Of a stretch of DNA of 64,000 nt, positions 1 through 64,000 are shown piece after piece. Where the stretch lies: the sequence record PX068455.1; one strand, 5' to 3'. The notes below the pieces were generated by a model that was not told the origin of the DNA, did no database searches, and saw only the letters and a program-made list of their open reading frames with translations. The stretch comes from a phage. The position numbers and the translations under genes are program-made. Numbering within the stretch: the stretch's first letter is position 1; each line of letters opens with the position of its first letter.

Positions 1-375
1 CGGGTCTTTGACTTCTACTAAAGGTTCTTCTGACTTGATTGCTACCCCAGTGAACCCTACACCGTGAACAACACACAGCGGATATACCACGCCCCAACGT
101 TTAACGGAACCTTCTCCTAAATCTAAGATCATGGCGTACTTACCGTTATCTTCCAGCCCATATCGAAATAAACGGGCCTCTTCACGGGTTTCAAAATCCT
201 CACGGGTGTAGCAGACGCTGTCACGGTCAGGATCGAACAACTCTGGGGCACCTACTGCCAGTGTCCAGGTTGTGTTACCTTTCTCAATAGCGCATGTGAA
301 ACCCTTCTTCTCAAGCTCTGCACGGCGGTCACGTGCTTCTTTACGAGTTTTGAAATGTTCGTAGATGAAAATCAT
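1..375 (-). CDS. hypothetical protein (N-terminal part; gene runs off the window start)
   Basis: Open minus-strand frame from ATG at 373-375 with AAGGAGA RBS at 381-387; translation begins MIFIYEHFKT. Confidence 0.4.
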   Translation of the reverse strand, partial: MIFIYEHFKTRKEARDRRAELEKKGFTCAIEKGNTTWTLAVGAPELFDPDRDSVCYTREDFETREEARLFRYGLEDNGKYAMILDLGEGSVKRWGVVYPLCVVHGVGFTGVAIKSEEPLVEVKDP

Positions 376-385
376 CTTGGTCTCC

Positions 386-2368
386 TTATTTGATGTTATT
401 CTTTGTATCAATCAGTTCACGGTATTCAATCATAGCAGGAGTGTCCCAATATTTCAAGCCTACATGCTTCAAAAGTGGATATTTCTTTTCCAATCTTGCA
501 ATATAGGCCTTCCCGCACTTAACCCGGTTGGCGATTAAGATTTTGGCACGATGATTTAGCTCACCGTACTTCCACGTGGTGCTACCTTCCCACTTGTGAA
601 AATGTGGCCGATAACTTCCAAAATCCTGCATGGGGATAATTTTACCTAACTGTCTGTACAGGCTGTCATATGAAGTTTCATTTGCTGCGCGAGTTAGTAA
701 GAATTTCCAAGCATCCTCTTTCAACAAATGTTCCACATTCTTCTCTGTAACATATTGGCAATCAGGATCAGTCCAAAGCAGACGAGATTCCGACACCAGG
801 TACAGATCTTCCCCTTCAGGAATCTGGAGTGCCGCACGCACACGGTCATAATCTTGCTGGTAGATGTTGCTCATCTGCCCTAGCCAACAACTTCCGCGTT
901 GGATATCCCCCTCATACGGTATGCAGTGCTTAATCTTCCTGAACTCTGCCTTAGTAATACGCTCACGCCGGAAGTAACCATCCTTCTCAAGTTTTTTAAC
1001 CCAATAGCCTGGTTCGTAACGGGTTTTGGTTTCACCTTTCTTCGTAGGTCGGCGTGGAAGCTCCGATAACAATTTGACCGTATCTGCAAAAAACGGATGG
1101 TGTGCCGCCTCTTTAAACTCTTTCACCAGATCCGTGTTACGGCAATAGAAAACGTTGCGTCCGGTAATCTCGCTTAAGTAGTTACACTTATTCCGGTTAT
1201 ATTTGCCGTCTCCGTCGTTAAATACTAAATAAACTCCCCGTAAGAATTCTACCTTTCCGTAGCAGGCGTAACCTATGCGGCCTTTATTTAAGCCGCCAGC
1301 GAAGATCTCGCAGTCCCCCAAATTTCCTAGCCCTGTTTCTTCCCAGCGGTCATACATAAAATTCTTACCGAAGATGTGCCCGAACACTCCACTGTTCTTC
1401 ATCATCTCGCGTGCTTCTGAGGATGTTTTTGCTGTCTCCAGTTCTGCAACAACTTCTGCTCCACGAAGGCGAATGCCTTCTTTGACAAAAGCTTCCAAAC
1501 GCTCTTGGAATCCACCATCGTCGTGACCTTCTATGGTCCATTCACGCCCTGGGTTAATATTGCAATCTCCGATAGGGATCTCTACACAAATTGCAGGATA
1601 ATCTATTAGTGTCTCCAGGAACTTAGAACGGTAAGGTTGGTGACCCATTACCACACGACTCTCGTCAGAGCTGGTATAACCCTTCAGGATGGTCATTTTC
1701 CAACCATCCTTCTCGTAGTGATACTGCGCCTCAACCTTGTCACCTTCCAGCATCTTACTGGTCATAGGGTCGGTAACGGTAAACGGAAACTTTGCATAGC
1801 GTAGGCATGACGCAATAGCAGTGCGATATTTCAGGACATGCTCTTTCTTAACATGGAACTGAACTTTTACCCCGTTGTGCTCTTCAGTCTTCCGCTCGCG
1901 GATCTTGGTAACGTTTGGGATACCCTGATCCAAGAACAATAGATATGTGCTTTCAACACCATTGTGCACACTGATAACATCGAAAGTGTCCACCATGCTG
2001 AACGGAGCCTTTGAACCAACACCTTTATTACCTACCAGAGCGTTGCTGTTGCGCTTGGTTGACTCCCCGAGGTTCATGAAAGTGTTGCGGACCATCTCTT
2101 CTGACATGCCCAATCCAACGTCCTGCACAAAGAAGTATGGTTCAAGGTCTGTAGGGGAGTGAATGATGATCGGTACATCACCCCGTCCAGACTCAACATG
2201 AGAGTCCACAGCATTGAAGATTGGTTCACGGCAGCTTGCCAGCACCTTATCTTCGTAAATCCCTTTAATGATTAGCCCAAAAGTCTCTTTGTTCAGAGAA
2301 ATTGAGCCCCTGGTGACCTCCATATTTCCGGTTAGTACTGCTTTAGTTTCATTACTGTTTACAATCAT
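386..2368 (-). CDS. Hsp90/GHKL-family ATPase domain protein
   Basis: 660-aa ORF; N-terminal Bergerat-fold motifs in HtpG-like order and spacing: ETFGLIIKGIY..REPIFNAVDS (ExxxNAxD), DVGLGM (DxGxGM), GNKGVGSKA (GxxGxG); C-terminal 450 aa unassigned. Confidence 0.6.
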   Translation of the reverse strand: MIVNSNETKAVLTGNMEVTRGSISLNKETFGLIIKGIYEDKVLASCREPIFNAVDSHVESGRGDVPIIIHSPTDLEPYFFVQDVGLGMSEEMVRNTFMNLGESTKRNSNALVGNKGVGSKAPFSMVDTFDVISVHNGVESTYLLFLDQGIPNVTKIRERKTEEHNGVKVQFHVKKEHVLKYRTAIASCLRYAKFPFTVTDPMTSKMLEGDKVEAQYHYEKDGWKMTILKGYTSSDESRVVMGHQPYRSKFLETLIDYPAICVEIPIGDCNINPGREWTIEGHDDGGFQERLEAFVKEGIRLRGAEVVAELETAKTSSEAREMMKNSGVFGHIFGKNFMYDRWEETGLGNLGDCEIFAGGLNKGRIGYACYGKVEFLRGVYLVFNDGDGKYNRNKCNYLSEITGRNVFYCRNTDLVKEFKEAAHHPFFADTVKLLSELPRRPTKKGETKTRYEPGYWVKKLEKDGYFRRERITKAEFRKIKHCIPYEGDIQRGSCWLGQMSNIYQQDYDRVRAALQIPEGEDLYLVSESRLLWTDPDCQYVTEKNVEHLLKEDAWKFLLTRAANETSYDSLYRQLGKIIPMQDFGSYRPHFHKWEGSTTWKYGELNHRAKILIANRVKCGKAYIARLEKKYPLLKHVGLKYWDTPAMIEYRELIDTKNNIK

Positions 2369-2865
2369 TTATTGCGCTCCTTGTAGTAGATATGACTCCC
2401 GAACTGAGCTGTCCTCTGCATCTTTTTTGCCCATTTCGGTCGTACTTTGGTTGTATGGTAGTGTGTTGCTCCACCTGTTATGTCCATAGCCATGTATGCA
2501 ACATGGTTGTTATTATAGACCTTTAGAAGCATCTTTGCAAGACTTTTAGCGTGATCCCATGAATCTTTTTCTGTCACCTTAAAAGTTTTGCCGTGGTTTG
2601 TCCACGAAAACTGGTTAGGTTGGTAGACAATCTTTCTTATGGTGTCTGGGTATTTGGGGTGAGATTTCCTGTTTAGGGTGGCAAACCCAGATGCCAGCAT
2701 ACCCATCGTGCCATCCCCTCTAGCTTCCCTGTAGATATTGCATGCTAGAATGTTTTCCTTAGTATCTGATGGCTTGCAAGTATGGTATACTTTTTGTTTT
2801 GGTGCTGCAACAACAGGCAGCGATAAAAATGCGCTCAAAATAATAGCAAAGATCTTAATTTTCAC
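2365..2865 (-). CDS. secreted cell-wall hydrolase, SleB-like (candidate lysin)
   Basis: 166 aa, GTG start; N-terminal signal-peptide-like segment KIFAIILSAFLSLPVVAAP; SleB-type motifs NIYREARGDG and QPNQFSW. Confidence 0.65.
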   Translation of the reverse strand: MKIKIFAIILSAFLSLPVVAAPKQKVYHTCKPSDTKENILACNIYREARGDGTMGMLASGFATLNRKSHPKYPDTIRKIVYQPNQFSWTNHGKTFKVTEKDSWDHAKSLAKMLLKVYNNNHVAYMAMDITGGATHYHTTKVRPKWAKKMQRTAQFGSHIYYKERNK

Positions 2866-2878
2866 AATAACTCCAAAT

Positions 2879-2902
2879 AGAAAATCCCCGCCGAAGCGGG
2901 GG
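2879..2902 (-). terminator. intrinsic terminator, CCCCGC-UUCG-GCGGGG hairpin plus U-tract
   Basis: Perfect 6-bp GC stem with UUCG tetraloop on the minus-strand transcript, followed by AUUUU; lies between 2915..3295 and 2365..2865. Confidence 0.6.
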
Positions 2903-2914
2903 AGGTCTTAGAAA

Positions 2915-3295
2915 TTAATCGTAGTGTGCCAAAATCTCTCCATCGTTGCAAGTTCCCTCTACAAAGTTATGAAGATTCATGCACTCATCTTGATAGAAGA
3001 ATTTACCGCTTTTCAGCCGTAAGCCAAACAACTCCGCATCTCCACGATGGCAAGCCTCTACAAGTTCATAGATTTCATACGGCAACTCTCCGTCGTCATG
3101 GAAGAACCCAGCCTTATCGTTGACATAGATGAAGAAATAATCACTGCTGTCGCAAGCGTCCAATATTTTAAACCAGATTTCATCTACATCTTTTTCTCGG
3201 ATATCGATCACGCAAGTGGAGCTGCATTCGTACTCCTTCTCCGGCTCCTCGGTCAATACCACCAGGTAGTTTCCCCGCTTACCTACTTTAGCCAT
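2915..3295 (-). CDS. hypothetical protein
   Basis: 126-aa ORF tightly packed in the minus-strand operon; no motif recognised. Confidence 0.4.
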   Translation of the reverse strand: MAKVGKRGNYLVVLTEEPEKEYECSSTCVIDIREKDVDEIWFKILDACDSSDYFFIYVNDKAGFFHDDGELPYEIYELVEACHRGDAELFGLRLKSGKFFYQDECMNLHNFVEGTCNDGEILAHYD

Positions 3296-3304
3296 ACAAC
3301 CTCC

Positions 3305-4489
3305 TTAAGCTTTAGCCAAAATGGCGCTAAACTCTTCACCAAACTCTTTTACAATCTTCATCAGGTTTGGGTATGCTTTGATCAGCTGAGCAACGATCTT
3401 GTCACGACCTTTACCGATAAGCAAGGCATTTCCTAAGGCATTAGGTTTCATCATCGCCATAAAGACTGAAAATACAAAATCTCGGTTCTCGTCCTTGAAG
3501 TTTTCCCAAAGGAAATCGAGAAAGTTTGCCACACAGCTAACAAGATCTTCGTCGGAGATACTTGCATTTTCCATCATATTACGAATAGCGATGCAACCTT
3601 CAGATCCAAGAATCCACAAGATGTCTGGCTGTTTAGGACCTACGTATTCTTTGCAACCTCCTGCCATAATCCGACCGATTTCCGGTAAGTTGCGTTTCTT
3701 GGTGTGGTAAGTCCAGATCTCTACCGCTGCAGTGTGACCAATAGCACCTTGCAGAAGAACACGGGCCATAGCGTCAGAAATAATACCGCTGTCAAAATCG
3801 TGCAAGATATCAGATGCAGCAACCCAAGATCGCGGTGTGGCAAAAGATGGACAATTAATCTCAGCCATGGCCTCATAATTATCGATAGCTGATGGAACTC
3901 TTTTCAGATATCCAATTACAGAGGAGTGCACCCCATTAAGGAATGCGTAGTCCTCAATAAACACCTCTGCATTGCTTGTAACCTCTACAATGATAAAACG
4001 GTTAGCCAGAGGGGCTTCGAGCGCCGAAAGAACCGCACCATCTGTAGAACGGTTACCAGCAGCCACAAAAACAGACCCCTTAGGGAATGCATAAGTACCG
4101 CACTTGTGGTCAAGCATAATTTGCATTGCAACCTTTTGTAGGTAGTTATCTGCATGAGTGAGCTCATCCAGAAAGATAATTCCGCTCCAGTCAGGATCCG
4201 CAGGCCAAAATTCTGGAATTGCAAACACTGTACGTGTAGTTCCATCCGCTTCTACAGGGATAGGTAGCCCAGATAAGTCGGCAGGATCTTTATCTGACAG
4301 CCGCACGTCAACAAGGTTGTCATCTCGCTCACCGAACATATTATCAGCGATCTGCTTCATCACCTGGCTTTTACCTACACCCATTGGTCCCAAAATTAGG
4401 ACAGATCGGCTATGACGTTGGGCAAACTGAATAATAGCTGGCAACTCACGGACAGTGATTTGACCACTTTCGAATACGTTTCTTGACAT
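3305..4489 (-). CDS. AAA+ ATPase, MoxR/CobS-like
   Basis: 394 aa; Walker A GPMGVGKS, Walker B IIFLDE, compact single-AAA layout. Confidence 0.7.
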   Translation of the reverse strand: MSRNVFESGQITVRELPAIIQFAQRHSRSVLILGPMGVGKSQVMKQIADNMFGERDDNLVDVRLSDKDPADLSGLPIPVEADGTTRTVFAIPEFWPADPDWSGIIFLDELTHADNYLQKVAMQIMLDHKCGTYAFPKGSVFVAAGNRSTDGAVLSALEAPLANRFIIVEVTSNAEVFIEDYAFLNGVHSSVIGYLKRVPSAIDNYEAMAEINCPSFATPRSWVAASDILHDFDSGIISDAMARVLLQGAIGHTAAVEIWTYHTKKRNLPEIGRIMAGGCKEYVGPKQPDILWILGSEGCIAIRNMMENASISDEDLVSCVANFLDFLWENFKDENRDFVFSVFMAMMKPNALGNALLIGKGRDKIVAQLIKAYPNLMKIVKEFGEEFSAILAKA

Positions 4490-4758
4490 TAGTAAAAGTC
4501 CTCTACTTGTGTGTAAGTGTTTTCAAAGTTTTCCAAAACAGATATCACATCGGATCTGTCAATATCATACGTGACTCTCCAGTTGTACGCAACCCTTTCT
4601 GCTGTTGCCTCTTCTGGCGCTAGTCGTCTGCTGGCATAAAAGAGTGTTGGAGTACACTTTCTTGCTTGCCCTCTAACTTTCCCATAATAATATCTGTGAA
4701 TATCTTTGTCAAAATTTAACTCTTTTTCTGCACGAAGTTCATATTGCTGGTATAACAT
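4489..4758 (-). CDS. hypothetical protein
   Basis: 89-aa ORF, start overlaps stop of upstream gene. Confidence 0.35.
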   Translation of the reverse strand: MLYQQYELRAEKELNFDKDIHRYYYGKVRGQARKCTPTLFYASRRLAPEEATAERVAYNWRVTYDIDRSDVISVLENFENTYTQVEDFY

Positions 4759-4802
4759 CTCTACTACTCCTTAAGCAGCATCCTTGCCGCCATTCCTGCC
4801 CA

Positions 4803-5183
4803 CTAAAATGCAGTCCGAATCCAGACAAGGTTCTTATCTGCCCAATCATAGAGGCAAGTCATTGCACTATTGAATTGCTCACACGGAGGATAATCTTCTT
4901 CCATCTGACGCATAGCAGAGCCTTGTGGGTAAAGCTCCCGTGCTGCAAACCACGCGTCGTAGTCATCAACGGTGTCGAAGTAGTATACAACATCCTCCAA
5001 CTCAGGATCGAACTTTGAACTATCAGGATCCAGTTGTTCAGGGAACTTGGAGCGTAACTTGCCAGCCACAATACTTGCCAACTCGCTAACATGCTTATTG
5101 TCCCACTCCATTAGCTTCCCGTCTTCAGTGATGCGTCCTAACCACTGATCATGAAGGTCAACTGTTGTCTTCCACCGGGCCAT
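4803..5183 (-). CDS. hypothetical protein
   Basis: 126-aa ORF in operon context. Confidence 0.4.
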   Translation of the reverse strand: MARWKTTVDLHDQWLGRITEDGKLMEWDNKHVSELASIVAGKLRSKFPEQLDPDSSKFDPELEDVVYYFDTVDDYDAWFAARELYPQGSAMRQMEEDYPPCEQFNSAMTCLYDWADKNLVWIRTAF

Positions 5184-5185
5184 TA

Positions 5186-5443
5186 TCAGTCCACCTCTTC
5201 TTCTCGTTGTAGTTCAAGATACCCGTAGGTCTGGACATCTTCAAGGGTGTGGAACTCCCCATCTGCCGCTAATGCACGAACAACTTGGCACAAAACCTTA
5301 TGAGGAACTTCATCCAGACCAAGATTCAGTGCAGGGAACACCTTATCTAAGTCAACAAAATAAATGAACTGTAGCTCACCAGCTTCAAAAGGTGTATCTT
5401 CAATAAACATCTTCTCGGCATTAGTCAAGATCTGCACTTTCAT
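5186..5443 (-). CDS. hypothetical protein
   Basis: 85-aa acidic ORF. Confidence 0.35.
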   Translation of the reverse strand: MKVQILTNAEKMFIEDTPFEAGELQFIYFVDLDKVFPALNLGLDEVPHKVLCQVVRALAADGEFHTLEDVQTYGYLELQREEEVD

Positions 5444-5799
5444 TATTCTACCTCCTCTTCTTTTTCTTCGGCATTAGTTTCATGGCTACCCCACTCTGGA
5501 GTTTCCACCTCGATAGTAAACTCACGCACTACACGGTAATTGCCCATGAAGCGCTCCACTTCGTCAAGGCTTATGGAGAGGCCATTGGCAACCAGGTCTG
5601 CAGCACCCTCTTCTACCAGGTAGTCCAGATTGGCTTCCAGAGCTTCAGGTTCAAACCCTGTCAATGCAATCAGATAACCTTTCCCTTCATCAGGGAGGAC
5701 AATACATCCCAACTGATTTTCTTTAAAAAGGCAGTGACCATCATTATTGATTGGGTGTTCATTGCAGTAAATAGCTGCACGATAAGTAACTTTAGACAT
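5443..5799 (-). CDS. hypothetical protein
   Basis: Track ORF 5443..5820; ATG at 5797-5799 (MSKVTYRA) has an AGGAG RBS and is preferred over the upstream ATG. Confidence 0.4.
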   Translation of the reverse strand: MSKVTYRAAIYCNEHPINNDGHCLFKENQLGCIVLPDEGKGYLIALTGFEPEALEANLDYLVEEGAADLVANGLSISLDEVERFMGNYRVVREFTIEVETPEWGSHETNAEEKEEEVE

Positions 5800-5812
5800 C
5801 GGCAAGGTCTCC

Positions 5813-6091
5813 TTAGGCAATTGTCATTTTACATTCTTGAAATTTTAACACAAGACGGTGATTGTGTCTAGTGTCTAAAAAGATTTTTTCAACCATCAGG
5901 CACACGGTATAACCGTCCATCTTGTTGACAACAAAATCTCCAGGGTAAGGGAGAGTGTCCCCTGGGCTGGGAAAGCATAACCCGCTCAGAAAGGCATCAT
6001 CGGTGGTGGACTTAATGGATTTCCACACACTATCTGCCTGAACATTCTCACCAACATAATATACACTACCACATGACTTCATCATAGTCAA
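5813..6091 (-). CDS. hypothetical protein
   Basis: 92-aa ORF. Confidence 0.35.
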   Translation of the reverse strand: MTMMKSCGSVYYVGENVQADSVWKSIKSTTDDAFLSGLCFPSPGDTLPYPGDFVVNKMDGYTVCLMVEKIFLDTRHNHRLVLKFQECKMTIA

Positions 6092-6987
6092 ATCTCCGCG
6101 TAAATTAAACTGGAATCAGTATACTTCTTTAATGGGTAAATATCCTGTCCATAGATGCAATCATTAAACACCTCATCTACCCAAAGGCTACGCTTATATC
6201 CCATCATTTCTAAAACACTCATCTCTTCTTCGGTAAACTTATCACCACTCTTGCAAGATGTCAATACCTCATTTTGAACTCTTGCTACCTCGAATCGGTT
6301 ATTGGCAATATCGCTATTGGCGATCAAATACTCACCTAGAGGGTGTGCGGCATTAAAGATGCACAGTGGACGGCTGACGTAATAGTCTCCGGGTGTATAA
6401 AAATTGTTGAGGTCTTTCACTAGAACATTCTTATCAGTCACTTCATTTATAACATCATGCATATCGCACATCTTTATATGTTTGAGGATTCCATCTCCCA
6501 TCACAAAATAAAAACTTGCTGAGACACTTTCGGCATAGATCTTACTAGATCCGTTGTAGTTGTATTTTACTCGGATGCTAACGGGGGTTTTTCCTGTCGC
6601 GTTAGCCATCATCCAAAGAAATGGCAGCTCATACTTCTCCTCTGAGGAAACAAAAGGTGAGGTAGCCAGAGATCGAAAACCTCCAGAGAAGTTGAAAGTT
6701 ACAGAACCGCTCCGGCGGTATGATACCGCGTATTCTACTTTTATATCGACGTACCCATTGGAATAGGTGTGTCCTTCATTATCTAAATATGTCCACTTAT
6801 CAGACCCAGATACCAATCTACGCTCAATAACCTTCATCACTACAGGAATTAGTGGGTTGGTACAAACCGCTTTTGAAGTAGCTTTATCATCTAAAGCCTC
6901 GTAAATTGCAGAAAGGATGTCCCCAGCTGAAAGATTGGTTGTTATGTCCTGTTTCCACCGCGTACTAAAACTGTTAAGATTTGCCAT
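6088..6987 (-). CDS. hypothetical protein
   Basis: 299-aa ORF, first gene behind the divergent promoter region; GGAG RBS. Confidence 0.45.
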   Translation of the reverse strand: MANLNSFSTRWKQDITTNLSAGDILSAIYEALDDKATSKAVCTNPLIPVVMKVIERRLVSGSDKWTYLDNEGHTYSNGYVDIKVEYAVSYRRSGSVTFNFSGGFRSLATSPFVSSEEKYELPFLWMMANATGKTPVSIRVKYNYNGSSKIYAESVSASFYFVMGDGILKHIKMCDMHDVINEVTDKNVLVKDLNNFYTPGDYYVSRPLCIFNAAHPLGEYLIANSDIANNRFEVARVQNEVLTSCKSGDKFTEEEMSVLEMMGYKRSLWVDEVFNDCIYGQDIYPLKKYTDSSLIYAEI

Positions 6988-7027
6988 AAGTAAGTGCTCC
7001 TATGTTAGTTTTCTTTCGAATGGGTGC

Positions 7028-7056
7028 ACTATATTGTGGAGTTAGAGTAAAGTCAA
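7028..7056 (-). promoter_or_regulatory. sigma70-like promoter (TTGACT-17-TATAGT) for the 6987-to-386 minus-strand operon
   Basis: -35 TTGACT at 7051-7056 and -10 TATAGT at 7028-7033 (minus-strand sense), 17-bp spacer, in the divergent intergenic region 6988-7063. Confidence 0.45.
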
Positions 7057-7063
7057 CACGTTT

Positions 7064-7609
7064 TTGATGTTGACATCTGTTGAGACAATTGATACGATTT
7101 CTTCACTTACAGAGCACGAGAGACGACGCATGAATCTTGAAAAATATTATACACCAGAAGAGTTAGAGCGCTTGCTCAAAAAATATAGACGCAAACAGAA
7201 TAACGCACGGAAACGAGATATAGAGTTCGACCTGTCATGGGAAGAATACCTCCTATTTGGTAAAAAACTTTTAGGAGATGGAGTATGCGACTATACCCTT
7301 ATACCTTTTGACATGCACACAGATGAAAACGGGCTGGGGAATCCTTTCTACCCATCTTTGGAGCGTATAGATGATGAAGGTCCTTACGCAATTGACAATT
7401 GTTGTGTGGTAGGGTTGAGGTGCAATGCTCTGAAAGACTGTCTGGTAGATAAAAAGACTGCAATCCTGATTAAAGACAAAACTGATCGAAAAATTGTCCA
7501 GCAGATGATGCTCCACCTGAGTGAAGAGCGTATGGAGAAGTTGAAAGGTGATTATACTTTTGAAGATTTCATCTTGCAATACGGGACAGAAGAAGACAGA
7601 AGAAATTGA
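7064..7609 (+). CDS. HNH-superfamily endonuclease-like protein (degenerate motif), upstream part of a split gene
   Basis: 181 aa; C-x-Y...SLERID..GPYAIDNC..C.N..K pattern typical of phage HNH modules with the His residues replaced; stops within a 10-bp tandem duplication. Confidence 0.45.
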   Translation: MMLTSVETIDTISSLTEHERRRMNLEKYYTPEELERLLKKYRRKQNNARKRDIEFDLSWEEYLLFGKKLLGDGVCDYTLIPFDMHTDENGLGNPFYPSLERIDDEGPYAIDNCCVVGLRCNALKDCLVDKKTAILIKDKTDRKIVQQMMLHLSEERMEKLKGDYTFEDFILQYGTEEDRRN

Positions 7610-7988
7610 AGAACAGACATCTGAAGAGGAAAAAGAGCCTCAGGTGGTTGAAGAGGAGATTGCAGAAGAGGTTCCTGCACTGCCTGATGATGTTGAGATT
7701 GCTAAGGCTTACACTTTCTATTGTCAAACGTTCTACGATGCAGGTATGAAAGTTGACCTGTCGTTCAGCCAATTTAAGAGTTCGTATATTCGCAAATGCT
7801 GTGCTTTAACTGGTGAACGTCTCGGAGCTGGACTTAAACCACTGTTGGTGACCGACTGGAATAAAGGTTTCACTAAAGGAAACTTTATGGTAGTATCTCC
7901 AATTATGGAGAAAGCTATGACAGATCTTATGAAGACCACCCGCATGACAATGACCGAGTTGGCAGGTATTTTCAAACACGTTAAATAA
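7548..7988 (+). CDS. second HNH-like module ORF (downstream part of split gene)
   Basis: 146 aa; acidic linker then KVDLSFSQF...C.LTGE...WNKGFTKGNFMVV resembling the module in 7064..7609; would be in frame with 7064..7609 if one 10-bp repeat copy were removed. Confidence 0.4.
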   Translation: MIILLKISSCNTGQKKTEEIEEQTSEEEKEPQVVEEEIAEEVPALPDDVEIAKAYTFYCQTFYDAGMKVDLSFSQFKSSYIRKCCALTGERLGAGLKPLLVTDWNKGFTKGNFMVVSPIMEKAMTDLMKTTRMTMTELAGIFKHVK

Positions 7989-8021
7989 TGACAGGGGCCA
8001 TTGGCCCCTTCTGGAGTTTTA

Positions 8022-9482
8022 ATGGATAGCAGAAGTTCAGAAATCATTGCCTCACAGAAAGATGATGCCCTGAGAATGTTGCAGGCTGCACGTATGTATC
8101 TCCTTGAAAAGCTGCCGTTTTATGGCACACTGCTGTCAGGATTGCAGTTCGTAGAAAACCACACATGGTGCTCCACCATGGCAACCGACCATAAACGCAT
8201 CTATTACAGCCCTGAGTTCATTATGGGATTGGCTGATGAACGCAAGGTTATTCTTAAGGCTTCTCTAACTGACGAACAGTTTGAGATGGCTGAGGTTTTC
8301 TATTCCCTCAAATCTGTGAAAGAGGTGGCTTTTCTTCTGTCACACGAGGTGGGGCATATTATCTGTGATCACCTGGTCCGTGGTAAAAGCTTCGAGCCGG
8401 AACTGTTTAATATTGCTTGTGATCATGTTATCAACACAGGTCTTGTGGTTGACTTTAGCAAGCCTCCCTGTGTTTTCTTCCCGAAGGGGAAAAGCACTAC
8501 GTTCGTGAAAGGTAAGCCTTTTGGTTTCTTAGCCAGCTGCTACTGCGACATGAGGTTTCATGGATGGATTGCTGAGAACGTCTATGCGGTTCTTGATAAG
8601 CAAAGAGATCAGAATAACGGTAAAAGTAAGAGCGGTAAAGGTGAGAACTCTCAAGGGGATAAGCGACAAACCGATGATCACATGAGTGGGAACGGTGGCA
8701 CCAGCGATGATCTTGGAAAGGCTATGGGGTATGATCAGCCACAACCTGTAATCAGCCAATCTGATAAAGATCAGGCCATGCAAGACTCTGGTGACATGCT
8801 GGAAGCAGCAATGCAAGCTTCCGGAGGTCGTTGCCCCGAGGCGGTGCGTGAGTTTGTCAAGAACAGAGGTAAGCCTGTAATCAACTATATAGACATCATT
8901 AAGCAACGCATGTTGTCTAAACGAAAGGCCGAACTGACCTACAGAAAACCTGGTCGCCGATCTGGGTCTTTGACCAGCACAATGCGAAAAGTTGGGGCTA
9001 TAAACAAGAACCAGCACGTTATTGTTCCTGGTCGTAATCCGGAAAACACCATAGATATTGTGGTAGCTTTAGACGTTTCTGGCTCGATATCTCAAAGAAC
9101 TTTAAAGAAAATGTTCAATGAAATCACCGGATTGTGCAATCTGTATAAAGAGTTTAAGGTTACAATGTTCTGTTGGTCAACTGAAGTCGGAGAGGTTAAA
9201 GTATATACTCGCGGCAACATAGACGAAATGATCAACTATGAGGTCCACTCAACATGGGGCACAACAGCTGCTTGCGTGTTCGAGTATCTGGATGCCAACA
9301 TACCAAATGCAAAAGATGTCATCGTCCTGACCGACCTATACTTTGAGCATAACTTTGAACAAAAGGCTGTTGACAACAAGTGGAAAAAGTACGATACTTT
9401 ATGGGTTCTCACCGAAGGGTATAATAAAAATTATATCCCTAGCTTTGGTAAAACTGTGGAATTAATCGAGTACGCTAAGTAA
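8022..9482 (+). CDS. metallopeptidase-like plus von Willebrand factor A (vWA) domain protein
   Basis: HExxH (SHEVGHIICDH) in N-half; vWA MIDAS motif VVALDVSGSIS in C-half; track ORF starts at TTG 8001, ATG 8022 with GGAG RBS preferred. Confidence 0.65.
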   Translation: MDSRSSEIIASQKDDALRMLQAARMYLLEKLPFYGTLLSGLQFVENHTWCSTMATDHKRIYYSPEFIMGLADERKVILKASLTDEQFEMAEVFYSLKSVKEVAFLLSHEVGHIICDHLVRGKSFEPELFNIACDHVINTGLVVDFSKPPCVFFPKGKSTTFVKGKPFGFLASCYCDMRFHGWIAENVYAVLDKQRDQNNGKSKSGKGENSQGDKRQTDDHMSGNGGTSDDLGKAMGYDQPQPVISQSDKDQAMQDSGDMLEAAMQASGGRCPEAVREFVKNRGKPVINYIDIIKQRMLSKRKAELTYRKPGRRSGSLTSTMRKVGAINKNQHVIVPGRNPENTIDIVVALDVSGSISQRTLKKMFNEITGLCNLYKEFKVTMFCWSTEVGEVKVYTRGNIDEMINYEVHSTWGTTAACVFEYLDANIPNAKDVIVLTDLYFEHNFEQKAVDNKWKKYDTLWVLTEGYNKNYIPSFGKTVELIEYAK

Positions 9483-9488
9483 GAGAGG

Positions 9489-9755
9489 ATGTTATTTATG
9501 GCAACAGAGGTAGTAATTAAAGCTGAACGCCCAGTTAAAAAAGCTATCAACACGTTCCCTGTGGGGACCATTGTGAGCATGATCACAGAGTCAGGTCGTG
9601 TATCTACGCTGCTGATTGTGAAATCTGCATGTTCTTCTTGTGTGTGGGCTTACGATCTGGACGAGAAAGAACTAAAAGATTTTGTTGGGGAGCTGAAAGC
9701 AACCGAGCTCGATGCTCGTATCGAAGTATTTGGTGAAACTATGGAGGAAGAGTAA
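9489..9755 (+). CDS. small hypothetical protein, paralog family member 1
   Basis: 88 aa; shares F-x-x-G-[TE]-[IV]-[VL] then acidic, hydrophobic, Cys pattern with the next two ORFs. Confidence 0.4.
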   Translation: MLFMATEVVIKAERPVKKAINTFPVGTIVSMITESGRVSTLLIVKSACSSCVWAYDLDEKELKDFVGELKATELDARIEVFGETMEEE

Positions 9756-10018
9756 TGACCACGAAAATCACTATTGCAGAACCGAAAGCTAACACGCAAC
9801 CTATCGAAAAGTTTAAATGCGGCGAGGTGGTAACATTCACACCAGATAATGAAGATGCTAAGATTTTCGCAATGGTCACAGCTGAGTGGATGTGTGACAA
9901 CACCACACAGGTTCTGCGTTTTGACACCTATCTTACCGATGAAATCAGGAACGACAAGATTGTGACTGGTGTGGATACTGAGATTGTTTTCTACAAGAGC
10001 TTTTTAGAGGGTTTCTGA
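9755..10018 (+). CDS. small hypothetical protein, paralog family member 2
   Basis: 87 aa; TAATG stop/start overlap with previous ORF. Confidence 0.4.
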   Translation: MTTKITIAEPKANTQPIEKFKCGEVVTFTPDNEDAKIFAMVTAEWMCDNTTQVLRFDTYLTDEIRNDKIVTGVDTEIVFYKSFLEGF

Positions 10019-10019
10019 T

Positions 10020-10253
10020 ATGGCAAAAATTCGAAAATTATCTAGCAATCAGGTTGTGAAAGACTTCGAATCTGGAGAGATTCTTTATGTTCGTGATGCA
10101 GATGACGAAGGTGAAGATCTCGTTATGTTGGTGGGGCACGCTGAGGACGGATGCATCCAAGCTGTTTTTCTTGAAACAGCTATGGTGCACTGGATAGAGC
10201 TGGACTTGAAAGCACGAAAACCTAAAGCAGAAATCCTGATTTACGAAGATTAA
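10020..10253 (+). CDS. small hypothetical protein, paralog family member 3
   Basis: 77 aa; same motif pattern (FESGEILYV...). Confidence 0.4.
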   Translation: MAKIRKLSSNQVVKDFESGEILYVRDADDEGEDLVMLVGHAEDGCIQAVFLETAMVHWIELDLKARKPKAEILIYED

Positions 10254-10269
10254 CAAAAAGGAGATAGCC

Positions 10270-10719
10270 GTGTTGAGCAAGCGTGAATGCGACAGCATTA
10301 GCCTGAATTCTTATAAGAAACAATGGTTTGGGGTAGAAGTTTGCCGACTGCGGCTAGGCTCCTACCTGAACTTCGTTTATTATGAGAGCGATAGTCGTAT
10401 CGTTTCTTATGAAGTGTTCTACACTAAGAACACCTTCGAACTGCGCCGTAAAGTGGATGGCGGGAGAACTACCGCTCAGAATAATTGGGAAACTATCCTA
10501 CCTACAGATGTTATAGGAAGTCCCCTGAATGTATCTGAAGATGAAAATCTTATGGTTCATGCTATGATGGGACTTGACAGCTTAGAGCTGGCAATCTATG
10601 ATATGTCCATCGAAGCAGTTAAGCTGGACTACATCGAAAACACTTTAGAGGAAGGTATCAAGAAGTTTCTCAGTGAGAAATTAAAAGACCACTTTCATAA
10701 GGAGCTATACCTGTTATGA
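10270..10719 (+). CDS. hypothetical protein
   Basis: 149-aa ORF, GGAG RBS. Confidence 0.4.
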   Translation: MLSKRECDSISLNSYKKQWFGVEVCRLRLGSYLNFVYYESDSRIVSYEVFYTKNTFELRRKVDGGRTTAQNNWETILPTDVIGSPLNVSEDENLMVHAMMGLDSLELAIYDMSIEAVKLDYIENTLEEGIKKFLSEKLKDHFHKELYLL

Positions 10720-10961
10720 AGACCCGTAAAGAACGTAACAAAATTTTACCTGGAGCTCTCGAACACCTGATGAAGTGCAGATCTATTTGGCACTCTGCCA
10801 AGGAAGGGCAGAAGGTGGTTGTGGTTAGTGACAATACCAACCCGTTTGGAGATTATACCACTATGATGGCCCCGTATGTCCGTGATGGTGTTGTGGAAGT
10901 GGTCCCTTACAACGGTCTGCATGAACGGCACTTTGAAAGCACTTTGCTAGTGGAGCTATAG
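10716..10961 (+). CDS. hypothetical protein
   Basis: 81-aa ORF, ATGA overlap with upstream gene. Confidence 0.35.
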   Translation: MKTRKERNKILPGALEHLMKCRSIWHSAKEGQKVVVVSDNTNPFGDYTTMMAPYVRDGVVEVVPYNGLHERHFESTLLVEL

Positions 10962-10963
10962 TC

Positions 10964-11530
10964 ATGGCGGTCAATGTGGCTTACAACACAGGAAAGCTTG
11001 ACAGAGACATTGGGTGTCTTGTCCTTTCAGATACAGAAGAGTATTGGGGTTATGGGTTGCTGTCAGACCCACACCCGAGCAACCTTGTATCAACAGTGCT
11101 ATACCGCTACGACCCTGTGCCAACGGTACACGACAAAGACATTCACGACCTTCGGATCAAGTGTCTGGAAGATCTGCTGAACAATGGTTGCAATGATCTG
11201 AGGGTAGCCAAAGAGAAGCTTACAAACATTCACAAAGAGGAAGTGATGAGCACCCTCAGTAAGAGATCAGTGCACAAAAAGATGATGCTGAACTTTGCAA
11301 TGGGTATCTACATGGACGGGTATAAGGGAGGTGATCCGATTCTCAAGCTTCGCTGCCCAACACTGTGGGAAAGGGTGGTTGACAGTAAGGACGGCACTGC
11401 CCTGCTTGAGCTTCACACTGCAGGTTGGATATGGCGGTATGTTGATGGATACCCTCTATGGGCATGTGGGCCTGGGGAATTTGTTGACAGGCCTAGTGCG
11501 GTGGTGGACCTGCTATTGCAGTTTGAATAA
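10964..11530 (+). CDS. hypothetical protein
   Basis: 188-aa ORF. Confidence 0.4.
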   Translation: MAVNVAYNTGKLDRDIGCLVLSDTEEYWGYGLLSDPHPSNLVSTVLYRYDPVPTVHDKDIHDLRIKCLEDLLNNGCNDLRVAKEKLTNIHKEEVMSTLSKRSVHKKMMLNFAMGIYMDGYKGGDPILKLRCPTLWERVVDSKDGTALLELHTAGWIWRYVDGYPLWACGPGEFVDRPSAVVDLLLQFE

Positions 11531-11585
11531 AAGTGAGATATAAGGTGTTCATGCACCTACTAACAATACAACAAGAGAGACTGAG

Positions 11586-11861
11586 ATGACGAAAGAAGAA
11601 GCTGACGTATTAGACTTTGCACTGGAGGCTACGCAAGAGGCTCTGGTGTTAGCTTGGAAAATGAACCAGCGTGCTGCAGAATGCAACCGCCGAATCAATG
11701 AGATCCTGGGCATGTCTATGTATGATTTCACCATGCATGCTGGAGAGATTCCTGAATTAACTGCTGAGATGAATGATCTTGACGATAAAATTAATATCAT
11801 TCTGAAGACAGCAGAAACAACTCACCAAACCGCCCGTAAATTTATCAACGAGAAGGTGTGA
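11586..11861 (+). CDS. hypothetical protein
   Basis: 91-aa ORF. Confidence 0.35.
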   Translation: MTKEEADVLDFALEATQEALVLAWKMNQRAAECNRRINEILGMSMYDFTMHAGEIPELTAEMNDLDDKINIILKTAETTHQTARKFINEKV

Positions 11862-12328
11862 ATATGGACTACAGCTACTGCGGGGAAGAGGTCCCTTTTA
11901 ACTACAGCAATCTTACCACAAGCAATCCATATGAGACACGCCACGGCACACACATCATTGCCATTGACTTTGATGGAACATTTAATGCGAGTCCTTTCAT
12001 CTTCTCCCGCCTGATCAGGGACCTGAAGAAGGAGAGGTGGACAGTATACCTTGTGACTTTCCGATTCATTACTCAAGACAATGTGGACATTGAGTATTGG
12101 CGCAAGGAGCTTGATGTTGGTGTGTTTTATACTGGAGGTATTCAGAAGGCAGCCTATCTGGCGCAGTTTGATATCTACCCAGATATTTGGATTGATGATT
12201 CTCCGGCATGTATTCCGGCTAAAAATCAGTTAGAGTTTGCAATGAAGGAGATCGAGTATAAGTCTGAGGCTAAGCGGAACGGATGGCCTTTTATTATTGA
12301 AGATTACCCAGATCCTGAACCGGAGTAA
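11858..12328 (+). CDS. HAD-superfamily hydrolase-like protein
   Basis: 156 aa; HAD motif I IAIDFDGTF near the N-terminus. Confidence 0.45.
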   Translation: MNMDYSYCGEEVPFNYSNLTTSNPYETRHGTHIIAIDFDGTFNASPFIFSRLIRDLKKERWTVYLVTFRFITQDNVDIEYWRKELDVGVFYTGGIQKAAYLAQFDIYPDIWIDDSPACIPAKNQLEFAMKEIEYKSEAKRNGWPFIIEDYPDPEPE

Positions 12329-12333
12329 GAGCC

Positions 12334-12504
12334 ATGAGGCGAAGATATCATTACCTGATGTGGAAGTTATATCATGGTGCTGCTAAAGCTTACCGCACCG
12401 TGTTTAGTAATGACAATCACTGCATTATGTTACGCCTTGCCGCCATTGGACATCACAATGAGTGGATTCGTGCAATCGTAATAGGTGACAAAGATTTTAA
12501 GTAA
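12334..12504 (+). CDS. small ORF (56 aa), unannotated in the ORF track
   Basis: ATG preceded by GAGTAAGAG RBS-like sequence; falls below the ORF-track length cutoff. Confidence 0.2.
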   Translation: MRRRYHYLMWKLYHGAAKAYRTVFSNDNHCIMLRLAAIGHHNEWIRAIVIGDKDFK

Positions 12505-12534
12505 AGTATTGCTTTCTAGATGGAGACTGATTAA

Positions 12535-12915
12535 ATGTGCAAGTGTAAATCCTATAATTGGAAAGTGAAAGGTGCCAAGCATCAAAATGTTATCGTTGAT
12601 GTGCCTAAAAAGCTCCGTGACGGCAAAAAACGTGTGTGCCTTGATAAGTGCATGGCTAAGCCTATCATGAGTCTATGGGCGGCAGGATTGAAAACTCTAA
12701 ACTGCTGCTGTGGTCATAACAAAGATGTTCCAAGTATCATTATCCCAGAAGATGCAGACCCTAAAGCTTATGCAAAAATACTGACCCGCTACCCCAGCAC
12801 CTTCCTGATCGGAAAATGGTGTCACGATGAACTTCAATGGTGGGTAGCATACGGTAGTATAGGTACTGCTTTTGGCTTTCCAGCCCTGTCAGAGCGCTAC
12901 GTAAAAGTGTCATAA
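12535..12915 (+). CDS. Cys-rich hypothetical protein (possible metal-binding)
   Basis: 126 aa with CxC, CxxxC and CCCGHN clusters; GGAG RBS. Confidence 0.4.
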   Translation: MCKCKSYNWKVKGAKHQNVIVDVPKKLRDGKKRVCLDKCMAKPIMSLWAAGLKTLNCCCGHNKDVPSIIIPEDADPKAYAKILTRYPSTFLIGKWCHDELQWWVAYGSIGTAFGFPALSERYVKVS

Positions 12916-12924
12916 TCGATTTTA

Positions 12925-12942
12925 AGGCCTCAAACGAGGCCT
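12925..12942 (+). terminator. hairpin AGGCCTC-AAAC-GAGGCCT, weak terminator or attenuator
   Basis: 7-bp perfect stem right after the stop of 12535..12915; no strong U-tract. Confidence 0.3.
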
Positions 12943-13021
12943 GTGCCTTCATAAATTGTCCTACCCTATGTGATTACCCACCCTGAACAAAATACCTCTC
13001 CAAAATCGTTTAAAATTAAGC

Positions 13022-13050
13022 TTGACCCCAACATCAGATCTATGTATGAT
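13022..13050 (+). promoter_or_regulatory. sigma70-like promoter (TTGACC-17-TATGAT)
   Basis: -35 at 13022-13027, -10 at 13045-13050; followed by GGAG RBS and ATG at 13081. Confidence 0.45.
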
Positions 13051-13080
13051 TACCTCACCAACCAAACAGAGGAGATCGTC

Positions 13081-13488
13081 ATGAACAATCTTGCAGATGT
13101 AAATGTCGAAATTGTTAAACTAAAGTTCTTGGGCTTTCGAGACCCTTATTCTTTAACAGCTATACTAATGGACACTCACTTCACACCAGGTAAAGAGTAC
13201 ACAGCCTTCCGTTATATTTGTGGAGATCACGAATCAGCTTATAGTGTGAATACAAACCTCGGCGAGGGATATTTCATCAGAGATATCACAGATCACTTAT
13301 GGGGAATGTGGGAGTTGGTGGAAGAAGAGAATAAATCCCTTCCTAAAGAGATTTGGGTGCACACCTTCCACACAGGTAAGTTTGGAGGTACGGAACATAA
13401 GTCTATCCACTATGATGAAGAAAGTGCCATCAAACAACAAGCTGTGCTTGGTGGATCTGTAGAAAAATTTTTTAAATGCGAGGACTGA
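13081..13488 (+). CDS. hypothetical protein
   Basis: Track ORF 12970..13488; internal ATG at 13081 (MNNLADVNV) has a promoter and RBS, so the shorter form is preferred. Confidence 0.4.
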   Translation: MNNLADVNVEIVKLKFLGFRDPYSLTAILMDTHFTPGKEYTAFRYICGDHESAYSVNTNLGEGYFIRDITDHLWGMWELVEEENKSLPKEIWVHTFHTGKFGGTEHKSIHYDEESAIKQQAVLGGSVEKFFKCED

Positions 13489-13491
13489 GAA

Positions 13492-13692
13492 ATGGCTGAT
13501 TTTTGTAAAGATTGCTCTGAAGAGTTGTTTGGCTTTGACTGCAAAGATTTGGAAGGTCTGATCACTGAGGATCAGTGGAAGGAAGGCTATGCAGCACCTG
13601 TTATTTGTGAAGGTTGTGGCTATACCTATGTTGACCATAAAGGTAAGCGCGTCAAGCCGTCTGAAGATGGGGCATGTTGGGAGTATTACTAA
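13492..13692 (+). CDS. small Cys-containing protein (zinc-ribbon-like)
   Basis: 66 aa; CKDC...CEGCG pairs. Confidence 0.35.
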   Translation: MADFCKDCSEELFGFDCKDLEGLITEDQWKEGYAAPVICEGCGYTYVDHKGKRVKPSEDGACWEYY

Positions 13693-13700
13693 CTATAAAA

Positions 13701-13730
13701 AGAAAGGGGCCGTTTGGCCCCTTTTTATTT
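13701..13730. terminator. bidirectional intrinsic terminator between convergent blocks
   Basis: AGGGGCC-GTTT-GGCCCCT hairpin flanked by T-runs on both strands, between stop 13692 (+) and stop 13739 (-). Confidence 0.65.
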
Positions 13731-13738
13731 ACCCCTTG

Positions 13739-16700
13739 TTAACGAGAAAAGGTTGCGTAGGCTTCTAGACGATACTGCTGGTCACCAGGGAACATAACAC
13801 CTATAGAGGCTGTCCCTAGAATCCTGCCTTCCCTTCCAGACTCCATTCTGAACCCTACCCATCCTGAACTCCTTGCAGCCTCGATGTTGTCGCTATACCC
13901 GAAAGTGGCAAGATCGTCAACACCAGCCCCAAACAGCAACTGAAGCTGACTTCTCGGAAGCCCTATAATTTCAGGAATATACGCACCAAAGTACACCATC
14001 TGCCCTACCTTAGGACCGCTGCCGTACTCCATCGGTTTGCTTGTAGAGAAAGTCTTCATACCAGAAGTACCTGCCGGATTAGGGTATGCCCCGTTTGTTG
14101 CTGTACCTATCCACATTCTCCACTGTGGTGCCATCTGTTTAACAGTAAAAGATGTTGAGGACGTTTTGCGGCCTGCATCATCTGTAACTACAAACTTTAT
14201 GGTGACATTCCCAGTAGCTTTAAATGTTACCAGTCCTGTGGTAGCATCCACTGTTGCAATGTTGGTATTGCTACTTTCCCAAGTCTTTCTAATCCCAGAT
14301 ACGTTGGAAGGGGTAATAGAAGGTTCCTGCATCTGCAGTTTACCGCCCACAATCCCTATGCCGTTGCCAGGATTATACAGTGCACCAACCTCGTCTATAA
14401 TGTTCCCTGCTTTGAGACTATACTTCCTTGAGAAATTGTAGGTTCCGTTATAAGTGTGTGTCCCTGAGAAGGTGACATCTGCCTTCCCGTAAGAGATGCA
14501 AACCAACGCATACTTCCTGTCAGGCAACGTTTCTCCAGTCTCTGGGTGAGTTTTACCTACCTGGAACACACTCGGGTCAGTAGAGTCGTGACTATCACTA
14601 ACGGAGCTTGGACCGCCCATCAACTGTGACAAACAATTCCTTACCCATGTCCAGTTATTATCGCTGGAGAAGTCCACAGTCAAATCAAACACAACCCACT
14701 CATTTGGCTTCCACACAGGTGTTGTAATGGACTTGCCTACACCACCTCCTTGGAGTGTTGCCGACTGTTCAGTGATCAGGGCCGCATAGGCCAGAGTTCC
14801 TAAACTCAGAGTCTGGCTTGCTGTCCTCACTACCTTAGAATCAGCATCTGTGAAGTTGTTGATGATTTGGAATGTGCCATAAGTGTTTTTACAGGTAATT
14901 CTGGCGTTCAGTGTGTCAATCTTCCTCACATCTGCCATAGCAGTGTTAGACACAGAGAAGTCAGAAGCTTTAGCTGAGTTTGCCGCAACAGCAGGATCAA
15001 CGTTAAGAGTTGCGTTGAACTGACAAGCAGGAGTAACCAGTAGCTTGTTATCACCTATTTGCTTCCATGAAACACTTTGAACAGGGAGATTCCATTTAAT
15101 ACCTGAGAAAACCTTAGCAACCCTTGGCCCCAAAGCTCCAGTCCTGTTGTCTTTACAGCACATAGACATGGTGATCGTTGACGGAGTGGCCTGACCAAAT
15201 AATTGCTGTGCTTTTGCAGAGGACATAGTGTAGAAATTGTCCTTAACAAACTCATCAGCAGCTAAAGATCCATCAGCTCTCCACCACTGAACCTGATACC
15301 CTGTTTTGTCCCAACCACCGACCTGCTTCAAGTCCTCCCAGGAGATTTCCAGATCCCCGGTGGTAGGATTGATTGCAGCAGTTCCTGGTGTTCCAGATGA
15401 CCATATTGGAATATCGAACCACGCTGGTTTAACCGACTGCACTGCGCTGGGACCTATTGCGGCAGCAAGTTGCTGGCCCATCAATACGCGAGCATCTTTC
15501 ACCAGACCCCACTCAATCATAGACCCAGAGTAACCTTCTTTCTTGTAGGCTGAGGATCCGTTCAAATGGATGAGTCGGCTTGTGCCAAAGTTATGTGCTC
15601 CACCACCGTTGTCGTCTGCAAAATTGGTTATGATTCTGTCCCTGATATTTTTCCATGCCCTGCCTCCAATCTCGTAGTCATGGTCATAACATCTTTGCAG
15701 TGTTGTCCAGCAAATGATCGCCATCCTTCTACCATTGCTGAAGCCAAAGGCCTGATCGTTAAGCTCTCTCCACAAGTAGCAGTTGGTGGTCCACATGGCC
15801 CTATGAATGTTAAACCAGTTTATAGATTTGGCTGAGTTGTTCCACTGAGTCCCAGGTAATTCAGGCCATACTGCATTAACCAGCATGTCTTCTGTTCCTG
15901 CATCAACCAAGAACCCTCTCACCTTCTTACCCATGCCTACCCTATCTTTTGCAATCCAACTGCCAAACAATCTCAGTTTTGGACCGTAGACAACATCTTC
16001 CGGATGCTCAAAAGAAATATATTTTAGGTATATTGTAGGGTCACCATAGGTGCCATCACAAACAGCTTTGTGCATGTTCTCACCAAGGTCTAGACGAAGT
16101 CCTGTTACAACTCTAGACGTGTCGGTGAATTTGTCTGTTAAATCAAACTCATACCACCACCAACCTGCACCCAACAATACTTTCTTACAACGCTGTGCAT
16201 CTGTATCAGATATTCTCTTATCGCCTGCAAAAGGTGAGTCAGCAAACTGATAGTGCAGAGCAACCTCAAAAGGATGTGTGGATGTCCCGTTTTCTGCAAG
16301 AACTTGTTTACCTATCAGGTCGCACTTAATGATCATCACAACACGTTTGTATCCGTTTGTTACCGGAATTTGCATGGACATGGATGTCCCATCCATGTTT
16401 GATCTCAGTGCAGTCATGATGATATAAGGGTCAACGGCATTGCCCAAAGTCTCAGGACCGGGGATTATCTTATACTTCTTGACCTGCCCCATGATGTAGT
16501 CACTTGCGTAAGTTGCCTCATTCAAGCAAGATCCTCCACCAGGTAACTCACCAGGTCCCCAGAAAAATGCGCCGTAACAGTTGTAGAACCACTTGTTAGG
16601 ATCGTATTTATTCTTGAAGGTCTGAACCTCGTTGGCCTGTTTTGTCAAGAAAACCTGCGTGTCTGTGAAGATTGCAGGGTTTACTCTCGCCTGTCTTGGA

Positions 16701-19375
16701 GGGTAACCTGTAGTTTGGTTAAACCACAAATTACAAGAGTAATCCCTCATATAGTCATAATCAGAGTATTTGTTTACATCTTCGTTCCAACACATGTTTA
16801 GGTTGGTACCGCCCATGCATACAATATATTCTGCGACATACTTATCACTTCTGGTAGGAATACCTATGAACCATCTGTTAACAGGCTCATCCCAAGCTGT
16901 GCGCTCATCTTTAACGCAGATAGCAATCCAGTCATGTGTTCCTGTTTTCTTGCACACATCTCGCTTCATACCATAGTAGAACTCTTTAGTATTCGGCTCA
17001 GGTGCATTTATCAGGTAACTCCATGCCTGATTTGCATAAGTTCCATTGGTGCGTGGATCATGATCAAAGGCATACATGATGATCCTTTCCCCACCAAGAT
17101 GTTCGCCAAGAGTAACTTTGACATTCACATCGCCGTAACCATTGCGAACAACATCCATATTGTCAATAGAGATGCCTCTGGGAGTGTAGGCAATCTTCAG
17201 CGAGTTATCCTCACTAGTGCCACCAAGTGTAATCCCTATGTTGTTTGTTGTCCCGTCGGCATATCTTACTGTGGCTTCCCAGCGTATTCCGAAATATCCT
17301 GCATCATGGCTAACAATTTTCAGTGTACGAGCACCAGAGTTAGGTTTTCCAGGATCAGGCCAAGGATTTGGATGTTCATGGACAGTCAACGATGTCCCGT
17401 TTTGCTCGTTGACCTGCAACATTTTACCGCCTCTGCCGTTAGGGTTGAACTCCCACAAGGCTTGTGTTTTCACAATATTGTCATACGTGGTACGTCTCTG
17501 ATCGTAGATCTCCTGAGTCACATCGTAGGTTACAGACCCGGCATCCATTCTATGGAGTCGTACTATATACGATGTATCGCCTTCTACAGCAGGTTGAGCT
17601 GCGTTAAGCCCGAAGTATACAGTATCGTTGACATGGAACTGTTTGTTTCTACCGACAGTATGCCACTTGCCGTTGGACGGGTACGCTGGGACGATAGTGT
17701 TCCAGTTCAAAGTCCTTGTTGTGTGGGTTCTGCCTGTGCCATGTTTGTCATGATAGGTTATTTTTACAGAGTACAGTCCACGTCTGTTAACATTTCTGTT
17801 ATATTGGGTAACAACAACTTCGTTGGCCCCGCCGTGGTTCCAGTTGGTGGAGAATTGGTAATTTGCATCTGTAACAACCGTGCCTGCAGCATTTACCAGT
17901 TCAATCTTGTCAATAATGAACGTAGCCCCCTCTGGCTGAGGCTTCAATTTCATCTTGACCGTGTCACCAATGTAAATATTGCTAACGCTGCTAACACCGT
18001 TAACTTCGAAAATATCATCAACACCCCAACTGTCTACTGGGACATTTTTATACCAATTCTCAGGAACCTCTGTGAACCCCTGGCTATTAAGTCTGCCGCC
18101 AAACAGGTTGTTAGATCCTGCAAAACTTCCCCTTGGGATGCCTGACCACCAAAGTTTACCATTAACAACAGTAAAGGTTCCTAAGAAACCTTCTCTGTGG
18201 ATGCCTTGGAAATAAACACTCTCTGTCCAGCTAACTGGCAGGCGTTGCTCAACATATTTAGCTGTAGCAAGAGCTTGATAGTGGATAAAATTAGCCCTAG
18301 GGCTATTGTTTGCAGATTGTGCACCAATATCATTACACAAGTTGCGAGAGAATCCACGATACTGTTTAGTGCCATTATTGAAGAAAATGCCACTTGTGCC
18401 ATATCCACGAGCCATTATCACCTCATGGGTGTAGGTGATATTTAAGGAACGCCATGTGTCATCTCCCCAGACGTCTTGCCCGTAGAATACGTTAACAAGC
18501 TGCTGGTCATTGGGTTTGTGCATCCTCTGTGTGGCAATTATTGCCCCGTTAGGGCCACACATAAACCCTTTCCACTCCTCATCTGCAGGAATGCCCCTCA
18601 AATCGTTACGAGTAATCTGCACAGGGGGCCAAACAAGGTCGTTTCTACTGTTATTTCTCAGAAAGTCGTATCCAGCAATCCAGAAACCCCTAGGACCACC
18701 GAAAATAACAGAATTGTCATGCACCTCGCAGTTGATGCTTGGGTTTTTCCAAGGTCCTGTTTCAGGATTTTCCGATGTCTCACCAATCTTCACAGGGGTT
18801 GCATGCTGATTTTTATCTACATGTAAAGATCCGTAGGTGTTGTTACCAGATCCATACAGGTTAAGTATGCCAGTACCTTCTGCCTCTGCAATAACCCAGA
18901 CAGTGTTGTTAATACCGCCCATCACCTCAATAAGGCGTTCTGGGTGGGTGTCAAGGTGCAATCCTTTAACAATCTGCTCTGGGAGTGGTGTCCACTCGTT
19001 TACGCAAACATCATTACCGCCTGCAGCAGTGGATCCGATAAGACCTGCAGTGCAGCCGATGTAGAAAAACTGGTTATCAAAAGTCCGGATCACAAACGCG
19101 CGGTCTGCTCTCCACACATGATCAACATTCCAGGCTGTTTCGCTCGGATAGTTTATAGGGCTACGATCCCCAGTGCGGCACTCTCCGAACTTGTTATAGC
19201 CGGTAATATTAAGCTGACCATCATCAAAAAGTATAGCTAAGCTATTTACATAGGATACTGTGTTGCTTGTACCATCACTGTTGTCTATTGGGTATGACAG
19301 AACAGCAAGTTCCTTAATTCCACCCCTCTTATCGAGGAAATGACGACCAAGTTTTAGCAAAGGGATTGGAAGCAT
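13739..19375 (-). CDS. giant virion protein (1878 aa), probable tail fibre/tailspike with Ig-like domain
   Basis: Uninterrupted 5.6-kb ORF; Gly/Asn-rich beta-type repeats; Big_2-like Ig segment NVSGIRKTWESSNTNIATVDATTGLVTFKATGNVTIKF near the C-terminus; sits in the tail-fibre cluster. Confidence 0.55.
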   Translation of the reverse strand: MLPIPLLKLGRHFLDKRGGIKELAVLSYPIDNSDGTSNTVSYVNSLAILFDDGQLNITGYNKFGECRTGDRSPINYPSETAWNVDHVWRADRAFVIRTFDNQFFYIGCTAGLIGSTAAGGNDVCVNEWTPLPEQIVKGLHLDTHPERLIEVMGGINNTVWVIAEAEGTGILNLYGSGNNTYGSLHVDKNQHATPVKIGETSENPETGPWKNPSINCEVHDNSVIFGGPRGFWIAGYDFLRNNSRNDLVWPPVQITRNDLRGIPADEEWKGFMCGPNGAIIATQRMHKPNDQQLVNVFYGQDVWGDDTWRSLNITYTHEVIMARGYGTSGIFFNNGTKQYRGFSRNLCNDIGAQSANNSPRANFIHYQALATAKYVEQRLPVSWTESVYFQGIHREGFLGTFTVVNGKLWWSGIPRGSFAGSNNLFGGRLNSQGFTEVPENWYKNVPVDSWGVDDIFEVNGVSSVSNIYIGDTVKMKLKPQPEGATFIIDKIELVNAAGTVVTDANYQFSTNWNHGGANEVVVTQYNRNVNRRGLYSVKITYHDKHGTGRTHTTRTLNWNTIVPAYPSNGKWHTVGRNKQFHVNDTVYFGLNAAQPAVEGDTSYIVRLHRMDAGSVTYDVTQEIYDQRRTTYDNIVKTQALWEFNPNGRGGKMLQVNEQNGTSLTVHEHPNPWPDPGKPNSGARTLKIVSHDAGYFGIRWEATVRYADGTTNNIGITLGGTSEDNSLKIAYTPRGISIDNMDVVRNGYGDVNVKVTLGEHLGGERIIMYAFDHDPRTNGTYANQAWSYLINAPEPNTKEFYYGMKRDVCKKTGTHDWIAICVKDERTAWDEPVNRWFIGIPTRSDKYVAEYIVCMGGTNLNMCWNEDVNKYSDYDYMRDYSCNLWFNQTTGYPPRQARVNPAIFTDTQVFLTKQANEVQTFKNKYDPNKWFYNCYGAFFWGPGELPGGGSCLNEATYASDYIMGQVKKYKIIPGPETLGNAVDPYIIMTALRSNMDGTSMSMQIPVTNGYKRVVMIIKCDLIGKQVLAENGTSTHPFEVALHYQFADSPFAGDKRISDTDAQRCKKVLLGAGWWWYEFDLTDKFTDTSRVVTGLRLDLGENMHKAVCDGTYGDPTIYLKYISFEHPEDVVYGPKLRLFGSWIAKDRVGMGKKVRGFLVDAGTEDMLVNAVWPELPGTQWNNSAKSINWFNIHRAMWTTNCYLWRELNDQAFGFSNGRRMAIICWTTLQRCYDHDYEIGGRAWKNIRDRIITNFADDNGGGAHNFGTSRLIHLNGSSAYKKEGYSGSMIEWGLVKDARVLMGQQLAAAIGPSAVQSVKPAWFDIPIWSSGTPGTAAINPTTGDLEISWEDLKQVGGWDKTGYQVQWWRADGSLAADEFVKDNFYTMSSAKAQQLFGQATPSTITMSMCCKDNRTGALGPRVAKVFSGIKWNLPVQSVSWKQIGDNKLLVTPACQFNATLNVDPAVAANSAKASDFSVSNTAMADVRKIDTLNARITCKNTYGTFQIINNFTDADSKVVRTASQTLSLGTLAYAALITEQSATLQGGGVGKSITTPVWKPNEWVVFDLTVDFSSDNNWTWVRNCLSQLMGGPSSVSDSHDSTDPSVFQVGKTHPETGETLPDRKYALVCISYGKADVTFSGTHTYNGTYNFSRKYSLKAGNIIDEVGALYNPGNGIGIVGGKLQMQEPSITPSNVSGIRKTWESSNTNIATVDATTGLVTFKATGNVTIKFVVTDDAGRKTSSTSFTVKQMAPQWRMWIGTATNGAYPNPAGTSGMKTFSTSKPMEYGSGPKVGQMVYFGAYIPEIIGLPRSQLQLLFGAGVDDLATFGYSDNIEAARSSGWVGFRMESGREGRILGTASIGVMFPGDQQYRLEAYATFSR

Positions 19376-19383
19376 TGTGTTCT

Positions 19384-19416
19384 CCAGATAAGAAAACCGC
19401 CCCGTCAGGAGCGGTT
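19384..19416 (-). terminator. hairpin AACCGC...GCGGUU plus U-rich tract
   Basis: 6-bp stem, 10-nt loop, UUUUCUUAUCU downstream on the minus transcript. Confidence 0.4.
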
Positions 19417-19423
19417 AGATATA

Positions 19424-21169
19424 TTAACGTTGTGCAATTACTACGTCTACGATATCACCAACACCACAATACGTTAATTGCAGCAAGGTAACACTGTTAG
19501 CCTTGTTGTTAATAACAGGTGTTGCCGACAGGATAGCATACTTATCGTGCAAAGTCACGTTGTGACCTACAGCATCCTGAATTACATAGATAACCGCAGT
19601 GAATGGATAAGGTTTATCTTCCGCTGATGTCCCAGGCCACTGTCCTATTGTAAAATCCCCTTTCGCGTGAACAACATACATACTGGCCTGCCCGTTAGGT
19701 GTCCATGTCCCACTGGACGCGTCAACCTCCTCTAAATCAAAATCTACCTTTCCTGCGTGGAAAGTAGGGGCAGTAATGGTTTTACCCGCCTCAATTTCTT
19801 GAGAGGTGGTTATCTTGCCACTGGAGTTAATGCCATTACAGACAAAGTTGACATTAGAGAAGTCAGGCAACCACCCAGTCACCGTGCCGGATATTTCAAG
19901 GTTGTGAACAGAGGTGGTGCCAGTCCCTGCTGCGTTTAAACTGACATCTCCATTTACCTGCAAGTTGCGGGTAACGTTGCAGTTTTCAGAGTTTGCAGTT
20001 GTTGCAGTTAAAGTGGTTGTTGTCAGCTCGGTAATTACACCTTTGTTGGCTGTAAGCCCTTCTCCTTCAAAAGTTGCACGCTCATTGACTCTTAAGGTAT
20101 TCAGAGCTATGTTTTGGATAGAGGCCGTACCTCGAATAACTACAGACCCGCCAATCTCCAAATCGCCATTTATCAATGCATCACCAGTGCTTTCAATATA
20201 GCTAGGATAGATCATGGTGCCATCGACAGAGTATGTTATCCCTGTAACGGTACCTGTCACCTCAAGGTTCTTAACCCTGGTGGTCCCATCGACCTGCAAT
20301 GTCGGTTCGGTTGCTGCCTTCATGGCATTACCACGAATGTACACGTAGTCAAAAAAGTTATTACCCAGACCATCAAAATGCACATCGTTATTATTAGCCA
20401 CTGGTTTCCCAGAAGTTATAGTGTCAGCTATAACCCTGTGGGTGGACACTTCATGAGGTTGCAGCTCTGTACTTCTCCAGTCTGCATGCTTAGGATCGCT
20501 CCACGCAAAAGTAAGTGTAGAAGTATTTGCCGTGAGGATTAGATTCCTAAAGCGTGCAGTAGAATCTGCCCCATTAACAGGTCCATGTAAGGTAAGGGTG
20601 CCACCAACTATAGTGTTAGCGAGTTCTGTAAGACCTTTTACCACCAAAGATCCTACAGTAACTTTCATCCCCTCCATGGCTTTAAATATGCTATCAACAT
20701 AGTCAACAACAAACTCTGTGTTTGCTATGGACTCTGACTTATCGTCCATTGGAGGTGTAGGTACTCGCGGGTCACCTTCGAACCTTGGGCTGTTAAGTTT
20801 TGCGTAGTATTTTGCCATTACTGCAGAGTCGGTGTATAATCTCCAGTTTGGAGATTGTGAAGGATCTGCTGGCATTCTAACCGGGTTAGATTTTGATGCT
20901 GCTGGGGCGTACCACCACTGAGTGCCTGTATCCCCTTTAAACTCATACAACTGGTTAAAAACTGTTGTGGATGCACCATACGCCCAAGGGATTGGTGGCG
21001 TTTTAAAATAAAGGGTGTCAAGCATGGCTTTTCGTACCGTAGGGATAGTGGTCCCATCCTCTACGACAACTTCATCCACAGCGTTACCGTTGACAATCAA
21101 GTGCAAACGTTCAGAATCAACAATTACTTGATCTACCGCCTGCTCGAAGCTTGTCATGTCTTGCGCCAT
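19424..21169 (-). CDS. tail fibre protein
   Basis: 581 aa; N-terminal MAQDMTSFEQAVDQVIVDSERLHLIVNG resembles conserved baseplate-attachment domains of phage tail fibres; Thr/Gly/Asn-rich beta-type body. Confidence 0.55.
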   Translation of the reverse strand: MAQDMTSFEQAVDQVIVDSERLHLIVNGNAVDEVVVEDGTTIPTVRKAMLDTLYFKTPPIPWAYGASTTVFNQLYEFKGDTGTQWWYAPAASKSNPVRMPADPSQSPNWRLYTDSAVMAKYYAKLNSPRFEGDPRVPTPPMDDKSESIANTEFVVDYVDSIFKAMEGMKVTVGSLVVKGLTELANTIVGGTLTLHGPVNGADSTARFRNLILTANTSTLTFAWSDPKHADWRSTELQPHEVSTHRVIADTITSGKPVANNNDVHFDGLGNNFFDYVYIRGNAMKAATEPTLQVDGTTRVKNLEVTGTVTGITYSVDGTMIYPSYIESTGDALINGDLEIGGSVVIRGTASIQNIALNTLRVNERATFEGEGLTANKGVITELTTTTLTATTANSENCNVTRNLQVNGDVSLNAAGTGTTSVHNLEISGTVTGWLPDFSNVNFVCNGINSSGKITTSQEIEAGKTITAPTFHAGKVDFDLEEVDASSGTWTPNGQASMYVVHAKGDFTIGQWPGTSAEDKPYPFTAVIYVIQDAVGHNVTLHDKYAILSATPVINNKANSVTLLQLTYCGVGDIVDVVIAQR

Positions 21170-21178
21170 GATTTCTCC

Positions 21179-21445
21179 TTAAGCTTTTTGCTCTTCGTTT
21201 TTAACGTGGTCAGGGTGCTGGCAACCCCACCGGAGCGAGATGAATTTGCTAATAAGCTGGGGGCAGGCTACTGAAGGTGCATATATCCACGCATACCATT
21301 CAGGAAGCGTATCATTATACCCCATATGAATAAACACCCCAGTCATCACCGCCATGCCTATGTTCGACCATAGCTTAGATTGGGATACTTTCGTAGGGTC
21401 ATCAGATGCCGCAACCAGTCCCCATAAAAACTGAGTTAGTTTCAT
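21179..21445 (-). CDS. small membrane protein (holin-like, 2 predicted TM segments)
   Basis: 88 aa; hydrophobic stretches LWSNIGMAVMTGVFIHMG and WYAWIYAPSVACPQLI, charged C-terminus. Confidence 0.4.
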   Translation of the reverse strand: MKLTQFLWGLVAASDDPTKVSQSKLWSNIGMAVMTGVFIHMGYNDTLPEWYAWIYAPSVACPQLISKFISLRWGCQHPDHVKNEEQKA

Positions 21446-21456
21446 TTACCCTCTTT

Positions 21457-22503
21457 TTAAGCATAAGATATAGTGATCCATTGACCGTTTACAAGTTTTT
21501 GGATAGCACCTGTCCAGTAATCACCTTGATAAGGGTGTTTATAAGCGTAGTTACCAGAGCACATCACATGTCCAGGGTAGACTCTTGACTCTCTGTAGGT
21601 GGTTTTGAAACGGTTTGCTATCCTTACATCGTCAACCCCTCTACTGGGCATAGGGACAGTAAGGTTACCACTACCGTCTGCGCTGTTACCGTTTACCCTG
21701 CGGACCACGTTTCTTCCACCAACGGTTGCATATTGGCCTCTAACGGTTTCATCGTTACAATCAACTCTTCCACCTATTTGAGCGCTTCCGCAGGATTGTT
21801 GTCCGTTAACAGTGGCTCTTGGTATCGTGACCGCATTGGCATTTGCAGAGGAACTTTTTGCATCGTTGCATTCAAGATTTCCTTGGATAGCCAGTCTTGC
21901 ACGGTTGGCAGTTATAGCATTGAGCTTCATAGCCGAAAACACAGGCTGCCCACCAGAAGGTTGAAATCTCCAACGGAACCCGTCTATTTGGTGAGAAGGA
22001 TCATCAAGGTCTGTGCCGTCAGCACCACCGATGTTGTCCATAATCCAGAAATCCATCGTCGTCTTGTCTGGCGTTATGGTGGTATATATTGCCGCACTGT
22101 CTGTTGACGCAGATGCAAACTCGATTCTTTGGAGACCTAAAGTTTGAGTCTGAGTCATTATGTCTCCAGACTTGTCAACATATAGATCGTCCATTTCTTC
22201 AGGTGAGTATACATTGAGAACTTGACGTGCAGCAGCTTTGTCTGGAACGTCTGCTAGATTATTAGTGACCCTTAAGAATCTATTATCCCATCCTGGGACA
22301 ACATCTTCTGTTAAATGCTTCAACCACGCAGAAAGCATGTGAAGTTCAAAGTTAACAACTTCACATGCCATTCTTTGTGTCATATCCCAACCTTTCAATC
22401 TCTCTTCTTTTTTTGGTTGAGACTTATTCAACTCTCCCGTATTTTCAAGCACAACATCCTGATTGGCCCAAATATCAAGAGGGATAACTGGTTTAGTCAT
22501 CAC
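21457..22503 (-). CDS. tail fibre protein (paralog B)
   Basis: 348 aa; conserved ends shared with 23515..24555 (N-term PLDIWANQD..KGWD, C-term QKLVNGQWITISYA); divergent centre. Confidence 0.6.
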   Translation of the reverse strand: MMTKPVIPLDIWANQDVVLENTGELNKSQPKKEERLKGWDMTQRMACEVVNFELHMLSAWLKHLTEDVVPGWDNRFLRVTNNLADVPDKAAARQVLNVYSPEEMDDLYVDKSGDIMTQTQTLGLQRIEFASASTDSAAIYTTITPDKTTMDFWIMDNIGGADGTDLDDPSHQIDGFRWRFQPSGGQPVFSAMKLNAITANRARLAIQGNLECNDAKSSSANANAVTIPRATVNGQQSCGSAQIGGRVDCNDETVRGQYATVGGRNVVRRVNGNSADGSGNLTVPMPSRGVDDVRIANRFKTTYRESRVYPGHVMCSGNYAYKHPYQGDYWTGAIQKLVNGQWITISYA

Positions 22504-22544
22504 GTTCTCCTGAGAAAATTCCTTAGGACTATTTTAACACTTTA

Positions 22545-22580
22545 GAGAACAAAATGCAAGAACGGAGTCCTTTCCGTTCT
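22545..22580 (-). terminator. hairpin AGAACGGA...UCCGUUCU plus U-rich tract
   Basis: Perfect 8-bp inverted repeat 22559-22566 and 22573-22580, just after the stop of 22590..22904. Confidence 0.45.
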
Positions 22581-22589
22581 GACCTTTGT

Positions 22590-22904
22590 TTACCTTTTAC
22601 TATGCTCTACGAGCATGTGCAAAATCTTTTGTACATCAGCTCGGATGCCGGAGACATCTGTCCTGACATCCTGCTTAAGGTCGTTAATATCGGCCTCTAG
22701 CTTGCTTAACCGGGTCTCGATAACGGAATCAAGTCTATCTTTTGTAACCATACTGTTTTTCACTAAGATGAGGTCTTTCTCCAGTTCATCCAACCTCTGG
22801 GAAATGCCTTTCCATTTGGTGTGCCACTGGTTGAAAGCCCATACACAGATCGGGACAACGGTACCCATACAGATACCGTACAATGCCGCCAAATCCAACT
22901 CCAC
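22590..22904 (-). CDS. membrane-anchored coiled-coil protein
   Basis: 104 aa; N-terminal hydrophobic segment LAALYGICMGTVVPICVWAF then heptad-like charged helix. Confidence 0.35.
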   Translation of the reverse strand: MELDLAALYGICMGTVVPICVWAFNQWHTKWKGISQRLDELEKDLILVKNSMVTKDRLDSVIETRLSKLEADINDLKQDVRTDVSGIRADVQKILHMLVEHSKR

Positions 22905-22915
22905 AACACCTCCTC

Positions 22916-23500
22916 TTAGAGGGTAGGTCGCTCCGGGAAGAAAATGTCAGGGGCTTTAGATGTATCTATTTCAAGAAGTTTTACCCTGTACATTTTCAAA
23001 TCTCTGATGTTACGTTTCTGGTCATCAGTAAGATCATATTCAAGGTCAATCATGTCTTGATAGGCACCAATTCTAGCAGTAGCCCAAGCAAGTTCTGTCT
23101 CTATGACACCCTCTGCCTGTTGAACAAAGAATTCATTGTCTGTGACAAATTCATCACCAACTAAACGCAAAGCGTCGTGGTGAAGCATAATGTTTTCTGG
23201 TACCTCTTCTTTTTTGGCGATAACCACACGAAGACCTGGAGCAGGCCATAAGGCATCAGGTTCTTCTGTAGATGTCTTAAGAATTCCCTTCTCGTCAACA
23301 AGTAGGAAGATACAACCTGGATTTTCTTGTCGCAATGTTCGTGACTGCACATACCAATCGCCATCATCATTACGTAAAAAATACCCAGTGTATGCGGTGT
23401 AATCCTCAACCTCTTGAGGGGTCAGCTCCTTGGTTTCCTTGTTGGCGTGGTATTCGCCAGATCCCGGTTGGTAAAGTTTAAACTCTTGAAGTATTTTCAT
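22916..23500 (-). CDS. tail fibre assembly protein (Tfa-like chaperone)
   Basis: 194 aa directly downstream of a fibre gene; C-terminal YRVKLLEIDTSKAPDIFFPERP resembles the Tfa signature. Confidence 0.5.
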   Translation of the reverse strand: MKILQEFKLYQPGSGEYHANKETKELTPQEVEDYTAYTGYFLRNDDGDWYVQSRTLRQENPGCIFLLVDEKGILKTSTEEPDALWPAPGLRVVIAKKEEVPENIMLHHDALRLVGDEFVTDNEFFVQQAEGVIETELAWATARIGAYQDMIDLEYDLTDDQKRNIRDLKMYRVKLLEIDTSKAPDIFFPERPTL

Positions 23501-23514
23501 GCTAGTCCTCCGAT

Positions 23515-24555
23515 CTATGCATAATTAACAGTGATCCATTGACCGTTTACAAGTTTTTGTAAAGGTCCTGCCCAGTAAGTTGAACCACGCATCTCTTTTT
23601 TGTCACCGAAATGCCAGCCTGTGACAACGTAGCCGTTGCGGATTGGAGATTCAGAAACGCCGTCCACAAGTCTTGCACCGATTCTGATGTCTTGCACACC
23701 TGTCTGCGGGATAGTGATCGTTACATCACCGTTACCGTTAGCCGTCACTCCGTTCACAGAGCGAACCACATTTCTGTTACCGACAACACAGTGCTGGCTT
23801 CTTACAACCATACTGTCACAACTTGCACCACCATTAACATATACTGACCCAGCCGTCAATTGACTAGCCACATTGCAGTTGGTGAATGTTGCTGTATTAC
23901 TGATAGTAAGGTTATTACACCTCATGTTATCGACAACTTCAACATTGCCTACCACTTTCAACAGCGCACGGTTAGCCGTGATCGCGTTAAGGTACATCAA
24001 AGTGAACTCTGGATTAATATCCGGCTGAGTTGGCTGGAATCTCCAACGAAACGCATCTACTGTAGATGTACCGCCATCATCAAACGACCCGGTATTATCA
24101 CTTAACCCAAAGTCGAGAGTTGTCTTATCTGGGCCAATAGTCGTCTCTATCCAAGCCTTATCTGTCTCGGCAGCTTTAAAGTTGATACGTTGCAAACCCA
24201 AGGGGCCTGTCATTGTATCACCTGTAACTTTTACATACCTGGCGTCTGCCTCTTCCTTGGTAATAATCCCAAGGTTTCTACGGGCAACAGGGATGTTCAA
24301 AAGATCACTCAAGTTATTATCACGTACCAGATAACGGCCTTCTTGAGCGGGGATCTGCTCGTCAGCAATATATTTTGCCCAAGTTCCGAGCATATTGAAA
24401 ATATAGTTAAGTTCTTCACATGAGGGCTTTTGACCAAGATCCCAACCTTTTCTCCACAAATCATCAATCGGGCGTAGCCTGTTCTGTCTGTGGGTGTTAG
24501 GCAGAACCTGATCCTCCTCTGCCCAAATCTCTAATGGAAAACTAGGTTTTGACAT
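23515..24555 (-). CDS. tail fibre protein (paralog A)
   Basis: 346 aa; GDTMTGPLGL collar-like motif; paralog of 21457..22503. Confidence 0.6.
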   Translation of the reverse strand: MSKPSFPLEIWAEEDQVLPNTHRQNRLRPIDDLWRKGWDLGQKPSCEELNYIFNMLGTWAKYIADEQIPAQEGRYLVRDNNLSDLLNIPVARRNLGIITKEEADARYVKVTGDTMTGPLGLQRINFKAAETDKAWIETTIGPDKTTLDFGLSDNTGSFDDGGTSTVDAFRWRFQPTQPDINPEFTLMYLNAITANRALLKVVGNVEVVDNMRCNNLTISNTATFTNCNVASQLTAGSVYVNGGASCDSMVVRSQHCVVGNRNVVRSVNGVTANGNGDVTITIPQTGVQDIRIGARLVDGVSESPIRNGYVVTGWHFGDKKEMRGSTYWAGPLQKLVNGQWITVNYA

Positions 24556-24567
24556 TTTATCTCCTGA

Positions 24568-26640
24568 TTATGAGAAGTCTGGCGGGACAACATCTTCTAC
24601 ATACCCTTTCAGAGCAACCTGCCCCATATGAAGCACGGTAGAATCTCTAGCGGTAACAGTGATGCTGTCAGACATTACTTGCGGGTATGCCCACACATAC
24701 TGTTTTACCTCAGGGTATCTATACTCTATAGTTGCCATGTTTCCGCAAATACATCTCCATAAAAATTCTTGGTAATTCCTAGTTGGGTCATAGCCATATA
24801 CCGGAGCAAGCTCTTTACTAGGAACGAACCCTGCAAGGTATTGTATTTCAGACGGTTGCCAACCTAACCTAACGATAGGTATGTTTACAGACTCTTTTGC
24901 CTTTTCAATACCTCCCTGCATCACCCAATCGTAGCACTCGGTGCAGAAGAAATCAAGAGCACCTGCTTCCTTTTTATATTGGTCAGCAAGGTTCAGCTTT
25001 TGTGTAAGCTCGGTTTCCATAATGGTTGGGAAAAACAGCAAAGCTGTCATCTGAGCTGATGCAGCGTGTGCCTTTACTGCCTTTGAAATAGCCGCAATAC
25101 GAGCGCCAAGCTTACCACGACAAAATGCCACATACTTGTCGTAAACACCGCCAGTTTTAGGATCGTCAATAGTCCCAATATCTAATGCATACTCACCTGT
25201 CTCATCATAAAACGCCTGCTTTGTAGGGTAATCATAAATACAAGGCCTACGAGTATCGGTATTGTACCACCACCACGGTTCACCAACCTGCATAATCACT
25301 GGCAGGTTGTTTCTCATAGCGGCTGATGCAAAATTCTTAAATACTGCAGTAAGGAAATTCATACCCTCTTCAATGGTTGGAGATAGGAGGTAGCTACAAG
25401 GTGTATACCCTGTTTTAGCGTAGTTATCGTTCCAGTCTCTTTGGGTCCATTCCAACGGGCAGGCATCGCTGAAAAGCTCAAAACTTACAGATTGCATAAC
25501 GTCGAAGTTATGTCGTTTGGCATTGTACATAAAATCATCATGCCATTTATAAGCTGCAGCGTTTAGCGCTCCTGTTCTGTTTATAGACCATTGGGTTCCG
25601 GACCATGTGTAGTCATAATAATGACTCATACCAACATAATGGTTTATGGTTCCGGTATATCCCAGACGCTTGATATTGTTCAACACCCTTAAAGGAGAGA
25701 CGTTCCACATATCGTCATATGCGGTGCAGATCCCAACGTCGTGCTCTCTCACCTGAATATTATTAAGTTGCATCATTTTCCAGCCTGTGTCTGGCTGAAG
25801 CAAATCTAGGCGCAACTCACACTCTACATTTTCCGTTCTCGGGTCTGTGCTATTACTTACCCAGTCTTTAGGCATGAGTGGTATTAAAATCCTTCTCACC
25901 TGCCGAGGATCAACACCCATCATGTTGTTGTTCTGGTCCATCCCGACGCAGTCCTCGAAATCAATATGAATTTCTGCAACATTCTTATCCTCTGAGATGC
26001 TGACAGCATATTGAGCTAAAGGAACATAGATGATTGTGCCATCAACAAGGTCTACAGTCATAATCATCTTTTCAGGAGTGGAGAAGTTGCTGGCGTTGGT
26101 TATTGACATTCTGAACCAAAGTTTGGTGTTTCTCATCTCATAGTGATCATCAAACCCAATACCGAAATGGTCATACTTGTCAACTGTTTCCCAAATGCAT
26201 CCAGCCATACCCCCATATGTTCTTGACACTAAACGGTTAATACAACAGTTGTTATCTGCAACAATACAGGTACTTTCAGTCTGCTGAGTAGTTGTAACCC
26301 AATATCTTGGGTGGAACATTCTCTCCTCGACAGTATCCCAAGATATCCTGTCAAGATTCTCATCTGAAACTATTGTACATTTCGCCCTTTGTGTCCCGAT
26401 CATCACCCCTTGAGATTTTGATGAAAACTCCATAAAGAAGCTTCTTGGCAACCTGTTGGGTAATTTGTCAACAATTTCCACCGGAATCTCAATACTGGTT
26501 GCCCCGACTGGGATAGTTACATCGCCCTCAACATGATCATAATCCCTACCAGGAACGGCAGTATCCTGAACTGTGCGGTAATGAAACTGCGCAGCCATTG
26601 TAGAGTAATCACGGTAAGGTTTAAAAACAGCTGTTGCCAT
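24568..26640 (-). CDS. virion structural protein, tail-fibre associated (function unknown)
   Basis: 690-aa ORF in the fibre cluster; no confident domain. Confidence 0.4.
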   Translation of the reverse strand: MATAVFKPYRDYSTMAAQFHYRTVQDTAVPGRDYDHVEGDVTIPVGATSIEIPVEIVDKLPNRLPRSFFMEFSSKSQGVMIGTQRAKCTIVSDENLDRISWDTVEERMFHPRYWVTTTQQTESTCIVADNNCCINRLVSRTYGGMAGCIWETVDKYDHFGIGFDDHYEMRNTKLWFRMSITNASNFSTPEKMIMTVDLVDGTIIYVPLAQYAVSISEDKNVAEIHIDFEDCVGMDQNNNMMGVDPRQVRRILIPLMPKDWVSNSTDPRTENVECELRLDLLQPDTGWKMMQLNNIQVREHDVGICTAYDDMWNVSPLRVLNNIKRLGYTGTINHYVGMSHYYDYTWSGTQWSINRTGALNAAAYKWHDDFMYNAKRHNFDVMQSVSFELFSDACPLEWTQRDWNDNYAKTGYTPCSYLLSPTIEEGMNFLTAVFKNFASAAMRNNLPVIMQVGEPWWWYNTDTRRPCIYDYPTKQAFYDETGEYALDIGTIDDPKTGGVYDKYVAFCRGKLGARIAAISKAVKAHAASAQMTALLFFPTIMETELTQKLNLADQYKKEAGALDFFCTECYDWVMQGGIEKAKESVNIPIVRLGWQPSEIQYLAGFVPSKELAPVYGYDPTRNYQEFLWRCICGNMATIEYRYPEVKQYVWAYPQVMSDSITVTARDSTVLHMGQVALKGYVEDVVPPDFS

Positions 26641-27326
26641 TAACCCTCCTGTCTAGTTGCGTTTACTGTAATACTTTCACAATAAATGGTTGTGGTGTCC
26701 CAATCAGGTCTTACGTCAGGAACATACAGCAAAGTAGCCAGCCCACCAACTCCGAATTGGTTTTCTTCCCACACTGATCCGAAGCCAAGAGCTGTATGGT
26801 CCCCTTCAAAACCAAAAGCTTGCCCTTGCGATTCTGTAAGACGCAAATGACAAGGCAATGGTAGCATGTCTAAGATCTGATCGATAGACTGCAATATGTC
26901 AAAGCAAGTTTTTCTAATATTTATGTCAAATCTGAAGTTGTCTCCTTTCCACGTATCGAAATTGTCCCTTCCGAACAATTGTCGCAAGGTGGAGATGACA
27001 TCTTCGCGAGTCCCACCCCTTGATGCTGCGGCCTGCTGAATAATCAGCGTGGCACGAAAATCAGCATCTGAAAGTCCATTCCTAAGAATACCAAGTTGAT
27101 TACCAACTTCGTCAAGGTATCTTCCGCTAGCATTGTTAAGCAATCTTCCTTCAGCCAAACCTACCAGCATCTTATCAACATCCTCCAACCTTTTAAGGTA
27201 CACGGTTAAGAATGTGACCAAATTAACCTTCTCAGCCAGAAAATCTCCAGGCAGGTAGTCAAGACCTCCCTGAACAAAATCTGGCAGAGTGTGGATGTGG
27301 TTAACATCCGACTTAATCTCTGCCAT
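26640..27326 (-). CDS. putative baseplate wedge protein (gpI-position)
   Basis: 228 aa immediately downstream of the baseplate-J-like gene. Confidence 0.35.
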   Translation of the reverse strand: MAEIKSDVNHIHTLPDFVQGGLDYLPGDFLAEKVNLVTFLTVYLKRLEDVDKMLVGLAEGRLLNNASGRYLDEVGNQLGILRNGLSDADFRATLIIQQAAASRGGTREDVISTLRQLFGRDNFDTWKGDNFRFDINIRKTCFDILQSIDQILDMLPLPCHLRLTESQGQAFGFEGDHTALGFGSVWEENQFGVGGLATLLYVPDVRPDWDTTTIYCESITVNATRQEG

Positions 27327-27337
27327 ATCTCGCCGCC

Positions 27338-28828
27338 TTAAATAGTTTGTTGGAAAGTTATATTACTTTCGTCGAGGTCAAACACCTCGGTCATGTTCGC
27401 AACAATATCGTTTGTAGTGTAAGCTTCATCAGAAGCTCCTACTGGTTTAACTTGAATTACCAGTCTATTAAATCTGCCTATTGACACAGCAGCAGATGCA
27501 GCACCGACCAATTGGATATTATACAACGTATCTGCAACATCCAGTCCGTTAACAACCTGTAAAAGAGCCTCTACAATGGCATCTTTTTCGGTTGTGGAAA
27601 GCGCAGCACCAGAGTAGGTAATTCTTACATCCAGGCGGTAGGTATTTGCCTTGGAGTAATAAATTCTTTCAGTTTGACCGTCAGATGTAGTGACATCGTA
27701 GAAAATATTACCATAAGTCCTGTTCGTACAGGCTATAGTTTGGTAAAGTGCTTGGCAAATGTCCTCCGTTGCACCACCAAACACAACCACTTGGAACTTG
27801 TAAGGAGGTATACCTTTAGCATCAGTTTTATCGGTGTTGTTGGAGAACACTCTCACTTTCTCAACACCTTTCACCTCGCTTACAGCGCTAAGGATTGCAG
27901 GACGGGTAGCCTTAGATGTTAACTGTTTTGTGCTGGAAGCTCTTAAGCGATACTCTGAGTCTTTCTCAACATCTCTGCCCTCATTGAATCTTTCTCGGTT
28001 GGTAAGTTTGATAAATCCACTAGGGGTAGGTGACATTGTTGTCACGGTTTCTGCCTCTCTTGACAGCTCACCAGCCTCGTTAGCGATAACATCCAGGGTG
28101 ATAGTTCTTTCTCCTACAATCGGGGATACTCTGAAATCTACCCTGCTATTAAGTCCAACTTGATCAAGATTCGAATTGTACCCTATCCACAACGTTCCTG
28201 TCAACATATCGATCTGAATCAAATCGTCGTTCAACAGGGTTGTATTATCGACAATGAACTGCTTAATCTCTCCGTAAAAGCTTGGCAGATCAGAGGAGTC
28301 CAGAGCCTTATCTGTTAAAACCAGACTTTTTGTTTTGATACTTCCGTCTGTCTGGTTGGTAATTTGAAAGTTGTATTTCCCAATTCTTAGGTCTGGAGCG
28401 TTTATTCTGTGAGCAATAAGATTTCCAGCCACCTGCACATCGTTGCTAAGAACAAAGTTGCCACTGTCCAGCGTATAAGTTTTGGAATCATAAATCATAT
28501 TGTACGGCACAGTTGTGTTGATTGTCAACTGGCAGGTACCTGATGATTTAGAACGGCCTCTTCGGTAAATACCCTGCCTTCCAAGAAGCTCATCCAGGTA
28601 AATACCTTCTGCCCCATACAGCGTCTGTGATGCGTATACAGATGCTGCCATAAGAATAAGTTGATATTCTCGCTCGTTGAAAATAGTGGTCAGCTTATCT
28701 GCAACTGAGTTACTCTGTACGTTGAAGTTTTCGCCAAAAGCACGGATCAGGCTTTGCTTAGTTTCAACGATTAGGTCATTTAGGGTTGGTATAACGAAAC
28801 CAGCCTCTGTCAATCCATACTTAGCCAC
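27338..28828 (-). CDS. baseplate J-like protein
   Basis: 496 aa; N-terminal LTEAGFVIPTLNDLIVE...AFGENF and later ASQTLYGAEGIYLDELLG fit the Baseplate_J family pattern; GTG start with GGAGG RBS. Confidence 0.55.
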   Translation of the reverse strand: MAKYGLTEAGFVIPTLNDLIVETKQSLIRAFGENFNVQSNSVADKLTTIFNEREYQLILMAASVYASQTLYGAEGIYLDELLGRQGIYRRGRSKSSGTCQLTINTTVPYNMIYDSKTYTLDSGNFVLSNDVQVAGNLIAHRINAPDLRIGKYNFQITNQTDGSIKTKSLVLTDKALDSSDLPSFYGEIKQFIVDNTTLLNDDLIQIDMLTGTLWIGYNSNLDQVGLNSRVDFRVSPIVGERTITLDVIANEAGELSREAETVTTMSPTPSGFIKLTNRERFNEGRDVEKDSEYRLRASSTKQLTSKATRPAILSAVSEVKGVEKVRVFSNNTDKTDAKGIPPYKFQVVVFGGATEDICQALYQTIACTNRTYGNIFYDVTTSDGQTERIYYSKANTYRLDVRITYSGAALSTTEKDAIVEALLQVVNGLDVADTLYNIQLVGAASAAVSIGRFNRLVIQVKPVGASDEAYTTNDIVANMTEVFDLDESNITFQQTI

Positions 28829-28861
28829 GTCACTCCTCCGGTATGAAAATCTCTACAAGGT

Positions 28862-28890
28862 ATTTTACCAAATTTTGTAACAATAGTCAA
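28862..28890 (-). promoter_or_regulatory. sigma70-like promoter (TTGACT-17-TAAAAT)
   Basis: -35 at 28885-28890, -10 at 28862-28867 (minus sense); just downstream of terminator 28901-28924. Confidence 0.5.
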
Positions 28891-28900
28891 TCTGAGCATA

Positions 28901-28924
28901 AAAATAAACCCCGCCGAAGCGGGG
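28901..28924 (-). terminator. intrinsic terminator CCCCGC-UUCG-GCGGGG plus UUUAUUUU
   Basis: Same stem-loop as 2886-2901; follows stop of 28934..32773. Confidence 0.65.
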
Positions 28925-28933
28925 CTTTAAAGG

Positions 28934-31900
28934 TTAGTCGTGAGACTCGTTCCAAGGTCCTTGGAAACTAGAGTTAGAACGGCTTACCACAACAGTAGGA
29001 CAGGATATTGCGACCCCTGTTACAGAAGACGTTGACCATGGTGTGTAGATTTCAACAACAATATCTATGGTTTGTTCACCAAGACCCGTTATCCCTACTG
29101 CACACATACCGTTGTTGTCGTTTCCGTACTTCTTACCTGCAAGGATTTGATGTCCGGCTATCCAAACGTTAAGCTGGGAGCCAGACAAGGTTCCGTTTAG
29201 TTTAAAGAAGAATGTTACGTTCTTACCTTGTCCTGAAACGTTGTCCACATATCTCCACCTCCAACGGCAAACCCTCTGCTGTGAGTTATATACTGGAGGA
29301 CAGTCACCGTAGGTTCTGTGTGCAACTATTGCACCTTCGAACTGGTTAGCACGGATAACAGAAGCTTCTACACGCCCACGAAAGGTACCTCCGGTTGCAT
29401 CTATGGTGCCCCTAAAGCTACCATTATTGGCATAAACATCCCCACGGAAGGTACCACTAGTGGCGTTAACTGCCCCTGTGAAGTTACCAGAACTGGCGTT
29501 GATGTTGCCTTTCACCCACACATCCATAAATTGGGCGTGCCCGTTCTTGTTAATATACCAACCGTATTTATGGTACCCGTTGCCATCGTAGTTGTTTGAC
29601 GAAATTTCTTGTGCGATCTTGGCAGATGAAATCGTCCCGTTCTCTATAAAAGCATCTTTCAAGAACGCTTGGTTGTTCTTGATTGCGAAAGCAAGGGTTG
29701 CTGTTCCATTTCCAGGGTTGTATACCGCAAAATTGTTTGCACTAACCATGAAGTAGGATTGAACTTGGCCTCCAGACCCTTCCATCCCCAACTGGATACC
29801 TGCAACATATTTATTCCCTGCGGAGTCTACCTGTATTTTTGTGCCCCATTGAGCATTTACTTTACCCTCTAAGTCGGTTACAGCCTTAGATGTTGTAGCT
29901 ACTGCAGCCCTGATCTCGGACACATCCCCAACATCATCAATGATCTCCTGCTTAGCAACAGCAAGTTCTTGACGAATAGCTGACGCTGTGCCGTTGATAA
30001 GGTCCACAGTAGCTTTGTTGGTATCGGAAATTGTAGCATCCAGCGCTGTTTTTGTGGAAGTCAGTTTTCCATCCAAAGCATCAATCGCCTGCTTGTTGGT
30101 AGAAATCTCCCCACGTGCAGAAGTTATCTGCTCTGACAGTGCAGATGTTTTCTGATTCAACAAGTCAGTGGTGGCCTTGTTGGTATTGGCAATCAAGGTG
30201 TTGAGGTCAGTTTTTGCGGTGGTTATCTTGCCATCCAGGGTGGTATAGTTTTTAGATACCGTCGCGTTTGTCTGACTGATCTTTTGATCCAGAGTTTCAG
30301 ATGTCCTGTTCAAAAGATCCACAGTTGCCTGGTTAGTGCTCAAGATGCTTGCGTCAAGTTCTGTTCTCTGAGTATTGATCTTACCATCCAGAGTTTTATC
30401 TCCGGCTAAATACCCGCTCTCAACTCCCTCTATCTGCTCTACCAGCTCACCTTTGGCGGCAACCAATTTCTCATCTAAAGCCTCTGTCTTTTTGTTCAGA
30501 AGATCAGTAGTTGCTTTATTGGTTGTCTCGATCAGAGATGCCAGTCTGCCACTTTCAGTGTTCAGATCGTTGGTGAATTTGTTCTGTGCAGCAACAAGTT
30601 TCCTATCCAGCGCTGTAATGTTACCATTGACATCTTCAAACTTCTGAGTTGTTTCTGTAACTACCGCACCTATTCTGTCCCCAAGTTGTTGGAACGCTTC
30701 ATCTACCCTACCATCCATGTACCTGTTAAGTTCTGTGACACGATTTTCAACCTCTTCAATAGAGGAATCCAAAGTGCTCATCAACTCTTTATAAGTTTCT
30801 GTCTTTTTGAATTCAGCATCTATCTGAGGCATCAAATCCTCAATAGAGGTATAGCAGCGTGCAGCGCATTCTACAAACTGAGAGCTACCAAAAGCGTTTG
30901 TGGTTCGAATATACCAATAATAAACCTTATCGTTCTGCAGACCTTCAGATGTCCAAGTCGAACCAACACCCATACGGGTGGCTTCTGAAGTAACGGTTGC
31001 ATCACTAGTGTCTGGCAACCTTGTCATACCAGATGTCCAAAAGTCATACTGGGTGCTTACACTTGCTAAATCCCTGCTGTGTGGAATCAAGGTGATAGCA
31101 AAGTATCCTTGCTTAACCTCTACAGAAACAGGAGCTTCAGGTGCCTGAATGTTAAACTCGCAGTACGCTTCTGGAGATACACCACCTTTATAAGATGTTG
31201 CAACCACGGTTGCTGTGTATGACCCTTTGGTCAAGCCTTCTACTCTGACAAACTGCTCAACTGTCTGTGCTGTCCAAACAATCTCTCCGTTCTTTCTTAC
31301 CTGCACAATATTTTGAGCGTAAGTTCCAACGTTGTCCCAAGCCAAAACACCGTGAGTTACTTCCCCAGCTTGGAGAACGGAGTATCTGAAGTTTTGCGGT
31401 TGAGCTACACCGGATGGGGATATCGGAATATCTACATCGCCGGAATCCGGAAGTTGCCCTGTGGCATCATTCCACTCTTTAGCATCTTGACGAAGTTTTA
31501 CCTTGACACCGCCCTTTTTGGTGAACTCCCATTCAAGAACCCTCATTTCTTGGCCCACTATACCAATACTTGGGAGATTCATTGTAACGTAACGGCCAGG
31601 TTTAAATTTAAAACCTCGCATATTGCAGGTGACTTCAATAATCCTGCCAGCTCTAGCACGTCTTAAAAATATTGCAGAAACACGCTGAGCTTGATAAGGG
31701 CTGGTAACAAAGCGGTAGTCTATATCGATTATCTTTCTTTCTCCATCCTTCTCTATCCACTCTGGGACAAACACTGATGGAAAATCTGTTTCAGAATACC
31801 CTTTGGTCGGACTGGTGAATCTGCCAGTTATTGTGTTGGATCTTTTGTCAAACGAGGCTTCCGGATAGATCTTAACCTCACCACAGACACAGTCCTCACT

Positions 31901-32773
31901 CAGTGTCATTGTTGCCGGACCATAATATGCACCTACCAGCAGTCCATACTTACCAGCTACATAGCTGAGATCTGCACCACAAGCTTTCAGCATTTCTGCC
32001 ATAATACTTGCTGGGGCCTCATCCATATCGAACTCGCCATTAATGGTGTAACGGCGCTCACTAGTTCCGTCCGCGTTTCTTACCGCCTCATCGCATATGT
32101 TAGCAGCCTCCTTGAAGGACTCCCAGTTGATGGTTTCGTCAGGACATTTAAGGTACGTTCTTAAATAGTCTAGAATCACCAAGGCCGCGTTATTGGTATA
32201 CACCTCTTTACTGATACGAGGATCATAGCATTTTTTACCAACCTTGACGAGTGTAACGTTTGGCAACCCAAAAGGGAACTTGTTAGGGTCAAACCTGAAG
32301 CTGGCACGTAGCCAACTGATCCCTCTACCTATCATGTCTGGTGACCACGACGGGCAGTGTGTACCCATGAAAGGATCAGATGTTTTTCTGTCGTTATGTA
32401 GCTCCCACGATATCAAATCTCCATACGAGGAAATAGGATTACCGTCGATGAGTATATCTTCTATACCTTCCAGGGGATGATTGGCAAGAACAATAGCACA
32501 ATGGAGGGTCCTGTCCCTGTCCTGCTCCAAAAACGCAAGTAATCCAGATGTGCGTGTCTTCCCATACACTACAGAGCAAGGTGCAGCAGAAGATCTGAGA
32601 AGCTTTTGTCTATCTTGCTGACTTCTGTAAGATTTGTTGCCCTCAAAAATCTTATCCAGAGTTCTGGTGGTAACAGTGTTCAGGCTGTCAGCCAGAGCTG
32701 CCTTGGATGCGTTCCAGTCATAACTTGAAGATCTTGCAGAAGCAACGATGTTATCAATCATTGCAATTGGCAT
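28934..32773 (-). CDS. lambda gpJ-like host-specificity / central tail fibre protein with expanded coiled-coil repeats
   Basis: 1279 aa; matches to remembered lambda J signature blocks: NNAALVILDYLRT, PEAPVSVEVKQGYFAITLIPH, YYWYIRTTNAFGSSQFVE, YVAGIQLGMEG...FMVSANNFAVYNPGNG; about 330 aa of coiled-coil repeats inserted. Confidence 0.6.
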   Translation of the reverse strand: MPIAMIDNIVASARSSSYDWNASKAALADSLNTVTTRTLDKIFEGNKSYRSQQDRQKLLRSSAAPCSVVYGKTRTSGLLAFLEQDRDRTLHCAIVLANHPLEGIEDILIDGNPISSYGDLISWELHNDRKTSDPFMGTHCPSWSPDMIGRGISWLRASFRFDPNKFPFGLPNVTLVKVGKKCYDPRISKEVYTNNAALVILDYLRTYLKCPDETINWESFKEAANICDEAVRNADGTSERRYTINGEFDMDEAPASIMAEMLKACGADLSYVAGKYGLLVGAYYGPATMTLSEDCVCGEVKIYPEASFDKRSNTITGRFTSPTKGYSETDFPSVFVPEWIEKDGERKIIDIDYRFVTSPYQAQRVSAIFLRRARAGRIIEVTCNMRGFKFKPGRYVTMNLPSIGIVGQEMRVLEWEFTKKGGVKVKLRQDAKEWNDATGQLPDSGDVDIPISPSGVAQPQNFRYSVLQAGEVTHGVLAWDNVGTYAQNIVQVRKNGEIVWTAQTVEQFVRVEGLTKGSYTATVVATSYKGGVSPEAYCEFNIQAPEAPVSVEVKQGYFAITLIPHSRDLASVSTQYDFWTSGMTRLPDTSDATVTSEATRMGVGSTWTSEGLQNDKVYYWYIRTTNAFGSSQFVECAARCYTSIEDLMPQIDAEFKKTETYKELMSTLDSSIEEVENRVTELNRYMDGRVDEAFQQLGDRIGAVVTETTQKFEDVNGNITALDRKLVAAQNKFTNDLNTESGRLASLIETTNKATTDLLNKKTEALDEKLVAAKGELVEQIEGVESGYLAGDKTLDGKINTQRTELDASILSTNQATVDLLNRTSETLDQKISQTNATVSKNYTTLDGKITTAKTDLNTLIANTNKATTDLLNQKTSALSEQITSARGEISTNKQAIDALDGKLTSTKTALDATISDTNKATVDLINGTASAIRQELAVAKQEIIDDVGDVSEIRAAVATTSKAVTDLEGKVNAQWGTKIQVDSAGNKYVAGIQLGMEGSGGQVQSYFMVSANNFAVYNPGNGTATLAFAIKNNQAFLKDAFIENGTISSAKIAQEISSNNYDGNGYHKYGWYINKNGHAQFMDVWVKGNINASSGNFTGAVNATSGTFRGDVYANNGSFRGTIDATGGTFRGRVEASVIRANQFEGAIVAHRTYGDCPPVYNSQQRVCRWRWRYVDNVSGQGKNVTFFFKLNGTLSGSQLNVWIAGHQILAGKKYGNDNNGMCAVGITGLGEQTIDIVVEIYTPWSTSSVTGVAISCPTVVVSRSNSSFQGPWNESHD

Positions 32774-33210
32774 TAATACCTCCAGACATCAACAACAATA
32801 GAATCTTTCATGTCGAACATAAAGACCCCTTTATCACCTTTCGCCCAAATCTGGTTGTTCCAGAACACACCCGCGGTGAGTCCGTTCAGTCCTTCGAAAA
32901 TAACAATATCCCCACGCTGAACCTGTTTAGGAGTGTCCAGTCGAGTCATAAAGAAATCAAAAATAGTAGGCAGGTGTGTGGTTTTGAAATGAAGCATGCA
33001 CCATCTCTTGCTTTCCAACTCTGTTTTATACGTTCCTTCGAAGTTAGAAAGAAAATCTGTTCCGTATTGGGCATCAACACACTTAGCCGCAAAGGTGCAA
33101 CAATCGTGGAATCCCCATTCAAAAGGTATGGTGGCCTCTTCGTCAAACACTTTCCACAACCTTTCTTGCCAGTCCACTAGACGAGGATGTGTGCTCATTA
33201 AACCTCCCAA
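32773..33210 (-). CDS. NlpC/P60-like protein (lambda gpK-like C-terminal half)
   Basis: 145 aa; Cys in FEWGFHDCCTFAA and His in GDIVIFEGLNGLTAGVFW in papain-like order. Confidence 0.45.
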   Translation of the reverse strand: MGGLMSTHPRLVDWQERLWKVFDEEATIPFEWGFHDCCTFAAKCVDAQYGTDFLSNFEGTYKTELESKRWCMLHFKTTHLPTIFDFFMTRLDTPKQVQRGDIVIFEGLNGLTAGVFWNNQIWAKGDKGVFMFDMKDSIVVDVWRY

Positions 33211-33764
33211 ATGATCGGGCGGCTCGCCACCTGATCCACATATTTAAAAAATCTGTCGTTATCGTTTCTTGAGCTGTGGCTTTCCTCCGTGTACCGATAA
33301 GGAAAACCTCTTAACCAGCTGTTGAAGATGGAAGAGATGGATATGGACAAAGCACTATTCTCTCCTGTCTGGATAGCCATATCTGTTATAAGGCCGTCAA
33401 ACAAGCCATTAGTTGTGACAGGCAGACCATTCTCCATAGCGGTAATGTACAACGTGGCACGACAACCAGAATACTCCGTCTTCAGCAGATCACCCACATA
33501 CTTAGGATCAAACCCGTTCAATGTTGCTACCACAGATCCGAAGTTGGTGGCATCTTTCTCAGACACAGCGGTCAATGTTGCTGATCCGCCTATCCCTATA
33601 AAATGTTGACCCTCAATTACTACAACACCAGTGCCTGAGCACACCCTGACAGTGCCTGTCGGTAGCTCCAGCTTTGCAGCAATTAAGATCTCAACACCAT
33701 CAAGCTCTAGCTTTTCAAGAAATAAATTATCTAATGGCGCTCTGATCATCTTAGAAATCCTCAA
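33198..33764 (-). CDS. tail-tip assembly protein (gpL-position), putative
   Basis: 188 aa; assignment by position only. Confidence 0.3.
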   Translation of the reverse strand: MRISKMIRAPLDNLFLEKLELDGVEILIAAKLELPTGTVRVCSGTGVVVIEGQHFIGIGGSATLTAVSEKDATNFGSVVATLNGFDPKYVGDLLKTEYSGCRATLYITAMENGLPVTTNGLFDGLITDMAIQTGENSALSISISSIFNSWLRGFPYRYTEESHSSRNDNDRFFKYVDQVASRPIIWEV

Positions 33765-34341
33765 AGAAGTTGATAACTATATTATCACCTTTTTGCATAG
33801 CATCGACTTTTTGCTTAATTTTATAAATATCTCTGATATGGAACCTACCCTTCGGGGATTGAGTTATTATCTTCATAGTGTCCCCTGCGGCAATAGGTTT
33901 TCTAAGTCTTGGAGATATGCTTATAACAGCAGACCCAACACCATCACTACGCACTGGAGCTGTTACCACTTTCAATTCATCATTGACAGATATTTTATCC
34001 CCAGCTCTGGCTATGTCTCTGTTTGGCTCCCATCCGACCGTATTCAAAAAATCGTCGTTGCCAGTAGGCCCAAGGGCGATTGGCTCATTAGCTGTTACTG
34101 AGTGACCGTAAGTTTTAATGAGAAAGATGTTCCCATCTTTATACACCTGATCAACAAAGCTTTTAAGCTCTAGCAACTGTGACTCGCTGATATTGGAGAC
34201 CGTCAAAGTGCCTTTCCAGTTAGGTGTGGCATAGGTTACTTTTTGCGTCTTACCTGTAAACGGACTTTTAAACGTAACAATATCTGCCAGCAGCTCCAAT
34301 CTAATATCTGGAAGGTATCTAGGCCTTTCCCATAAAAACAT
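33751..34341 (-). CDS. tail-tip protein (gpM-like), putative
   Basis: 196 aa; LTVSNISESQLLELKSFVDQV..G..FL weakly resembles lambda gpM core; GGAGG RBS. Confidence 0.3.
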   Translation of the reverse strand: MFLWERPRYLPDIRLELLADIVTFKSPFTGKTQKVTYATPNWKGTLTVSNISESQLLELKSFVDQVYKDGNIFLIKTYGHSVTANEPIALGPTGNDDFLNTVGWEPNRDIARAGDKISVNDELKVVTAPVRSDGVGSAVISISPRLRKPIAAGDTMKIITQSPKGRFHIRDIYKIKQKVDAMQKGDNIVINFFEDF

Positions 34342-34372
34342 TGTGCCTCCAGGTTAAACAATCATGATAGTT

Positions 34373-34401
34373 ATTTTACCAGATTTTGAGTTAATACGCA
34401 A
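34373..34401 (-). promoter_or_regulatory. sigma70-like promoter (TTGCGT-17-TAAAAT)
   Basis: -10 at 34373-34378, -35 at 34396-34401 (minus sense); shares the AAAAT(C/T)TGGTAAAATA core with the 28862 promoter. Confidence 0.45.
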
Positions 34402-34405
34402 TACA

Positions 34406-34433
34406 AACAAAAAGCCCCCGCCGAAGCGAGGGC
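34406..34433 (-). terminator. intrinsic terminator GCCCUCGC-UUCG-GCGGGGGC plus UUUUUGUU
   Basis: UUCG tetraloop hairpin after the stop of 34441..38241. Confidence 0.55.
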
Positions 34434-34440
34434 AAAACAG

Positions 34441-37400
34441 TTACTTCAATTTCTCTTGCAATCCAGTAACAACCTCTGTCAATTTTTTAACCTGCTCCTC
34501 AAGGGCGGTTATTTTATCGTCCTGTTCCCTGCAAACCTGGACAAGCAAGCCTGTTACAGCTGCGTAGTCAACGTTATAGAACCTTTCCTCAGTCATTAAA
34601 GGAATGCCGTCTTGAGTAGGACCTTCTATTTCCTTCCTTTTCACGAAAGATCCTACTGCCTCTGGCAATGCTTCCATAACCTCTTGAGCAATCACGCCTG
34701 CATAAGGCATACCATTCTCTTTCAAGGTGTAGGTATAGCCTTTCATCTTTCTAATTGCTTCCAGAGCGTTAGGTATGACCTCTATGTTATCCTTCAGGTC
34801 CCTATCGGAACTTTGACTAACAGTAGTACATTCTACCGTGCCGTTGACAGCAAAATATCTTGATTTAGCCTCATCTGCCTTAGCACCACAGTGGAATACC
34901 CAGCTGGCGACTGTTGAGTTATCACTTATCTGAAACTCCAGCACATTCTTCCTATCTGCGCCATTACCCCAATAGTACAACCTACCTGTATTAGAAGGCA
35001 TGTTGGAAGTGTTGGTAACATCCGCACCACCACCTGTGTGTATTGTGAACTCCGGTTCAAGATTGGATCCTTGAGTTTTTAAAGTGATACCTTTACCACC
35101 AAGCTGCTGCCAATGGCCCCATGTGAAAACACCACCTATCGTTGTTCCATAACGCAGGAATTTTTCTCCAAGATATGTCGTATATTCCTGTACGCAACTC
35201 TCTGGAACGTTGGCATAGTTTCTGTAGACAACGAGAGTACCTGCCTGGGAGCATGGGTAGTTTTTATCAAGTGCGGCCTGAGCATTAGCCTCCTGATGAT
35301 AAAAACCCTCTCTATCCCCTTTGTAGTCGTTAAGGTCATTAGTCCCCAGCCCTTGACCACGGTGCTGAATAACTTTGTTCCATGCCCTATGGTTACCACC
35401 CTCGATAGATCTGGTGTATAGCTGATCAAGGCGACCAGCCATTTGGAAGGCATAGTTTCCAGAAAACGCCACAGACAGCCCACCAACAACCATCGAACCT
35501 TCAGGTCCGTTGACATTGCCTGCCATTATTTTAGAAGGGTTGTTAGGACCAAACTGGTTGTTCCAGTCTGCACCAGTATGGCATACAAAACCACCTGGAG
35601 CTGAGAAAGTACCATCCTTGTTGAAGTTGTAGAATCTATGAGCTGTGCCTACAACATCGCGAACAATAACTTGACCAGCTTCCGGAGTAGATCTGAACTC
35701 TGCCTGGCCTTTGAGACCAGCACCATTACCGCATTTAGAGGTAAACGTACCGTTAGTCAGATCCTCTGTCCCATCAGATGCACACTGGAATCCTGCATTA
35801 GAGAATAACGCCTTTCTAGGACTGCCGTAGCACAAATAGTCAAGACCGTCTGCCCATAGCTCGACTTTTGGCATATTCATTTTGCTCATCACAGCATAGC
35901 GTTCAGCAGTGCCTATATAGTGCCACTGTGTGCCGCCGCCAGTGTAGAACCCTGAAGTACCTTTAAAATCAACAATAGGTCTGGTATTGGTGTTGTTATC
36001 TCCAAGAATGGCAAGATTCAAATCTGCTGACTGAAGAGGTGCAACGAACTTAACCCCATCCTGATTGTCTGTTACAGAGCCAACCTGGTAATCTTGCTCT
36101 CTGGTAAACACTTCGACAACATTTCTACTTGCGTATATGCTGACAGGGAAAGCACGAGCCTCTACATAGAAAGCAACATACTCTTGTTTACCCCTTGTTG
36201 GAGCAACCATCCCAAGAAGTGCTTTTTCATTCTGGTAGAAATTTACTACCCCGTAGAAAGCGTCCCCTCTGTCTGTCCAACCACCAGTTCTATAGTGACA
36301 CTGTAAGGTAGCACAGTTCATAGGGTCACCGCCGGATGACGATCTGGTAACTATGGTAATATCAGTGCCAGTTGCTGGAGCATAGTACGGATCTGTTCTA
36401 ACGATAATTGGGTAGTATTTCCCATCTTCCATCCCTGCGGTTCTTGGCAGTGTTAAGAAGTCTTTTACACCTGCTGCTATAGGAACTTTGAACAGATTCT
36501 GAGCATCTGCTAAAGTTGTGGCTCCAGTACCACCTGCGGCGTGAGGTAAAGGTTCCCACTTGGCCTTCCGGTTGTTATAAACACCCCATTCCAAACTGCC
36601 GTTACCGGATTCGTCCATCCCGCCATCCCAGATAACCATCTTGGCGGCTTTCTTGGACCCCCAAAAGCCTCTTTCTGCTCCTGAACTACGGATCCACTCC
36701 CCAAGTCCCCAGTTTGTCAGCTGACCAGTAAGATCCCCAACCTGCATATATTTAGGACAGTCTAATACACCGTCCTCGCGGAAACCTAAATATCTATGAG
36801 TTTCAGATCCTTTTGCACCTTTGTGGAGGTGGATTGTCAACCAAGCCTTATTGTCGTTTCTTACCTCAGAATAGATCCTATAACCATGCTCAAGAATACC
36901 ATCAGTATTATATTTATCTCCATGGAGAATACCTGAGGCCGATTTAACATCTCCAGAGTATTGAGCTAAGTAAAGGTGCCCGAAGGCTGGCGAGTTGTTT
37001 TTACCAAGGCCGATATGAGATCTGAAAGTATCATCGTTACGAGGTCTGACCATCGGCTGCCATGCAGTCCACTGGTTTGTGTTGGCCTGATAGGTTCTCA
37101 AATACCAAACATCTACGTTAGAAAATGGATAGTATTCCTGACGACAACCTGTACCGCCGTTAGCATTGTTCTGCCAAACAATCAAGTGACCAGCACCAGA
37201 ACCTGCAGGGTAACCATTTGCCTCAGTTGCATAAGCAGTCATCGGCTGGTAGTATACGCCATCCTGATTACCAGTCAAGTTATTGATATTGAAATTTGGC
37301 TCAAGGGCTGCACGTTGCTTATAGAAAGCACCGATATTGATACGGACTCCAGCGGCATCTCTAGCCCCTGTGCCGCCTTGCTCTATAGCAAGAGGTTGCC

Positions 37401-38241
37401 ACGAAGCTGTTTGTTGGTTCCACATACCCCAACGGCCTGTTGCATCAAGCTGCAAGTACCCTGCCGTATTTAAATCATCTCCAGCACGGATAACTGTTCT
37501 TGTTGGGTTGTTTGCCTCTAGGCGTTTAAATTCATCACGAAGTGCTATTCTTTTCGTTGTTGCTACACCGTTGGTTACTGCAATGGTGTACATGGCTCCG
37601 GTGGTAGCGCCACGGAAAATACCATCAACAGTTGTAGTATCACGACGAGATACCACACCGTTCAGAAATTTTTCACCAGCTGCTACAGAAGGGTAGTTGG
37701 TAGTTCTTCCCTCTTCAATAACTGCAGGGCCAACAAAGTTATCGAGGTGAATAACATCGCCTACAGTGTGCACTGTACCAAAATCTACACGCTGTGCAAG
37801 TGCTTTGGCATCGTTAGCTGTCTGAACAGTAACATCCATTACATCCTGGACAGACTGCCCTTCGGCTGTCATGATCATAGATGCGCCAATGGTAGATTCC
37901 AGCTCCTCCCTTAATGACGGATCTGTATATACCATCCATGCAGCGTCAGTAATCCCACCATCGGAGTACGGTGAAGACAGTGCAGGAACAGTGTGTGGAA
38001 ATTCGCCTTTCCAACGTAGGTAGAGGTCTTCCTCTTCGAAGTAGGCAAAATCCATTGGGCCGTTTAACTTACCACCTTCCTTAAAGGAGATTACATGAGA
38101 AACAGTCCCATCAACATGGACAACATCGCCAATTTTTACACGACGGGTCAGGTCTGGTTGTTGAACAACCAGGTAATCATCCTCTGTCACTGCGGTAGTG
38201 GCAGGAAGAGATTCAATTCTGACAACTTTAATATCAGCCAT
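34441..38241 (-). CDS. tail fibre/tailspike with C-terminal intramolecular chaperone (peptidase S74-like) domain
   Basis: 1266 aa; C-terminal SDRDLKDNIE...GYTYTL...GVIAQEV...coiled coil matches the self-cleaving chaperone signature; N-terminal 100 aa homologous to 40876..41544. Confidence 0.65.
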   Translation of the reverse strand: MADIKVVRIESLPATTAVTEDDYLVVQQPDLTRRVKIGDVVHVDGTVSHVISFKEGGKLNGPMDFAYFEEEDLYLRWKGEFPHTVPALSSPYSDGGITDAAWMVYTDPSLREELESTIGASMIMTAEGQSVQDVMDVTVQTANDAKALAQRVDFGTVHTVGDVIHLDNFVGPAVIEEGRTTNYPSVAAGEKFLNGVVSRRDTTTVDGIFRGATTGAMYTIAVTNGVATTKRIALRDEFKRLEANNPTRTVIRAGDDLNTAGYLQLDATGRWGMWNQQTASWQPLAIEQGGTGARDAAGVRINIGAFYKQRAALEPNFNINNLTGNQDGVYYQPMTAYATEANGYPAGSGAGHLIVWQNNANGGTGCRQEYYPFSNVDVWYLRTYQANTNQWTAWQPMVRPRNDDTFRSHIGLGKNNSPAFGHLYLAQYSGDVKSASGILHGDKYNTDGILEHGYRIYSEVRNDNKAWLTIHLHKGAKGSETHRYLGFREDGVLDCPKYMQVGDLTGQLTNWGLGEWIRSSGAERGFWGSKKAAKMVIWDGGMDESGNGSLEWGVYNNRKAKWEPLPHAAGGTGATTLADAQNLFKVPIAAGVKDFLTLPRTAGMEDGKYYPIIVRTDPYYAPATGTDITIVTRSSSGGDPMNCATLQCHYRTGGWTDRGDAFYGVVNFYQNEKALLGMVAPTRGKQEYVAFYVEARAFPVSIYASRNVVEVFTREQDYQVGSVTDNQDGVKFVAPLQSADLNLAILGDNNTNTRPIVDFKGTSGFYTGGGTQWHYIGTAERYAVMSKMNMPKVELWADGLDYLCYGSPRKALFSNAGFQCASDGTEDLTNGTFTSKCGNGAGLKGQAEFRSTPEAGQVIVRDVVGTAHRFYNFNKDGTFSAPGGFVCHTGADWNNQFGPNNPSKIMAGNVNGPEGSMVVGGLSVAFSGNYAFQMAGRLDQLYTRSIEGGNHRAWNKVIQHRGQGLGTNDLNDYKGDREGFYHQEANAQAALDKNYPCSQAGTLVVYRNYANVPESCVQEYTTYLGEKFLRYGTTIGGVFTWGHWQQLGGKGITLKTQGSNLEPEFTIHTGGGADVTNTSNMPSNTGRLYYWGNGADRKNVLEFQISDNSTVASWVFHCGAKADEAKSRYFAVNGTVECTTVSQSSDRDLKDNIEVIPNALEAIRKMKGYTYTLKENGMPYAGVIAQEVMEALPEAVGSFVKRKEIEGPTQDGIPLMTEERFYNVDYAAVTGLLVQVCREQDDKITALEEQVKKLTEVVTGLQEKLK

Positions 38242-38276
38242 TCTTTCTCCTGAAAGGGGGCAAACAGCCCCCTATG

Positions 38277-40874
38277 TTAAAGGTACAATCCACGGTATTG
38301 AGCATAGAGGCCCAGACCGCGAAGGATTTCGCCAGAGTGATAGCCTACCGGATCAGAAACTGCCCAGCAGCCGTTTAAAACATTATCCCCATTAATGAAG
38401 TGGTGCTTTTGCAGTAGCTTCACACAGGCTTCTACAACAATGTCTATTTGAGGTATTGTCTCTGAATACCCACACAGACCTAGCCAGCAGCAACCTGCAA
38501 GCCATTCACCTACCACCCACATCCTGTCTCCTCTGTCTTGATAAGAATATCCCCCAGAGGTGTTAAAGTCTGTAGGCAGATTTCCTGAATGAGATGACTG
38601 GAATCTGTTGAGGAACCATGCCCATTTCTGGCAGAACAGGAATAGTCTTTCATCAACAGGTTCTTTATGTTTCTTGAGCTCATATATTGTGCGGCACGCA
38701 GCAACAAAAGATCTTGACTGGAGCTTAGAGTTATCTACCATCTCCCACCAACCAGTCAACCCTTCATTACCTCTTTGCCATACATAACGTGAGGCAACTG
38801 GACCCTCTGTCTTAAATGTATTATTATACCAGACTTGAGCGTCATACAGAAAGCCTATTGTATTTGACAATCTATGGCGATCTATGTTTTCTGCACCCAT
38901 ACAGTAGACTGCTGGGTATTGCATGCCAGGGTAGGGCCAATTTGGCCTTTCCTCTAAGAGATAGTTTTCCTTATCTATCACCTTTCCGGCAGGGAACACC
39001 CCTGGCGTGTGCCTGTATGCACCTTGCTTGTAGTTTCTGACATAGCAATCGCCAACCTTAGCGGTTGATTCTGTCTTGCTTGCCATCCATACGCTAAACC
39101 AGATTAGATAAGCATCCCTGTCTGCAATATAGAATTGCGGCAGCGTGTTGACGCAGTACAGATCAAACAAGCCATTACCTATCTGCCTGTCGCTTAGGCT
39201 GAAATCTACAGAGGTGAGCCCCTTAGGATTAGCAAAGAAAGGTTTAATCTCTTCTTCGGTGTGATGAGGTTGTGTCGGATCTAGTTTGAAATCTCCTAGA
39301 GTAAGAGTTTCTGTTATCCATTGTCCATTAGTGGCATATAGATCAGCATACCATAACCACCTGTCTTTGTCAAGAAATTTGACCCTTACCATCTCATCAT
39401 CTGATCGATAAGTTACTGAGTTTAAAGAAATCTCTCTTCCAAAATTGAAAGTTACTTTACCTCTTGCTATATTACAACGGGTGAAGTTGTCAGAGTGGTT
39501 GTAAATGTCGGTATCATACTGCATACCAACACCAGCACCACCGCTTACGGCAATGTTTTCCTCTTTAGGTAAGAGATACGGATTACCGTCTTTACCAACC
39601 ACCTCTACGAAATCAGTAACCTTGGCAACTATTTCTGTTACCTCTGCACCTCCAAAAGGGACACCTATCCTGTACTGTTTTTTGTTATTGTTACCATCAT
39701 TAAGGATGAAATGCGGCTGGAACAGAACACCTTCTCCTCCGAAATTCATAACAATTTCAGCATCTCTACCTATTTTGTATGTAGTCCCTTTTTGAATTAT
39801 TTCGCAAGGCTGGCGTGCGTTCATTCTAAAATTGATATACCCGTCACTGTCCCTGCTCATGACAGGAACTGTTCCTGCAACAAGACAAGCACCATCTGTG
39901 AACGGTGCCTTAATCAACGTGGTCTTTCTAAACAGCTTGTCGTAGGCGTTTATATCACTGAAATTAAGCAACTTGTTGTAAGACTGTTTAAACGCGGTGT
40001 AATACTTTTCCTCACCTGTCAAGGTGTAGAGTTGATAACAAGCGTCACACCACATTTCTTCCCCGTCCAACTCCGGGGCCTGATTATCTGCAACCACGTT
40101 TATAGGATTTACAATTACAGGGGATCCTGCAGGTATCACCGATCCACCCTGCTCTTGAGGTAATCTTACACAATAGGTCACCTTGTGGCTGCCTGTAACA
40201 CCCTTATCTTGTAATTGGATTGTGCCGAACTCTACAGATGTATGACCACTGTCGGCTATGCTACCGTTAGCCCAATAGCGGTTACCATCCCATGCTATAT
40301 ACCACTCAACCCACCAACTTAATCCGGATGTTGTCCAATCCGGGTTAGCATCTGTGCCGCCGTAAACATCAGAGTCTACAGTGTTTCTTCCTAACACACC
40401 GTTATACGCTTGGAATGCCTTGTCCAGGTATTCCCCCCATGTCGGAGATCCAGCTGGGATTTTTCCTCTACCATTGGTAAAAGACACCACCACATCTTTA
40501 AACCCACCATGTGATGGAACCCCGTCTGTGGATAGAGGGTAGTGGGACAATCTTTGCATTTTACTTTCTACAGCATATGCACCCAGAAGATGACTATTGT
40601 AAGCTTCCCAAGCATCTTTTGCCCTATCCAGATAGAAATCGCTTTTCGATGCCCTATATGCTTCAATGTATCCCAGAATCAACACAGCTTGGGACTCATG
40701 CATTGCCCAATCATTATTTATCTTATTACCTGCCCACCCTGCAGCTATAAGACCATCAGGGTTTACTAGCTTATTTTGTGTAGGGGTGTTGGTAATACCT
40801 GTGTTGTTATCGAGGCACTTCCTGTGCCCCTCAATCATCTGAAATACGTTATCAATGTTGTGTTGAATACGCAT
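38277..40874 (-). CDS. tailspike enzymatic subunit, putative glycoside hydrolase/depolymerase
   Basis: 865 aa; N-terminal helical region (ESQAVLILGYIEAYRASKSDFYLDRAKDAWEAY) suggestive of an alpha/alpha-barrel glycosidase; ATG one nt after stop of the adaptor ORF with AGGAG RBS. Confidence 0.4.
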   Translation of the reverse strand: MRIQHNIDNVFQMIEGHRKCLDNNTGITNTPTQNKLVNPDGLIAAGWAGNKINNDWAMHESQAVLILGYIEAYRASKSDFYLDRAKDAWEAYNSHLLGAYAVESKMQRLSHYPLSTDGVPSHGGFKDVVVSFTNGRGKIPAGSPTWGEYLDKAFQAYNGVLGRNTVDSDVYGGTDANPDWTTSGLSWWVEWYIAWDGNRYWANGSIADSGHTSVEFGTIQLQDKGVTGSHKVTYCVRLPQEQGGSVIPAGSPVIVNPINVVADNQAPELDGEEMWCDACYQLYTLTGEEKYYTAFKQSYNKLLNFSDINAYDKLFRKTTLIKAPFTDGACLVAGTVPVMSRDSDGYINFRMNARQPCEIIQKGTTYKIGRDAEIVMNFGGEGVLFQPHFILNDGNNNKKQYRIGVPFGGAEVTEIVAKVTDFVEVVGKDGNPYLLPKEENIAVSGGAGVGMQYDTDIYNHSDNFTRCNIARGKVTFNFGREISLNSVTYRSDDEMVRVKFLDKDRWLWYADLYATNGQWITETLTLGDFKLDPTQPHHTEEEIKPFFANPKGLTSVDFSLSDRQIGNGLFDLYCVNTLPQFYIADRDAYLIWFSVWMASKTESTAKVGDCYVRNYKQGAYRHTPGVFPAGKVIDKENYLLEERPNWPYPGMQYPAVYCMGAENIDRHRLSNTIGFLYDAQVWYNNTFKTEGPVASRYVWQRGNEGLTGWWEMVDNSKLQSRSFVAACRTIYELKKHKEPVDERLFLFCQKWAWFLNRFQSSHSGNLPTDFNTSGGYSYQDRGDRMWVVGEWLAGCCWLGLCGYSETIPQIDIVVEACVKLLQKHHFINGDNVLNGCWAVSDPVGYHSGEILRGLGLYAQYRGLYL

Positions 40875-40875
40875 C

Positions 40876-41544
40876 TTAGATAGCTCCTGCGATAATCAGT
40901 GCCCCGTACCAAGTTAACCCGTTGTCGTAGGTTTCCAACTTGAAAATATCTGTTGCACCAGCTGTAAATGTTAGGATAGGATCTCTTCCGTAGGACCATT
41001 TAACATTGTCAGGCCAATAGACTTTGTTGCCGCCAGAGGTCTGAGTAATGCATACGGTTATAGTTCTCGCCACCCCTTCAAGACCTTCTGTTTGATTTTC
41101 AAAAGAGATTGTGGTATTTGAAGTTAGTCGAACTTTAAAGGTATCCGCAACTTCAAGATCCATATCAAGCTGACCACCGATAGATCCGTAATCAACTATT
41201 CTGCCATAAGAAGTTGCAGCAAGCTCACCAAAAACAGACCATGCATTTGCAGACACACCCCCAGCACCCTCTACAGTGGAGTCTGGGAGGATTATTTTAG
41301 GATAATCCCCGTTCCACGTGTAGTAGCGCTTAGTCTCTGGGTCATAAGCAAAGTCCTTCTTGCTCTTAAGATAGCCACCCTCTGTGAAATAGACTATCTT
41401 AGTAATGCTAAGATCGTTGACAACATCGTCAATCTTAGCCTTTCTTGTCCCATCAGTCTGGTTGACAACCAAGAAGTCATCACTCAGGACTGTTTCTGCA
41501 TCTTCAAGATCTGGAATTGGTATTGTAGGATAAGCTACAGCCAT
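40876..41544 (-). CDS. tail fibre/tailspike N-terminal adaptor-domain protein
   Basis: 222 aa; DDFLVVNQTDGTRKAKIDDVV...FTEGGYLKSKKDFAY aligns with the N-terminus of 34441..38241. Confidence 0.5.
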   Translation of the reverse strand: MAVAYPTIPIPDLEDAETVLSDDFLVVNQTDGTRKAKIDDVVNDLSITKIVYFTEGGYLKSKKDFAYDPETKRYYTWNGDYPKIILPDSTVEGAGGVSANAWSVFGELAATSYGRIVDYGSIGGQLDMDLEVADTFKVRLTSNTTISFENQTEGLEGVARTITVCITQTSGGNKVYWPDNVKWSYGRDPILTFTAGATDIFKLETYDNGLTWYGALIIAGAI

Positions 41545-41553
41545 GATTTCTCC

Positions 41554-42270
41554 TTAGTTAACATCAATAGCACGACCAGACTGGTTGGCAATGGCCTCAT
41601 CATTGGAGGTAGCAATAACACCAGAGTATTCGCGCTCATCTGGAGCAAGCGTCCAGGTATTGCGGTTAATGGTTTGTTCTGCCTCAGTCATCAGCAGATC
41701 TTTATCCTGAGTCAACAGAGAGCCTACAGGGATCGGGTTTTCCATCTCAGGACCAGCATACTGGTTCCACCATGTGGCATCTCCGGTTCTAGGCAATCTG
41801 AAGTTGATCAGATAGTACAGTTTATTAGCCCACTTAATCCAACCCTCATCATCACAGAGAGAGGTTGTCCCAGAATCAGGCTGTGGGTAGGTGAACTGAT
41901 CAAGACCTACGAAAGCCAGCCTTACAATCTCGTTCTCTTTGGTAACAACCTCAAAGAACGCTTGGTATGTTCTCGATCTTCGATCCATGGTAGACTGGAA
42001 GTTTATGATGTTTAGCACATCCGGCTCTTGTCTTGCCACTTCCATAATCTTGTTATCAAGAACAGTCTTCATGACCTTCTTACTGAGAAAGTCCATATAA
42101 GGGAAGCCAAACAACTCGTCAAAGTACCAGCTCCCCTTCCACGTATTAAACCTCATCCACAAGCGCTGGCGCAGACTTACTTGGTTTGAATCTATCAACT
42201 CAAGACCTTTGTCTATCGCCAAATCGCCTGTCTGTGGGTCCATCAATATATCACTATAAAGCGTAGCCAT
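41554..42270 (-). CDS. baseplate protein with gpW/gp25-like N-terminal domain
   Basis: 238 aa; SLRQRLWMRFNTWKGSWYFDELFGFPY...ARQEPDV fits the W/gp25 pattern; C-terminal 120-aa extension. Confidence 0.45.
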   Translation of the reverse strand: MATLYSDILMDPQTGDLAIDKGLELIDSNQVSLRQRLWMRFNTWKGSWYFDELFGFPYMDFLSKKVMKTVLDNKIMEVARQEPDVLNIINFQSTMDRRSRTYQAFFEVVTKENEIVRLAFVGLDQFTYPQPDSGTTSLCDDEGWIKWANKLYYLINFRLPRTGDATWWNQYAGPEMENPIPVGSLLTQDKDLLMTEAEQTINRNTWTLAPDEREYSGVIATSNDEAIANQSGRAIDVN

Positions 42271-42282
42271 GAAAGCCCTCTA

Positions 42283-42960
42283 TTAGTGCGGTCCACTTGT
42301 CTCGCCATCAGGGCAAGAGTGGGTATGACCTTTATATTCTGCATAGAATGAATCCAAATCCACACCAGCAGCAGTTATAATTCTACCAGATGGGTCTATT
42401 GTGGCACCATTCATTCTGATATTTCCATCCACAGCAGCTCGCAAATTGGCAGCCCCGTTAGTGAAAGAAAACTCCCCGCTACTGTCGCACCGTAATGTCC
42501 CACCAGGTGTTTGAAGCTCAAAATCGCCAGAAGGTGTCAGTTTAAAATAAACCCTATCATTCCATAACTCTACGTTATCAGGATCGATCTGTAAAGCGTT
42601 TGAGTCTGAATGAACAGAGGTGATTGCCCACCCTGGAAACAGGCCGTGAGTTTGTTGATCGTCGTTATTGTTTTCATTTCTCTCTGAAAACTGCAATCCT
42701 ACAACATCCCCAGCCTTAATAGGAAGTGTTAACCTTGCCTTTCCGCTGTTTGCAGACATCACCTGAATTGGAACGTCATAGATAAGAGGGTATCTCTCCA
42801 CATCCCCGTCATCAAACGTGGTTTCAGCTATTGGCTGCACGGCTGCAGAAGGTATACTGTAGTCAACACTGACAACTCTGGCCCTGATACTGGTGTGATA
42901 GTCCCTCATTATTTTTTCTATAAAGGATCTTACAGCAGCATCTTTCCTATTTATTGCCAT
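42283..42960 (-). CDS. baseplate central spike, P2 gpV-like
   Basis: 225 aa; C-terminal EYKGHTHSCPDGETSGPH matches the gpV apex HTH..P.D..G.T motif. Confidence 0.6.
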   Translation of the reverse strand: MAINRKDAAVRSFIEKIMRDYHTSIRARVVSVDYSIPSAAVQPIAETTFDDGDVERYPLIYDVPIQVMSANSGKARLTLPIKAGDVVGLQFSERNENNNDDQQTHGLFPGWAITSVHSDSNALQIDPDNVELWNDRVYFKLTPSGDFELQTPGGTLRCDSSGEFSFTNGAANLRAAVDGNIRMNGATIDPSGRIITAAGVDLDSFYAEYKGHTHSCPDGETSGPH

Positions 42961-43958
42961 TATACCTCCTCAGTTTTGTCAACAACTCCACCCACTGTTT
43001 CCCCAAGGCCAAGCTCTGTAGTGTAATCACCGCCTTCTATGGTGCCCTTATGATGCACCGTGATCACCTTATAGAAGCCTGTATATTGCCTGCTTTTAAG
43101 ATAAATAGTGGACTCTGGGAGGATAGCTCCGTTAAGGCATGTGGTTACAGTAAGGCCAACATCCTCTCTCGGGTTTTTCTTTTTCTTACGTGTGCCACCT
43201 TTCGCAGCAGCTTTAGCTTTTCGCTTTTTAGCAGGTTCTGGGTTTTTAGGGGTAGGTGATCCGTGCATCCCAGACTCTGCACTTATTTCAAACACAGAGT
43301 CTTTAAACCTTTTTCCAACCTTAGTCCAATACAAAGCCCCATCCTGAACGCTAAATGTGGAGTTGGTCAGCCTTGCAAACCTGCGGAGGTTCTCTGCAGT
43401 GTTTCCAGAGAAAGCCATAGAGTATTGCAAAGTCTGGTTTCCAAAACCAACAACCCTACCTTTTGGCAAGTTCATATCCTTCAGCAGGTCATTAAGCACA
43501 GAGTTCAGAGGTGTACCTTTCTGATAAGATCTTGTGCTTTGGCACTTAATGATGTTCTCAGTGCCATCCCCAAAGATGAACTTAGTTTTTCTGGTCGGGC
43601 CTTCCCATCTGTCCTCAACAAACTCTACAGTTCCAGAGAATATCAACTGGTTCTCATTGTCATAGCCAGCCTCAAACATAACTGCAAGAGCATCAGCTTG
43701 ATGCATATCCAGATAGTTAACTGTATCGTCAGACAGGTTGTAAACTGTCACATAGCCTTTGTTTGGCTCTTTGGTATTGTCCTTTTGTATGTCAAACTCT
43801 ATATTGGCAGCACCAGTGTCCGAGCTAATCTCATAAACTCCGGAATCACTCTCTCCTTTCTTTTCAACAGATTTTGGGATATTGGTTTTTGATTTACCGC
43901 CATGCTCTACAGGACGACCAAATAATAATCGCCATGTTCTACGTCTGTACTCTGCCAT
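42960..43958 (-). CDS. putative baseplate hub protein
   Basis: 332 aa with Lys-rich linker; position between tape measure and spike. Confidence 0.35.
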   Translation of the reverse strand: MAEYRRRTWRLLFGRPVEHGGKSKTNIPKSVEKKGESDSGVYEISSDTGAANIEFDIQKDNTKEPNKGYVTVYNLSDDTVNYLDMHQADALAVMFEAGYDNENQLIFSGTVEFVEDRWEGPTRKTKFIFGDGTENIIKCQSTRSYQKGTPLNSVLNDLLKDMNLPKGRVVGFGNQTLQYSMAFSGNTAENLRRFARLTNSTFSVQDGALYWTKVGKRFKDSVFEISAESGMHGSPTPKNPEPAKKRKAKAAAKGGTRKKKKNPREDVGLTVTTCLNGAILPESTIYLKSRQYTGFYKVITVHHKGTIEGGDYTTELGLGETVGGVVDKTEEV

Positions 43959-44338
43959 TATTCTAACCCTTGCTGTTCCTTGTAAAGATCAACTGGGGTG
44001 CCGTATACAAGCTGTAGCTCGGATCTTGCTCCAAGGTTGTATCTTCCAACCCTGCCCCAATATTGATCATCTTTAAACGACAGCGCCATCAATCTACCTT
44101 TCGGTAAATCGTCTCTGTAATGCAGTCCGTCTAAGATATCTTGACAAGCTGTTACTTTTCTGGTTACTAAAGGGCTGTCACCTACCGGACCAAGGGATAA
44201 CCACCAAGACTCATCCCTCTCATTCCATTGCATACGCATTTCATATGTTTCATTGTCTAAAACAACACGCATGGTTTGATCAGGAAAGCCGTCAATGTCC
44301 CACACAAAGGTGATTATGCACCAATCTTTAAGCTCCAT
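43958..44338 (-). CDS. hypothetical tail protein
   Basis: 126-aa ORF. Confidence 0.35.
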   Translation of the reverse strand: MELKDWCIITFVWDIDGFPDQTMRVVLDNETYEMRMQWNERDESWWLSLGPVGDSPLVTRKVTACQDILDGLHYRDDLPKGRLMALSFKDDQYWGRVGRYNLGARSELQLVYGTPVDLYKEQQGLE

Positions 44339-44350
44339 TACACGCTCCCC

Positions 44351-45235
44351 TTATTTTCCGTTAACTTTGTTGTAGTTTCCCTGCTCAGATGGGACTATGG
44401 TAGAAGGTCTTCCATATTCCTGGTAATACCAATCCGCAGCAGATTGGGTAACACCGTTTTCATCTGTCCACATCATAGATTTGTATGGCTGCCACTCTTC
44501 TGCAGCATTTGTGGATGCAGTGTCTGCAAATGCCCCTGTGTCCCTCTTGTTACCTACGTTACTGCCATTCTTACAATCGTTGACAGCACCTTTTTGCTGG
44601 GTCTTGCCTACTTTCTTAGGGTTGCTGTATACAGTTGCATTAACAACCTTGTTCAAGTAGAATGTGCGGAACTCTGTAAGTTCTACATCAAACACCATCG
44701 CAGCACCTTCACCAACAGACTTGTTGGCAGAAAGACTGGTTATGATGTAGTTCTCAAGGAGCCTCTCCTCGGTAACCAAAGAAACCAACTGGCGCTTATT
44801 AATGATCTCAGTCAAAGCCTCCAGTGCAGCGCCTGGTCGCATAGATGCTGCAGGGTTTTTAGAGTCAGTATTCCTGTCAATGTAGTTTTGCTCATAGATT
44901 ATGTGTGGTGATGTATTTACCCTACCAGTAAAAGAAAATACACCATCTTTAATTACAGCGTGGTCTGACAGGGTAGATTTATCTTCCACCGCAAAATCAG
45001 TCTTATCAACAGAATGTTTGAAAGAGTAATTCTCAATCTGATCGAAGATGATGGCAAGATCGTTAGTAAAGTTTTTGCCCTTCATCTCCGTATTGCGACC
45101 ACCATAGTTAAGACCGCTGACAAACATAGTGTACTTTACATCGCTTTCAGTTTGTTGCTCTGCCTTTTCAGCCTTTGGAGATTTAACCTCTTGAGGCTTG
45201 TACAGGTCTTTTTCATCAACTATATTGCTTGGCAT
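44351..45235 (-). CDS. tail/baseplate protein following the tape measure
   Basis: Track ORF 44351..45262; ATG at 45233-45235 has a GGAGAGG RBS, whereas the -10 element lies only 7 nt from the upstream ATG. Confidence 0.4.
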   Translation of the reverse strand: MPSNIVDEKDLYKPQEVKSPKAEKAEQQTESDVKYTMFVSGLNYGGRNTEMKGKNFTNDLAIIFDQIENYSFKHSVDKTDFAVEDKSTLSDHAVIKDGVFSFTGRVNTSPHIIYEQNYIDRNTDSKNPAASMRPGAALEALTEIINKRQLVSLVTEERLLENYIITSLSANKSVGEGAAMVFDVELTEFRTFYLNKVVNATVYSNPKKVGKTQQKGAVNDCKNGSNVGNKRDTGAFADTASTNAAEEWQPYKSMMWTDENGVTQSAADWYYQEYGRPSTIVPSEQGNYNKVNGK

Positions 45236-45268
45236 AACCTCTCCAGGACACTCCGATACCATCTAAAT

Positions 45269-45297
45269 ATTGTATCATAAAATAGCCGTTTTTACAA
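45269..45297 (-). promoter_or_regulatory. sigma70-like promoter (TTGTAA-17-TACAAT)
   Basis: -10 at 45269-45274, -35 at 45292-45297 (minus sense), just downstream of terminator 45303-45329. Confidence 0.4.
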
Positions 45298-45302
45298 CAC
45301 CG

Positions 45303-45329
45303 ATAAAATAAAGGGGGCCGGAGCCCCCT
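45303..45329 (-). terminator. intrinsic terminator GGGGGC-UCCG-GCCCCC plus UUUAUUUUAU
   Basis: Perfect 6-bp GC hairpin after the tape-measure stop at 45342. Confidence 0.6.
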
Positions 45330-45341
45330 GTGTGCTGTTTA

Positions 45342-47681
45342 TTACCAAAGATCTGTTGACATAAAGTTAATATCCTTGTTGTTCTCCCACTCAAGTTTTG
45401 CATCAAGTATTTTGCTAAACTCCCCCTCATCTATTGAAATCGTGATTTTACCATCACTAATCTCTAAAGGGAGCATTTCCATAGTTCTTAATTGAGAAGC
45501 AAAACCAGGGCCACCGGGCAACGGAAGAGTCCCTCCCGGTAAGGTGTCCAAAGGATCAACAAACCCGTTACCTCCAGATATGATATCTTTGCGAATCATA
45601 TCGCTGATAGTATCCAGTTGCTGATTTCTCTCACTCAGTGGGTTGAAACGGTCATTAAATAACTCCCCGGCGCTTAATATTGTACCGATAATACCAAGCT
45701 TACCAAGCAGGCCAACTTTACCACCAGGTGTCTTGAGGCCACCTCCCCCTTTTCCTGCCGCACCACCACCAGATCCTTCTGTGGTAGCTGCACCTGCACC
45801 TGCTGCTCCAGCTGCACCTCTTATAGAACTAAGGAATTTGAAGGTTTTTACAAGCATAGATGCCATGACAAAACCTTTTGTCAGGGCGTTCACTACCAGC
45901 ATAATGGCAGCAGCAAACCCTGCCCATTTAGCATAGCTAAAGGTGTCATTAAGCTCTTCAGAATATTCCTTCGTCTTAGCTGTTATGAGTCCCCATTTAA
46001 TCCCCCATTCAAGGAAAAACATGCGGATCTTGACTATGGTATTGTTTAGTTCACCAACTACCCAGTTGAGACCTCTCACAAAACCACTAACAAAATCACC
46101 AGAGGCATCCCACACAAATTGCAAAGTCTCACCAGTGCGAATCAGTGTATAATAGAACTCTGTTAGTTCATCAGCCCAACGGGTGAATAGTTTCTGACGA
46201 GACAGTTCAATGAAGGTTTTCAGTCTGTTTTCTGCCAGTACGTTAGACTTCTGCATTCTTTCATAACCAGCTGCAGATGCCTCGTTCATGTACTTAGCCA
46301 CATACTTCATGATCTTGGCTGTCTTAACCTCACCTTTCTTCATCATGTCCATGAACTGATCCATGGATAGTTCAGAAAGACCAAAAGCCTCTTTGGTGGC
46401 TTTGATAAAAGGTTCGTATGCACCAGGCAATGCTTCAGCAAGTTGTTGCTTCAGTTCTTCGGACATTACCTGTCCTTTACCGAGCATTTGCTGGATTGCC
46501 ATGATGCCACGCTGGTATTTTACCTCATCTGCACCGTAAGCAGCAGCATACTGTGAGTATGCAGAGAATAGCTCATGCACCTCTTGATTTGTCATCTGGT
46601 TTTTGGCGTTTACCGCCATCTGGGCGTAACCTTGAAGACCAGATTTGAGATCAAAACCAAGACGCATAGCCTCTTGCTGGACAAACGCAACCTCACTGTT
46701 GGCTTTGTTTGGATCTCCAGTAACAGCAGTAAGAGCAGCACTTGCCCCCTCCATCATGTGACCAGATCTGTTCACAGCAGTAAATCCAGAGAAAGCCGTA
46801 TACGCAGCTGTTGCATTAATAACAGACCTACGTAAGTCTCTCATGGCATCACCAAGTGTAAGCGTTTGGCTGGTGGCGCTTTTAAATCCAGACTGCAGAG
46901 CTGACAGGTGGGCGTTAAAGGTTGACTTTTTCATCTCTCCGCGAGCAAACCTGGACTCTAACTCTGAGTATCCTGGCAAGCTTCCACGGAATCCGGCCCC
47001 ATACTTGGCAGAAAGTCTTATCGCAGAGTTGTAGAGGTGGGTTCTCCTTGCCTCACGATCCGACATAAGCTTATTATCCATACCAGCTTTACTGTCTCTT
47101 CTTAGCTGCCTATGATAACGATTCATAGCGGCTGTCTGAGCTTTCACAAGGTTAGGGTCGGAAGCCACACCACCCATATTAGGGTTACCTGGGATATACT
47201 TGAAAGATTTGGCATTAGCCAAAACTCTTGCCTTAGGTGCCTTATAACCGCCGTAAGACACTGGTGCAGATTTGGTAGCCTTTTTGGCCTCTTTAGCTTG
47301 CTGCTGGTAGAACTTACGCATCCTAGCCATTTCTGGATTTTTAGCGGTAAGATTACCCACAGCTTGTTTACGTCTCGCGTTCTCCCTACGTTCTATTGCA
47401 GCCCTTACTGCAGCCTCTTTCTTGGCCTGTGCTACGCTCTCCCTGTGCAGTTTAGCATTTGCCTGATATTGCTGTCTGGCAACCCGCTGCATTGTTTGCT
47501 GGGTTTTAACAGCCACTGCCTGCCATCTACTCATTGGGTTGGCTGAGTTAAAATCCTCGCCCAGTTTCCTGAACTCCCTCCCAATACTGCGAATTTTCTC
47601 TACAGCTTTTTTGTAGGAGGAGTTCTCTATCTCAAAGCCAATCTTGTTGACTGTTGTGGCAACTATTTTGTTTGTAGCCAT
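45342..47681 (-). CDS. tail tape measure protein
   Basis: 779 aa, helical and Ala/Lys/Gln-rich; TMP-core-like GIMAIQQMLGKGQVMSEELKQQL; Gly-rich C-terminal region; downstream of frameshifted chaperone pair. Confidence 0.8.
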   Translation of the reverse strand: MATNKIVATTVNKIGFEIENSSYKKAVEKIRSIGREFRKLGEDFNSANPMSRWQAVAVKTQQTMQRVARQQYQANAKLHRESVAQAKKEAAVRAAIERRENARRKQAVGNLTAKNPEMARMRKFYQQQAKEAKKATKSAPVSYGGYKAPKARVLANAKSFKYIPGNPNMGGVASDPNLVKAQTAAMNRYHRQLRRDSKAGMDNKLMSDREARRTHLYNSAIRLSAKYGAGFRGSLPGYSELESRFARGEMKKSTFNAHLSALQSGFKSATSQTLTLGDAMRDLRRSVINATAAYTAFSGFTAVNRSGHMMEGASAALTAVTGDPNKANSEVAFVQQEAMRLGFDLKSGLQGYAQMAVNAKNQMTNQEVHELFSAYSQYAAAYGADEVKYQRGIMAIQQMLGKGQVMSEELKQQLAEALPGAYEPFIKATKEAFGLSELSMDQFMDMMKKGEVKTAKIMKYVAKYMNEASAAGYERMQKSNVLAENRLKTFIELSRQKLFTRWADELTEFYYTLIRTGETLQFVWDASGDFVSGFVRGLNWVVGELNNTIVKIRMFFLEWGIKWGLITAKTKEYSEELNDTFSYAKWAGFAAAIMLVVNALTKGFVMASMLVKTFKFLSSIRGAAGAAGAGAATTEGSGGGAAGKGGGGLKTPGGKVGLLGKLGIIGTILSAGELFNDRFNPLSERNQQLDTISDMIRKDIISGGNGFVDPLDTLPGGTLPLPGGPGFASQLRTMEMLPLEISDGKITISIDEGEFSKILDAKLEWENNKDINFMSTDLW

Positions 47682-47735
47682 GCTTTCCTCATAATAAAAA
47701 GGGCCAGATCCCAGAAAAGGAATCCGGCCCTTAGA

Positions 47736-48101
47736 TTATCCTCTCCTGCGCTTAGCTTTCGCAGCAGCTGCGGCAGCCTTCTGCTCCCGCTCCATTTCCC
47801 TGTTTTGGACGGTATCTAGGAATTCTTCGATATCAAGATACTCACAGAGCTTCAGGAAATACGCCATATCTGCAAGATTTAGCGATTCAAAATTTTCCCC
47901 TTTGAAATTCTTGAGCACCCTGCACCAAAGAAAGTCGAACCAGTTAAGTGAACTGTTCTTAGCTGCCCACTCACTGGCCCTCACAACAACCTTGCTTATT
48001 CCTGCTCTTCCGGAGTCTGATCCAGATTGTTCACCTGCTGGATCATACCCATCTGCTGTAACATCTCCAGAAGGCTTCCTAAACCGTCTTGTGTGAAAAA
48101 A
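47736..48101 (-). CDS. tail assembly chaperone -1 frame extension (gpT-like), made as a G-T fusion by frameshift
   Basis: -1 frame is open from the slippery heptamer U_UUU_UUC (about 48095-48101) through the 82-aa ORF to stop at 47736. Confidence 0.5.
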   Translation of the reverse strand, partial: FFHTRRFRKPSGDVTADGYDPAGEQSGSDSGRAGISKVVVRASEWAAKNSSLNWFDFLWCRVLKNFKGENFESLNLADMAYFLKLCEYLDIEEFLDTVQNREMEREQKAAAAAAKAKRRRG

Positions 48102-48469
48102 CAGCCGTAGTTAACCTCCAGAACCTTACCTGCCAGCTTAATCATCTCCAGCAGATGCCCTGCAAACACAACATCAGGGTTAAGCTTATCCACACCATCC
48201 ACGGTAATATCTTCGAACAAGATTTTAAATAACTCTTCAATAGAGTTATCATCAAGTTCTTGGAACAGGTAAGCTAGGGCTGTAGGAAGGACCTCTGCCA
48301 TATTCTGACCGCCTGAGAGAATAGATCCACCGATAGCACCTAGCGGGACAGCCACAATCTTACCGATTTTAGGCATGTTTTTCATTGCTTTCATCGGTCC
48401 CCAGTGGGTGATCACAAAGTTGTGCCCTGCTAAATCAATCTCTGTTGTAGGTCTAAAGTTTATAGCCAT
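47996..48469 (-). CDS. tail assembly chaperone (gpG-like)
   Basis: 157-aa acidic ORF immediately upstream of tape measure; contains the slippery site 43 codons before its stop. Confidence 0.55.
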   Translation of the reverse strand: MAINFRPTTEIDLAGHNFVITHWGPMKAMKNMPKIGKIVAVPLGAIGGSILSGGQNMAEVLPTALAYLFQELDDNSIEELFKILFEDITVDGVDKLNPDVVFAGHLLEMIKLAGKVLEVNYGCFFTQDGLGSLLEMLQQMGMIQQVNNLDQTPEEQE

Positions 48470-48512
48470 TTTATAGCATCCTTATTAGTCATGTTGTGCA
48501 CCATATTTGTGT

Positions 48513-48541
48513 ATTTTACCATGATTACGGTGCATTGTCAA
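48513..48541 (-). promoter_or_regulatory. sigma70-like promoter (TTGACA-17-TAAAAT)
   Basis: Consensus -35 at 48536-48541 and -10 at 48513-48518 (minus sense), after terminator 48583-48613. Confidence 0.55.
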
Positions 48542-48582
48542 TTTAACCTTTCAAGCAACTCAAGAACGTGTGTCAAAACCAT

Positions 48583-48613
48583 AAAAGCAAAAAGCCCCAC
48601 CCGAAGGTGAGGC
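48583..48613 (-). terminator. intrinsic terminator GCCUCACC-UUCG-GGUGGGGC plus UUUUUGCUUUU
   Basis: UUCG tetraloop hairpin 19 nt after the tube gene stop. Confidence 0.6.
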
Positions 48614-48631
48614 CTATGCTAAAGTGTGCCC

Positions 48632-49105
48632 TTAGATAATACCTGCAAGACCTGCGAGGCCAGTGAGAGCACCAGTGATGTTGTCACGGTTGAGCCATGC
48701 ATCCAGAATACCGATATCCCAGTCCAGCTGACCTACTTCGGTTCCGTAAGTTAGGTCAGGCTGTTTCTGGATCCAACCGATTGTAGCAATGCCAGGGCCC
48801 TGGCTACCTTCCAGCAGAACCGGGAAGAATACCAGACCAGTAATAGATGCCTGTTTCTGCCAGTCAGAAAGGTAAGCGTTCCATACAGAAGTGTTCTGCA
48901 AGGATACAGTCATAACACCAGATTGGTTACGAGACAGAGCTGCAGACATTTCACCATCCACACCAACGTGAGGGTAGATGTTGTCTTCGTTTCTTGAAAC
49001 AACGATCTTGGTGTCAGCAGCGAAGCCAGTGACACGCTGCTGCATCAGATACAGTTTGACCTTTTTAGGGTCATACGCATAAGGAGTTAAAATTTGAGTT
49101 TCCAT
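48632..49105 (-). CDS. tail tube protein (putative)
   Basis: 157 aa between sheath-like gene and chaperone pair. Confidence 0.45.
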   Translation of the reverse strand: METQILTPYAYDPKKVKLYLMQQRVTGFAADTKIVVSRNEDNIYPHVGVDGEMSAALSRNQSGVMTVSLQNTSVWNAYLSDWQKQASITGLVFFPVLLEGSQGPGIATIGWIQKQPDLTYGTEVGQLDWDIGILDAWLNRDNITGALTGLAGLAGII

Positions 49106-49115
49106 CTAGTCTTCC

Positions 49116-50492
49116 TTATTCAGTCATTGCAACAGCATTGGTGGATTTAGAACCAACTTTGTCCAGAAGGACGTTGATCCGGATACGAACGAAGTGCAGG
49201 GCGTTGTTATACACCAGTTCTACTTTCACACCTTCCAGAACACGAGCAGCCAACTGATTGGTTGGGATTTCTGCACGTTTAGGAACTGTGATGATCGGGT
49301 CGTAGAATACATTATTGTCTTCGTCAAAACCTGTCAGGATCGCACCATTTTTAATGCCAGTATTGATCGGGTTGTTCATCAGAACAGACTTGATAACCGG
49401 AAGATCATCATCAGACATCTTCATGCTTAAGCCCATATTGGAGCGGCGATGCATGTACCCAAACATGGACTCTTCAGATCTGAACTTGATCCAGTGTGCA
49501 AAACGGATAGCGTCTGCATACTGACCTGAAGCACACTTACCTTCCCAGAAAGCGCCAACACCGTTAATCATTCTATAGAAGTTAACGTGGTTTTCCCAAA
49601 TCGCCATACGCTGAGTTAAAGTCAGGGATGGTGCAATAACGCCCGGCATCTGTTTTAAATGCAAGCTGTCGCCGTAAGACGGATCGTTGGATGCCATAGC
49701 GCCTACGATACCACCCTCTGGAAAATCTTTATCCGCACGAGGATCGTACATGCCGACACTATCATATTGTGCAGCCATCAGTTTGGTGGCGATGTTATTT
49801 TCTTTGCCAGTCACATCTTCTGCAGTAGAATAGACATGGAGCTTGTAGTTAGCCTGAGCCCACTTAGCACATGCTTCAATGTCGGTGTGGTCTTCATGGC
49901 ACAGGAAGTACCAATTATCACGCTCAGCATTGATCTTATCAACTACTGTAGAAGGTTTTTCAGAATTGGCGATATTTTTGATTGTATAGTTACCAGTATG
50001 ATAACCAACAGTGCAGTCACCAGTGATGGTAATAACACCTTCAGAAGCCTCTACAGTGATATCGTTCAAGTTATCATCTGCTTCGATTTTAGTCTTCATT
50101 GATTCTGCAATCTGAGTTGCACCTGTTCCACCAGAGATAGGTACTATCAGAGAAGTATTGTAGCCACCTTTTGCAATGGTCATTACGACATCGGTATCAG
50201 CTGCGGCAGCAATACCTTTAAAATCTACAGTGGTTTTTTCTTTAGCCTGTCTGCCGATCATAACGTATTGTGGAGGGAATACACCGCCGAAAGCTTTTGC
50301 TGCAAACTCATACGCTGCAGAGCCTTGTGCGAAACCGTCTTCCACCATCTGGTCCAGCTCCGCATACACGCGAGCTCGCTCAGTAAAGTTGTTGTGGATA
50401 GCGATGAACAGCGGGGTTTCGAAACCTACAGTGTCAATAGGCTGGGTTCCGAGGTTAACTGTAACATCTACCACTTTATCTAAATATGGCAT
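49116..50492 (-). CDS. tail sheath protein (putative)
   Basis: 458 aa; C-terminal IWENHVNFYRMINGVGAFWEGK resembles the conserved sheath motif; followed by a tube-sized ORF. Confidence 0.55.
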   Translation of the reverse strand: MPYLDKVVDVTVNLGTQPIDTVGFETPLFIAIHNNFTERARVYAELDQMVEDGFAQGSAAYEFAAKAFGGVFPPQYVMIGRQAKEKTTVDFKGIAAAADTDVVMTIAKGGYNTSLIVPISGGTGATQIAESMKTKIEADDNLNDITVEASEGVITITGDCTVGYHTGNYTIKNIANSEKPSTVVDKINAERDNWYFLCHEDHTDIEACAKWAQANYKLHVYSTAEDVTGKENNIATKLMAAQYDSVGMYDPRADKDFPEGGIVGAMASNDPSYGDSLHLKQMPGVIAPSLTLTQRMAIWENHVNFYRMINGVGAFWEGKCASGQYADAIRFAHWIKFRSEESMFGYMHRRSNMGLSMKMSDDDLPVIKSVLMNNPINTGIKNGAILTGFDEDNNVFYDPIITVPKRAEIPTNQLAARVLEGVKVELVYNNALHFVRIRINVLLDKVGSKSTNAVAMTE

Positions 50493-50564
50493 TTGTTTCC
50501 TCTTAATATCTGTGCACGGATATCAAACACGCAGTGTAATCATTACACTACACAATTATAACGA

Positions 50565-51116
50565 TTACTGACCACTGTCTGTAACCGATTTATCAGAATT
50601 GGGTGAAGGGAAGTGCGTGGTTATTTCAGCCTTAATTCCCTGAAGATCCTCAAAAGCCCCAATGTCTGTCTCAACAAACCTTACGTTAAATGTCAGCATT
50701 ACCGTGGCTCTATTTTCATACGTCTGCTTATTCAACGGCACCCTTTGAGGGGAGATTGTTGAATTGTTAGAGTAAGCAAAGCACGACCCCAGAGGGAAAT
50801 ACTTGTCATAAAACATTGGAAGATTTATTGCTTGCAATACTCTGCTAAGTGCAGCATGTGCCCTGCCACGATAAGCTGTTAACAGATAGGTAACAGTGTA
50901 ACTGTGTGTTACGTAAGCATTACCCTCCGCATCTTGAAACTCATTATCTTCCCAAGTGGTTGGATTGATCGCCAAGGTTTGTAAAAGTACAAACTCACCT
51001 TCCGGCTTCGGTATGGTAGAGCTTTCTGCCAGAACTACAGTTCTTCCTGTGGCAACCTTGACAAGCTTAGCAATGGTTGTTTCAAGATCAGAAAAAACTT
51101 TTTCGAAAGCTTCCAT
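50565..51116 (-). CDS. neck / tail completion protein (putative)
   Basis: 183-aa ORF between head and tail modules. Confidence 0.35.
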   Translation of the reverse strand: MEAFEKVFSDLETTIAKLVKVATGRTVVLAESSTIPKPEGEFVLLQTLAINPTTWEDNEFQDAEGNAYVTHSYTVTYLLTAYRGRAHAALSRVLQAINLPMFYDKYFPLGSCFAYSNNSTISPQRVPLNKQTYENRATVMLTFNVRFVETDIGAFEDLQGIKAEITTHFPSPNSDKSVTDSGQ

Positions 51117-51541
51117 CAGTCTTCTCCTTCAGGCTCTTCTACCACAAAAAATCTATATCTTCCACCACCAGACGTGACATATGCATCGCATTTTAAAACG
51201 GTAAACCATTTCAAGTCACCACGGATGTCAGGCAGCTGAATTTGATCAGCCATTGCATATGTTCCTTCATCTGGACTATACAACTTGGTTGAGGAGTAAA
51301 CTGTAAAAGCCTCGTACTGTCTGTCACCTTCGGGATTTATTTGAGAGGAGTAATCTTTAGCTGCCCTTCCTGTCAACGGCTGCACAACACACTCTAAGAC
51401 ATCAAACTCTTCATACTCAAGTTCTAACCCCTCGTTAGCAAAAGGACCACCAACTGTTTTGTTATACACTCTGTGGCGACCTTTGAATGTTTTGCGGGGT
51501 ATTAGCCTGTTCTTTCCTATCAGCTTATAACCTGCTGCCAC
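51116..51541 (-). CDS. head-tail connector protein (putative)
   Basis: 141-aa ORF, ATGA-type overlap. Confidence 0.35.
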   Translation of the reverse strand: MAAGYKLIGKNRLIPRKTFKGRHRVYNKTVGGPFANEGLELEYEEFDVLECVVQPLTGRAAKDYSSQINPEGDRQYEAFTVYSSTKLYSPDEGTYAMADQIQLPDIRGDLKWFTVLKCDAYVTSGGGRYRFFVVEEPEGED

Positions 51542-51550
51542 TCAACCCCC

Positions 51551-52015
51551 TTATTTTTGCTGTCCAATTTTAAAGGTTGCAGATTCCAGCAGCACATCGT
51601 AATGCCGCATAGCCTCGTTGAAGCCCTTCTCTTGTGCCCACTGCTCACTAACAGTAGGGTTACTAAACTGCCCAGCCTCAATAACAAACTGGATAGCTTT
51701 GGCTCCTGTGTCCCCCATCTGCTTAAGAACAGCCTCTGCACTTGATCCTCTAGCCATAGCTCTCAACAATTTTTCTGTCAAGGTCTGCAGTTGCGTGCTG
51801 TGAAATGCAAAGGCCGTCTCCATGAAATTGCGAACAGGCAGCCCGTTCCAACCGAAGTTGTGAATAGCTGCCAATGTTGCCATATTTAAGCCTGACGGGT
51901 GAGGTTCATCATAAAAGCCGTAGGTTATTGTTTTGCTTTCAAGTTTCACAAGGTCTTTATAAAAGCGATCTAAACGCTTTAAGTTGAACCTTGTTTGACA
52001 TTTAACCTTTAGCAT
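51551..52015 (-). CDS. head-tail joining protein (putative)
   Basis: Track ORF 51551..52027; ATG at 52013-52015 with GAGGA RBS preferred because the promoter -10 lies 6 nt from the GTG. Confidence 0.35.
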   Translation of the reverse strand: MLKVKCQTRFNLKRLDRFYKDLVKLESKTITYGFYDEPHPSGLNMATLAAIHNFGWNGLPVRNFMETAFAFHSTQLQTLTEKLLRAMARGSSAEAVLKQMGDTGAKAIQFVIEAGQFSNPTVSEQWAQEKGFNEAMRHYDVLLESATFKIGQQK

Positions 52016-52033
52016 TATATTCCTCACTAATGT

Positions 52034-52062
52034 ATTTTACCACAAAGATACATCAAAAGCAA
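52034..52062 (-). promoter_or_regulatory. sigma70-like promoter (TTGCTT-17-TAAAAT)
   Basis: -10 at 52034-52039, -35 at 52057-52062 (minus sense). Confidence 0.4.
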
Positions 52063-52068
52063 CAATTT

Positions 52069-52689
52069 TTAAAAACTGCGTTTGCGTCTTGGGTGGCGAG
52101 GAGGTTGATTATTTAGACCACTGATAGGTGTAATCCCTTGGACATCGAAAGGGCCGTTACTGTTTTCATTAAATTTAACCCGAATTCCTTCGTCTACACG
52201 AACACCCCCAATGATAATCATTCTGCTATAAGCATCTAACTCAGAGTCTACATAGTCAGGGTGTGCCAGCAGCCAATCAAGGAAATCTTTCCACTGGGCG
52301 TAGGAAGATCCACCACGGATCTCTATGGTCTCATCACCTATCTTTTCCAGACGAGAAGTTATACTTGCATTACCGCTGGACACTTCCTGCATCATCAGCC
52401 ACCGCACAAGCTGCACAAGCACATTGTACTTAAGCAGTGGTAGCTTATCAGGGTCTGCCGGATAATTTAGTTTCAGCTTCTCCATGTCAAGGAATGTTTT
52501 AATTACTCCGTCAGGGAGTGTTTCCTCATCAATATTGCCAAGCAATAACCTCATAATATCAATAAGAGGTTGGTCTGGATCAGGTTCCGGAGGTACAGGA
52601 TCTTCTTTTGGTGGTTCTTCTGGGGTATCGACTACACCATCATGGTTAGGCGGGGACGGGATAATCTCTTCATCTTCATACCATGCCAT
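52069..52689 (-). CDS. hypothetical head/neck protein, Pro/Glu-rich N-terminus
   Basis: Track ORF 52069..52746; ATG at 52687-52689 (MAWYEDEE) follows the terminator. Confidence 0.35.
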   Translation of the reverse strand: MAWYEDEEIIPSPPNHDGVVDTPEEPPKEDPVPPEPDPDQPLIDIMRLLLGNIDEETLPDGVIKTFLDMEKLKLNYPADPDKLPLLKYNVLVQLVRWLMMQEVSSGNASITSRLEKIGDETIEIRGGSSYAQWKDFLDWLLAHPDYVDSELDAYSRMIIIGGVRVDEGIRVKFNENSNGPFDVQGITPISGLNNQPPRHPRRKRSF

Positions 52690-52703
52690 TTGAAAATACC
52701 TCG

Positions 52704-52738
52704 TAAAAATAAAGCCCCATTCCTGATTTGGAAGGGGC
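52704..52738 (-). terminator. hairpin GCCCC...GGGGC plus UUUAUUUUU
   Basis: 5-bp GC stem with 15-nt loop and U-tract after the stop of 52749..53603. Confidence 0.4.
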
Positions 52739-52748
52739 CTTAACAAAA

Positions 52749-53603
52749 TTATGCCAGTGCAGCCTCAAAATCTTTCATCATATTTTGGAAAGTTTTTGCC
52801 TTACTTAAGGTAACACCGTACTCTTTAGCAAAGGTTTGGAGTGCATCTTTTGAACCACTTTTGTCATCTTCGTTGTTAAGAGCTGCGGCTTGCTGCAGTA
52901 TGGCATCAGTATCACTGTGAGAAGATCTTGATTCTTGTGCCTGTTCAGGATCCTGCTCAGTACCTTCCGTACCTTCCGGTGCAGTCGGGCCTGGTGATTC
53001 CTCGCCGCCACCACCAGGTTCAGTAGGGCCTACAGGTGGCTCCGGCTCAGGTTCAGGCTCTGGAGCCACTGTAGAAGTTAGCCCAAGATTTACAACCTGA
53101 GAACGTTTCTTAGGCCACTCAATAGTGAAAGTTTGGGTATCTTCTTCATAAACAATGCTGCATTGCTCATCGTTTATGGTCACTTTTTTAGGCATCCCTA
53201 CAGGGTCCCACAGATGTCCCTCTGCCACGGAAACTTTGAAAGCGGCATCTACCTCTTTAAACACTGACGGAGTGAGTGTGATATTGACATCTCCGCTTTG
53301 CAGTGTTAAAGTGCTTTCATCAAGGTTCTCTGTGAAGAACAGAAGAATAACACCCATACGGATAGTTGAAATACCGGTATCAATTGGCAGGCCTGTATGT
53401 TTTGCAATCTTCTCGAAGAAGTCTACAATAGTTCTGCATGGATAGTGAACACTGCCAATAACGAATTCTGTTGGTGGCAGCAAGGCTGATAAACCAACAT
53501 TGATTTCTGGGTTATATTGTGCTAAAAATTGATAGAAACTTAACTGATTGTTGAAAACTCTTAATAGAGGATCATACTCAACTGGATATACGGCTCTCTT
53601 CAC
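52749..53603 (-). CDS. hypothetical virion protein with PEPEPEPEPP linker
   Basis: 284 aa, GTG start with GGAG RBS directly after the capsid-gene terminator. Confidence 0.4.
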   Translation of the reverse strand: MKRAVYPVEYDPLLRVFNNQLSFYQFLAQYNPEINVGLSALLPPTEFVIGSVHYPCRTIVDFFEKIAKHTGLPIDTGISTIRMGVILLFFTENLDESTLTLQSGDVNITLTPSVFKEVDAAFKVSVAEGHLWDPVGMPKKVTINDEQCSIVYEEDTQTFTIEWPKKRSQVVNLGLTSTVAPEPEPEPEPPVGPTEPGGGGEESPGPTAPEGTEGTEQDPEQAQESRSSHSDTDAILQQAAALNNEDDKSGSKDALQTFAKEYGVTLSKAKTFQNMMKDFEAALA

Positions 53604-53624
53604 GGGACACTCCTGTTAAACCCT

Positions 53625-53659
53625 AATAAATAAAAAGGGGAGGGGAGAACCCCCTCCCC
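53625..53659 (-). terminator. strong intrinsic terminator GGGGAGGGG...CCCCUCCCC plus UUUUUAUUUAUU
   Basis: 9-bp perfect GC-rich stem after the capsid gene stop; likely sets capsid stoichiometry by partial termination. Confidence 0.7.
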
Positions 53660-53683
53660 ATATGGGATGAATCACCTTAGTGA

Positions 53684-54694
53684 TTAGCCACCGTTTTTCA
53701 GAGTTACTTTAACAACCAACTCTGGACGGGTGTTAACTGCCAGCATGGAAGTTTCAGATTCAATCTTCTCTTCACGCAGGTATGCAGAGTGTTTGTACCA
53801 CATATACAGTTCCTGTGCTGGAGTGTTTGCTTCGTTAACATCATCTGCCGGAGCAAAGTGCAGCTGGAACATCTGATCAATACCCATCGGCAGAATGCGA
53901 GCTTCTTTCTTAGGAATATTGCCAGAGATATCTTCGATAAAGGTGATACCTTTATGTTCAAACACACGGTATACGCTGTCTTGACCGCCAGCACCAAGAC
54001 GGCGACGCAGAGGTTCCTGAGCAGAGCCGTAATAGGTGTATGCCAGTTCTACCAGCGGGTGATGGGTAATAGCACTGAAGAACTCTGGTGAGCACAGAGC
54101 TACAATACGATAGCCAGCTGCGTTATCACCAGCTTGCAGTGCGATGTGCAGACGAGCTTCTTCCAGAACCTCCATAGGATCCTGATCTGCTTTTGCAGGG
54201 TCAATCTCAACAGATTTCTGTTCAACACCCCACAGAGTGTAGTAGTCATACTGACAGGTGGTGTCACCAGGTGCATAGGATTTACCCAGAATAGCCTGGA
54301 ACAGCGCTTTCTCACGCAGTGCTTCATGAGAAACACGGATACGGCGAACAACGCGGGTTACTACGTCCTGAACAGTTTTCGGAGCATCAGGGGTGAAGTA
54401 ACGACGGAAGTTCTGAACATCTGCGGCAGTGATGCCTTTGTCCAGAGGGAAGAACGGGATGTTCAGGTTTTTAACCTGGGCACGTTCACTACCAACGTAG
54501 TTACGCTCACCACCACGACGGCGTGCCGGAATGTCGGTTACAACTTCATCAACACGCTCGATCTGAGCAATCGTTGAGGTGCCGAGACGGGTTTCGAACA
54601 GATCCATACCAGTAATCAGTCGGAATTGGCGCGGAACAAGTTCCAGAGTAGCACCTAAATCAACAATGCCAAATTCATCTTTACGAGTAATCAT
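53684..54694 (-). CDS. major capsid protein (lambda gpE-like)
   Basis: 336 aa, similar size and layout to E-type capsid proteins; preceded by decoration-like and scaffold genes, followed by strong terminator. Confidence 0.7.
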   Translation of the reverse strand: MITRKDEFGIVDLGATLELVPRQFRLITGMDLFETRLGTSTIAQIERVDEVVTDIPARRRGGERNYVGSERAQVKNLNIPFFPLDKGITAADVQNFRRYFTPDAPKTVQDVVTRVVRRIRVSHEALREKALFQAILGKSYAPGDTTCQYDYYTLWGVEQKSVEIDPAKADQDPMEVLEEARLHIALQAGDNAAGYRIVALCSPEFFSAITHHPLVELAYTYYGSAQEPLRRRLGAGGQDSVYRVFEHKGITFIEDISGNIPKKEARILPMGIDQMFQLHFAPADDVNEANTPAQELYMWYKHSAYLREEKIESETSMLAVNTRPELVVKVTLKNGG

Positions 54695-54741
54695 TTATTT
54701 CTCCAAAGTAAAACTTAAATATTTCCCGAACAATTTAGGGC

Positions 54742-55131
54742 TTACTCATCACCAAGGGTCTGGACTTGAACCTTGTTACCAAGGGCCTCAAGCTTGTCTA
54801 ACACAGCCTGTGCTGCTTTAGCGCCACCAGTTGCCAGCAATTTATCCTTGGCAAAAGTAACACCACGTACAGCAACAACCAGTTTATATTTCTTTGTGCC
54901 AAGAGGTTCAGCGATATGCACTTTACCAGCAGAGTCTGGAATTAAAGCACGATCCACCAGAACGCCGTAAGCGTCTGAACCGTCCTGATTGGCAATGCTA
55001 CCATCTTTGGTCACAACCGTGCCAGCGTGGTGATGCTCTGTCAGTGTAATTTCCATCTCTTTAAAATTGTAGCCAGCATCGCTAGAATCAACTTTGCCGA
55101 GCACGATATCAGAATATTGAGCGGTAATCAT
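54742..55131 (-). CDS. head decoration protein (gpD-like), putative
   Basis: 129 aa immediately upstream of the capsid gene. Confidence 0.45.
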   Translation of the reverse strand: MITAQYSDIVLGKVDSSDAGYNFKEMEITLTEHHHAGTVVTKDGSIANQDGSDAYGVLVDRALIPDSAGKVHIAEPLGTKKYKLVVAVRGVTFAKDKLLATGGAKAAQAVLDKLEALGNKVQVQTLGDE

Positions 55132-55151
55132 TTATTTCCCCCGTTAATGTC

Positions 55152-56129
55152 TTATTTGGTAGATTCTGCACGTGCACGAGCAAGTGCTTTTGCAACGTTT
55201 TCAGCAAGAATTTCTTCTGCGGATTTTGCAATATCATCCACAACAGGTTCGCCATCATTACCATGTTCAGTGGTGGCAAACTCTTCTTTGGTTTTATGCA
55301 CCTCTGCTTCCAGCTCTTTAATTTTGGCTTGAGCTTTCTCCAGCATAGCTACGATAGGTTCGTTAGCTTTTTCCAGCATGAAGTCAACCAGGGTTGCATG
55401 ATCTTCTTCACCAACAAAGCTTAAAGCTTGAGCTTTAGCCAGCATTTTAGCTTTTTCAACTTCAACCTGGGCCTTGATGATTTCTTCAGCTTTACTCTGG
55501 GTTGCTTTCAGCTCTTCTACTTGCTTCAGCAGATCCAGATACTCTTTAGTTTTGGTTACGTCCACCGGATTCTCCTCGGTATTTGCGGATTTTGCAACAT
55601 CATCCACCTCGGTAGTTTTATCCACCTCAGTAGGTTCCTGTACCGCCTTGATCAGGTTCCCTTCTTTATCGAAGAGATCAGCGGTTACTTGTTCAAAAAT
55701 CTGTTGTGTTTTTAACAGGCTGTACTGATCTACCACACTAAGCTGCTTGCCTTCTTTTGCAGCTTTATGAATGGTCACGTTATCACAACGCTCTTCCAGC
55801 CATGCAATGCAAGACTCTGCGTCAGCTTGCGCCCATTCCCAATCAGGATGCTCTTTAGCCCAAGCTTCCTCTTCAATCTCAAAACCAAGCATGTGTGCGA
55901 GTGCTTTGGCATCGTCATACCACATATCGAAGAAACGACGCAGGTATTCTTCAAAACTCAGCTCCACAGTAACTTGGCGAAGTGCCTTAACAATATCGTC
56001 TGTTAACTGCTCAGGCTGAAGATCACTCTTCATCAAAAGAGATACAGGTCTGTTGTTAGCGCTATAGCCTTGAGCCTTATGGCACAGGGCAATCCCCTTC
56101 TCTTTAATAGTGATTGTTTTTTCAGACAT
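55152..56129 (-). CDS. scaffolding protein
   Basis: 325 aa with long Glu/Lys/Ala-rich coiled-coil C-terminal half; between portal and capsid. Confidence 0.5.
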   Translation of the reverse strand: MSEKTITIKEKGIALCHKAQGYSANNRPVSLLMKSDLQPEQLTDDIVKALRQVTVELSFEEYLRRFFDMWYDDAKALAHMLGFEIEEEAWAKEHPDWEWAQADAESCIAWLEERCDNVTIHKAAKEGKQLSVVDQYSLLKTQQIFEQVTADLFDKEGNLIKAVQEPTEVDKTTEVDDVAKSANTEENPVDVTKTKEYLDLLKQVEELKATQSKAEEIIKAQVEVEKAKMLAKAQALSFVGEEDHATLVDFMLEKANEPIVAMLEKAQAKIKELEAEVHKTKEEFATTEHGNDGEPVVDDIAKSAEEILAENVAKALARARAESTK

Positions 56130-56548
56130 TATTCATTGCCCTCTTCTACAACACTGATCCCGAAATTTACGTTGGTAATTTCGCCCGTCTCTTCATCAAC
56201 ATTGCCTGTTGCCTGAATGCTTAGGCCACCAACAATGCCAGCCTTCTTAGCTTCCCATAATTCAGGATTATTGTATTTAACTTTAGCAACCCAAGAGCCA
56301 GCCTTGATGACCTGCTCAGTACCAATTACTACAACATCAAACTCTTCTTGAATCCACGTCTTTTCAATAGTGAAAGCATCTGTAGAGGTCAAGTGGAAAA
56401 GGTTTTCAGAAACTAGGCCTGCGGCGTATGCTGCGTCCCAATTATCTTTAGCCTTTTTGATGGTGTCTTTACTCATCCACTCACCGTGAGCGTCTTTAGT
56501 GTCCGGTTCGTAGATGATTTCGTAGGAAATCATTTCTTCCTGTGGCAT
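56129..56548 (-). CDS. head morphogenesis protein (possible prohead protease or core protein)
   Basis: Track ORF 56129..56704 would overlap the portal by 89 nt; ATG at 56546-56548 preferred. Confidence 0.3.
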   Translation of the reverse strand: MPQEEMISYEIIYEPDTKDAHGEWMSKDTIKKAKDNWDAAYAAGLVSENLFHLTSTDAFTIEKTWIQEEFDVVVIGTEQVIKAGSWVAKVKYNNPELWEAKKAGIVGGLSIQATGNVDEETGEITNVNFGISVVEEGNE

Positions 56549-56615
56549 CTTATTCCCCATGTGGATTATTTTATCACGCCAAAGGAGGTTTTGCAACCCC
56601 CTGTGTTGATAATTT

Positions 56616-58172
56616 TTAATTTTCCATGTTGGATATGGAATTATCTCTGGTTGATGACATCTTAGAAGTGCCGTTGCCAGTGGATCCTGCAGCCATACCA
56701 TCACCAGCCCTGCTGATATCCTGGCCCAAAAGCTTCATCAGCTCTTCTTGATCCATGTCTTCGTCAAATCTTTCATCAAACCCGCCTACTTCAAGAATCT
56801 TATTAATTACTGTAGGAGTTTTTGGCAAGTAACCTACAGCACCGATCCTCTGGACAAACTTGGAGAAGCTCTCCATGTCCACTTCTTCAATCAGACCAGG
56901 TTTCAGTTTAGGCATATCATCATCTTCAAGGATGATACCATTCAATGCCAGAAGCTGTGGAATAAGATCTTTATTGAAGGCCTCAGTGATAATATCTATA
57001 TCACGCTGAACAAAATGCCCATGGATGGATTGTTTTGACTCAGACAGAGAGAAGGACCCAACGTTATCGTTACCAAGGTTAATAAAGCCAGCACCGAAAC
57101 GGTCAAGAATCGCCTTCTTACGGGCATCAATCAAATCTTTAGTGGAATACTGCTTACCCATACCATCAACCCCCTTCAGGGTCATGGAGTAAAGCTCTTT
57201 ACCAGACTTATCTCTATCAGACGGAAGTATAAAGAAACTTTGCTCCCCACTATGGGCGTTTGCTGCGTCCAACATAAGATCTGCAACCATTCTCCCTTCC
57301 ATCGAATTCGGGTCAATGCTGGCCTTGTTCAAAATATTGGAAGGAATTTTCAGCTCAAGCACACCACCAAGGTCTTTGGAGCAGCCAACAACCTCAAGGT
57401 TTTCAATCAAAACTTTCTCACGGAAAGATCTGTAGCAACCTATCATCGGTGACACACCTGCAGGATTAGATTCTGTTCCTGACAGAGTCATGAGCATAAG
57501 CTTTTTAGCAGGGATGAAAATTTCAGGCTCATTAAAGCCTTTTGAAGGCATTGCAGCAAGAGGACCAGCCCAGCGTGCATTCTGCGTGTTTAGAAATGCA
57601 TTAGGTGATTGATAAATACCTGTCAGTGTTCTACTATTCTTGTCAAAGACAAACGGCTCTGATCTGGACAAACTGGCCTGTGGTCGGAACGCAATCTTAT
57701 CAATAAGAAGCATCCCGGCGTATTTACCTTCTTTCTCTCTGCGGTATACTTTCTCAAACAGTGAAAAACCATACTCGTTAAAGGTAGCTGCGCTTCTTGC
57801 AATATCTCGAAGAGTTTGTTGGTTTGCCAAATTACGCAAAGAATACTCTACAAGCTCGGCAGCTTTCTTAGAGTCTTCACTTTTAACATTATAAAGTATC
57901 TTAAAATCATTAAATGCTTTCGTGATGAAAACATATTTTGTATCTAAGGCAGTAGCAACTGTGGAATCACATTTCATAGTTTCCACTGTAGCAATCAGCT
58001 GAGGCCAACGCAATTCCTCAACCATCATAGATTGTGATTCTGCCATAATTTGGGAAAGTGCGCCAGAACCGATCTCACTCATACGAACATTATGAGTTGG
58101 TGCGCCTGCGTTCCCAGATTTATTCACAGTTTTGGCTGTGGCGTTGTGTTTCCTGCGGTTCTTTTTGGACAC
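56616..58172 (-). CDS. portal protein
   Basis: 518 aa directly downstream of terminase large subunit; basic N-terminus, acidic C-terminus. Confidence 0.65.
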   Translation of the reverse strand: MSKKNRRKHNATAKTVNKSGNAGAPTHNVRMSEIGSGALSQIMAESQSMMVEELRWPQLIATVETMKCDSTVATALDTKYVFITKAFNDFKILYNVKSEDSKKAAELVEYSLRNLANQQTLRDIARSAATFNEYGFSLFEKVYRREKEGKYAGMLLIDKIAFRPQASLSRSEPFVFDKNSRTLTGIYQSPNAFLNTQNARWAGPLAAMPSKGFNEPEIFIPAKKLMLMTLSGTESNPAGVSPMIGCYRSFREKVLIENLEVVGCSKDLGGVLELKIPSNILNKASIDPNSMEGRMVADLMLDAANAHSGEQSFFILPSDRDKSGKELYSMTLKGVDGMGKQYSTKDLIDARKKAILDRFGAGFINLGNDNVGSFSLSESKQSIHGHFVQRDIDIITEAFNKDLIPQLLALNGIILEDDDMPKLKPGLIEEVDMESFSKFVQRIGAVGYLPKTPTVINKILEVGGFDERFDEDMDQEELMKLLGQDISRAGDGMAAGSTGNGTSKMSSTRDNSISNMEN

Positions 58173-58274
58173 AAGCTTTACCCCTCAAAACAGTATAACA
58201 AAATAGCCCTCGTGTCAGAGGGCTAGTATCTCCGATTACTCTATTCTACCACATCTAATTAAGATTGGCAACAC

Positions 58275-59822
58275 TTAGATAAAACGCTTGAACATAGAAG
58301 GTGATGAGATTGATGGAATCACACAAGGCAGCGCTACCTCCTCTTTCTCTAGGAAATTAATCGCAGAAGCTACACAGTCGGCCCAGTCGTCTTTTCTGTT
58401 AAATGTTGATCTTTCCCCGTTGAACTTTTCAAGTTCAGTCAGAAATGCTTCCAGAGTGTCAGGATGGAAACTGGATTTTACAATCCTCACCATTCCTTGT
58501 TGGGCAAGATTGGCAAAAGGTGAGAACCTTGTCAGTTTAGATTTGTTGGAAGGCATTGGATCTTCTTCAACCCTGAACCCTTCGGCGAGCAAGGATCTGG
58601 ATGAGGTTAAGAACTCACTCTTACCTGCCTGGCCGGGGTCCACAGAAAATACGATTATGCAATCATCTCCATCAAACTGTGCCTGTTTCCTGATGATCAC
58701 ATCTCGTTCCCCAGCCTTTTTACAGAACTTGCCTTCCAGACCTGTGGAATACCTACCGTCATCCACGTTCTCAGGACAATAATCTCCGGACAGGTAATAA
58801 AAGCCGTCGCTATCTTTACTTACCTTAACACTGGCGGTAAAGTCAGGAAATTTATTACCGGAAGTTCTCTCGGTCCCTGCCTTATCCCATGCCCTGCAAG
58901 ATACTGATCCAAGAGGTACTCTATCGGCATCCCGAAGGAAAGATCTTTGGAAATAGTTTGCACCCTCAGGTTTGGCAAACCAGTTGCCATGAAGAAGCTG
59001 GGCTTTTTCAAGCTCTGGCAGACCTTCAAGGAAAGCAAGGTATTCTGGGTTGTCTCTCAAGCAGACAGGATTATCGAAAATTGTTGCGCCTATAAACGAG
59101 AATGACAACGGTCTTGGCTTGATCTCCACACCCAGTCCGTTAACCGTGGTGTATTTCTCTATTAACTCTTCTTTAGAGTCTCCCCAAATAAATTCACCGT
59201 CGCGTCGGATAAAATATCTTTTCTTACCACATTTCTCCGGATCTGGATACCCTTCATCGTCCAACCACCACCTAACCAGTTTGGCAAGCATGTGTTCTGA
59301 GTCGGGGTTACAGCTGATAACCATTCTTGATGGATACTTTGACTGAGATCGCAGACGAGACATCAAATAGTCTATCTGCTCCCATTCGAATTGCGTGCCT
59401 TCATCGAAGCAAACCATGGTGTACTCAAGGCCTTGATGGTTAAGCTTATCTTGGACATACTCCATGTGGCAGTATTTTACAACGGCCCCCTTTTTGCTCC
59501 TATCCCACTTGCCAGTGCTCGGATCAAACCGTGGAAAAATAAACTTATGATCCTTCTCTCTGAACTTTGGTTTAATGTTTTCAGGCAGATCACTGTAAAT
59601 AGCTACTGCTTTAGGCCATAGCCCACCCTCACCTTCCAACTGGGGAGTTGTTCTTCGGAACATAACCACAGAGCTGTGCGGGTCATCAATAATTTTAAGC
59701 GGCATTAGCTGCAAGAGGAACGACTTGCCAGACCCAGCTGCACCTCCGATCACCAAAATATCTGCATCGTTCTCTAGGATCATCTTCTGCTTTTCAGAAC
59801 ACGGTCCGTAAATCTTAGACAT
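58275..59822 (-). CDS. terminase large subunit
   Basis: 515 aa; Walker A ILVIGGAAGSGKS near the N-terminus, Walker B MVCFDEGTQFE, nuclease-type acidic residues in the C-terminal half. Confidence 0.85.
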   Translation of the reverse strand: MSKIYGPCSEKQKMILENDADILVIGGAAGSGKSFLLQLMPLKIIDDPHSSVVMFRRTTPQLEGEGGLWPKAVAIYSDLPENIKPKFREKDHKFIFPRFDPSTGKWDRSKKGAVVKYCHMEYVQDKLNHQGLEYTMVCFDEGTQFEWEQIDYLMSRLRSQSKYPSRMVISCNPDSEHMLAKLVRWWLDDEGYPDPEKCGKKRYFIRRDGEFIWGDSKEELIEKYTTVNGLGVEIKPRPLSFSFIGATIFDNPVCLRDNPEYLAFLEGLPELEKAQLLHGNWFAKPEGANYFQRSFLRDADRVPLGSVSCRAWDKAGTERTSGNKFPDFTASVKVSKDSDGFYYLSGDYCPENVDDGRYSTGLEGKFCKKAGERDVIIRKQAQFDGDDCIIVFSVDPGQAGKSEFLTSSRSLLAEGFRVEEDPMPSNKSKLTRFSPFANLAQQGMVRIVKSSFHPDTLEAFLTELEKFNGERSTFNRKDDWADCVASAINFLEKEEVALPCVIPSISSPSMFKRFI

Positions 59823-60109
59823 TAACCTCTCTCCTTTGGAAACAGTGTTCTTATATAGTCTTGCAAAATGATCAATTTAGCTCTATCATTACTACAAGAC
59901 AGGTTATTATCCCTCATAATGCCAGAATTCACCGCATCTGGCGCACCTTTCTTCAAAGGGATAGCTTTAGCAGGTGGTTTCATAGCACCCTCGGGAGGTT
60001 TAACAATCAACCTTCCTACATTCGGAGGGTCAATCTTGTATTCTCTCTCAACGCTGGTTGCACACCCACACAATAACAAGCACAAAACAACCAGTGCAGT
60101 AACTCTCAT
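59822..60109 (-). CDS. outer-membrane spanin-like lipoprotein (o-spanin candidate)
   Basis: 95 aa; signal peptide MRVTALVVLCLLLCGCA with lipobox-like LCGC, Pro-rich mature region; 4-nt overlap with upstream i-spanin-like gene. Confidence 0.5.
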   Translation of the reverse strand: MRVTALVVLCLLLCGCATSVEREYKIDPPNVGRLIVKPPEGAMKPPAKAIPLKKGAPDAVNSGIMRDNNLSCSNDRAKLIILQDYIRTLFPKERG

Positions 60110-60504
60110 CGAACCTCCTGATTGATACTCTCATTATAAATATCTATTAGCTGATCAGGAAGTGTTGACTTCTTACCTTCAGGAGATTGGAGGTAGATAA
60201 TCTGCTTTTCTTTACCTGCCTTCTCAGCCATATTTAATTTATCCTGTAGATCAGAAAGAGATTTTTCAAGGTTTTTAACCTCCTCTGCGTGGCCCATTTT
60301 AATTTTGTCGGCCTGCTTTTGTTGTTGGTCAAGGATCCGTTCCCACTTTAACTCTGTTGCTGACACACCTTCTTGATAAGCATCATTGAGCTTAGAGTTA
60401 AACCAATACACGGCCCCAAGATAAGCCATGCCTATAGCCGCTGCAAAAACTAAACCTTTTATGATCCCTCTGTGTTTACTCATCAATGTTAAAACTGAAA
60501 TCAT
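60106..60504 (-). CDS. inner-membrane spanin-like protein (i-spanin candidate)
   Basis: 132 aa; N-terminal TM GLVFAAAIGMAYLGAVYWF then coiled-coil periplasmic domain. Confidence 0.5.
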   Translation of the reverse strand: MISVLTLMSKHRGIIKGLVFAAAIGMAYLGAVYWFNSKLNDAYQEGVSATELKWERILDQQQKQADKIKMGHAEEVKNLEKSLSDLQDKLNMAEKAGKEKQIIYLQSPEGKKSTLPDQLIDIYNESINQEVR

Positions 60505-60610
60505 TTTTAAGGCTCCAGAAACGAAAAAACCCCGCAGCTATACAGCTAACGGGGCGGGTTAAAATTGAGTAACCTAAATAGATCGAAACTAACTAAAAGG
60601 AGACTAATAC

Positions 60611-60880
60611 TTATCGAGGCACTCGGTGGATGATTCTGACAGTAACCGCATTCTCATTCATCAAGTAAGCATCCACATCTCTGTAAATATAAAACTTCTG
60701 CTCGCTATCAACAACACAAGCTACTGCCCCTTCAGAGTTGTCTTCAAAGAAGACCACAACTGCATCGCAGCTTAGTTCATGATACGACTCTCGAAGATTT
60801 ACAGCAAGAGGGTTGAAATCGTCACGAAGATCTAAAGTATGGGTTGGATTTACACGTTCTACAATTTTAAGTGTATACAT
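60611..60880 (-). CDS. hypothetical protein
   Basis: 89-aa ORF with AAGGAA RBS, just downstream of the tRNA cluster. Confidence 0.4.
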   Translation of the reverse strand: MYTLKIVERVNPTHTLDLRDDFNPLAVNLRESYHELSCDAVVVFFEDNSEGAVACVVDSEQKFYIYRDVDAYLMNENAVTVRIIHRVPR

Positions 60881-60926
60881 TTTAAAGGTTCCTTTTGTGT
60901 GTATATATTTAAAGTATAACTAAAGG

Positions 60927-61003
60927 TGGTCTCCACGGAGTGATTCGAACACTCGACCTCCTGATCCCAAATCAGGCGCTCTACCAAGCTGAGCTACGCG
61001 GAG
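60927..61003 (-). tRNA. tRNA-Pro (anticodon UGG)
   Basis: 77-nt cloverleaf read by hand: acceptor CTCCGCG/CGTGGAG, anticodon loop UUUGGGA, T-loop GTTCGAATC, CCA encoded. Confidence 0.8.
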
Positions 61004-61014
61004 TATTTATTATT

Positions 61015-61089
61015 TGGTGGCCCTGGGTGGAATTGAACCACCGTCTGGCGATTATGAGTCGCTTGCTTGAACCTTCCAGCTACAGGGCC
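61015..61089 (-). tRNA. tRNA-Met or Ile2 (anticodon CAU)
   Basis: 75 nt: acceptor GGCCCTG/CAGGGCC, anticodon loop CUCAUAA, T-arm GGTGG-TTCAATT-CCACC, CCA encoded. Confidence 0.75.
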
Positions 61090-61090
61090 A

Positions 61091-61166
61091 TGGTGCTGAT
61101 GGCAGGACTTGAACCTGCAACCTATTGATTACAAATCAATTGCACTGACAATTGTGCTACATCAGC
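61091..61166 (-). tRNA. tRNA-Thr (anticodon UGU)
   Basis: 76 nt: acceptor GCTGATG/CATCAGC, D-arm GCAC/GTGC, anticodon loop UUUGUAA, T-arm GCAGG-TTCAAGT-CCTGC. Confidence 0.8.
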
Positions 61167-61170
61167 AAAA

Positions 61171-61269
61171 GGTGCTAGGTGATGGAATCGAACCACCTAT
61201 GTATTCAACGACTACCTCGTCTATTTTCAGGATTAAAAATCCTCGCCCTTGCCAAAGGGCTTACCTAGC
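61171..61269 (-). ncRNA. atypical tRNA-like gene (about 99 nt) with non-canonical anticodon region
   Basis: Perfect acceptor GCTAGGT/ACCTAGC, canonical D-arm GCCC/GGGC and T-arm GGTGG-TTCGATT-CCATC, but anticodon arm only 15 nt and a 31-nt extra region. Confidence 0.45.
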
Positions 61270-61367
61270 GCAATATGTTGACCATGTGGCTAGTCGGCGA
61301 TGACGACTGTAACATTTGATAATCCGGTTCTGCTTCCGGCTTTCGCTTAATTACAAGGTCAACAATG

Positions 61368-61458
61368 TGGCGGAGAGTAATGGAATCGAACCATCATCGA
61401 GTTATCCTCAACGGGACGGTTTTCAAGACCGCTTGAGCACCATTGCTCCCTACCCTCC
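61368..61458 (-). tRNA. tRNA-Ser (anticodon UGA), type II
   Basis: About 91 nt: acceptor GGAGGGT/ACTCTCC, anticodon arm GCGGT-CUUGAAA-ACCGT, long variable arm, T-loop TTCGATT, CCA encoded. Confidence 0.7.
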
Positions 61459-61572
61459 TTTATAAATTACACTGATAATGACACTGATTTTCGAGCAGTT
61501 AGTGACTAGTATAAACGACGATAAATATCAATGTCATTATCTGTATGATTTATGCATTTAAAAATATAAATT

Positions 61573-61659
61573 TGGTGGGGAGTGGTGGAGTCGAACCACC
61601 CGAGTCGCAATGACAATAGATTTACAGTCTACACCGCTACCTCTACGGGATAACTCCCC
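61573..61659 (-). tRNA. tRNA-Tyr (anticodon GUA), type II
   Basis: 87 nt: acceptor GGGGAGT/ACTCCCC, anticodon arm ending ACUGUAAAUCU as in bacterial tRNA-Tyr, T-loop TTCGACT, CCA encoded. Confidence 0.75.
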
Positions 61660-61663
61660 AATT

Positions 61664-61738
61664 TGGCACCCCGTACTGGACTCGAACCAGTGTCAACGGC
61701 TTAGAAGGCCGCTGCTTTATCCACTAAGCTAACAGGGC
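61664..61738 (-). tRNA. tRNA-Arg (anticodon UCU)
   Basis: 75 nt: D-arm GCTT/AAGC, anticodon arm GCGGC-CUUCUAA-GCCGT, T-arm ACTGG-TTCGAGT-CCAGT, CCA encoded; G1-U72 wobble. Confidence 0.7.
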
Positions 61739-61796
61739 ACTGGGTGGCTTTCTTTTACACCTGAGCCGCCAGAAAAGGTGGGAGACCATGTTTATA

Positions 61797-61825
61797 ATAT
61801 TACACTGTTAGGCAAAGTTTGTCAA
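61797..61825 (-). promoter_or_regulatory. sigma70-like promoter (TTGACA-17-TAATAT) for the tRNA cluster
   Basis: Consensus -35 at 61820-61825, -10 at 61797-61802 (minus sense), about 55 nt upstream of tRNA-Arg. Confidence 0.55.
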
Positions 61826-61834
61826 GAAAATATT

Positions 61835-62173
61835 TTAACTATTGCCAACAGGCTGTATTTCTGTGGTAAATGGCATAAAAGGTGCTGGTTTTTCAGCCTC
61901 TTCTACTACCACCTCTTCCTCTTCACCAAACATCTCATCATATTCTTCCTGCATTCGGTCTGCCTTATCAAGAACATACTCTGCAATGCTTTGACGAATA
62001 TTTTGTTTGGTTTTCGGGTCCAACATCAGCTCTCTTAAAACTTTGTGAGCTTCTGGAACCATCGCTATAAAAGATTCCTTCATATCAAGGATGTTCTTCT
62101 CTAGCTGAATGGCGTTGGACTCCTCTTTCAGAGGTCTGCCTCTACGGCGACGCTTTTTAGTTGTATCCGCCAT
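61835..62173 (-). CDS. basic DNA-binding protein, possible terminase small subunit
   Basis: Track ORF 61835..62293; ATG at 62171-62173 (MADTTKKRRRRGRP) has a GGAGG RBS; AT-hook-like basic N-terminus, acidic C-terminus. Confidence 0.3.
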   Translation of the reverse strand: MADTTKKRRRRGRPLKEESNAIQLEKNILDMKESFIAMVPEAHKVLRELMLDPKTKQNIRQSIAEYVLDKADRMQEEYDEMFGEEEEVVVEEAEKPAPFMPFTTEIQPVGNS

Positions 62174-62518
62174 GTTTCCTCCATTATCACGTGATAGGTG
62201 GATTTTATCACGGCAAATACTGATTGTCAAGTTCGCCGCAGGGTGGTATTCCCTGCGACTTGCCCAGCGTCCTGGACCAGCAAGACCCAACAAGTGGGTT
62301 ACCAGATACCCATTACCGCGCTCTGGCTCGACCTTATTACAGGTTGGCTGGGGTCACATCGTCATGTGCTGGCTGCCCCTACCATTTTAAGTGTGGTGCA
62401 CTATCAAGCCCTCTAAGGGGAACTCAGACTTCTCCGAACCCTGTTTCAAAGCATCCGGAGATAAAGCCATCAAACTCATCTTTAAATTGGATATTCATCA
62501 TGATACACGAAAACAACC

Positions 62519-62761
62519 TCATTGTAAAGCACAAATAAATAAAACATACTTAATTTGTTTGTTATCGGGCTCAGGGTAGAAGTAGAAGATCTTGCTATCA
62601 CCAATCTGCACACCACCATCCCAACAACATAAACCATAACCCGTATTCATACAAGCTAAGTCGTTTGCAAAATCTATTGCATCATCTAGTGCACGAAATT
62701 CACCTTCATCTTCTAAATAATCCTCATTCATGGAACGGAAAACGAGCTTAACCTTAAACAT
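62519..62761 (-). CDS. hypothetical protein
   Basis: 80-aa ORF. Confidence 0.3.
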   Translation of the reverse strand: MFKVKLVFRSMNEDYLEDEGEFRALDDAIDFANDLACMNTGYGLCCWDGGVQIGDSKIFYFYPEPDNKQIKYVLFICALQ

Positions 62762-62837
62762 AGCATTACCTGTAGACCTCGTAAGTTAAAATTGTATCAC
62801 ATCATATTGCAGATCTTATCAGGTAACATTATTTTTG

Positions 62838-63026
62838 TCAACAGATTCCGGCCTTATCCCTCCTGTCTGCGTATTCTTTAATCGCAACCTCACCTGCATT
62901 GGTAACCAGATCTTCAAAGTAATTCTCAAGCTCCTCGTCAATGTCCGGTGACCAGCTCTTTTTCCTGTCAGTGTGAATTGCAGACTTGTTGAACTTATTA
63001 CAATTCTTTGCTACCGGATTGTTCAT
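62838..63026 (-). CDS. hypothetical protein
   Basis: 62-aa ORF. Confidence 0.25.
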   Translation of the reverse strand: MNNPVAKNCNKFNKSAIHTDRKKSWSPDIDEELENYFEDLVTNAGEVAIKEYADRRDKAGIC

Positions 63027-63036
63027 TAAGCTCTCC

Positions 63037-63615
63037 TCAACGTTCGTAGTAAATCTTATTCAACATTACCTCATCGTTTGCAGAAAGGATATCAAGATAT
63101 GCATCACCAAATCTGCCTGCAACAACCTCTGCATGATACATCACTTCGTTAACATCGTCAAGAGTGATAACCGGATGACCATATCTTTCTGAATATTGTC
63201 TCAGTGTGCGATGTAACGAGTCGTCATCATATGCAGACTTTTTAATATCACAAACACGACGAATGGCCTTGATGTCGAAAAAACCTGTGCGATACCACCC
63301 AAGAAAAAAGTTCCGTGTAGTGTCAACATCTACATCAATACCATTAAGAACCTTATCTACAAGATAGCTGTCATCCTTTGGACTAGCGTCCTTAGTGCGA
63401 ATGTAGTTGCCATCTTTTCCAGGTGATAGCTCCTTCTCATCACCAACTTGCATGCCATCATTTGGCGGTGTTAGCCACTTATCAGGATGCTTACGATCAC
63501 GAGCGTTAGAATGATTACGCTGGAAACCTGGCTTCCACTTGAAAGTTTTCTCCATCTGTTCTTCATTCTGATAACGTTTTGCAATCTTTTCACTGGCATC
63601 TTTGCGTGAACTCAT
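63037..63615 (-). CDS. hypothetical protein
   Basis: 192-aa ORF with AGGAG RBS. Confidence 0.4.
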   Translation of the reverse strand: MSSRKDASEKIAKRYQNEEQMEKTFKWKPGFQRNHSNARDRKHPDKWLTPPNDGMQVGDEKELSPGKDGNYIRTKDASPKDDSYLVDKVLNGIDVDVDTTRNFFLGWYRTGFFDIKAIRRVCDIKKSAYDDDSLHRTLRQYSERYGHPVITLDDVNEVMYHAEVVAGRFGDAYLDILSANDEVMLNKIYYER

Positions 63616-64000
63616 AGCAGACTCCTCTTCAAGTTATAGAAAAACTCACTGTATCGCTTTGTAACGAGCTTTTCTATCAAACTGGTGCGATTGCCTTACT
63701 TGGTATAGTTTATATAGCTGTGGAGCGATTTAGGGGCCTTCTTGTCAGTTTCCACACATAAACTTTATCCGAACTCGCGCGGGAGGCTCTCAACCGACTC
63801 CTTCCGGCGCTGGCAAGCTTTCGTCGGTGGTACACATTAGTGCTCGGCCTTTGGCCTGCGCTATCGCTTCGCTCCCACACATGTTAACAGTCCTGCATGT
63901 ATGCACTTCTGTTATTGTGTGCACTATGGAGGCCCGGCATCTCGCCCCTCGTAGGCGAGTGCCAATGAAGGGCCGACACTACCCATAATAAGTAATAAAT

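Follow-up and report, generated by a model that had tools for sequence, protein, structure and literature searches.

A predicted repeat-containing helical shaft, with three length alleles among Vequintaviruses, in the lambda J-type protein of an rV5-like coliphage

The window analysed here is a 64,000-nucleotide stretch of phage DNA (sequence record PX068455.1) whose source is an rV5-like Vequintavirus, a coliphage 100% identical to phage ECP2303. It contains a gene for a lambda-J-type protein in which a long alpha-helical shaft, built in part from four copies of a degenerate repeat unit, separates the Ig/FNIII-like domains from a beta-prism domain (Table 1). The reading that best accounts for the data, and which we consider probable, is that this region is the helical shaft of a hub/central-fibre protein of the lambda gpJ type, a trimeric rod that sets the length of the fibre and is exchanged between phages as a cassette.

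The product of this gene is a lambda-J-type protein, in agreement with the first-pass annotation. The gene is 100% identical in DNA to that of ECP2303 and 96% identical to that of rV5, whose gp37 was detected by virion proteomics (PMC3606486), and several GenBank records label the 1279-aa protein 'omp-alpha'. It matches PHROGs phrog_31 'central tail fiber J' (1.1e-163, spanning aa 143–1118) and the Pfam families Ig_J (PF24421, below the Pfam cut-off), Ig_J_second (PF24489, 1.9e-30) and Phage_Tail_Tip (1.2e-38), and solved lambda gpJ chains align to it on both sides of the shaft. Like other members of the lambda gpJ family it has homology to siphovirus-type baseplate hubs at its N-terminus, with 57% identity to Seuratvirus J proteins over aa 1–546 and a weak match (E 2e-4) to the T5 pb3 baseplate hub (8hqz/7zhj), and this region is 98–99% conserved across the three shaft alleles described below. 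The succession of two FNIII/Ig domains, helical shaft and Phage_Tail_Tip beta-prism is also that of the gpJ family; the Ig/FNIII-like region aligns with lambda gpJ residues 716–844, and the best Foldseek matches of the beta-prism domain, the first ~20 residues of which overlap the end of the shaft, are to the lambda central tail fibre (8xcj/8xci, E 3e-10). Also as in that family, the J-like gene follows genes for a distal tail protein and accessory tip proteins. The C-terminal domain is of two types: the window protein differs there by 4.5% from both CarlMeissner and BP9, which are the same as one another, and of 119 four-core proteins 93 share the type seen in the window, 26 having the alternative one. 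Because ~96% DNA identity gives 99–100% protein identity, the minus-strand J frame is evidently under strong purifying selection.

Table 1. Features of the J-like gene and its upstream neighbours, in window coordinates
Feature	Coordinates	Strand	Residues and remarks
Dit-like gene	33751–34341	minus	PHROGs phrog_1302 'distal tail protein'
Tail protein gene	33198–33764	minus	PHROGs phrog_2048
DUF6950 gene	32773–33210	minus	Pfam DUF6950
J-like hub / central-fibre protein gene, rV5 gp37 orthologue	28934–32773	minus	1279 aa ORF
N-terminal hub-domain region	31136–32773	minus	aa 1–546
Two Ig/FNIII-like domains	30818–31297	minus	Ig_J aa 493–545, Ig_J_second aa 547–652
Alpha-helical shaft (flagged feature)	29846–30844	minus	aa 644–976, 333 residues
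Conserved N-terminal shaft cap	30782–30841	minus	aa 645–664, EDLMPQIDAEFKKTETYKEL
Variable shaft cassette	29990–30784	minus	about aa 664–928; 555 nt instead in CarlMeissner-type phages
Repeat unit 1	30428–30559	minus	aa 739–782; core TNKATTDLLN aa 751; unit HMM, pattern, alignment
Sole predicted helix break, possible kink	30401–30421	minus	aa 785–791, ESGYLAG
Repeat unit 2	30242–30373	minus	aa 801–844; core TNQATVDLLN aa 813; unit HMM, pattern, alignment
Repeat unit 3	30089–30220	minus	aa 852–895; core TNKATTDLLN aa 864; unit HMM, pattern, alignment
Repeat unit 4	29924–30055	minus	aa 907–950; core TNKATVDLIN aa 918; unit HMM, pattern, alignment
Phage_Tail_Tip beta-prism domain	29483–29905	minus	aa 957–1097; PF09327, 1.2e-38
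C-terminal distal domain, two allelic types	28937–29473	minus	aa 1101–1279

The segment first flagged as a coiled-coil repeat array, 29849–30841, encodes aa 645–975 and lies between the YYWYIRTTN (aa 618–626) and WGTKIQVDSAGNKYVAGIQLG (aa 976–996) blocks. Two plus-strand open reading frames, of 90 aa (30375–30647) and 100 aa (30686–30988), run antisense to it. AlphaFold2 in single-sequence mode predicts helix at aa 644–784 and 792–976 (pLDDT about 65–84; pTM 0.23 for this shaft model), the one interruption being a DSSP gap at construct residues 186–192 with pLDDT <50 (ESGYLAG; Table 1), a sequence that is present in the four- and six-core alleles and missing from the three-core allele. When a 28-sequence alignment is supplied the shaft is helical up to aa 947 and confidently so over aa 800–880, aa 891–951 drop below pLDDT 50, and aa 954–966, helical in the single-sequence model, become a strand. 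The shaft has one proline, no tryptophan or cysteine, and a composition rich in threonine (13.9%), leucine (10.3%) and alanine (10.3%). Its hydrophobic residues recur every 3.62–3.64 residues with a power of 198, against a maximum of 127 among shuffles and only 2.5 at the canonical heptad period of 3.50. At the best period (3.625, power 214) there is one coherent hydrophobic stripe over the entire length, with Leu, Ile or Val at 38 of 79 core-facing positions and at 3 of 115 outward-facing ones. The autocorrelation of these residues is 0.37 at a lag of 11 and 0.29 at a lag of 7, repeat unit 1 bears an 11-residue insertion, and BP9 has 44-aa units. The model and the stripe agree with the expectation that the segment is helical rather than globular. 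The periodicity is a mixture of heptads and hendecads, as in non-heptad coiled coils (periods of 3.5–3.67 with 11-residue shifts), so that the earlier term 'heptad-like' is right as to a periodic helix but not as to pure heptads, the period being 3.63 with a mix of 7 and 11.

The repeats themselves are clear in the protein. The pattern TN[KQ]AT[TV]DL[LI]N has exactly four matches, at aa 751, 813, 864 and 918 (window 30494–30523, 30308–30337, 30155–30184 and 29993–30022, minus strand), which is the number originally reported, and the composition of the segment predicts about 1e-7 copies by chance. Successive cores are 62, 51 and 54 aa apart (186, 153 and 162 nt), and the unit spacings are whole helical turns at 3.63 residues per turn, not at 3.5. 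Self-comparison of the protein bears out the periodicity, with mean BLOSUM score peaking at offsets of 105, 54, 167, 113, 51 and 62 residues (z 4.9–6.8), all six above the largest value in 300 shuffles; blastp of the segment against itself returned no off-diagonal matches. A 44-aa unit HMM recovers three, four and six copies in the corresponding allelic proteins, and among 151 diverse J-family sequences it finds only Vequintavirus J proteins plus two single weak matches. The unit is therefore lineage-specific, and its copy number is not comparable more widely.

The repeats in the shaft DNA are old and weak. In-register identity of the units is 47–50%, compared with 28.5 ± 4.9% for random in-frame pairs, or about 4 SD above background. 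Tandem Repeats Finder, run on 29000–32000, detected no tandem DNA repeats in 29849–30841, and a DNA repeat search of the region gave only short 15–27-nt fragments of low identity. Imperfect 160-bp DNA repeats had been proposed; repeats are indeed present, but with the unequal spacings given above, at low identity and invisible to Tandem Repeats Finder. We rejected the idea that they form a slippage-prone tandem locus (a contingency locus or VNTR) because of this low identity and the blank Tandem Repeats Finder result, and repeats this degenerate make slippage an unlikely source of length change.

The suggestion that copy number can vary was borne out by related genomes, with three length alleles of J in Vequintavirus: a three-core form of 1199 aa (43 records; CarlMeissner/Murica-type), a four-core form of 1279 aa (about 60 records; rV5-type) and a six-core form of 1381 aa (13 records; BP9-type). 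Within the four-core class length is nearly constant. Among the 120 best-scoring database proteins, 119 are 1279 aa long and the remaining one 1280, with 99.6% identity in the shaft, and since 119 of 120 four-core proteins share one length the array does not behave as slippage-prone. With CarlMeissner, the blastn alignment to the window ends at 30785 and restarts at 29989. Shaft DNA is 45–70% identical between alleles, with third codon positions 26–57% identical (saturated), and the flanks of the shaft are 95–98% identical. The segment aa 813–850 is 100% identical in protein to BP9 with only 47% of third codon positions matching; this unit, like the ESGYLAG break, is absent from the three-core allele (43 phage records). 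The shaft of phage Aya is a mosaic allele. The N-terminal cap EDLMPQIDAEFKKTETYKEL is identical or near-identical in all Vequintavirus alleles examined and is also found in Seurat J. The allele of the shaft and the type of the C-terminal domain are combined independently, and no linkage was seen to the one further fibre cassette that varies within the 34-kb tail module, with the window-type neighbouring fibre-tip cassette being found with both three- and four-core shafts. From these sequence comparisons the length classes appear to be ancient, deeply diverged recombination cassettes and not states of a dynamic array.

A simple mechanism can be proposed. Three chains would form a parallel three-stranded coiled coil, by homology to the lambda gpJ and F-type pyocin shafts, and with a period close to 3.6 this coiled coil would be nearly straight. 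With a rise of about 0.15 nm per residue, the window allele would form a rod of ~50 nm that spaces the beta-prism and C-terminal domain at its distal end from the hub, and the corresponding estimates for the three- and six-core alleles are about 38 nm and 65 nm; the trimeric parallel packing and the lengths are thus estimates by homology. Core spacings of 44, 47, 51, 54 and 62 residues equal 12, 13, 14, 15 and 17 helical turns, and because these are whole turns the gain or loss of units would keep the hydrophobic stripe in phase, with length changing by whole repeat units. Cassettes would be swapped by homologous recombination through the conserved shaft caps, not made by replication slippage. 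An effect on fibre length or reach, as raised in the first-pass annotation, would follow from the geometry of such a rod. However, a fold-back or kink at aa 785–791, where the helix model breaks, may shorten it, and the baseplate centre may be the wrong origin for reach, as the protein may sit off the tail axis in a phage that has its own hub and spike. Across the family, HMM-delimited linkers of low-proline helical sequence are between 56 and about 550 aa long; the longest linkers, of about 2500 aa, occur in proteins with probable additional domains.

An alternative is that the shaft is mainly a docking mast, in which the units or the glycine-containing kink anchor other fibres and copy number sets the number of docking sites rather than reach. 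There is a precedent in the F-type pyocins, where side fibres attach at a kink in the shaft at G955 and three side-fibre trimers are anchored (PMC13455828), and the sole predicted helix break in the window shaft could be a counterpart. The strict protein conservation of aa 813–850 between four- and six-core alleles, with so few third positions matching, indicates strong constraint beyond the helical pattern, and Vequintaviruses encode about nine annotated fibre proteins, the attachment of which is largely unassigned (PMC12143355; PMC8594841). However, both the kink and the aa 813–850 unit are missing from the 43 three-core records, and the shaft allele of a phage does not predict its version of the one further variable fibre cassette in the tail module. 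We regard a primary docking role as unlikely.

A broader alternative draws on the genes around J. The Dit-like, tail protein and DUF6950 genes lie directly upstream (32773..34341), are collinear with a siphovirus tail-tip module, and are 32%, 40% and 44% identical, respectively, to the collinear genes upstream of J in Seurat; a PDB sequence search with the Dit-like protein and its 188-aa neighbour gave no meaningful match. Also present in this phage are genes for a tube initiator, a hub (phrog_196), a gpV-like spike and a contractile sheath (phrog_205). It is conceivable, though distinctly unlikely in our estimation, that a complete siphovirus tip module (Dit-like, tail protein, DUF6950 and J) has been co-opted beside the phage's own initiator, hub and spike, with the much lengthened shaft serving, rather than as a passive spacer, as a mast for some of the 'Swiss-army-knife' fibres or as a spring-loaded coil that refolds into beta-prism like that of F7 pyocin, a function tuned by the three-, four- and six-unit cassettes.

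A role for the shaft, or its last part, as a metastable coiled coil that refolds into beta-prism on receptor contact, storing energy or opening the tip, seems very unlikely. A coiled coil of 163 residues in the F7 pyocin central fibre does switch to beta-prism, and the central fibres of many siphophages are predicted by He et al. to do likewise (PMC12874032), a prediction that lends the idea some weight, as does the homology of roughly 100 C-terminal shaft residues and the beta-prism to an F-pyocin fibre. In our monomer models aa 954–966 change from helix to strand and aa 891–951 lose confidence when the alignment is included, three of four matches to the SxSxxMxxLxS pattern fall in aa 921–974, and the threonine content of the shaft is unusually high. 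Over the whole shaft, however, that pattern is not enriched (4 observed, 3.2 expected, P = 0.40), aa 800–880 remain confidently helical with the alignment, and AlphaFold2 with the 28-sequence alignment, supplied in order to elicit a beta-prism, left the shaft helical as far as aa 947. Lambda and T5 lack an extensive switch (PMC12874032), and with a contractile sheath present this source of energy is not needed. The likelihood that chance or low complexity in a biased sequence has produced the repeats, with no structural meaning, is virtually nil: the composition is skewed and DNA repeat tools are almost blank, but the shuffle controls rule it out, together with the four exact 10-residue matches, the self-similarity peaks and in-register DNA identity, the recovery of three, four and six units in the allelic proteins, and 99.6% protein identity in genes about 96% identical in DNA.

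The shaft is what would be expected in a protein of this known family and leaves the picture of phage tails unchanged. J-type and Vequintavirinae fibres with large coiled coils of variable extent have been reported before (PMC12143355), and the novelty is low; literature searches turned up no account of the shaft alleles as a series, nor of the tip module shared with Seurat. The alleles nevertheless constitute a natural experiment, with three shaft lengths in phages whose tail modules are otherwise 94–97% identical in DNA, and they could reveal what J-type fibre length contributes when phages adsorb through layers of O-antigen or capsule. For engineering fibre length, the conserved caps are ready junctions. 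The presence of a Seurat-like siphovirus tip module inside a myovirus fibre cluster bears on how many-fibred phages are built, and this observation may outweigh the repeat array in value.

Repeat-built coiled coils of this general kind occur elsewhere: the stalks of trimeric autotransporter adhesins and the Thermotoga Omp-alpha protein are non-heptad, hendecad-containing coiled coils with, as in the window shaft, periods >3.5 and polar Thr or Asn in the core. The shaft has no homology to these and shares with them only coiled-coil physics. Among phage fibres, the RBPseg atlas assigns to class TC5 a Vequintavirinae fibre with 'large coiled-coil domains', and to TC3/4/9 J-type 'tail needle' fibres whose coiled coils vary in length. 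The AlphaFold-multimer models there have an N-terminus rich in beta-sandwiches, as is typical of central fibres, then a large coiled coil and, at the C-terminus, a beta-helical region, the same architecture as in the window protein (the entry is a putative gp37 orthologue); repeat units, a 3.63 periodicity and a series with three, four and six cores are not described in the part of that account used here (PMC12143355).

The F-type pyocin central fibres (PyoF10 of F2; F7) have a long three-stranded coiled coil before a Phage_Tail_Tip-type beta-prism, as here. The match of the F2 pyocin fibre (25vf_A) spans aa 873–1078 (E 2.8e-17), so that some 100 residues of the shaft share in the homology. 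With about 160 residues against 333 in the window protein, the pyocin shaft includes an insertion domain and the side-fibre docking kink, and the coiled-coil to beta-prism switch that is proven for F7 goes with the SxSxxMxxLxS pattern, which is not enriched in the window shaft.

Lambda gpJ (8iyk, 8xci, 8xcj) shares the order of hub, two FNIII/Ig domains, helical shaft, beta-prism and distal domain, and an alpha-helical shaft is described between its FNIII-2 and beta-prism (PMC11101478). The lambda shaft is about 50 residues long and lacks TN-x-x-T-x-DL-x-N units. The same two blocks are 69 aa apart in lambda J and 349 aa apart in the J-like protein, and the contrast drawn earlier (about 45 aa against about 330) holds although its figure for lambda is too low. 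By HMM domain boundaries the linkers are 56 aa and 336 aa, respectively, and about 120 in Seurat, and alignment to the lambda chains leaves 277 extra residues in the J-like protein. Lambda is a siphovirus with gpJ as its axial tip, whereas the window phage, a myovirus, has separate genes for a hub and a spike. The J proteins of the Seuratviruses (Seurat, CAjan) are, at 57%, the closest relatives of the N-terminal hub outside the genus in the phage collection, and whole-protein blastp to Seurat J gives 54% identity over aa 48–758 and 50% over aa 869–1124. Seurat has the same shaft caps and the same gene order (Dit / tail protein / DUF6950 / J) as the window phage; its shaft is about 120 aa without TN-core repeats, and the window shaft has ~215 extra residues between the conserved caps.

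The flagged segment lies in the lambda-J-type protein of this rV5-like Vequintavirus, between the Ig_J_second domain and the Phage_Tail_Tip beta-prism, and we refer to aa 644-976 (window 29846-30844) as the shaft. The first-pass annotation had placed a coiled-coil repeat array at 29849-30841, which corresponds to aa 645-975, and both conserved flanking blocks (YYWYIRTTN at aa 618-626 and a second at aa 976-996) are where it put them. These blocks enclose 349 aa, an expansion relative to lambda as claimed, although the lambda figure is 69 aa rather than ~45 aa. The four copies of the core, TN[KQ]AT[TV]DL[LI]N, are at aa 751, 813, 864 and 918, and self-comparison recovers the periodicity, with BLOSUM offset peaks at 51, 54 and 62 and their sums (z up to 6.8 against shuffles). 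Aligned units have a common LDGK...TNxATxDLLN...L frame and 34-50% protein identity. The imperfect DNA repeats stand in that unit identity is ~4 SD over in-frame background, but at just 47-50% they are weak, and too weak for detection by Tandem Repeats Finder.

The segment is predicted to be helical and not globular. AlphaFold2 in single-sequence mode gives helices at aa 644-784 and 792-976 with a single short break (ESGYLAG). Supplying a 28-sequence alignment leaves aa 800-947 helical, and the modelled beta-prism is a match to that of the lambda central fibre. The hydrophobic period is 3.62-3.64 residues, coherent across all 331 residues, and lag 11 has the highest L/I/V autocorrelation. The array had been called heptad-like, and it is indeed periodic, but a search of the shaft for 3.5-residue hydrophobic periodicity gave no signal; the pattern is mixed heptad/hendecad, a geometry that would give nearly straight helices. 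L/I/V fill most of the core-facing positions, where Thr and Asn layers recur, but are almost absent from outward-facing positions. Residues 954-966 (window 29876-29914) are modelled as helix without an alignment and as strand with the 28-sequence alignment, which also lowers pLDDT at aa 891-951 (window 29921-30103) from ~55-81 to below 50; these models give a weak hint of conformational ambiguity beside the beta-prism.

Copy number was expected to vary in related genomes, and 3-, 4- and 6-core shafts are found among Vequintavirus phages, with a 4-core mosaic in phage Aya. In a 5.8-billion-sequence collection, the best 120 proteins by score are 1279 aa long (119) or 1280 aa (one), with 99.6% identity to the window shaft. 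With 3.63 residues to a turn, core spacings of 44, 47, 51, 54 and 62 aa correspond to 12, 13, 14, 15 and 17 turns, and because these are whole turns the hydrophobic stripe is in phase in every allele. DNA identity between alleles is 45-70% in the shaft versus 95-98% in the flanks, breakpoints against CarlMeissner are at aa 664 and aa 929, and third codon positions are saturated in the shaft even at fully conserved protein stretches. At window 30224-30337 (aa 813-850) the 4-core and 6-core proteins are 100% identical while only 47% of third positions match, and the apparent constraint is much stronger here than in the rest of the shaft. Across the 34-kb tail module of the window, CarlMeissner and BP9, collinear identity of at least 94% is interrupted only at the shaft and the adjoining 1266-aa fibre's distal end, and shaft alleles assort independently of both C-terminal domain type and the tip cassette of that fibre. 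Divergence, breakpoints and independent assortment argue that the alleles are old recombination cassettes, and not a slippage-prone array.

Features of the J-like protein, its shaft alleles and the tail region
Feature	Position	Strand	Description
J-like protein ORF	28934-32773	minus	1279 aa; contains the whole flagged segment
Pfam domains of J protein	Ig_J_second aa 547-652; Phage_Tail_Tip aa 957-1097		Ig_J also present
Seurat-collinear module	32773-34341 and 28934-32773; L005 3271-7970		Dit-like, phrog_2048 tail protein and DUF6950 upstream of J
Tube initiator, myovirus type	44351-45262		
Baseplate hub	42960-43958		phrog_196
gpV-like spike	within 42283-45262		225 aa; central spike / P2 gpV in CarlMeissner and BP9 annotation
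Second allelic cassette	~34439-35322		distal end of 1266-aa Peptidase_S74 fibre (34441-38241)
3-core allele			CarlMeissner/Murica/LL12/FFH2-type; J 1199 aa; 43 records
4-core allele			rV5 type; ~60 records
6-core allele			BP9/ECML-10-type; J 1381 aa, with 14-aa insertion; 13 records

Over the J gene region, identity is 100% with Escherichia phages ECP2303 and ECP2309 and ~96% with rV5 and numerous further Vequintavirus genomes; the product is rV5 gp37, found in rV5 virions by proteomics (PMC3606486). It is assigned to phrog_31 'central tail fiber J' (1.1e-163), and solved lambda gpJ chains match at aa 547-678 and aa 956-1048, with 277 residues lacking a lambda counterpart. GenBank names of orthologues include tail fiber protein, central tail fiber J, tip attachment protein J, lateral tail fiber protein with fibronectin type III domain, and 'omp-alpha outer membrane protein alpha precursor', a name that probably arose as an artefact because coiled coils resemble one another; the BASEL label is lateral fibre. 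Many 'Campylobacter phage' records (MG065635-MG065690; stated host Campylobacter jejuni) match this E. coli rV5-like gene at 90-99% DNA identity and include all three shaft alleles, which points to an incorrect host label or to mixed samples.

J is one of four genes that form a module collinear with the tail tip of siphophage Seurat (identities: Dit-like 32%, phrog_2048 protein 40%, DUF6950 44%, J 54%). When a phage collection was queried with the N-terminal hub region, the non-Vequintavirus matches listed in a sampled ranking were all from smaller genomes, the siphophage genus Seuratvirus at the top. Since the phage has both a phrog_196 hub and the J-like protein, two hub-type proteins coexist in it; with a tube initiator and a gpV-like spike encoded as well, any site for a J-like trimer on this contractile tail is putative, which limits what can be said of its 'reach'. 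In a 690-aa protein (24568-26640), PF23845 (1.1e-80) marks N4 gp65-like non-contractile tail sheath domains, and the protein contains a GMSHY motif, to which a 2026 preprint links NGR glycan binding.

The first-pass observation is confirmed and its interpretation supported with the corrections described. The best-supported reading is that the shaft is a trimeric, length-setting rod, ~50 nm here; rods of the 3-core and 6-core alleles would be ~38 nm and ~65 nm, with length altered by units that maintain helical phase and alleles swapped as cassettes. The shaft may have a docking role, as the ESGYLAG kink and the strong conservation of aa 813-850 would suggest, but the common 3-core allele has neither, the latter unit being wholly missing. 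For most of the shaft, a fold switch of the coiled coil finds no support, as the SxSxxMxxLxS motif is not enriched and the modelled helix persists when an alignment is supplied; a switch confined to the last 25-85 residues is conceivable. Chance origin of the cores and repeats is excluded, with ~1e-7 core copies expected from segment composition.

In the wider J family, both flanking domains are present in 66 of the sequences surveyed (diverse representatives, lambda J and the window protein). Their linkers are shortest in lambda (56 aa), take values such as 84, 110 and 142 aa, and extend to ~550 aa of low-proline helical sequence, with a maximum of ~2500 aa in giant proteins, where additional domains are probably present; the window protein's linker, 336 aa, is mid-range. 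The lengths cluster at discrete values (56, 84 [56 + 28], 110 and 142 aa), which suggests that helical units may have been added stepwise across the family. Among 151 diverse J-family sequences the TN-core unit is restricted to Vequintavirus, two single weak hits aside, and the Seurat siphophage, the closest relative found outside the genus, shares the shaft caps but has just ~120 aa between them.

Lambda gpJ has an 'alpha-helical shaft' in the same place (PMC11101478), the shaft of F-type pyocin fibres is extended and three-stranded, with side fibres anchored at a glycine kink (PMC13455828), and a 163-residue coiled coil of F7 pyocin refolds to a beta-prism and drives puncture (PMC12874032). 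Part of the RBPseg atlas describes J-type fibres with coiled coils of varying length, and one Vequintavirinae fibre whose coiled-coil domains are large and whose N-terminus resembles that of central fibres (PMC12143355). Given these precedents, the shaft exemplifies an already described kind of element, modest in interest, to which the repeat anatomy, 3.63 periodicity and 3/4/6-core series add incrementally.

Follow-up and report, generated by a model that had tools for sequence, protein, structure and literature searches.

In rV5-like phages the 222-aa protein gp43 probably holds the separately made protein gp42 on the virion, the two forming a two-chain receptor-binding or depolymerising appendage, with gp41 as an independent fibre. 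The sequence anatomy, synteny, coupling, anchor swapping and predicted folds on which this reading draws were observed and are described below.

Results and discussion

The window analysed was a 64,000-nt stretch of phage DNA (PX068455.1). The phage is an rV5-like Vequintavirus, 100% identical to phage ECP2303 in this region, and at least 116 independently sequenced rV5-like genomes show 92–100% identity across it. Three ORFs on the minus strand, taken from the ORF list and translated, are the counterparts of rV5 gp43 (222 aa), gp42 (865 aa) and gp41 (1266 aa), and the positions and lengths given for them in the initial annotation match the list exactly. All three proteins have been found in rV5 virions by mass spectrometry (PMC3606486). 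gp43 matches phrog_7760 ('tail fiber protein', E = 5e-119), and the gp41 counterpart in BASEL phage Bas58 is annotated as a lateral tail fibre. The features of the region are as follows.

34441..38241 (including stop), minus strand: gp41-like lateral tail fibre, 1266 aa
34444..34809, minus strand: Peptidase_S74 intramolecular chaperone of gp41, residues 1145–1266 (PF13884 and motif)
37924..38241, minus strand: anchor motif and PF18668 module of gp41, as in gp43, residues 1–106
38277..40874, minus strand: gp42-like protein, 865 aa, predicted (alpha/alpha)6 barrel, glycosidase-like fold
40872..40888, minus strand: gp43/gp42 gene junction (read from the sequence)
40876..41544 (including stop), minus strand: gp43-like putative adaptor, 222 aa (ORF list, translation, phrog_7760)
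40879..41217, minus strand: C-domain of gp43, residues 110–222, proposed gp42 docking site
41224..41409, minus strand: PF18668 beta domain of gp43 (TSP1/Gp66-type), residues 46–107 (Pfam)
41410..41544, minus strand: N-terminal anchor motif of gp43, residues 1–45 (BLASTP against gp41)

gp43 has no enzymatic or receptor-binding body and consists of an anchor motif, a PF18668 domain and a C-terminal domain (C-domain) only. It had been suggested in the initial annotation that its N-terminus and that of gp41 share a docking domain. Pairwise alignment of the two N-termini with BLASTP was significant (E = 4e-18, 38% identity over 99 residues with one gap), and Pfam family PF18668 (Tail_spike_N, the TSP1/Gp66 N-terminal domain) was matched in each protein independently, at residues 51–105 of gp43 (41.0 bits, E = 2e-10) and residues 46–103 of gp41 (40.9 bits), the gathering threshold being 25 bits. 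This confirms the shared domain. The anchor motif (residues 1–45 of gp43) is common to gp41 and to a phi92-like gp140 homologue. In the PDB, sequence matches of the PF18668 region lie N-terminally in phage tailspikes and tail fibres of solved structure (for example 4oj5, 5w6f, 5w6h and 4qnl), and the N-terminal module was absent from every other ORF in the window. With its first ~107 residues gp43 would be fixed to another fibre or at the periphery of the baseplate, and gp41 would be a second, independent fibre with the same type of attachment.

At the other end of gp41, Peptidase_S74 (PF13884) matched residues 1145–1196 with 55.5 bits (E = 7e-15; cut-off 22 bits). The first residues of this match hold a Ser-Lys dyad motif, S1145-D-R-D-L-K1150 (SDRDLK), whose spacing we take to be the same as that of the dyad in the K1F endosialidase. 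The domain match and the motif support the earlier proposal of a self-cleaving C-terminal chaperone domain in the 1266-aa fibre. gp41 would mature by S74 autoproteolysis, with predicted cleavage at Ser1145 (codon 34807–34809) and predicted release of a 122-aa fragment. A resemblance of rV5 gp41 to the C-terminal domain of the phage K1F endo-N-acetylneuraminidase was reported by Kropinski et al. (PMC3606486).

The C-domain of gp43 is an all-beta domain of ~105 aa that ends in an Asp-box-like motif (DNGLTWYG) and has no family in Pfam or NCBIfam. A single C-domain HMM retrieved at least ~3,900 clusters at 50% identity. The domain ends no more than 20 residues from the protein C-terminus in 135 of the 150 top family representatives, and some members have 2–5 tandem copies, an arrangement also compatible with a carbohydrate-binding module. 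In almost all of 80 unrelated environmental phage loci, a tightly coupled gene comes next after the C-domain gene, and its product often has lectin-like domains (ConA-like, SPRY, DUF7483 or Gly-rich). In gp43 the C-domain would be the docking platform for gp42. This binding is inferred, as are the stoichiometry, the enzymatic activity and the substrate.

gp42 is predicted to fold as an (alpha/alpha)6 barrel into which beta domains are inserted at ~residues 124–247 and 330–616, the structure model being of medium confidence (pLDDT 65). gp42 had been described as a glycosidase tailspike. The separately translated, glycosidase-like protein was upheld but the tailspike was not, as the central parallel beta-helix of the classical kind (trimeric, right-handed) is replaced in the model by the (alpha/alpha)6 barrel. 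No Pfam or NCBIfam family was matched, so the term glycosidase applies to gp42 at the level of fold only, and epimerases, isomerases and terpene cyclases share the same fold. By sequence gp42 belongs to no defined GH family (GH8, GH48, GH76, GH88, GH105 and similar), and its sequence matches in the PDB were weak (~35 residues, E ~2e-3). Its invariant acidic residues include E60, D223, D270 and D678, none of them assignable to catalysis. Pfam detected no anchor domain on gp42. The start Met and N-terminus align from the first residues in all homologues; a conserved short N-terminal docking peptide was not found there, the conservation of residues 1–20 being 0.31 against an average of 0.41. gp42, with no anchor of its own, may bind or cut a conserved surface glycan.

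Homologues of gp42 were found by tblastn in 525 phage records and homologues of the gp43 C-domain in 513, with nearly identical taxon counts. Upstream DNA could be read at ~70 loci (~65 from IMG/VR, three GenBank phages and one Burkholderia prophage) and in every case the gp42 homologue was immediately preceded by an ORF ending in a C-domain. The N-terminal part of this small protein is PF18668 in rV5-like phages, PF03906 (the T7 tail-fibre N-domain) in the 283-aa protein of podovirus Atoyac15, PF08400 (a prophage tail-fibre N-domain) in siphovirus KLB24, PF12571 or a SPRY domain at other loci, and the 45-aa anchor motif alone in phi92-like phages. The N-terminal parts of 21 representative small proteins fell into 16 groups with no detectable mutual similarity. 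As judged from these sequences, anchors are swapped by phage type while the C-domain travels with the large gene, and gp43–gp42 is an old, mobile two-gene cassette, portable between very different phages. The identities of C-domain and large protein were correlated, with a Spearman coefficient of 0.35 that is only moderate and could be accounted for by linkage. This comparative evidence agrees with the earlier view of the 222-aa protein as an adaptor, as does its anatomy, and gp43 would be a pure adaptor. Together with the published virion proteomics it also favours the 865-aa protein as a separate, glycosidase-like partner.

It is unlikely that gp43 is instead a self-contained short fibre with the C-domain as its glycan-binding tip, gp42 being attached otherwise and the two travelling together because they use the same receptor. 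Such a tip would be expected at the extreme C-terminus, the usual place of receptor-binding domains in fibres, and would suit the Asp-box-like motif, as in sialidases, the tandem copies in some proteins and the absence from gp42 of a short, highly conserved docking peptide. However, no anchor can be recognised on gp42 homologues, whatever the phage type, and in Atoyac15 the gene pair sits in the place of the tail fibre, flanked by the genes for internal virion protein D and the holin, with the T7 tail-attachment domain on the small protein only. The recovery of ~3,900 clusters by one HMM would be unusual conservation for a tip under host selection, and the best structural matches of the C-domain are fibre joints, not carbohydrate-binding modules.

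It is improbable that gp42 serves gp43 or other fibres as an assembly factor or chaperone, or that it is a loosely carried enzyme. Genes immediately downstream of fibre genes often encode chaperones, and small downstream ORFs (110–325 aa) are numerous across the wider C-domain family. gp42, however, has 865 aa and a predicted glycoside-hydrolase-like barrel and is present in purified rV5 virions (PMC3606486), the partners in the wider family have lectin-like domains, and a classical fibre chaperone, Caudo_TAP, is already encoded elsewhere in the window (22916..23500).

The junction of the two genes reads ...GC AGGAG CTATC TAA G ATG (AGGAG-N9-ATG). The gp43 stop codon TAA (40876–40878) is separated by one base (40875) from the gp42 ATG (40872–40874), and AGGAG (40884–40888) lies 9 nt upstream of this ATG, within the end of the gp43 gene, just as had been claimed. 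Translation of gp42 would be separate, its start codon being coupled to the gp43 stop and its Shine–Dalgarno sequence falling in the last gp43 codons. The rV5-like loci that were read have this junction as well, and its recurrence, together with the identity across at least 116 genomes, indicates that the split is not a sequencing artefact. Across the ~70 loci the gap between the genes ranges from -20 to +11 nt; of the 30 distinct junction sequences most have TAATG or ATGA, and no fusion or in-frame arrangement was seen. As the genes are separate throughout, two chains are the standard state of the mobile cassette; the initial description of one protein as split, which suggests a single gene broken apart, needs correction. 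The notion that gp43 and gp42 are one gene, disguised by a sequencing or assembly error or by programmed frameshifting to a fused tailspike, draws on ORFs 1 nt apart in different frames but can practically be dismissed, given 92–100% identity in so many independent genomes, a junction with no homopolymer run or repeated-codon slippery motif, a well-spaced AGGAG ahead of the gp42 ATG, a large-protein start Met aligned in all homologues, and distant relatives with separate genes and varied junctions, among them spacers of +9 and +11 nt and overlaps of -20 nt.

Comparison with known systems

The proposed gp43–gp42 appendage resembles the adapter systems of podoviruses, namely gp37 of K1-5, K1E and SP6, and gp49 of the KP34 group with depolymerase gp57 (Latka et al. 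2019, PMC6872550), where an anchor-only first protein (established for K1-5 gp37, modelled for KP34 gp49) is combined with a separately encoded enzyme (PMC6872550). Like the first proteins of K1-5 and KP34, gp43 is short, carries a virion anchor at its N-terminus, lacks an enzymatic domain and ends in a docking domain, which in gp43 is a proposed one; the enzyme-like partner is encoded separately and has no anchor. The layout of the Atoyac15 small protein (PF03906 followed by the C-domain) is almost that of KP34 gp49 (307 aa). The docking domain, however, is from a different sequence family, the C-domain HMM showing no similarity to KP34 gp49 or K1-5 gp37, and the link of the C-domain to known docking domains is at the level of predicted fold only, with moderate Z; a docking domain of the K1-5 and KP34 type would be homologous to domains D2/D3 of T4 gp10 ('T4gp10-like'). 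In the cassette the genes always adjoin and are coupled in translation; those of KP34 lie 5–8 genes apart. The partner is a predicted (alpha/alpha)6 barrel in place of a trimeric beta-helix. gp42 also differs from known second receptor-binding proteins in having no short conserved N-terminal peptide. Unlike the branched complexes of CBA120 (TSP1–4) and G7C (gp66 with gp63.1), the gp43 hub carries no enzyme; profile comparison of the C-domain with the N-termini of CBA120 TSP4 and TSP2 revealed no homology (probability ≤2%).

In the T-even fibre the tip of gp37 holds the product of the next gene, the separately encoded adhesin gp38, as the distal receptor-binding unit. By analogy, the end of the proximal chain would hold the next gene's product in the cassette too, and the Gly-rich or lectin-like domains of some partners in the wider C-domain family recall gp38. 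The partner in rV5 is large and enzyme-like, whereas gp38 is a small adhesin.

gp140 and gp141 of phi92 (Justusliebigvirus) appear to be direct counterparts of gp43 and gp42. A phi92-like phage of the BASEL collection encodes a 157-aa small protein (anchor motif and C-domain, E = 2e-30 to gp43) that, unlike gp43, has no PF18668 domain; its first 37 residues align to the gp41 N-terminus (E = 2e-8), and its gene is followed, with a 1-nt overlap, by that of a 958-aa gp42 homologue. The C-domain match in a Salmonella phage record is labelled 'Phi92_gp140'. A 2026 cryo-EM paper on phi92 gives gp140 alone as a fibre candidate, with gp141 unmentioned and fibre II without assignment (PMC13450770), and Maffei et al. 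(2021) called the assignment of lateral-fibre genes in Vequintavirinae and phi92-like phages 'far from clear'.

Conclusions

Treating gp43–gp42, or gp140–gp141 in phi92, as a single two-chain unit offers a concrete, testable fibre assignment. The (alpha/alpha)6-barrel partner would represent an unusual class of virion-borne enzyme, and its glycan target is probably conserved.

More tentatively, the C-domain could be a universal fibre-end docking domain: a proximal anchor or shaft protein would finish in it, and whatever the tightly coupled gene downstream encodes would be taken up there as the distal receptor-binding unit; the case for and against this is fairly evenly poised. The docked partners would then range from an (alpha/alpha)6 enzyme or a ConA-like lectin to SPRY, DUF7483 and Gly-rich proteins, and the two-chain arrangement would be a general, portable receptor-binding architecture of myo-, sipho-, podo- and jumbo phages. 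On this reading the gp43–gp42 or gp140–gp141 complex would be one of the lateral fibres of rV5 and phi92 that await assignment, for example fibre II of phi92. Such a signature, that the next gene's product docks here, would improve the prediction of receptor-binding complexes from genomes. As nature swaps the anchor in front of the C-domain and the cargo behind it, this candidate docking domain may also be a natural plug-in point for host-range engineering.

Gene order and the gp43/gp42 junction

The genes under study lie in a 7.1-kb region of the window that is 100% identical in Escherichia phage ECP2303 and has 92-98% identity in more than 110 further rV5-like Vequintavirus genomes:

40876..41544, minus strand: gp43, 222 aa, putative adaptor with an N-terminal anchor (N-module) and a C-terminal beta domain of ~105 aa (C-domain, residues ~109-222)
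38277..40874, minus strand: gp42, 865 aa, predicted (alpha/alpha)6-barrel, glycosidase-like
34441..38241, minus strand: gp41, 1266-aa fibre, which shares the N-module of gp43

The initial annotation had these ORF coordinates exactly right. All genes of the region are on the minus strand, inside the tail and baseplate module, in the order tape measure, hub, central spike, 238-aa baseplate protein, gp43, gp42 and gp41, with more baseplate and fibre genes downstream. In size and order they match rV5 gp43, gp42 and gp41, each of which has been seen by mass spectrometry in purified rV5 virions (PMC3606486).

The gp43 stop codon is 1 nt ahead of the gp42 ATG (AGGAG-CTATC-TAA-G-ATG), and gp42 has its own ribosome-binding site, AGGAG, 9 nt 5' of its ATG, as originally described. 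The reported likeness of the gp43 and gp41 N-termini was confirmed on formal alignment (E=4e-18, 38% identity over 99 residues), and each separately matched the Pfam family PF18668 above threshold. When the other ORFs in the window were scanned, no further copy of the N-module or C-domain was found. Self-cleavage of gp41 had also been proposed; a Peptidase_S74 domain is indeed present at residues 1145-1196, with the SDRDLK Ser/Lys motif, and S74 maturation is predicted to free a 122-residue fragment.

Pairing of the small and large genes

A word-indexed homologue search gave no matches for the C-domain alone and only 4-6 close relatives for full-length gp43 and gp42, and was replaced by an exhaustive HMMER search and scans of IMG/VR loci. 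By tblastn, gp42 homologues were found in 525 phage records and matches to gp43 residues ~109-222, its C-terminal half, in 513, with near-equal taxon counts and neighbouring coordinates. The ORFs of 71 IMG/VR loci with a gp42 homologue were then scanned with an HMM of the C-domain. In every locus with sufficient upstream DNA, the ORF immediately 5' of the gp42 homologue ended in a C-domain, which stopped a few residues short of that ORF's own stop codon; the loci without it were contig-end cut-offs, plus one doubtful partial match. The same pairing was seen in the Aeromonas podovirus Atoyac15 (genes Atoyac15_09/10), the Klebsiella siphovirus KLB24 (MVRH017/016), a phi92-like phage of the BASEL set and a prophage of Burkholderia.

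The gap between the two genes was -20 to +11 nt, mostly as TAATG or ATGA (68 loci, 30 distinct junction sequences). A fused version was found in none of ~70 loci. The separate genes across the 68 loci rule out a gene split or sequencing error at gp43/gp42, and their constant separation and coupling mean that the two-chain state is ancestral and general. The shared N-module and the separate chains of the earlier interpretation stand, while gene fission and the tailspike identity of gp42 do not. gp42 is not a tailspike and that label is wrong; its modelled fold is the one feature that points to an enzymatic role.

Exchange of the N-terminal anchor

The C-domain and the large gene move jointly, and what precedes the C-domain in the small protein varies with phage type:

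N-terminal parts of the small proteins
rV5-like: PF18668
Atoyac15 (Autographiviridae): PF03906, the T7 tail-fibre N-terminal domain
KLB24: PF08400, the prophage tail-fibre N-terminal domain
One IMG/VR locus: PF12571
Burkholderia-type loci: SPRY domain
phi92-like: 45-residue anchor motif only

The N-terminal parts of 21 representative small proteins fell into 16 groups with no detectable mutual similarity. The Atoyac15 cassette (small plus large gene) lies between the genes for internal virion protein D and holin, the slot that the tail-fibre gene occupies in T7. KLB24 (vB_KM5a1-KLB24) is a lambda-like siphovirus in which the cassette, at 4990..8820, follows the tail tip assembly genes and precedes the gene for tip attachment protein J, an unusual position there for a side-fibre module.

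The N-terminus of the large protein can be aligned from its first residues, and no Pfam-recognisable anchor was found on it in any of these phage types. Since, in addition, the T7 tail-attachment domain of the Atoyac15 pair is on the small protein only, it would most simply be the C-domain that brings the large protein to the virion.

The C-domain family

With E<=1e-3 as cut-off, the exhaustive HMMER search gave representatives of 3,920 clusters, and no match to the C-domain was found in Pfam, NCBIfam or PDB sequences. Among the best 150 representatives, the proteins ranged from 113 to 2036 aa and the C-domain ended no more than 20 residues from the C-terminus in 135, and 29 had 2-5 tandem copies. 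Residues after the last C-domain numbered 98-440 in nine of these 150, none of which matched the gp42 profile. Tandem arrays of 3-5 copies occur in representatives P0012 (2036 aa), P0009 (1705 aa), P0011 (1415 aa) and P0007 (450 aa), and P0137 and P0099 have 300-440 residues beyond the domain. Such multi-domain or extended proteins could be multi-socket scaffolds or natural partner fusions.

A second IMG/VR scan, with an 8-sequence C-domain alignment, covered another branch of the family. In 80 environmental phage loci the C-domain was again C-terminal and the next gene was nearly always tightly coupled (typical gap -4 to +16 nt), and these downstream genes were not gp42 homologues. Many of the encoded proteins (loci L073-L152) bear ConA-like lectin, SPRY, DUF7483 or Gly-rich domains and have one of the N-terminal motifs MFSSNTSQVS, MFAASKT and MPLGAFKAxxLGAAG, which may be docking peptides. 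This fits a general role in which the C-domain would terminate a proximal chain and hold a distal unit encoded by a separate gene.

The C-domain HMM did not match KP34 gp49 or K1-5 gp37, and hhalign against the N-termini of CBA120 TSP4 and TSP2 gave probabilities of 2% or less, which leaves homology to T4gp10-like docking domains unproven. The GenBank name 'sialidase domain protein' is carried by BASEL proteins of 222 aa and 157 aa (bas58_0025, bas62_0024). Assignment of gp43 as a sialidase was rejected, as there were only weak BNR matches and short local Foldseek matches to sialidases, and neither the fold nor a family match of a sialidase was seen. The label seems to stem solely from the Asp-box-like end of the C-domain.

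The large protein and a proposed mechanism

Among phage records, 87 have gp42 with at least 99% identity, and its surface glycan target is therefore probably conserved. Its invariant acidic residues include E60, D223, D270 and D678. Maffei et al. describe the majority of this locus as conserved, and in the BASEL paper gp41 belongs to the fibre genes that vary strongly. A hyper-conserved docking peptide was looked for at the N-terminus of gp42, and there was none. Large proteins of three loci (L059, L061 and L062) have an internal duplication of profile positions ~462-620. In two Erwinia phiEa21-4-like loci (L063 and L069) a second upstream ORF of ~510 aa (1696..3228) contains a further copy of the large protein's beta-domain segment, profile positions 470-654.

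In the proposed mechanism, the N-module would anchor gp43, presumably in trimeric form as in other proteins with this module. Coupled translation would produce gp42 in step with gp43, and gp42 would then bind the C-domain, so that the complex turns its enzyme-like (alpha/alpha)6 head towards a surface glycan. gp41 is a fibre of its own that carries this attachment module as well.

Other genes and records

Further tail genes lie elsewhere in the window:

24568..26640, minus strand: 690-aa protein with Calx-beta, NCTSP_N and NCTSP TIM-barrel domains, as in N4 gp65
23515..24555, minus strand: 346-aa ORF
22916..23500, minus strand: 194-aa Caudo_TAP tail-fibre assembly chaperone
21457..22503, minus strand: 348-aa ORF

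The 690-aa protein resembles N4 gp65, a non-contractile sheath protein, and is a homologue of the phi92 gp142-type deacetylase-domain fibre, for which a 2026 preprint gives the NGR glycan as receptor. The possibility that gp42 was this NGR-binding deacetylase fibre was rejected, as that role belongs to the 690-aa protein. The 348- and 346-aa ORFs flank the chaperone and together with it match the paralogous short tail fibre pair and chaperone of Vequintavirus.

Over the locus under study, 18-23 GenBank records of 'Campylobacter phage' (host C. jejuni), such as MG065646 (D1), MG065674 (A140) and MG065639 (A150), are 95-99% identical to rV5- or phi92-like coliphages. A wrong host label or coliphage contamination seems likelier than true Campylobacter phages.

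Comparison with known adapter systems

Literature searches found no paper describing this cassette, and nothing on Solidus gp83 or on six-hairpin glycosidase tail fibres. In phi92 the apparent counterpart pair is gp140/gp141; a 2026 cryo-EM paper on this phage lists gp140 alone as a fibre candidate, with gp141 absent and fibre II left unassigned (PMC13450770). Adapter or anchor-branch systems are themselves established: the K1-5/SP6 gp37 adapter, G7C gp66 with gp63.1, and CBA120 TSP1-4; in the Klebsiella KP32 and KP34 groups an anchor-only 'tail fiber' of ~300 aa carries a separately encoded depolymerase (PMC6872550). By analogy, the rV5 pair would function in the same way. It differs from those systems in that the docking domain is from another sequence family, the two genes are obligately adjacent and coupled, the partner is not a beta-helix and there is no evident short docking peptide. 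We infer that the two chains bind one another.

What the first reader, a model, noticed from the sequence alone, without database searches (positions are those of the whole stretch)
47736..48469. Programmed -1 frameshift site (U UUU UUC) in the tail assembly chaperone pair
In the 157-aa gpG-like ORF the heptamer TTTTTTC sits in the X_XXY_YYZ phase at about 48095-48101, 43 codons before the stop. The -1 frame is open from there through the 82-aa ORF 47736..47984, which would give a G-T-type fusion of about 245 aa ending in a basic tail (KAKRRRG). This fixes the true gene structure and supports the tape-measure assignment.
Basis: seen in the sequence. Interest (0 to 1): 0.45.

Follow-up and report, generated by a model that had tools for sequence, protein, structure and literature searches.

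The report
Tail chaperone -1 frameshift site
An rV5-like E. coli phage almost certainly makes a second, longer tail-assembly chaperone by slipping the ribosome back one base at a conserved TTTTTTC; this is the well-known lambda G/GT and P2 E/E+E' trick, but it is not annotated in any of the records of this phage group that I inspected.

Summary
On the minus strand, T_TTT_TTC (48101..48095) is in X_XXY_YYZ phase at codons 124-125 of the 157-aa chaperone gene (48469..47996). It is the only in-phase heptamer in that gene. The -1 frame opens three codons upstream and runs to 47736, giving a 244-aa, 27-kDa fusion. One detail is wrong: the site is 33 codons before the stop, not 43.

The window is a Vequintavirus (100% identical to phage ECP2303), with gene order sheath, tube, chaperone, tape measure.

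Comparative evidence is strong:
- 59 of the 61 related loci examined keep the heptamer in phase, down to about 28% protein identity.
- One of the other two has C_CCT_TTT; a Rheinheimera phage has lambda's G_GGA_AAG four codons downstream.
- Synonymous variation collapses at the site.
- The -1 peptide is conserved from the heptamer onward.
- In many relatives the conserved downstream domain has no usable start codon.

No conserved downstream RNA structure was found. An upstream Shine-Dalgarno-like GGAGGT, 12 nt away, may stimulate slippage.

None of the 22 family GenBank records inspected annotates the shift.

Verdict: real, ordinary in kind, a new member of a known class. No product was observed.

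The parts
47996..48469 (-). Gene G: tail assembly chaperone, 157 aa, 17.3 kDa, the zero-frame product
   Evidence: ORF list and translation. PF21822 Phage_TAC_15 at E=1.1e-23 and phrog_3840 'tail assembly chaperone' at E=6e-69. Mass.
48095..48101 (-). Slippery heptamer T_TTT_TTC in X_XXY_YYZ phase (codons Cys123-Phe124-Phe125)
   Evidence: Kept in phase in 59 of 61 related loci. Site codons are TTT-TTC in 22 of 22 representatives, while Phe codons elsewhere in the same genes are 82 TTT to 80 TTC.
47736..48095 (-). -1 frame extension (T segment): 119 aa added after Phe125. It has an RFR motif, a Gly/Ser/Asp-rich linker, a conserved core (ISKVVxRA..NSSLxWFDxLWCR..) and a poly-Ala and basic C-terminus. 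It includes the annotated 82-aa ORF 47984..47736.
   Evidence: phrog_10409 (unknown function) covers residues 38-119; there is no Pfam hit.
47736..48469 (-). Coding span of the predicted GT fusion (48469..48095 in frame 0, then 48095..47736 in frame -1): 244 aa, 27.1 kDa
48111..48113 (-). TAA that closes the -1 frame three codons upstream of the heptamer. It sets the 5' limit of the window in which a shift can be productive.
48114..48119 (-). Shine-Dalgarno-like GGAGGT, 12 nt 5' of the heptamer. A candidate upstream stimulator (inferred, not shown).
   Evidence: GGAG or GAGG ends 11-14 nt upstream in 17 of 23 representatives. The Glu codon there is GAG 17 to GAA 3, against 71 to 201 elsewhere in the same genes.
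48513..48541 (-). Sigma-70-like promoter (TTGACA, 17 nt spacer, TAAAAT with a TG extension; 11 of 12 matches) upstream of G
   Evidence: The rV5 record annotates promoter P51 at the homologous place.
47699..47732 (-). Intrinsic-terminator-like hairpin (14 pairs) followed by a T run, between the T stop and the tape-measure start
   Evidence: Annotated as a terminator in the rV5 and EdH4 records.
45342..47681 (-). Tape measure protein gene, 779 aa (context: the presumed client of G/GT)
   Evidence: phrog_5255 E=0 and PF20155 TMP_3 E=4e-18.
48632..49105 (-). Tail tube gene, 157 aa (context)
   Evidence: phrog_280 and PF11681. Position after the sheath gene 49116..50492 (phrog_205).

Best explanation
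This is a programmed -1 ribosomal frameshift site of the lambda G/GT and P2 E/E+E' type, in the tail assembly chaperone gene of an rV5-like myovirus.

Proposed mechanism:
- Most ribosomes read gene G to its stop and make a 17-kDa acidic chaperone.
- A minority slip back one base when tRNA-Phe sits on UUU in the P site and on UUC in the A site, within U_UUU_UUC. Both tRNAs re-pair with UUU.
- These ribosomes continue in the -1 frame for 119 more codons, giving a 27-kDa GT protein. GT shares the first 125 residues of G and carries a C-terminal T domain.

By analogy with lambda, G and GT would coat the tape measure protein and recruit the tube protein, would be needed in a fixed ratio, and would be absent from the finished virion.

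The slip probably relies on the heptamer itself. It may be helped by an internal Shine-Dalgarno-like GGAGGU 12 nt upstream, as in dnaX.

Shown here: the sequence anatomy and its evolutionary conservation. Inferred: the slip itself, its efficiency, the role of the upstream element, and the chaperone function.
For: Anatomy:
- The heptamer is in phase, is the only one in G, and sits at the very start of the 37-codon overlap. The -1 frame is open for 124 codons.
- Gene order is sheath, tube, TAC, tape measure, the same as P2's FI-FII-E/E+E'-T. P2 has T_TTT_TTG in phase, annotated as a -1 frameshift.

Conservation:
- 59 of 61 related loci keep T_TTT_TTC in phase. They come from five named Vequintavirinae genera plus unassigned members, two Stephanstirmvirinae genera, Plateaulakevirus and IMG/VR contigs, down to about 28% identity.
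- Pseudaeromonas phage KLEP7 has C_CCT_TTT instead. Rheinheimera phage Barba18A has G_GGA_AAG four codons downstream. Both have a homologous T domain in the -1 frame.

Codon-level selection:
- The site is TTT-TTC in 22 of 22 representatives, and the preceding wobble base is always T. Phe codons elsewhere are 82 to 80.
- Pairwise synonymous diversity falls from 0.55 upstream to 0.14-0.20 at the site.

The -1 frame is translated from the heptamer:
- The FF..RFR motif and the T core are conserved.
- In Hena1, KpS8, phiTE, L043, L047 and others, the first start codon downstream of the heptamer lies at -1 codon 60-85, inside the conserved core.
- Stephanstirmvirinae have no start codon between the upstream stop and the heptamer.

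Heptamer class: Sharma et al. 2014 (PMC4066793) place H_HH.U_UU.Y among the most efficient motifs in E. coli. They list U_UU.U_UU.C as under-represented in genes and used by IS elements.

Virion proteomes of relatives W70 and CB7 do not list the genes between tube and tape measure.
Against: - No protein or ribosome data exist for this phage or, as far as I found, for any relative.
- No conserved downstream stimulatory structure was found. Mean z was about 0 over 22 representatives, and the alifold consensus was -4.9 kcal/mol with no convincing covariation.
- Sharma et al. state only that this heptamer gave more than 0.10% frameshifting without stimulators, so efficiency could be low.
- In this window the -1 ORF has possible starts of its own: GTG at 47984 preceded by a weak AAGG, and CTG at 48104..48102, 9 nt after GGAGGT. 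Some free T protein therefore cannot be excluded.
- Part of the heptamer's conservation could reflect the conserved NYG(C/P)FF peptide of G. The codon-choice test argues against that being the whole story.
- 39 of the comparison loci were retrieved partly with a peptide pattern containing FF. This biases the amino acids sampled but not the codons.
Confidence: 0.88

Rival explanations
1. The downstream ORF is an ordinary separate gene, as GenBank annotates it. It would start either at GTG 47984 (82 aa) or at the CTG just before the heptamer, which lies 9 nt after a strong GGAGGT (122 aa, as annotated in rV5 and JES2013). The heptamer would be incidental.
For: The records annotate independent ORFs. 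The Mangalyan record marks a ribosome-binding site before the GTG. In lineages with Cys at this position, the -1 codon before TTT TTT is NTG: CTG in most, ATG in Hena1 and L025, TTG in L032.
Against: - No start is conserved. Annotated lengths range from 43 to 122 aa, or the ORF is not annotated at all.
- Conserved residues (ISKVV, FF..RFR) lie upstream of the GTG.
- In many relatives the first start codon downstream of the heptamer falls inside the conserved core.
- Stephanstirmvirinae have CCC, not NTG, and no start codon in the open -1 stretch.
- The commonest codon is CTG, a very poor initiator.
- This reading does not explain why TTT-TTC is fixed or why other lineages substitute other slippery heptamers.
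Confidence: 0.05
2. The same fusion is made by transcriptional slippage. RNA polymerase would add one U on the T6 run, so a fraction of mRNAs carry the two frames joined.
For: The site is a homopolymeric run of six T. An inserted U would give the same reading frame and nearly the same protein. Nothing in the DNA alone separates the two routes.
Against: - From general knowledge, not tested here: efficient bacterial transcriptional slippage usually needs runs of about 9 or more.
- KLEP7 has only T5 but keeps an in-phase C_CCT_TTT. Barba18A has G_GGA_AAG, with no long run.
- The site always satisfies the two-tRNA re-pairing rule, and the Z position is always C. Polymerase slippage requires neither.
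- A conserved SD-like element at dnaX-like spacing acts on ribosomes, not on polymerase.
Confidence: 0.05
3. Chance co-occurrence: a slippery-looking heptamer and an open -1 frame with no recoding, the downstream ORF being non-functional.
For: Any XXXYYYZ heptamer would fall in phase in a 37-codon overlap about 13% of the time. Two other in-phase TTTTTTC sites exist in the window.
Against: The -1 ORF is conserved as a protein across subfamilies. Synonymous sites are constrained. The heptamer is conserved or functionally replaced.
Confidence: 0.01

Closest known systems
Phage P2 E / E+E' (Peduovirus). By my recollection Christie et al. 2002 measured about 10% -1 shift; the record NC_001895 annotates the join.
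   Same: Both are contractile-tailed phages with the gene order sheath, tube, chaperone pair, tape measure. Both have a U6-type heptamer in X_XXY_YYZ phase (P2: T_TTT_TTG, read). In both, the downstream frame lacks its own start and the fusion shares the N-terminus of the short product.
   Different: No detectable sequence similarity: there was no Pfam hit to the P2 GpE family. P2's E is 91 aa and its overlap is only a few codons from the stop. Here G is 157 aa and the shift is 33 codons before the stop. The Z base is C rather than G.
Phage lambda G / GT. From general knowledge: Levin et al. 1993; Xu, Hendrix and Duda 2004; Xu et al. 2013.
   Same: The chaperone pair sits immediately upstream of the tape-measure gene and is coupled by a -1 slip on a heptamer, with no required downstream structure. 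The products are expected to be absent from virions. A distant relative of this family (Rheinheimera phage Barba18A) uses lambda's own heptamer, G_GGA_AAG.
   Different: Lambda is a siphovirus. The heptamer differs. There is no sequence homology to gpG or gpT. The roles of the G and T domains (binding tube protein and tape measure) are assumed here, not shown.
E. coli dnaX -1 frameshift signal
   Same: A slippery heptamer with a Shine-Dalgarno-like element upstream at comparable spacing. Here GGAGGU lies 12 nt upstream; Sharma et al. 2014 searched for such elements 6-17 nt upstream.
   Different: dnaX also has a strong downstream hairpin and yields a shorter product. No downstream structure is supported here, and the product is longer. 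The stimulatory role of the SD-like element here is only inferred from codon bias.

Membership tests
G/GT-type tail assembly chaperone pair with programmed -1 frameshift (Xu, Hendrix and Duda 2004 class) | The pair lies between the major tail (tube) gene and the tape-measure gene | tested here: met
   Order is sheath 50492..49116, tube 49105..48632, G 48469..47996, T ..47736, tape measure 47681..45342, with PHROG and Pfam support.
G/GT-type tail assembly chaperone pair with programmed -1 frameshift (Xu, Hendrix and Duda 2004 class) | The downstream ORF overlaps the end of the upstream ORF in the -1 frame and has no conserved start of its own | tested here: met
   The overlap is 37 codons. Start codons are not conserved, and in many relatives they fall inside the conserved T core.
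G/GT-type tail assembly chaperone pair with programmed -1 frameshift (Xu, Hendrix and Duda 2004 class) | A canonical X_XXY_YYZ slippery heptamer in phase within the overlap, conserved in relatives | tested here: met
   T_TTT_TTC at 48101..48095. It is present in 59 of 61 related loci, and the other two have canonical heptamers of their own. A codon-choice test supports selection at nucleotide level.
G/GT-type tail assembly chaperone pair with programmed -1 frameshift (Xu, Hendrix and Duda 2004 class) | A fusion protein is actually produced at a low fixed ratio, and both products are required for tail assembly | not testable with these tools
   This needs Western blotting, mass spectrometry and genetics. 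No such data were found in the held literature.
G/GT-type tail assembly chaperone pair with programmed -1 frameshift (Xu, Hendrix and Duda 2004 class) | The products are absent from mature virions | tested here: inconclusive
   Only indirect evidence. The virion proteome tables of relatives W70 and CB7 list the tube and tape-measure proteins but not the genes between them. There are no data for this phage.
Pfam PF21822 Phage_TAC_15 (sequence family of the G part) | Score above the curated gathering threshold | tested here: met
   84.5 bits against a cut-off of 22, E=1.1e-23, residues 15-129. All 73 database homologues carry PF21822.
Tail assembly chaperone fold (solved TAC-like proteins such as B. 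subtilis YqbN/XkdN-like) | The predicted structure matches a solved TAC structure | tested here: inconclusive
   [not shown]
P2 GpE/E+E' and lambda gpG/gpT sequence families | Detectable sequence homology | tested here: not met
   There were no Pfam hits other than PF21822 for G and none for the T part, and no PDB or NCBIfam hits. It works like these systems but is not a sequence member.
dnaX-type stimulated -1 signal | An SD-like element about 10-14 nt upstream of the heptamer | tested here: met
   GGAGGT at 48119..48114, 12 nt upstream. It is present in 17 of 23 representatives, with GAG favoured 17 to 3 against 71 to 201 elsewhere. Its function is untested.
dnaX-type stimulated -1 signal | A stable hairpin or pseudoknot 5-9 nt downstream | tested here: not met
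   No conserved structure was found. Mean z was +0.18 for 50 nt and -0.35 for 90 nt downstream. The window's own fold has z -1.94, with stems starting about 20 nt away or more. The alifold result shows no convincing covariation.

The most novel reading that the evidence does not exclude
The frameshift in this large group of myoviruses (Vequintavirinae, Stephanstirmvirinae and allies) would be driven without any downstream RNA structure. It would instead use a conserved internal Shine-Dalgarno-like element 11-14 nt upstream of U_UUU_UUC, as in dnaX. The chaperone cassette would also be its own promoter-to-terminator transcription unit, so the G:GT:tape-measure ratio is set at three levels. That would be a distinct, family-wide variant of the tail-chaperone recoding signal.
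Probability: 0.35. Interest if true: 0.35.

Novelty: new member of a known kind. Interest (0 to 1): 0.25.

Why it matters
The finding corrects the gene structure of a widely sequenced group of therapeutic and biocontrol phages: rV5-like, PVP-SE1-like and phAPEC8-like, with hundreds of GenBank records. In these records the downstream ORF is called inconsistently: 43, 58-60, 78-82 or 122 aa, or not at all. It is always labelled 'hypothetical', and no ribosomal slippage is annotated in the 22 family records inspected. The finding also gives PHROG 10409 (unknown function) an identity as the T domain of a GT chaperone. It provides a clean comparative example in which the slippery heptamer is swapped (U_UUU_UUC, C_CCU_UUU, G_GGA_AAG) while the architecture is kept. 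It does not change what is understood about tail assembly or recoding.

Tried and rejected
- Downstream stimulatory RNA structure. I folded the window sequence (z -1.94, stems too far from the site), ran alifold on six Vequintavirinae (no convincing covariation), and computed z-scores for 22 representatives (mean about 0). Rejected.
- Natural in-frame G-T fusions, which would prove the fusion exists. I searched 5.8 billion proteins with the 244-aa fusion. All 73 hits were 149-159 aa G proteins.
- Sequence links of the fusion to solved structures or NCBIfam models: none.
- Prior description in the literature. The rV5 genome paper, the Septuagintavirus paper, the CB7 paper and six completed full-text searches gave no mention of a frameshift in this group. 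The library lacks most subscription journals, so this is not proof of absence.
- Annotated joins. I inspected 22 GenBank and RefSeq records of the family and none carries one. P2, used as a control, does.
- Internal initiation at the NTG codon before the heptamer. Considered because GGAGGT sits 9 nt upstream of it. Rejected as the general mechanism because half of the lineages have CCC there.

Full report
WHAT IS IN THE SEQUENCE

All genes concerned are on the minus strand. The ORF list and family scans give this order:
- Tail sheath, 50492..49116 (phrog_205).
- Tube, 49105..48632 (phrog_280, PF11681).
- A 157-aa ORF, 48469..47996. It matches phrog_3840 'tail assembly chaperone' (E=6e-69) and Pfam PF21822 Phage_TAC_15 (84.5 bits, cut-off 22).
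- An 82-aa ORF, 47984..47736 (phrog_10409, unknown function).
- A 779-aa tape measure protein, 47681..45342 (phrog_5255 E=0, PF20155).

Reading the region and translating all frames shows the following:
- TTTTTTC lies at 48101..48095. The zero frame reads TG|T TTT TTC (Cys123-Phe124-Phe125), so the phase is X_XXY_YYZ.
- It is the only in-phase XXXYYYZ heptamer in the gene.
- The -1 frame carries a TAA at 48113..48111, three codons upstream. It is then open to the stop at 47738..47736.
- A slip therefore gives 125 + 119 = 244 aa (27.1 kDa), ending AAAAAAKAKRRRG.

IS IT MORE THAN CHANCE?

TTTTTTC is under-represented in the window: 9 matches on both strands against 18 +/- 4 in shuffles. Two other in-phase copies lie in open frames (63283..63277 and 60529..60523, minus strand). 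Their -1 frames close after 24 and 38 codons, against 124 here. On its own the site is suggestive. The weight comes from comparison with relatives.

IDENTITY OF THE WINDOW

The region is 100% identical to Escherichia phage ECP2303 and 98-99% identical to FV3, rV5 variants and more than 100 other Vequintavirus genomes.

I inspected 22 GenBank and RefSeq records of the family, 24 counting the distant Barbavirus and Plateaulakevirus records. None annotates a joined CDS. They include rV5 itself, FV3-like phages, slur16, the CPT-annotated Mangalyan, Hena1, phiTE, KpS8, ukendt and alia.

The downstream ORF is called inconsistently. It appears as 78-82 aa from various starts (GTG in Vequintavirus), 122 aa from a CTG, 58-60 aa or 43 aa, or it is not called at all. 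P2, used as a control, does carry a 'j2' join.

The rV5 genome paper contains no mention of a frameshift or chaperone. Full-text searches combining this phage group with frameshift terms found nothing relevant.

COMPARATIVE EVIDENCE

A tblastn search with the hypothetical fusion found 491 phage records. In 356 of them one matched place covers at least 80% of the fusion, and in the listed rows such places are two pieces, one for G and one for the T segment.

I fetched representatives of Vequintavirus, Henunavirus, Seunavirus, Mydovirus, Certrevirus, an unassigned Vequintavirinae phage (A73), Phapecoctavirus, Justusliebigvirus and KLEP7, plus 39 IMG/VR loci.

The heptamer:
- In 58 of these 59 loci, T_TTT_TTC is in phase at the start of the G/-1 overlap.
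- The exception, KLEP7, reads C_CCT_TTT in phase.
- Stephanstirmvirinae read C_CCT_TTT_TTC, which is two overlapping heptamers.
- Two more distant relatives extend the picture. Aeromonas phage 4L372D keeps T_TTT_TTC.
- Rheinheimera phage Barba18A has lost the FF motif but carries lambda's G_GGA_AAG in phase four codons downstream. Its -1 ORF again encodes the homologous T domain.
- Replacement of one canonical slippery heptamer by another is hard to explain except by selection for slippage.

Protein constraint or nucleotide constraint? The peptide NYG(C/P)FF is conserved in G, so I tested codon choice in 23 representatives below 88% nucleotide identity:
- Phe codons elsewhere in these genes are 82 TTT to 80 TTC. 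At the site they are TTT then TTC in 22 of 22.
- The preceding wobble base is always T: TGT in 12 and CCT in 10, whereas CCT is only 35% of Pro codons elsewhere.
- Even if only 6-8 independent clades are counted, P is about 1e-6 to 1e-8.
- Pairwise synonymous diversity is about 0.55 along the gene. It falls to 0.14-0.20 from two codons before to seven codons after the heptamer.

Is the -1 frame translated from the heptamer? Aligning the -1 translations shows:
- There is a conserved FF-x(2,3)-RF(R/V) motif immediately after the site.
- This is followed by a variable Gly/Ser/Asp-rich linker, then a conserved core (ISKVVxRAxEYAxKNSSLxWFDYLWCR...LDIEEF).
- Downstream of the heptamer, the first ATG, GTG or TTG in the -1 frame lies inside that core in many relatives: codon 81 of 123 in Hena1, 85 in KpS8, 65 in phiTE, and 60-68 in several IMG/VR lineages.
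- Stephanstirmvirinae have no start codon at all between the upstream -1 stop and the heptamer.
- The T domain therefore cannot be expressed in those phages other than as an extension of G.

STIMULATORY ELEMENTS

No downstream structure is supported:
- The window's fold has z = -1.94, with stems beginning about 20 nt or more from the site.
- The consensus fold of six Vequintavirinae is -4.9 kcal/mol, with only one pair showing a compensatory change, in a hairpin about 50 nt away.
- The mean z over 22 representatives is +0.18 for 50 nt and -0.35 for 90 nt.

Upstream there is a candidate:
- GGAGGT at 48119..48114 lies 12 nt from the heptamer.
- GGAG or GAGG ends 11-14 nt upstream in 17 of 23 representatives. 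Such 4-mers occur at 0.44% of positions elsewhere in the genes.
- The Glu codon involved is GAG 17 to GAA 3, against 71 to 201 elsewhere (Fisher P = 2e-7, not corrected for phylogeny).
- Because the -1 frame is closed there, dual coding cannot explain this bias.
- It fits an internal Shine-Dalgarno stimulator of the dnaX kind. Sharma et al. searched for such elements 6-17 nt upstream. This remains an inference, and Certrevirus-like lineages lack the element.

HEPTAMER CLASS

Sharma et al. 2014 (PMC4066793) tested all 64 heptamers in E. coli:
- UUN and AAN A-site codons are the most shift-prone.
- U_UU.C is the second-best tetramer.
- H_HH.U_UU.Y, which includes both U_UUU_UUC and C_CCU_UUU, is in the high-efficiency class.
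- U_UU.U_UU.C is under-represented in E. coli genes and is used by IS elements.

P2's experimentally characterised E/E+E' site reads T_TTT_TTG in phase.

MECHANISM

Most likely (about 0.88): tandem -1 slippage of the two tRNA-Phe on U_UUU_UUC yields a minority GT product alongside G. By analogy with lambda and P2, the two products chaperone the tape measure protein and nucleate tube polymerisation. They are expected to be left out of the virion, and the W70 and CB7 virion proteome tables lack the genes between tube and tape measure.

Rivals:
- Independent initiation (0.05). It is possible in this phage at GTG 47984 or at CTG 48104, but it cannot be the family-wide mechanism.
- Transcriptional slippage on T6 (0.05). 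It is disfavoured by the T5 and G_GGA_AAG variants and by strict adherence to the two-tRNA rule.
- Chance (0.01).

OTHER TESTS

- The 244-aa fusion finds only 149-159-aa G proteins among 5.8 billion sequences, so no natural in-frame fusion exists to serve as proof.
- There is no sequence hit in the PDB or NCBIfam.

VERDICT

This is an ordinary, well-understood kind of recoding site, not previously annotated in the records of this phage group that I inspected. Its value is corrective: it fixes the gene structure and gives phrog_10409 a function. It also offers a neat example of heptamer turnover and a candidate upstream stimulator. Novelty: a new member of a known kind. Interest: 0.25.

Noticed in passing
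window 48615..48592, 48541..48513 and 47732..47699 (minus strand): The G/GT cassette is bracketed by a terminator-like hairpin after the tube gene, a near-consensus sigma-70 promoter (TTGACA, 17 nt spacer, TG-TAAAAT) and a 14-bp terminator hairpin before the tape-measure gene. This suggests it is its own transcription unit. The rV5 and EdH4 records annotate the same elements.
   Followed up: partly
window 63277..63283 and 60523..60529 (minus strand): Two further TTTTTTC heptamers are in X_XXY_YYZ phase within open frames of 198 and 143 codons. Their -1 frames close after 24 and 38 codons, so a slip would give truncated products. Whether these are real genes or functional sites was not examined.
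   Followed up: no
whole window: TTTTTTC is under-represented on both strands: 9 observed against 18 +/- 4 in dinucleotide-preserving shuffles. This is consistent with avoidance of slippery runs.
   Followed up: partly
L062 (Rheinheimera phage Barba18A, NC_048189), G gene 817..1287: This distant relative lacks the FF/TTTTTTC site. It has lambda's G_GGA_AAG in phase four codons downstream, with a homologous T domain in the -1 frame. It is an example of slippery-site turnover and is also unannotated.
   Followed up: partly
GenBank MG065646-MG065689 ('Campylobacter phage' D1, C15, A12a, A141 and others), seen: Records labelled as Campylobacter jejuni phages are 97-98% identical to E. coli rV5-like and phAPEC8-like phages in this region. 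The host labels look doubtful, or the samples were mixed.
   Followed up: no
L059 (MiataMamis), L007 (JES2013), L019 (rV5), L015 (KpS8), L011 (phiTE): The T segment is annotated in at least five incompatible ways across the records: 78-82 aa, 122 aa from CTG, 58-60 aa, 43 aa, split into two small ORFs, or absent.
   Followed up: yes
[not shown]
   Followed up: no
proteins P0005-P0045: A large set of 154-aa G homologues at 72-75% identity sits on contigs of about 130-142 kb from Logan and ENA assemblies. This may be a Vequintavirus-related lineage that was not among the GenBank hits inspected.
   Followed up: no
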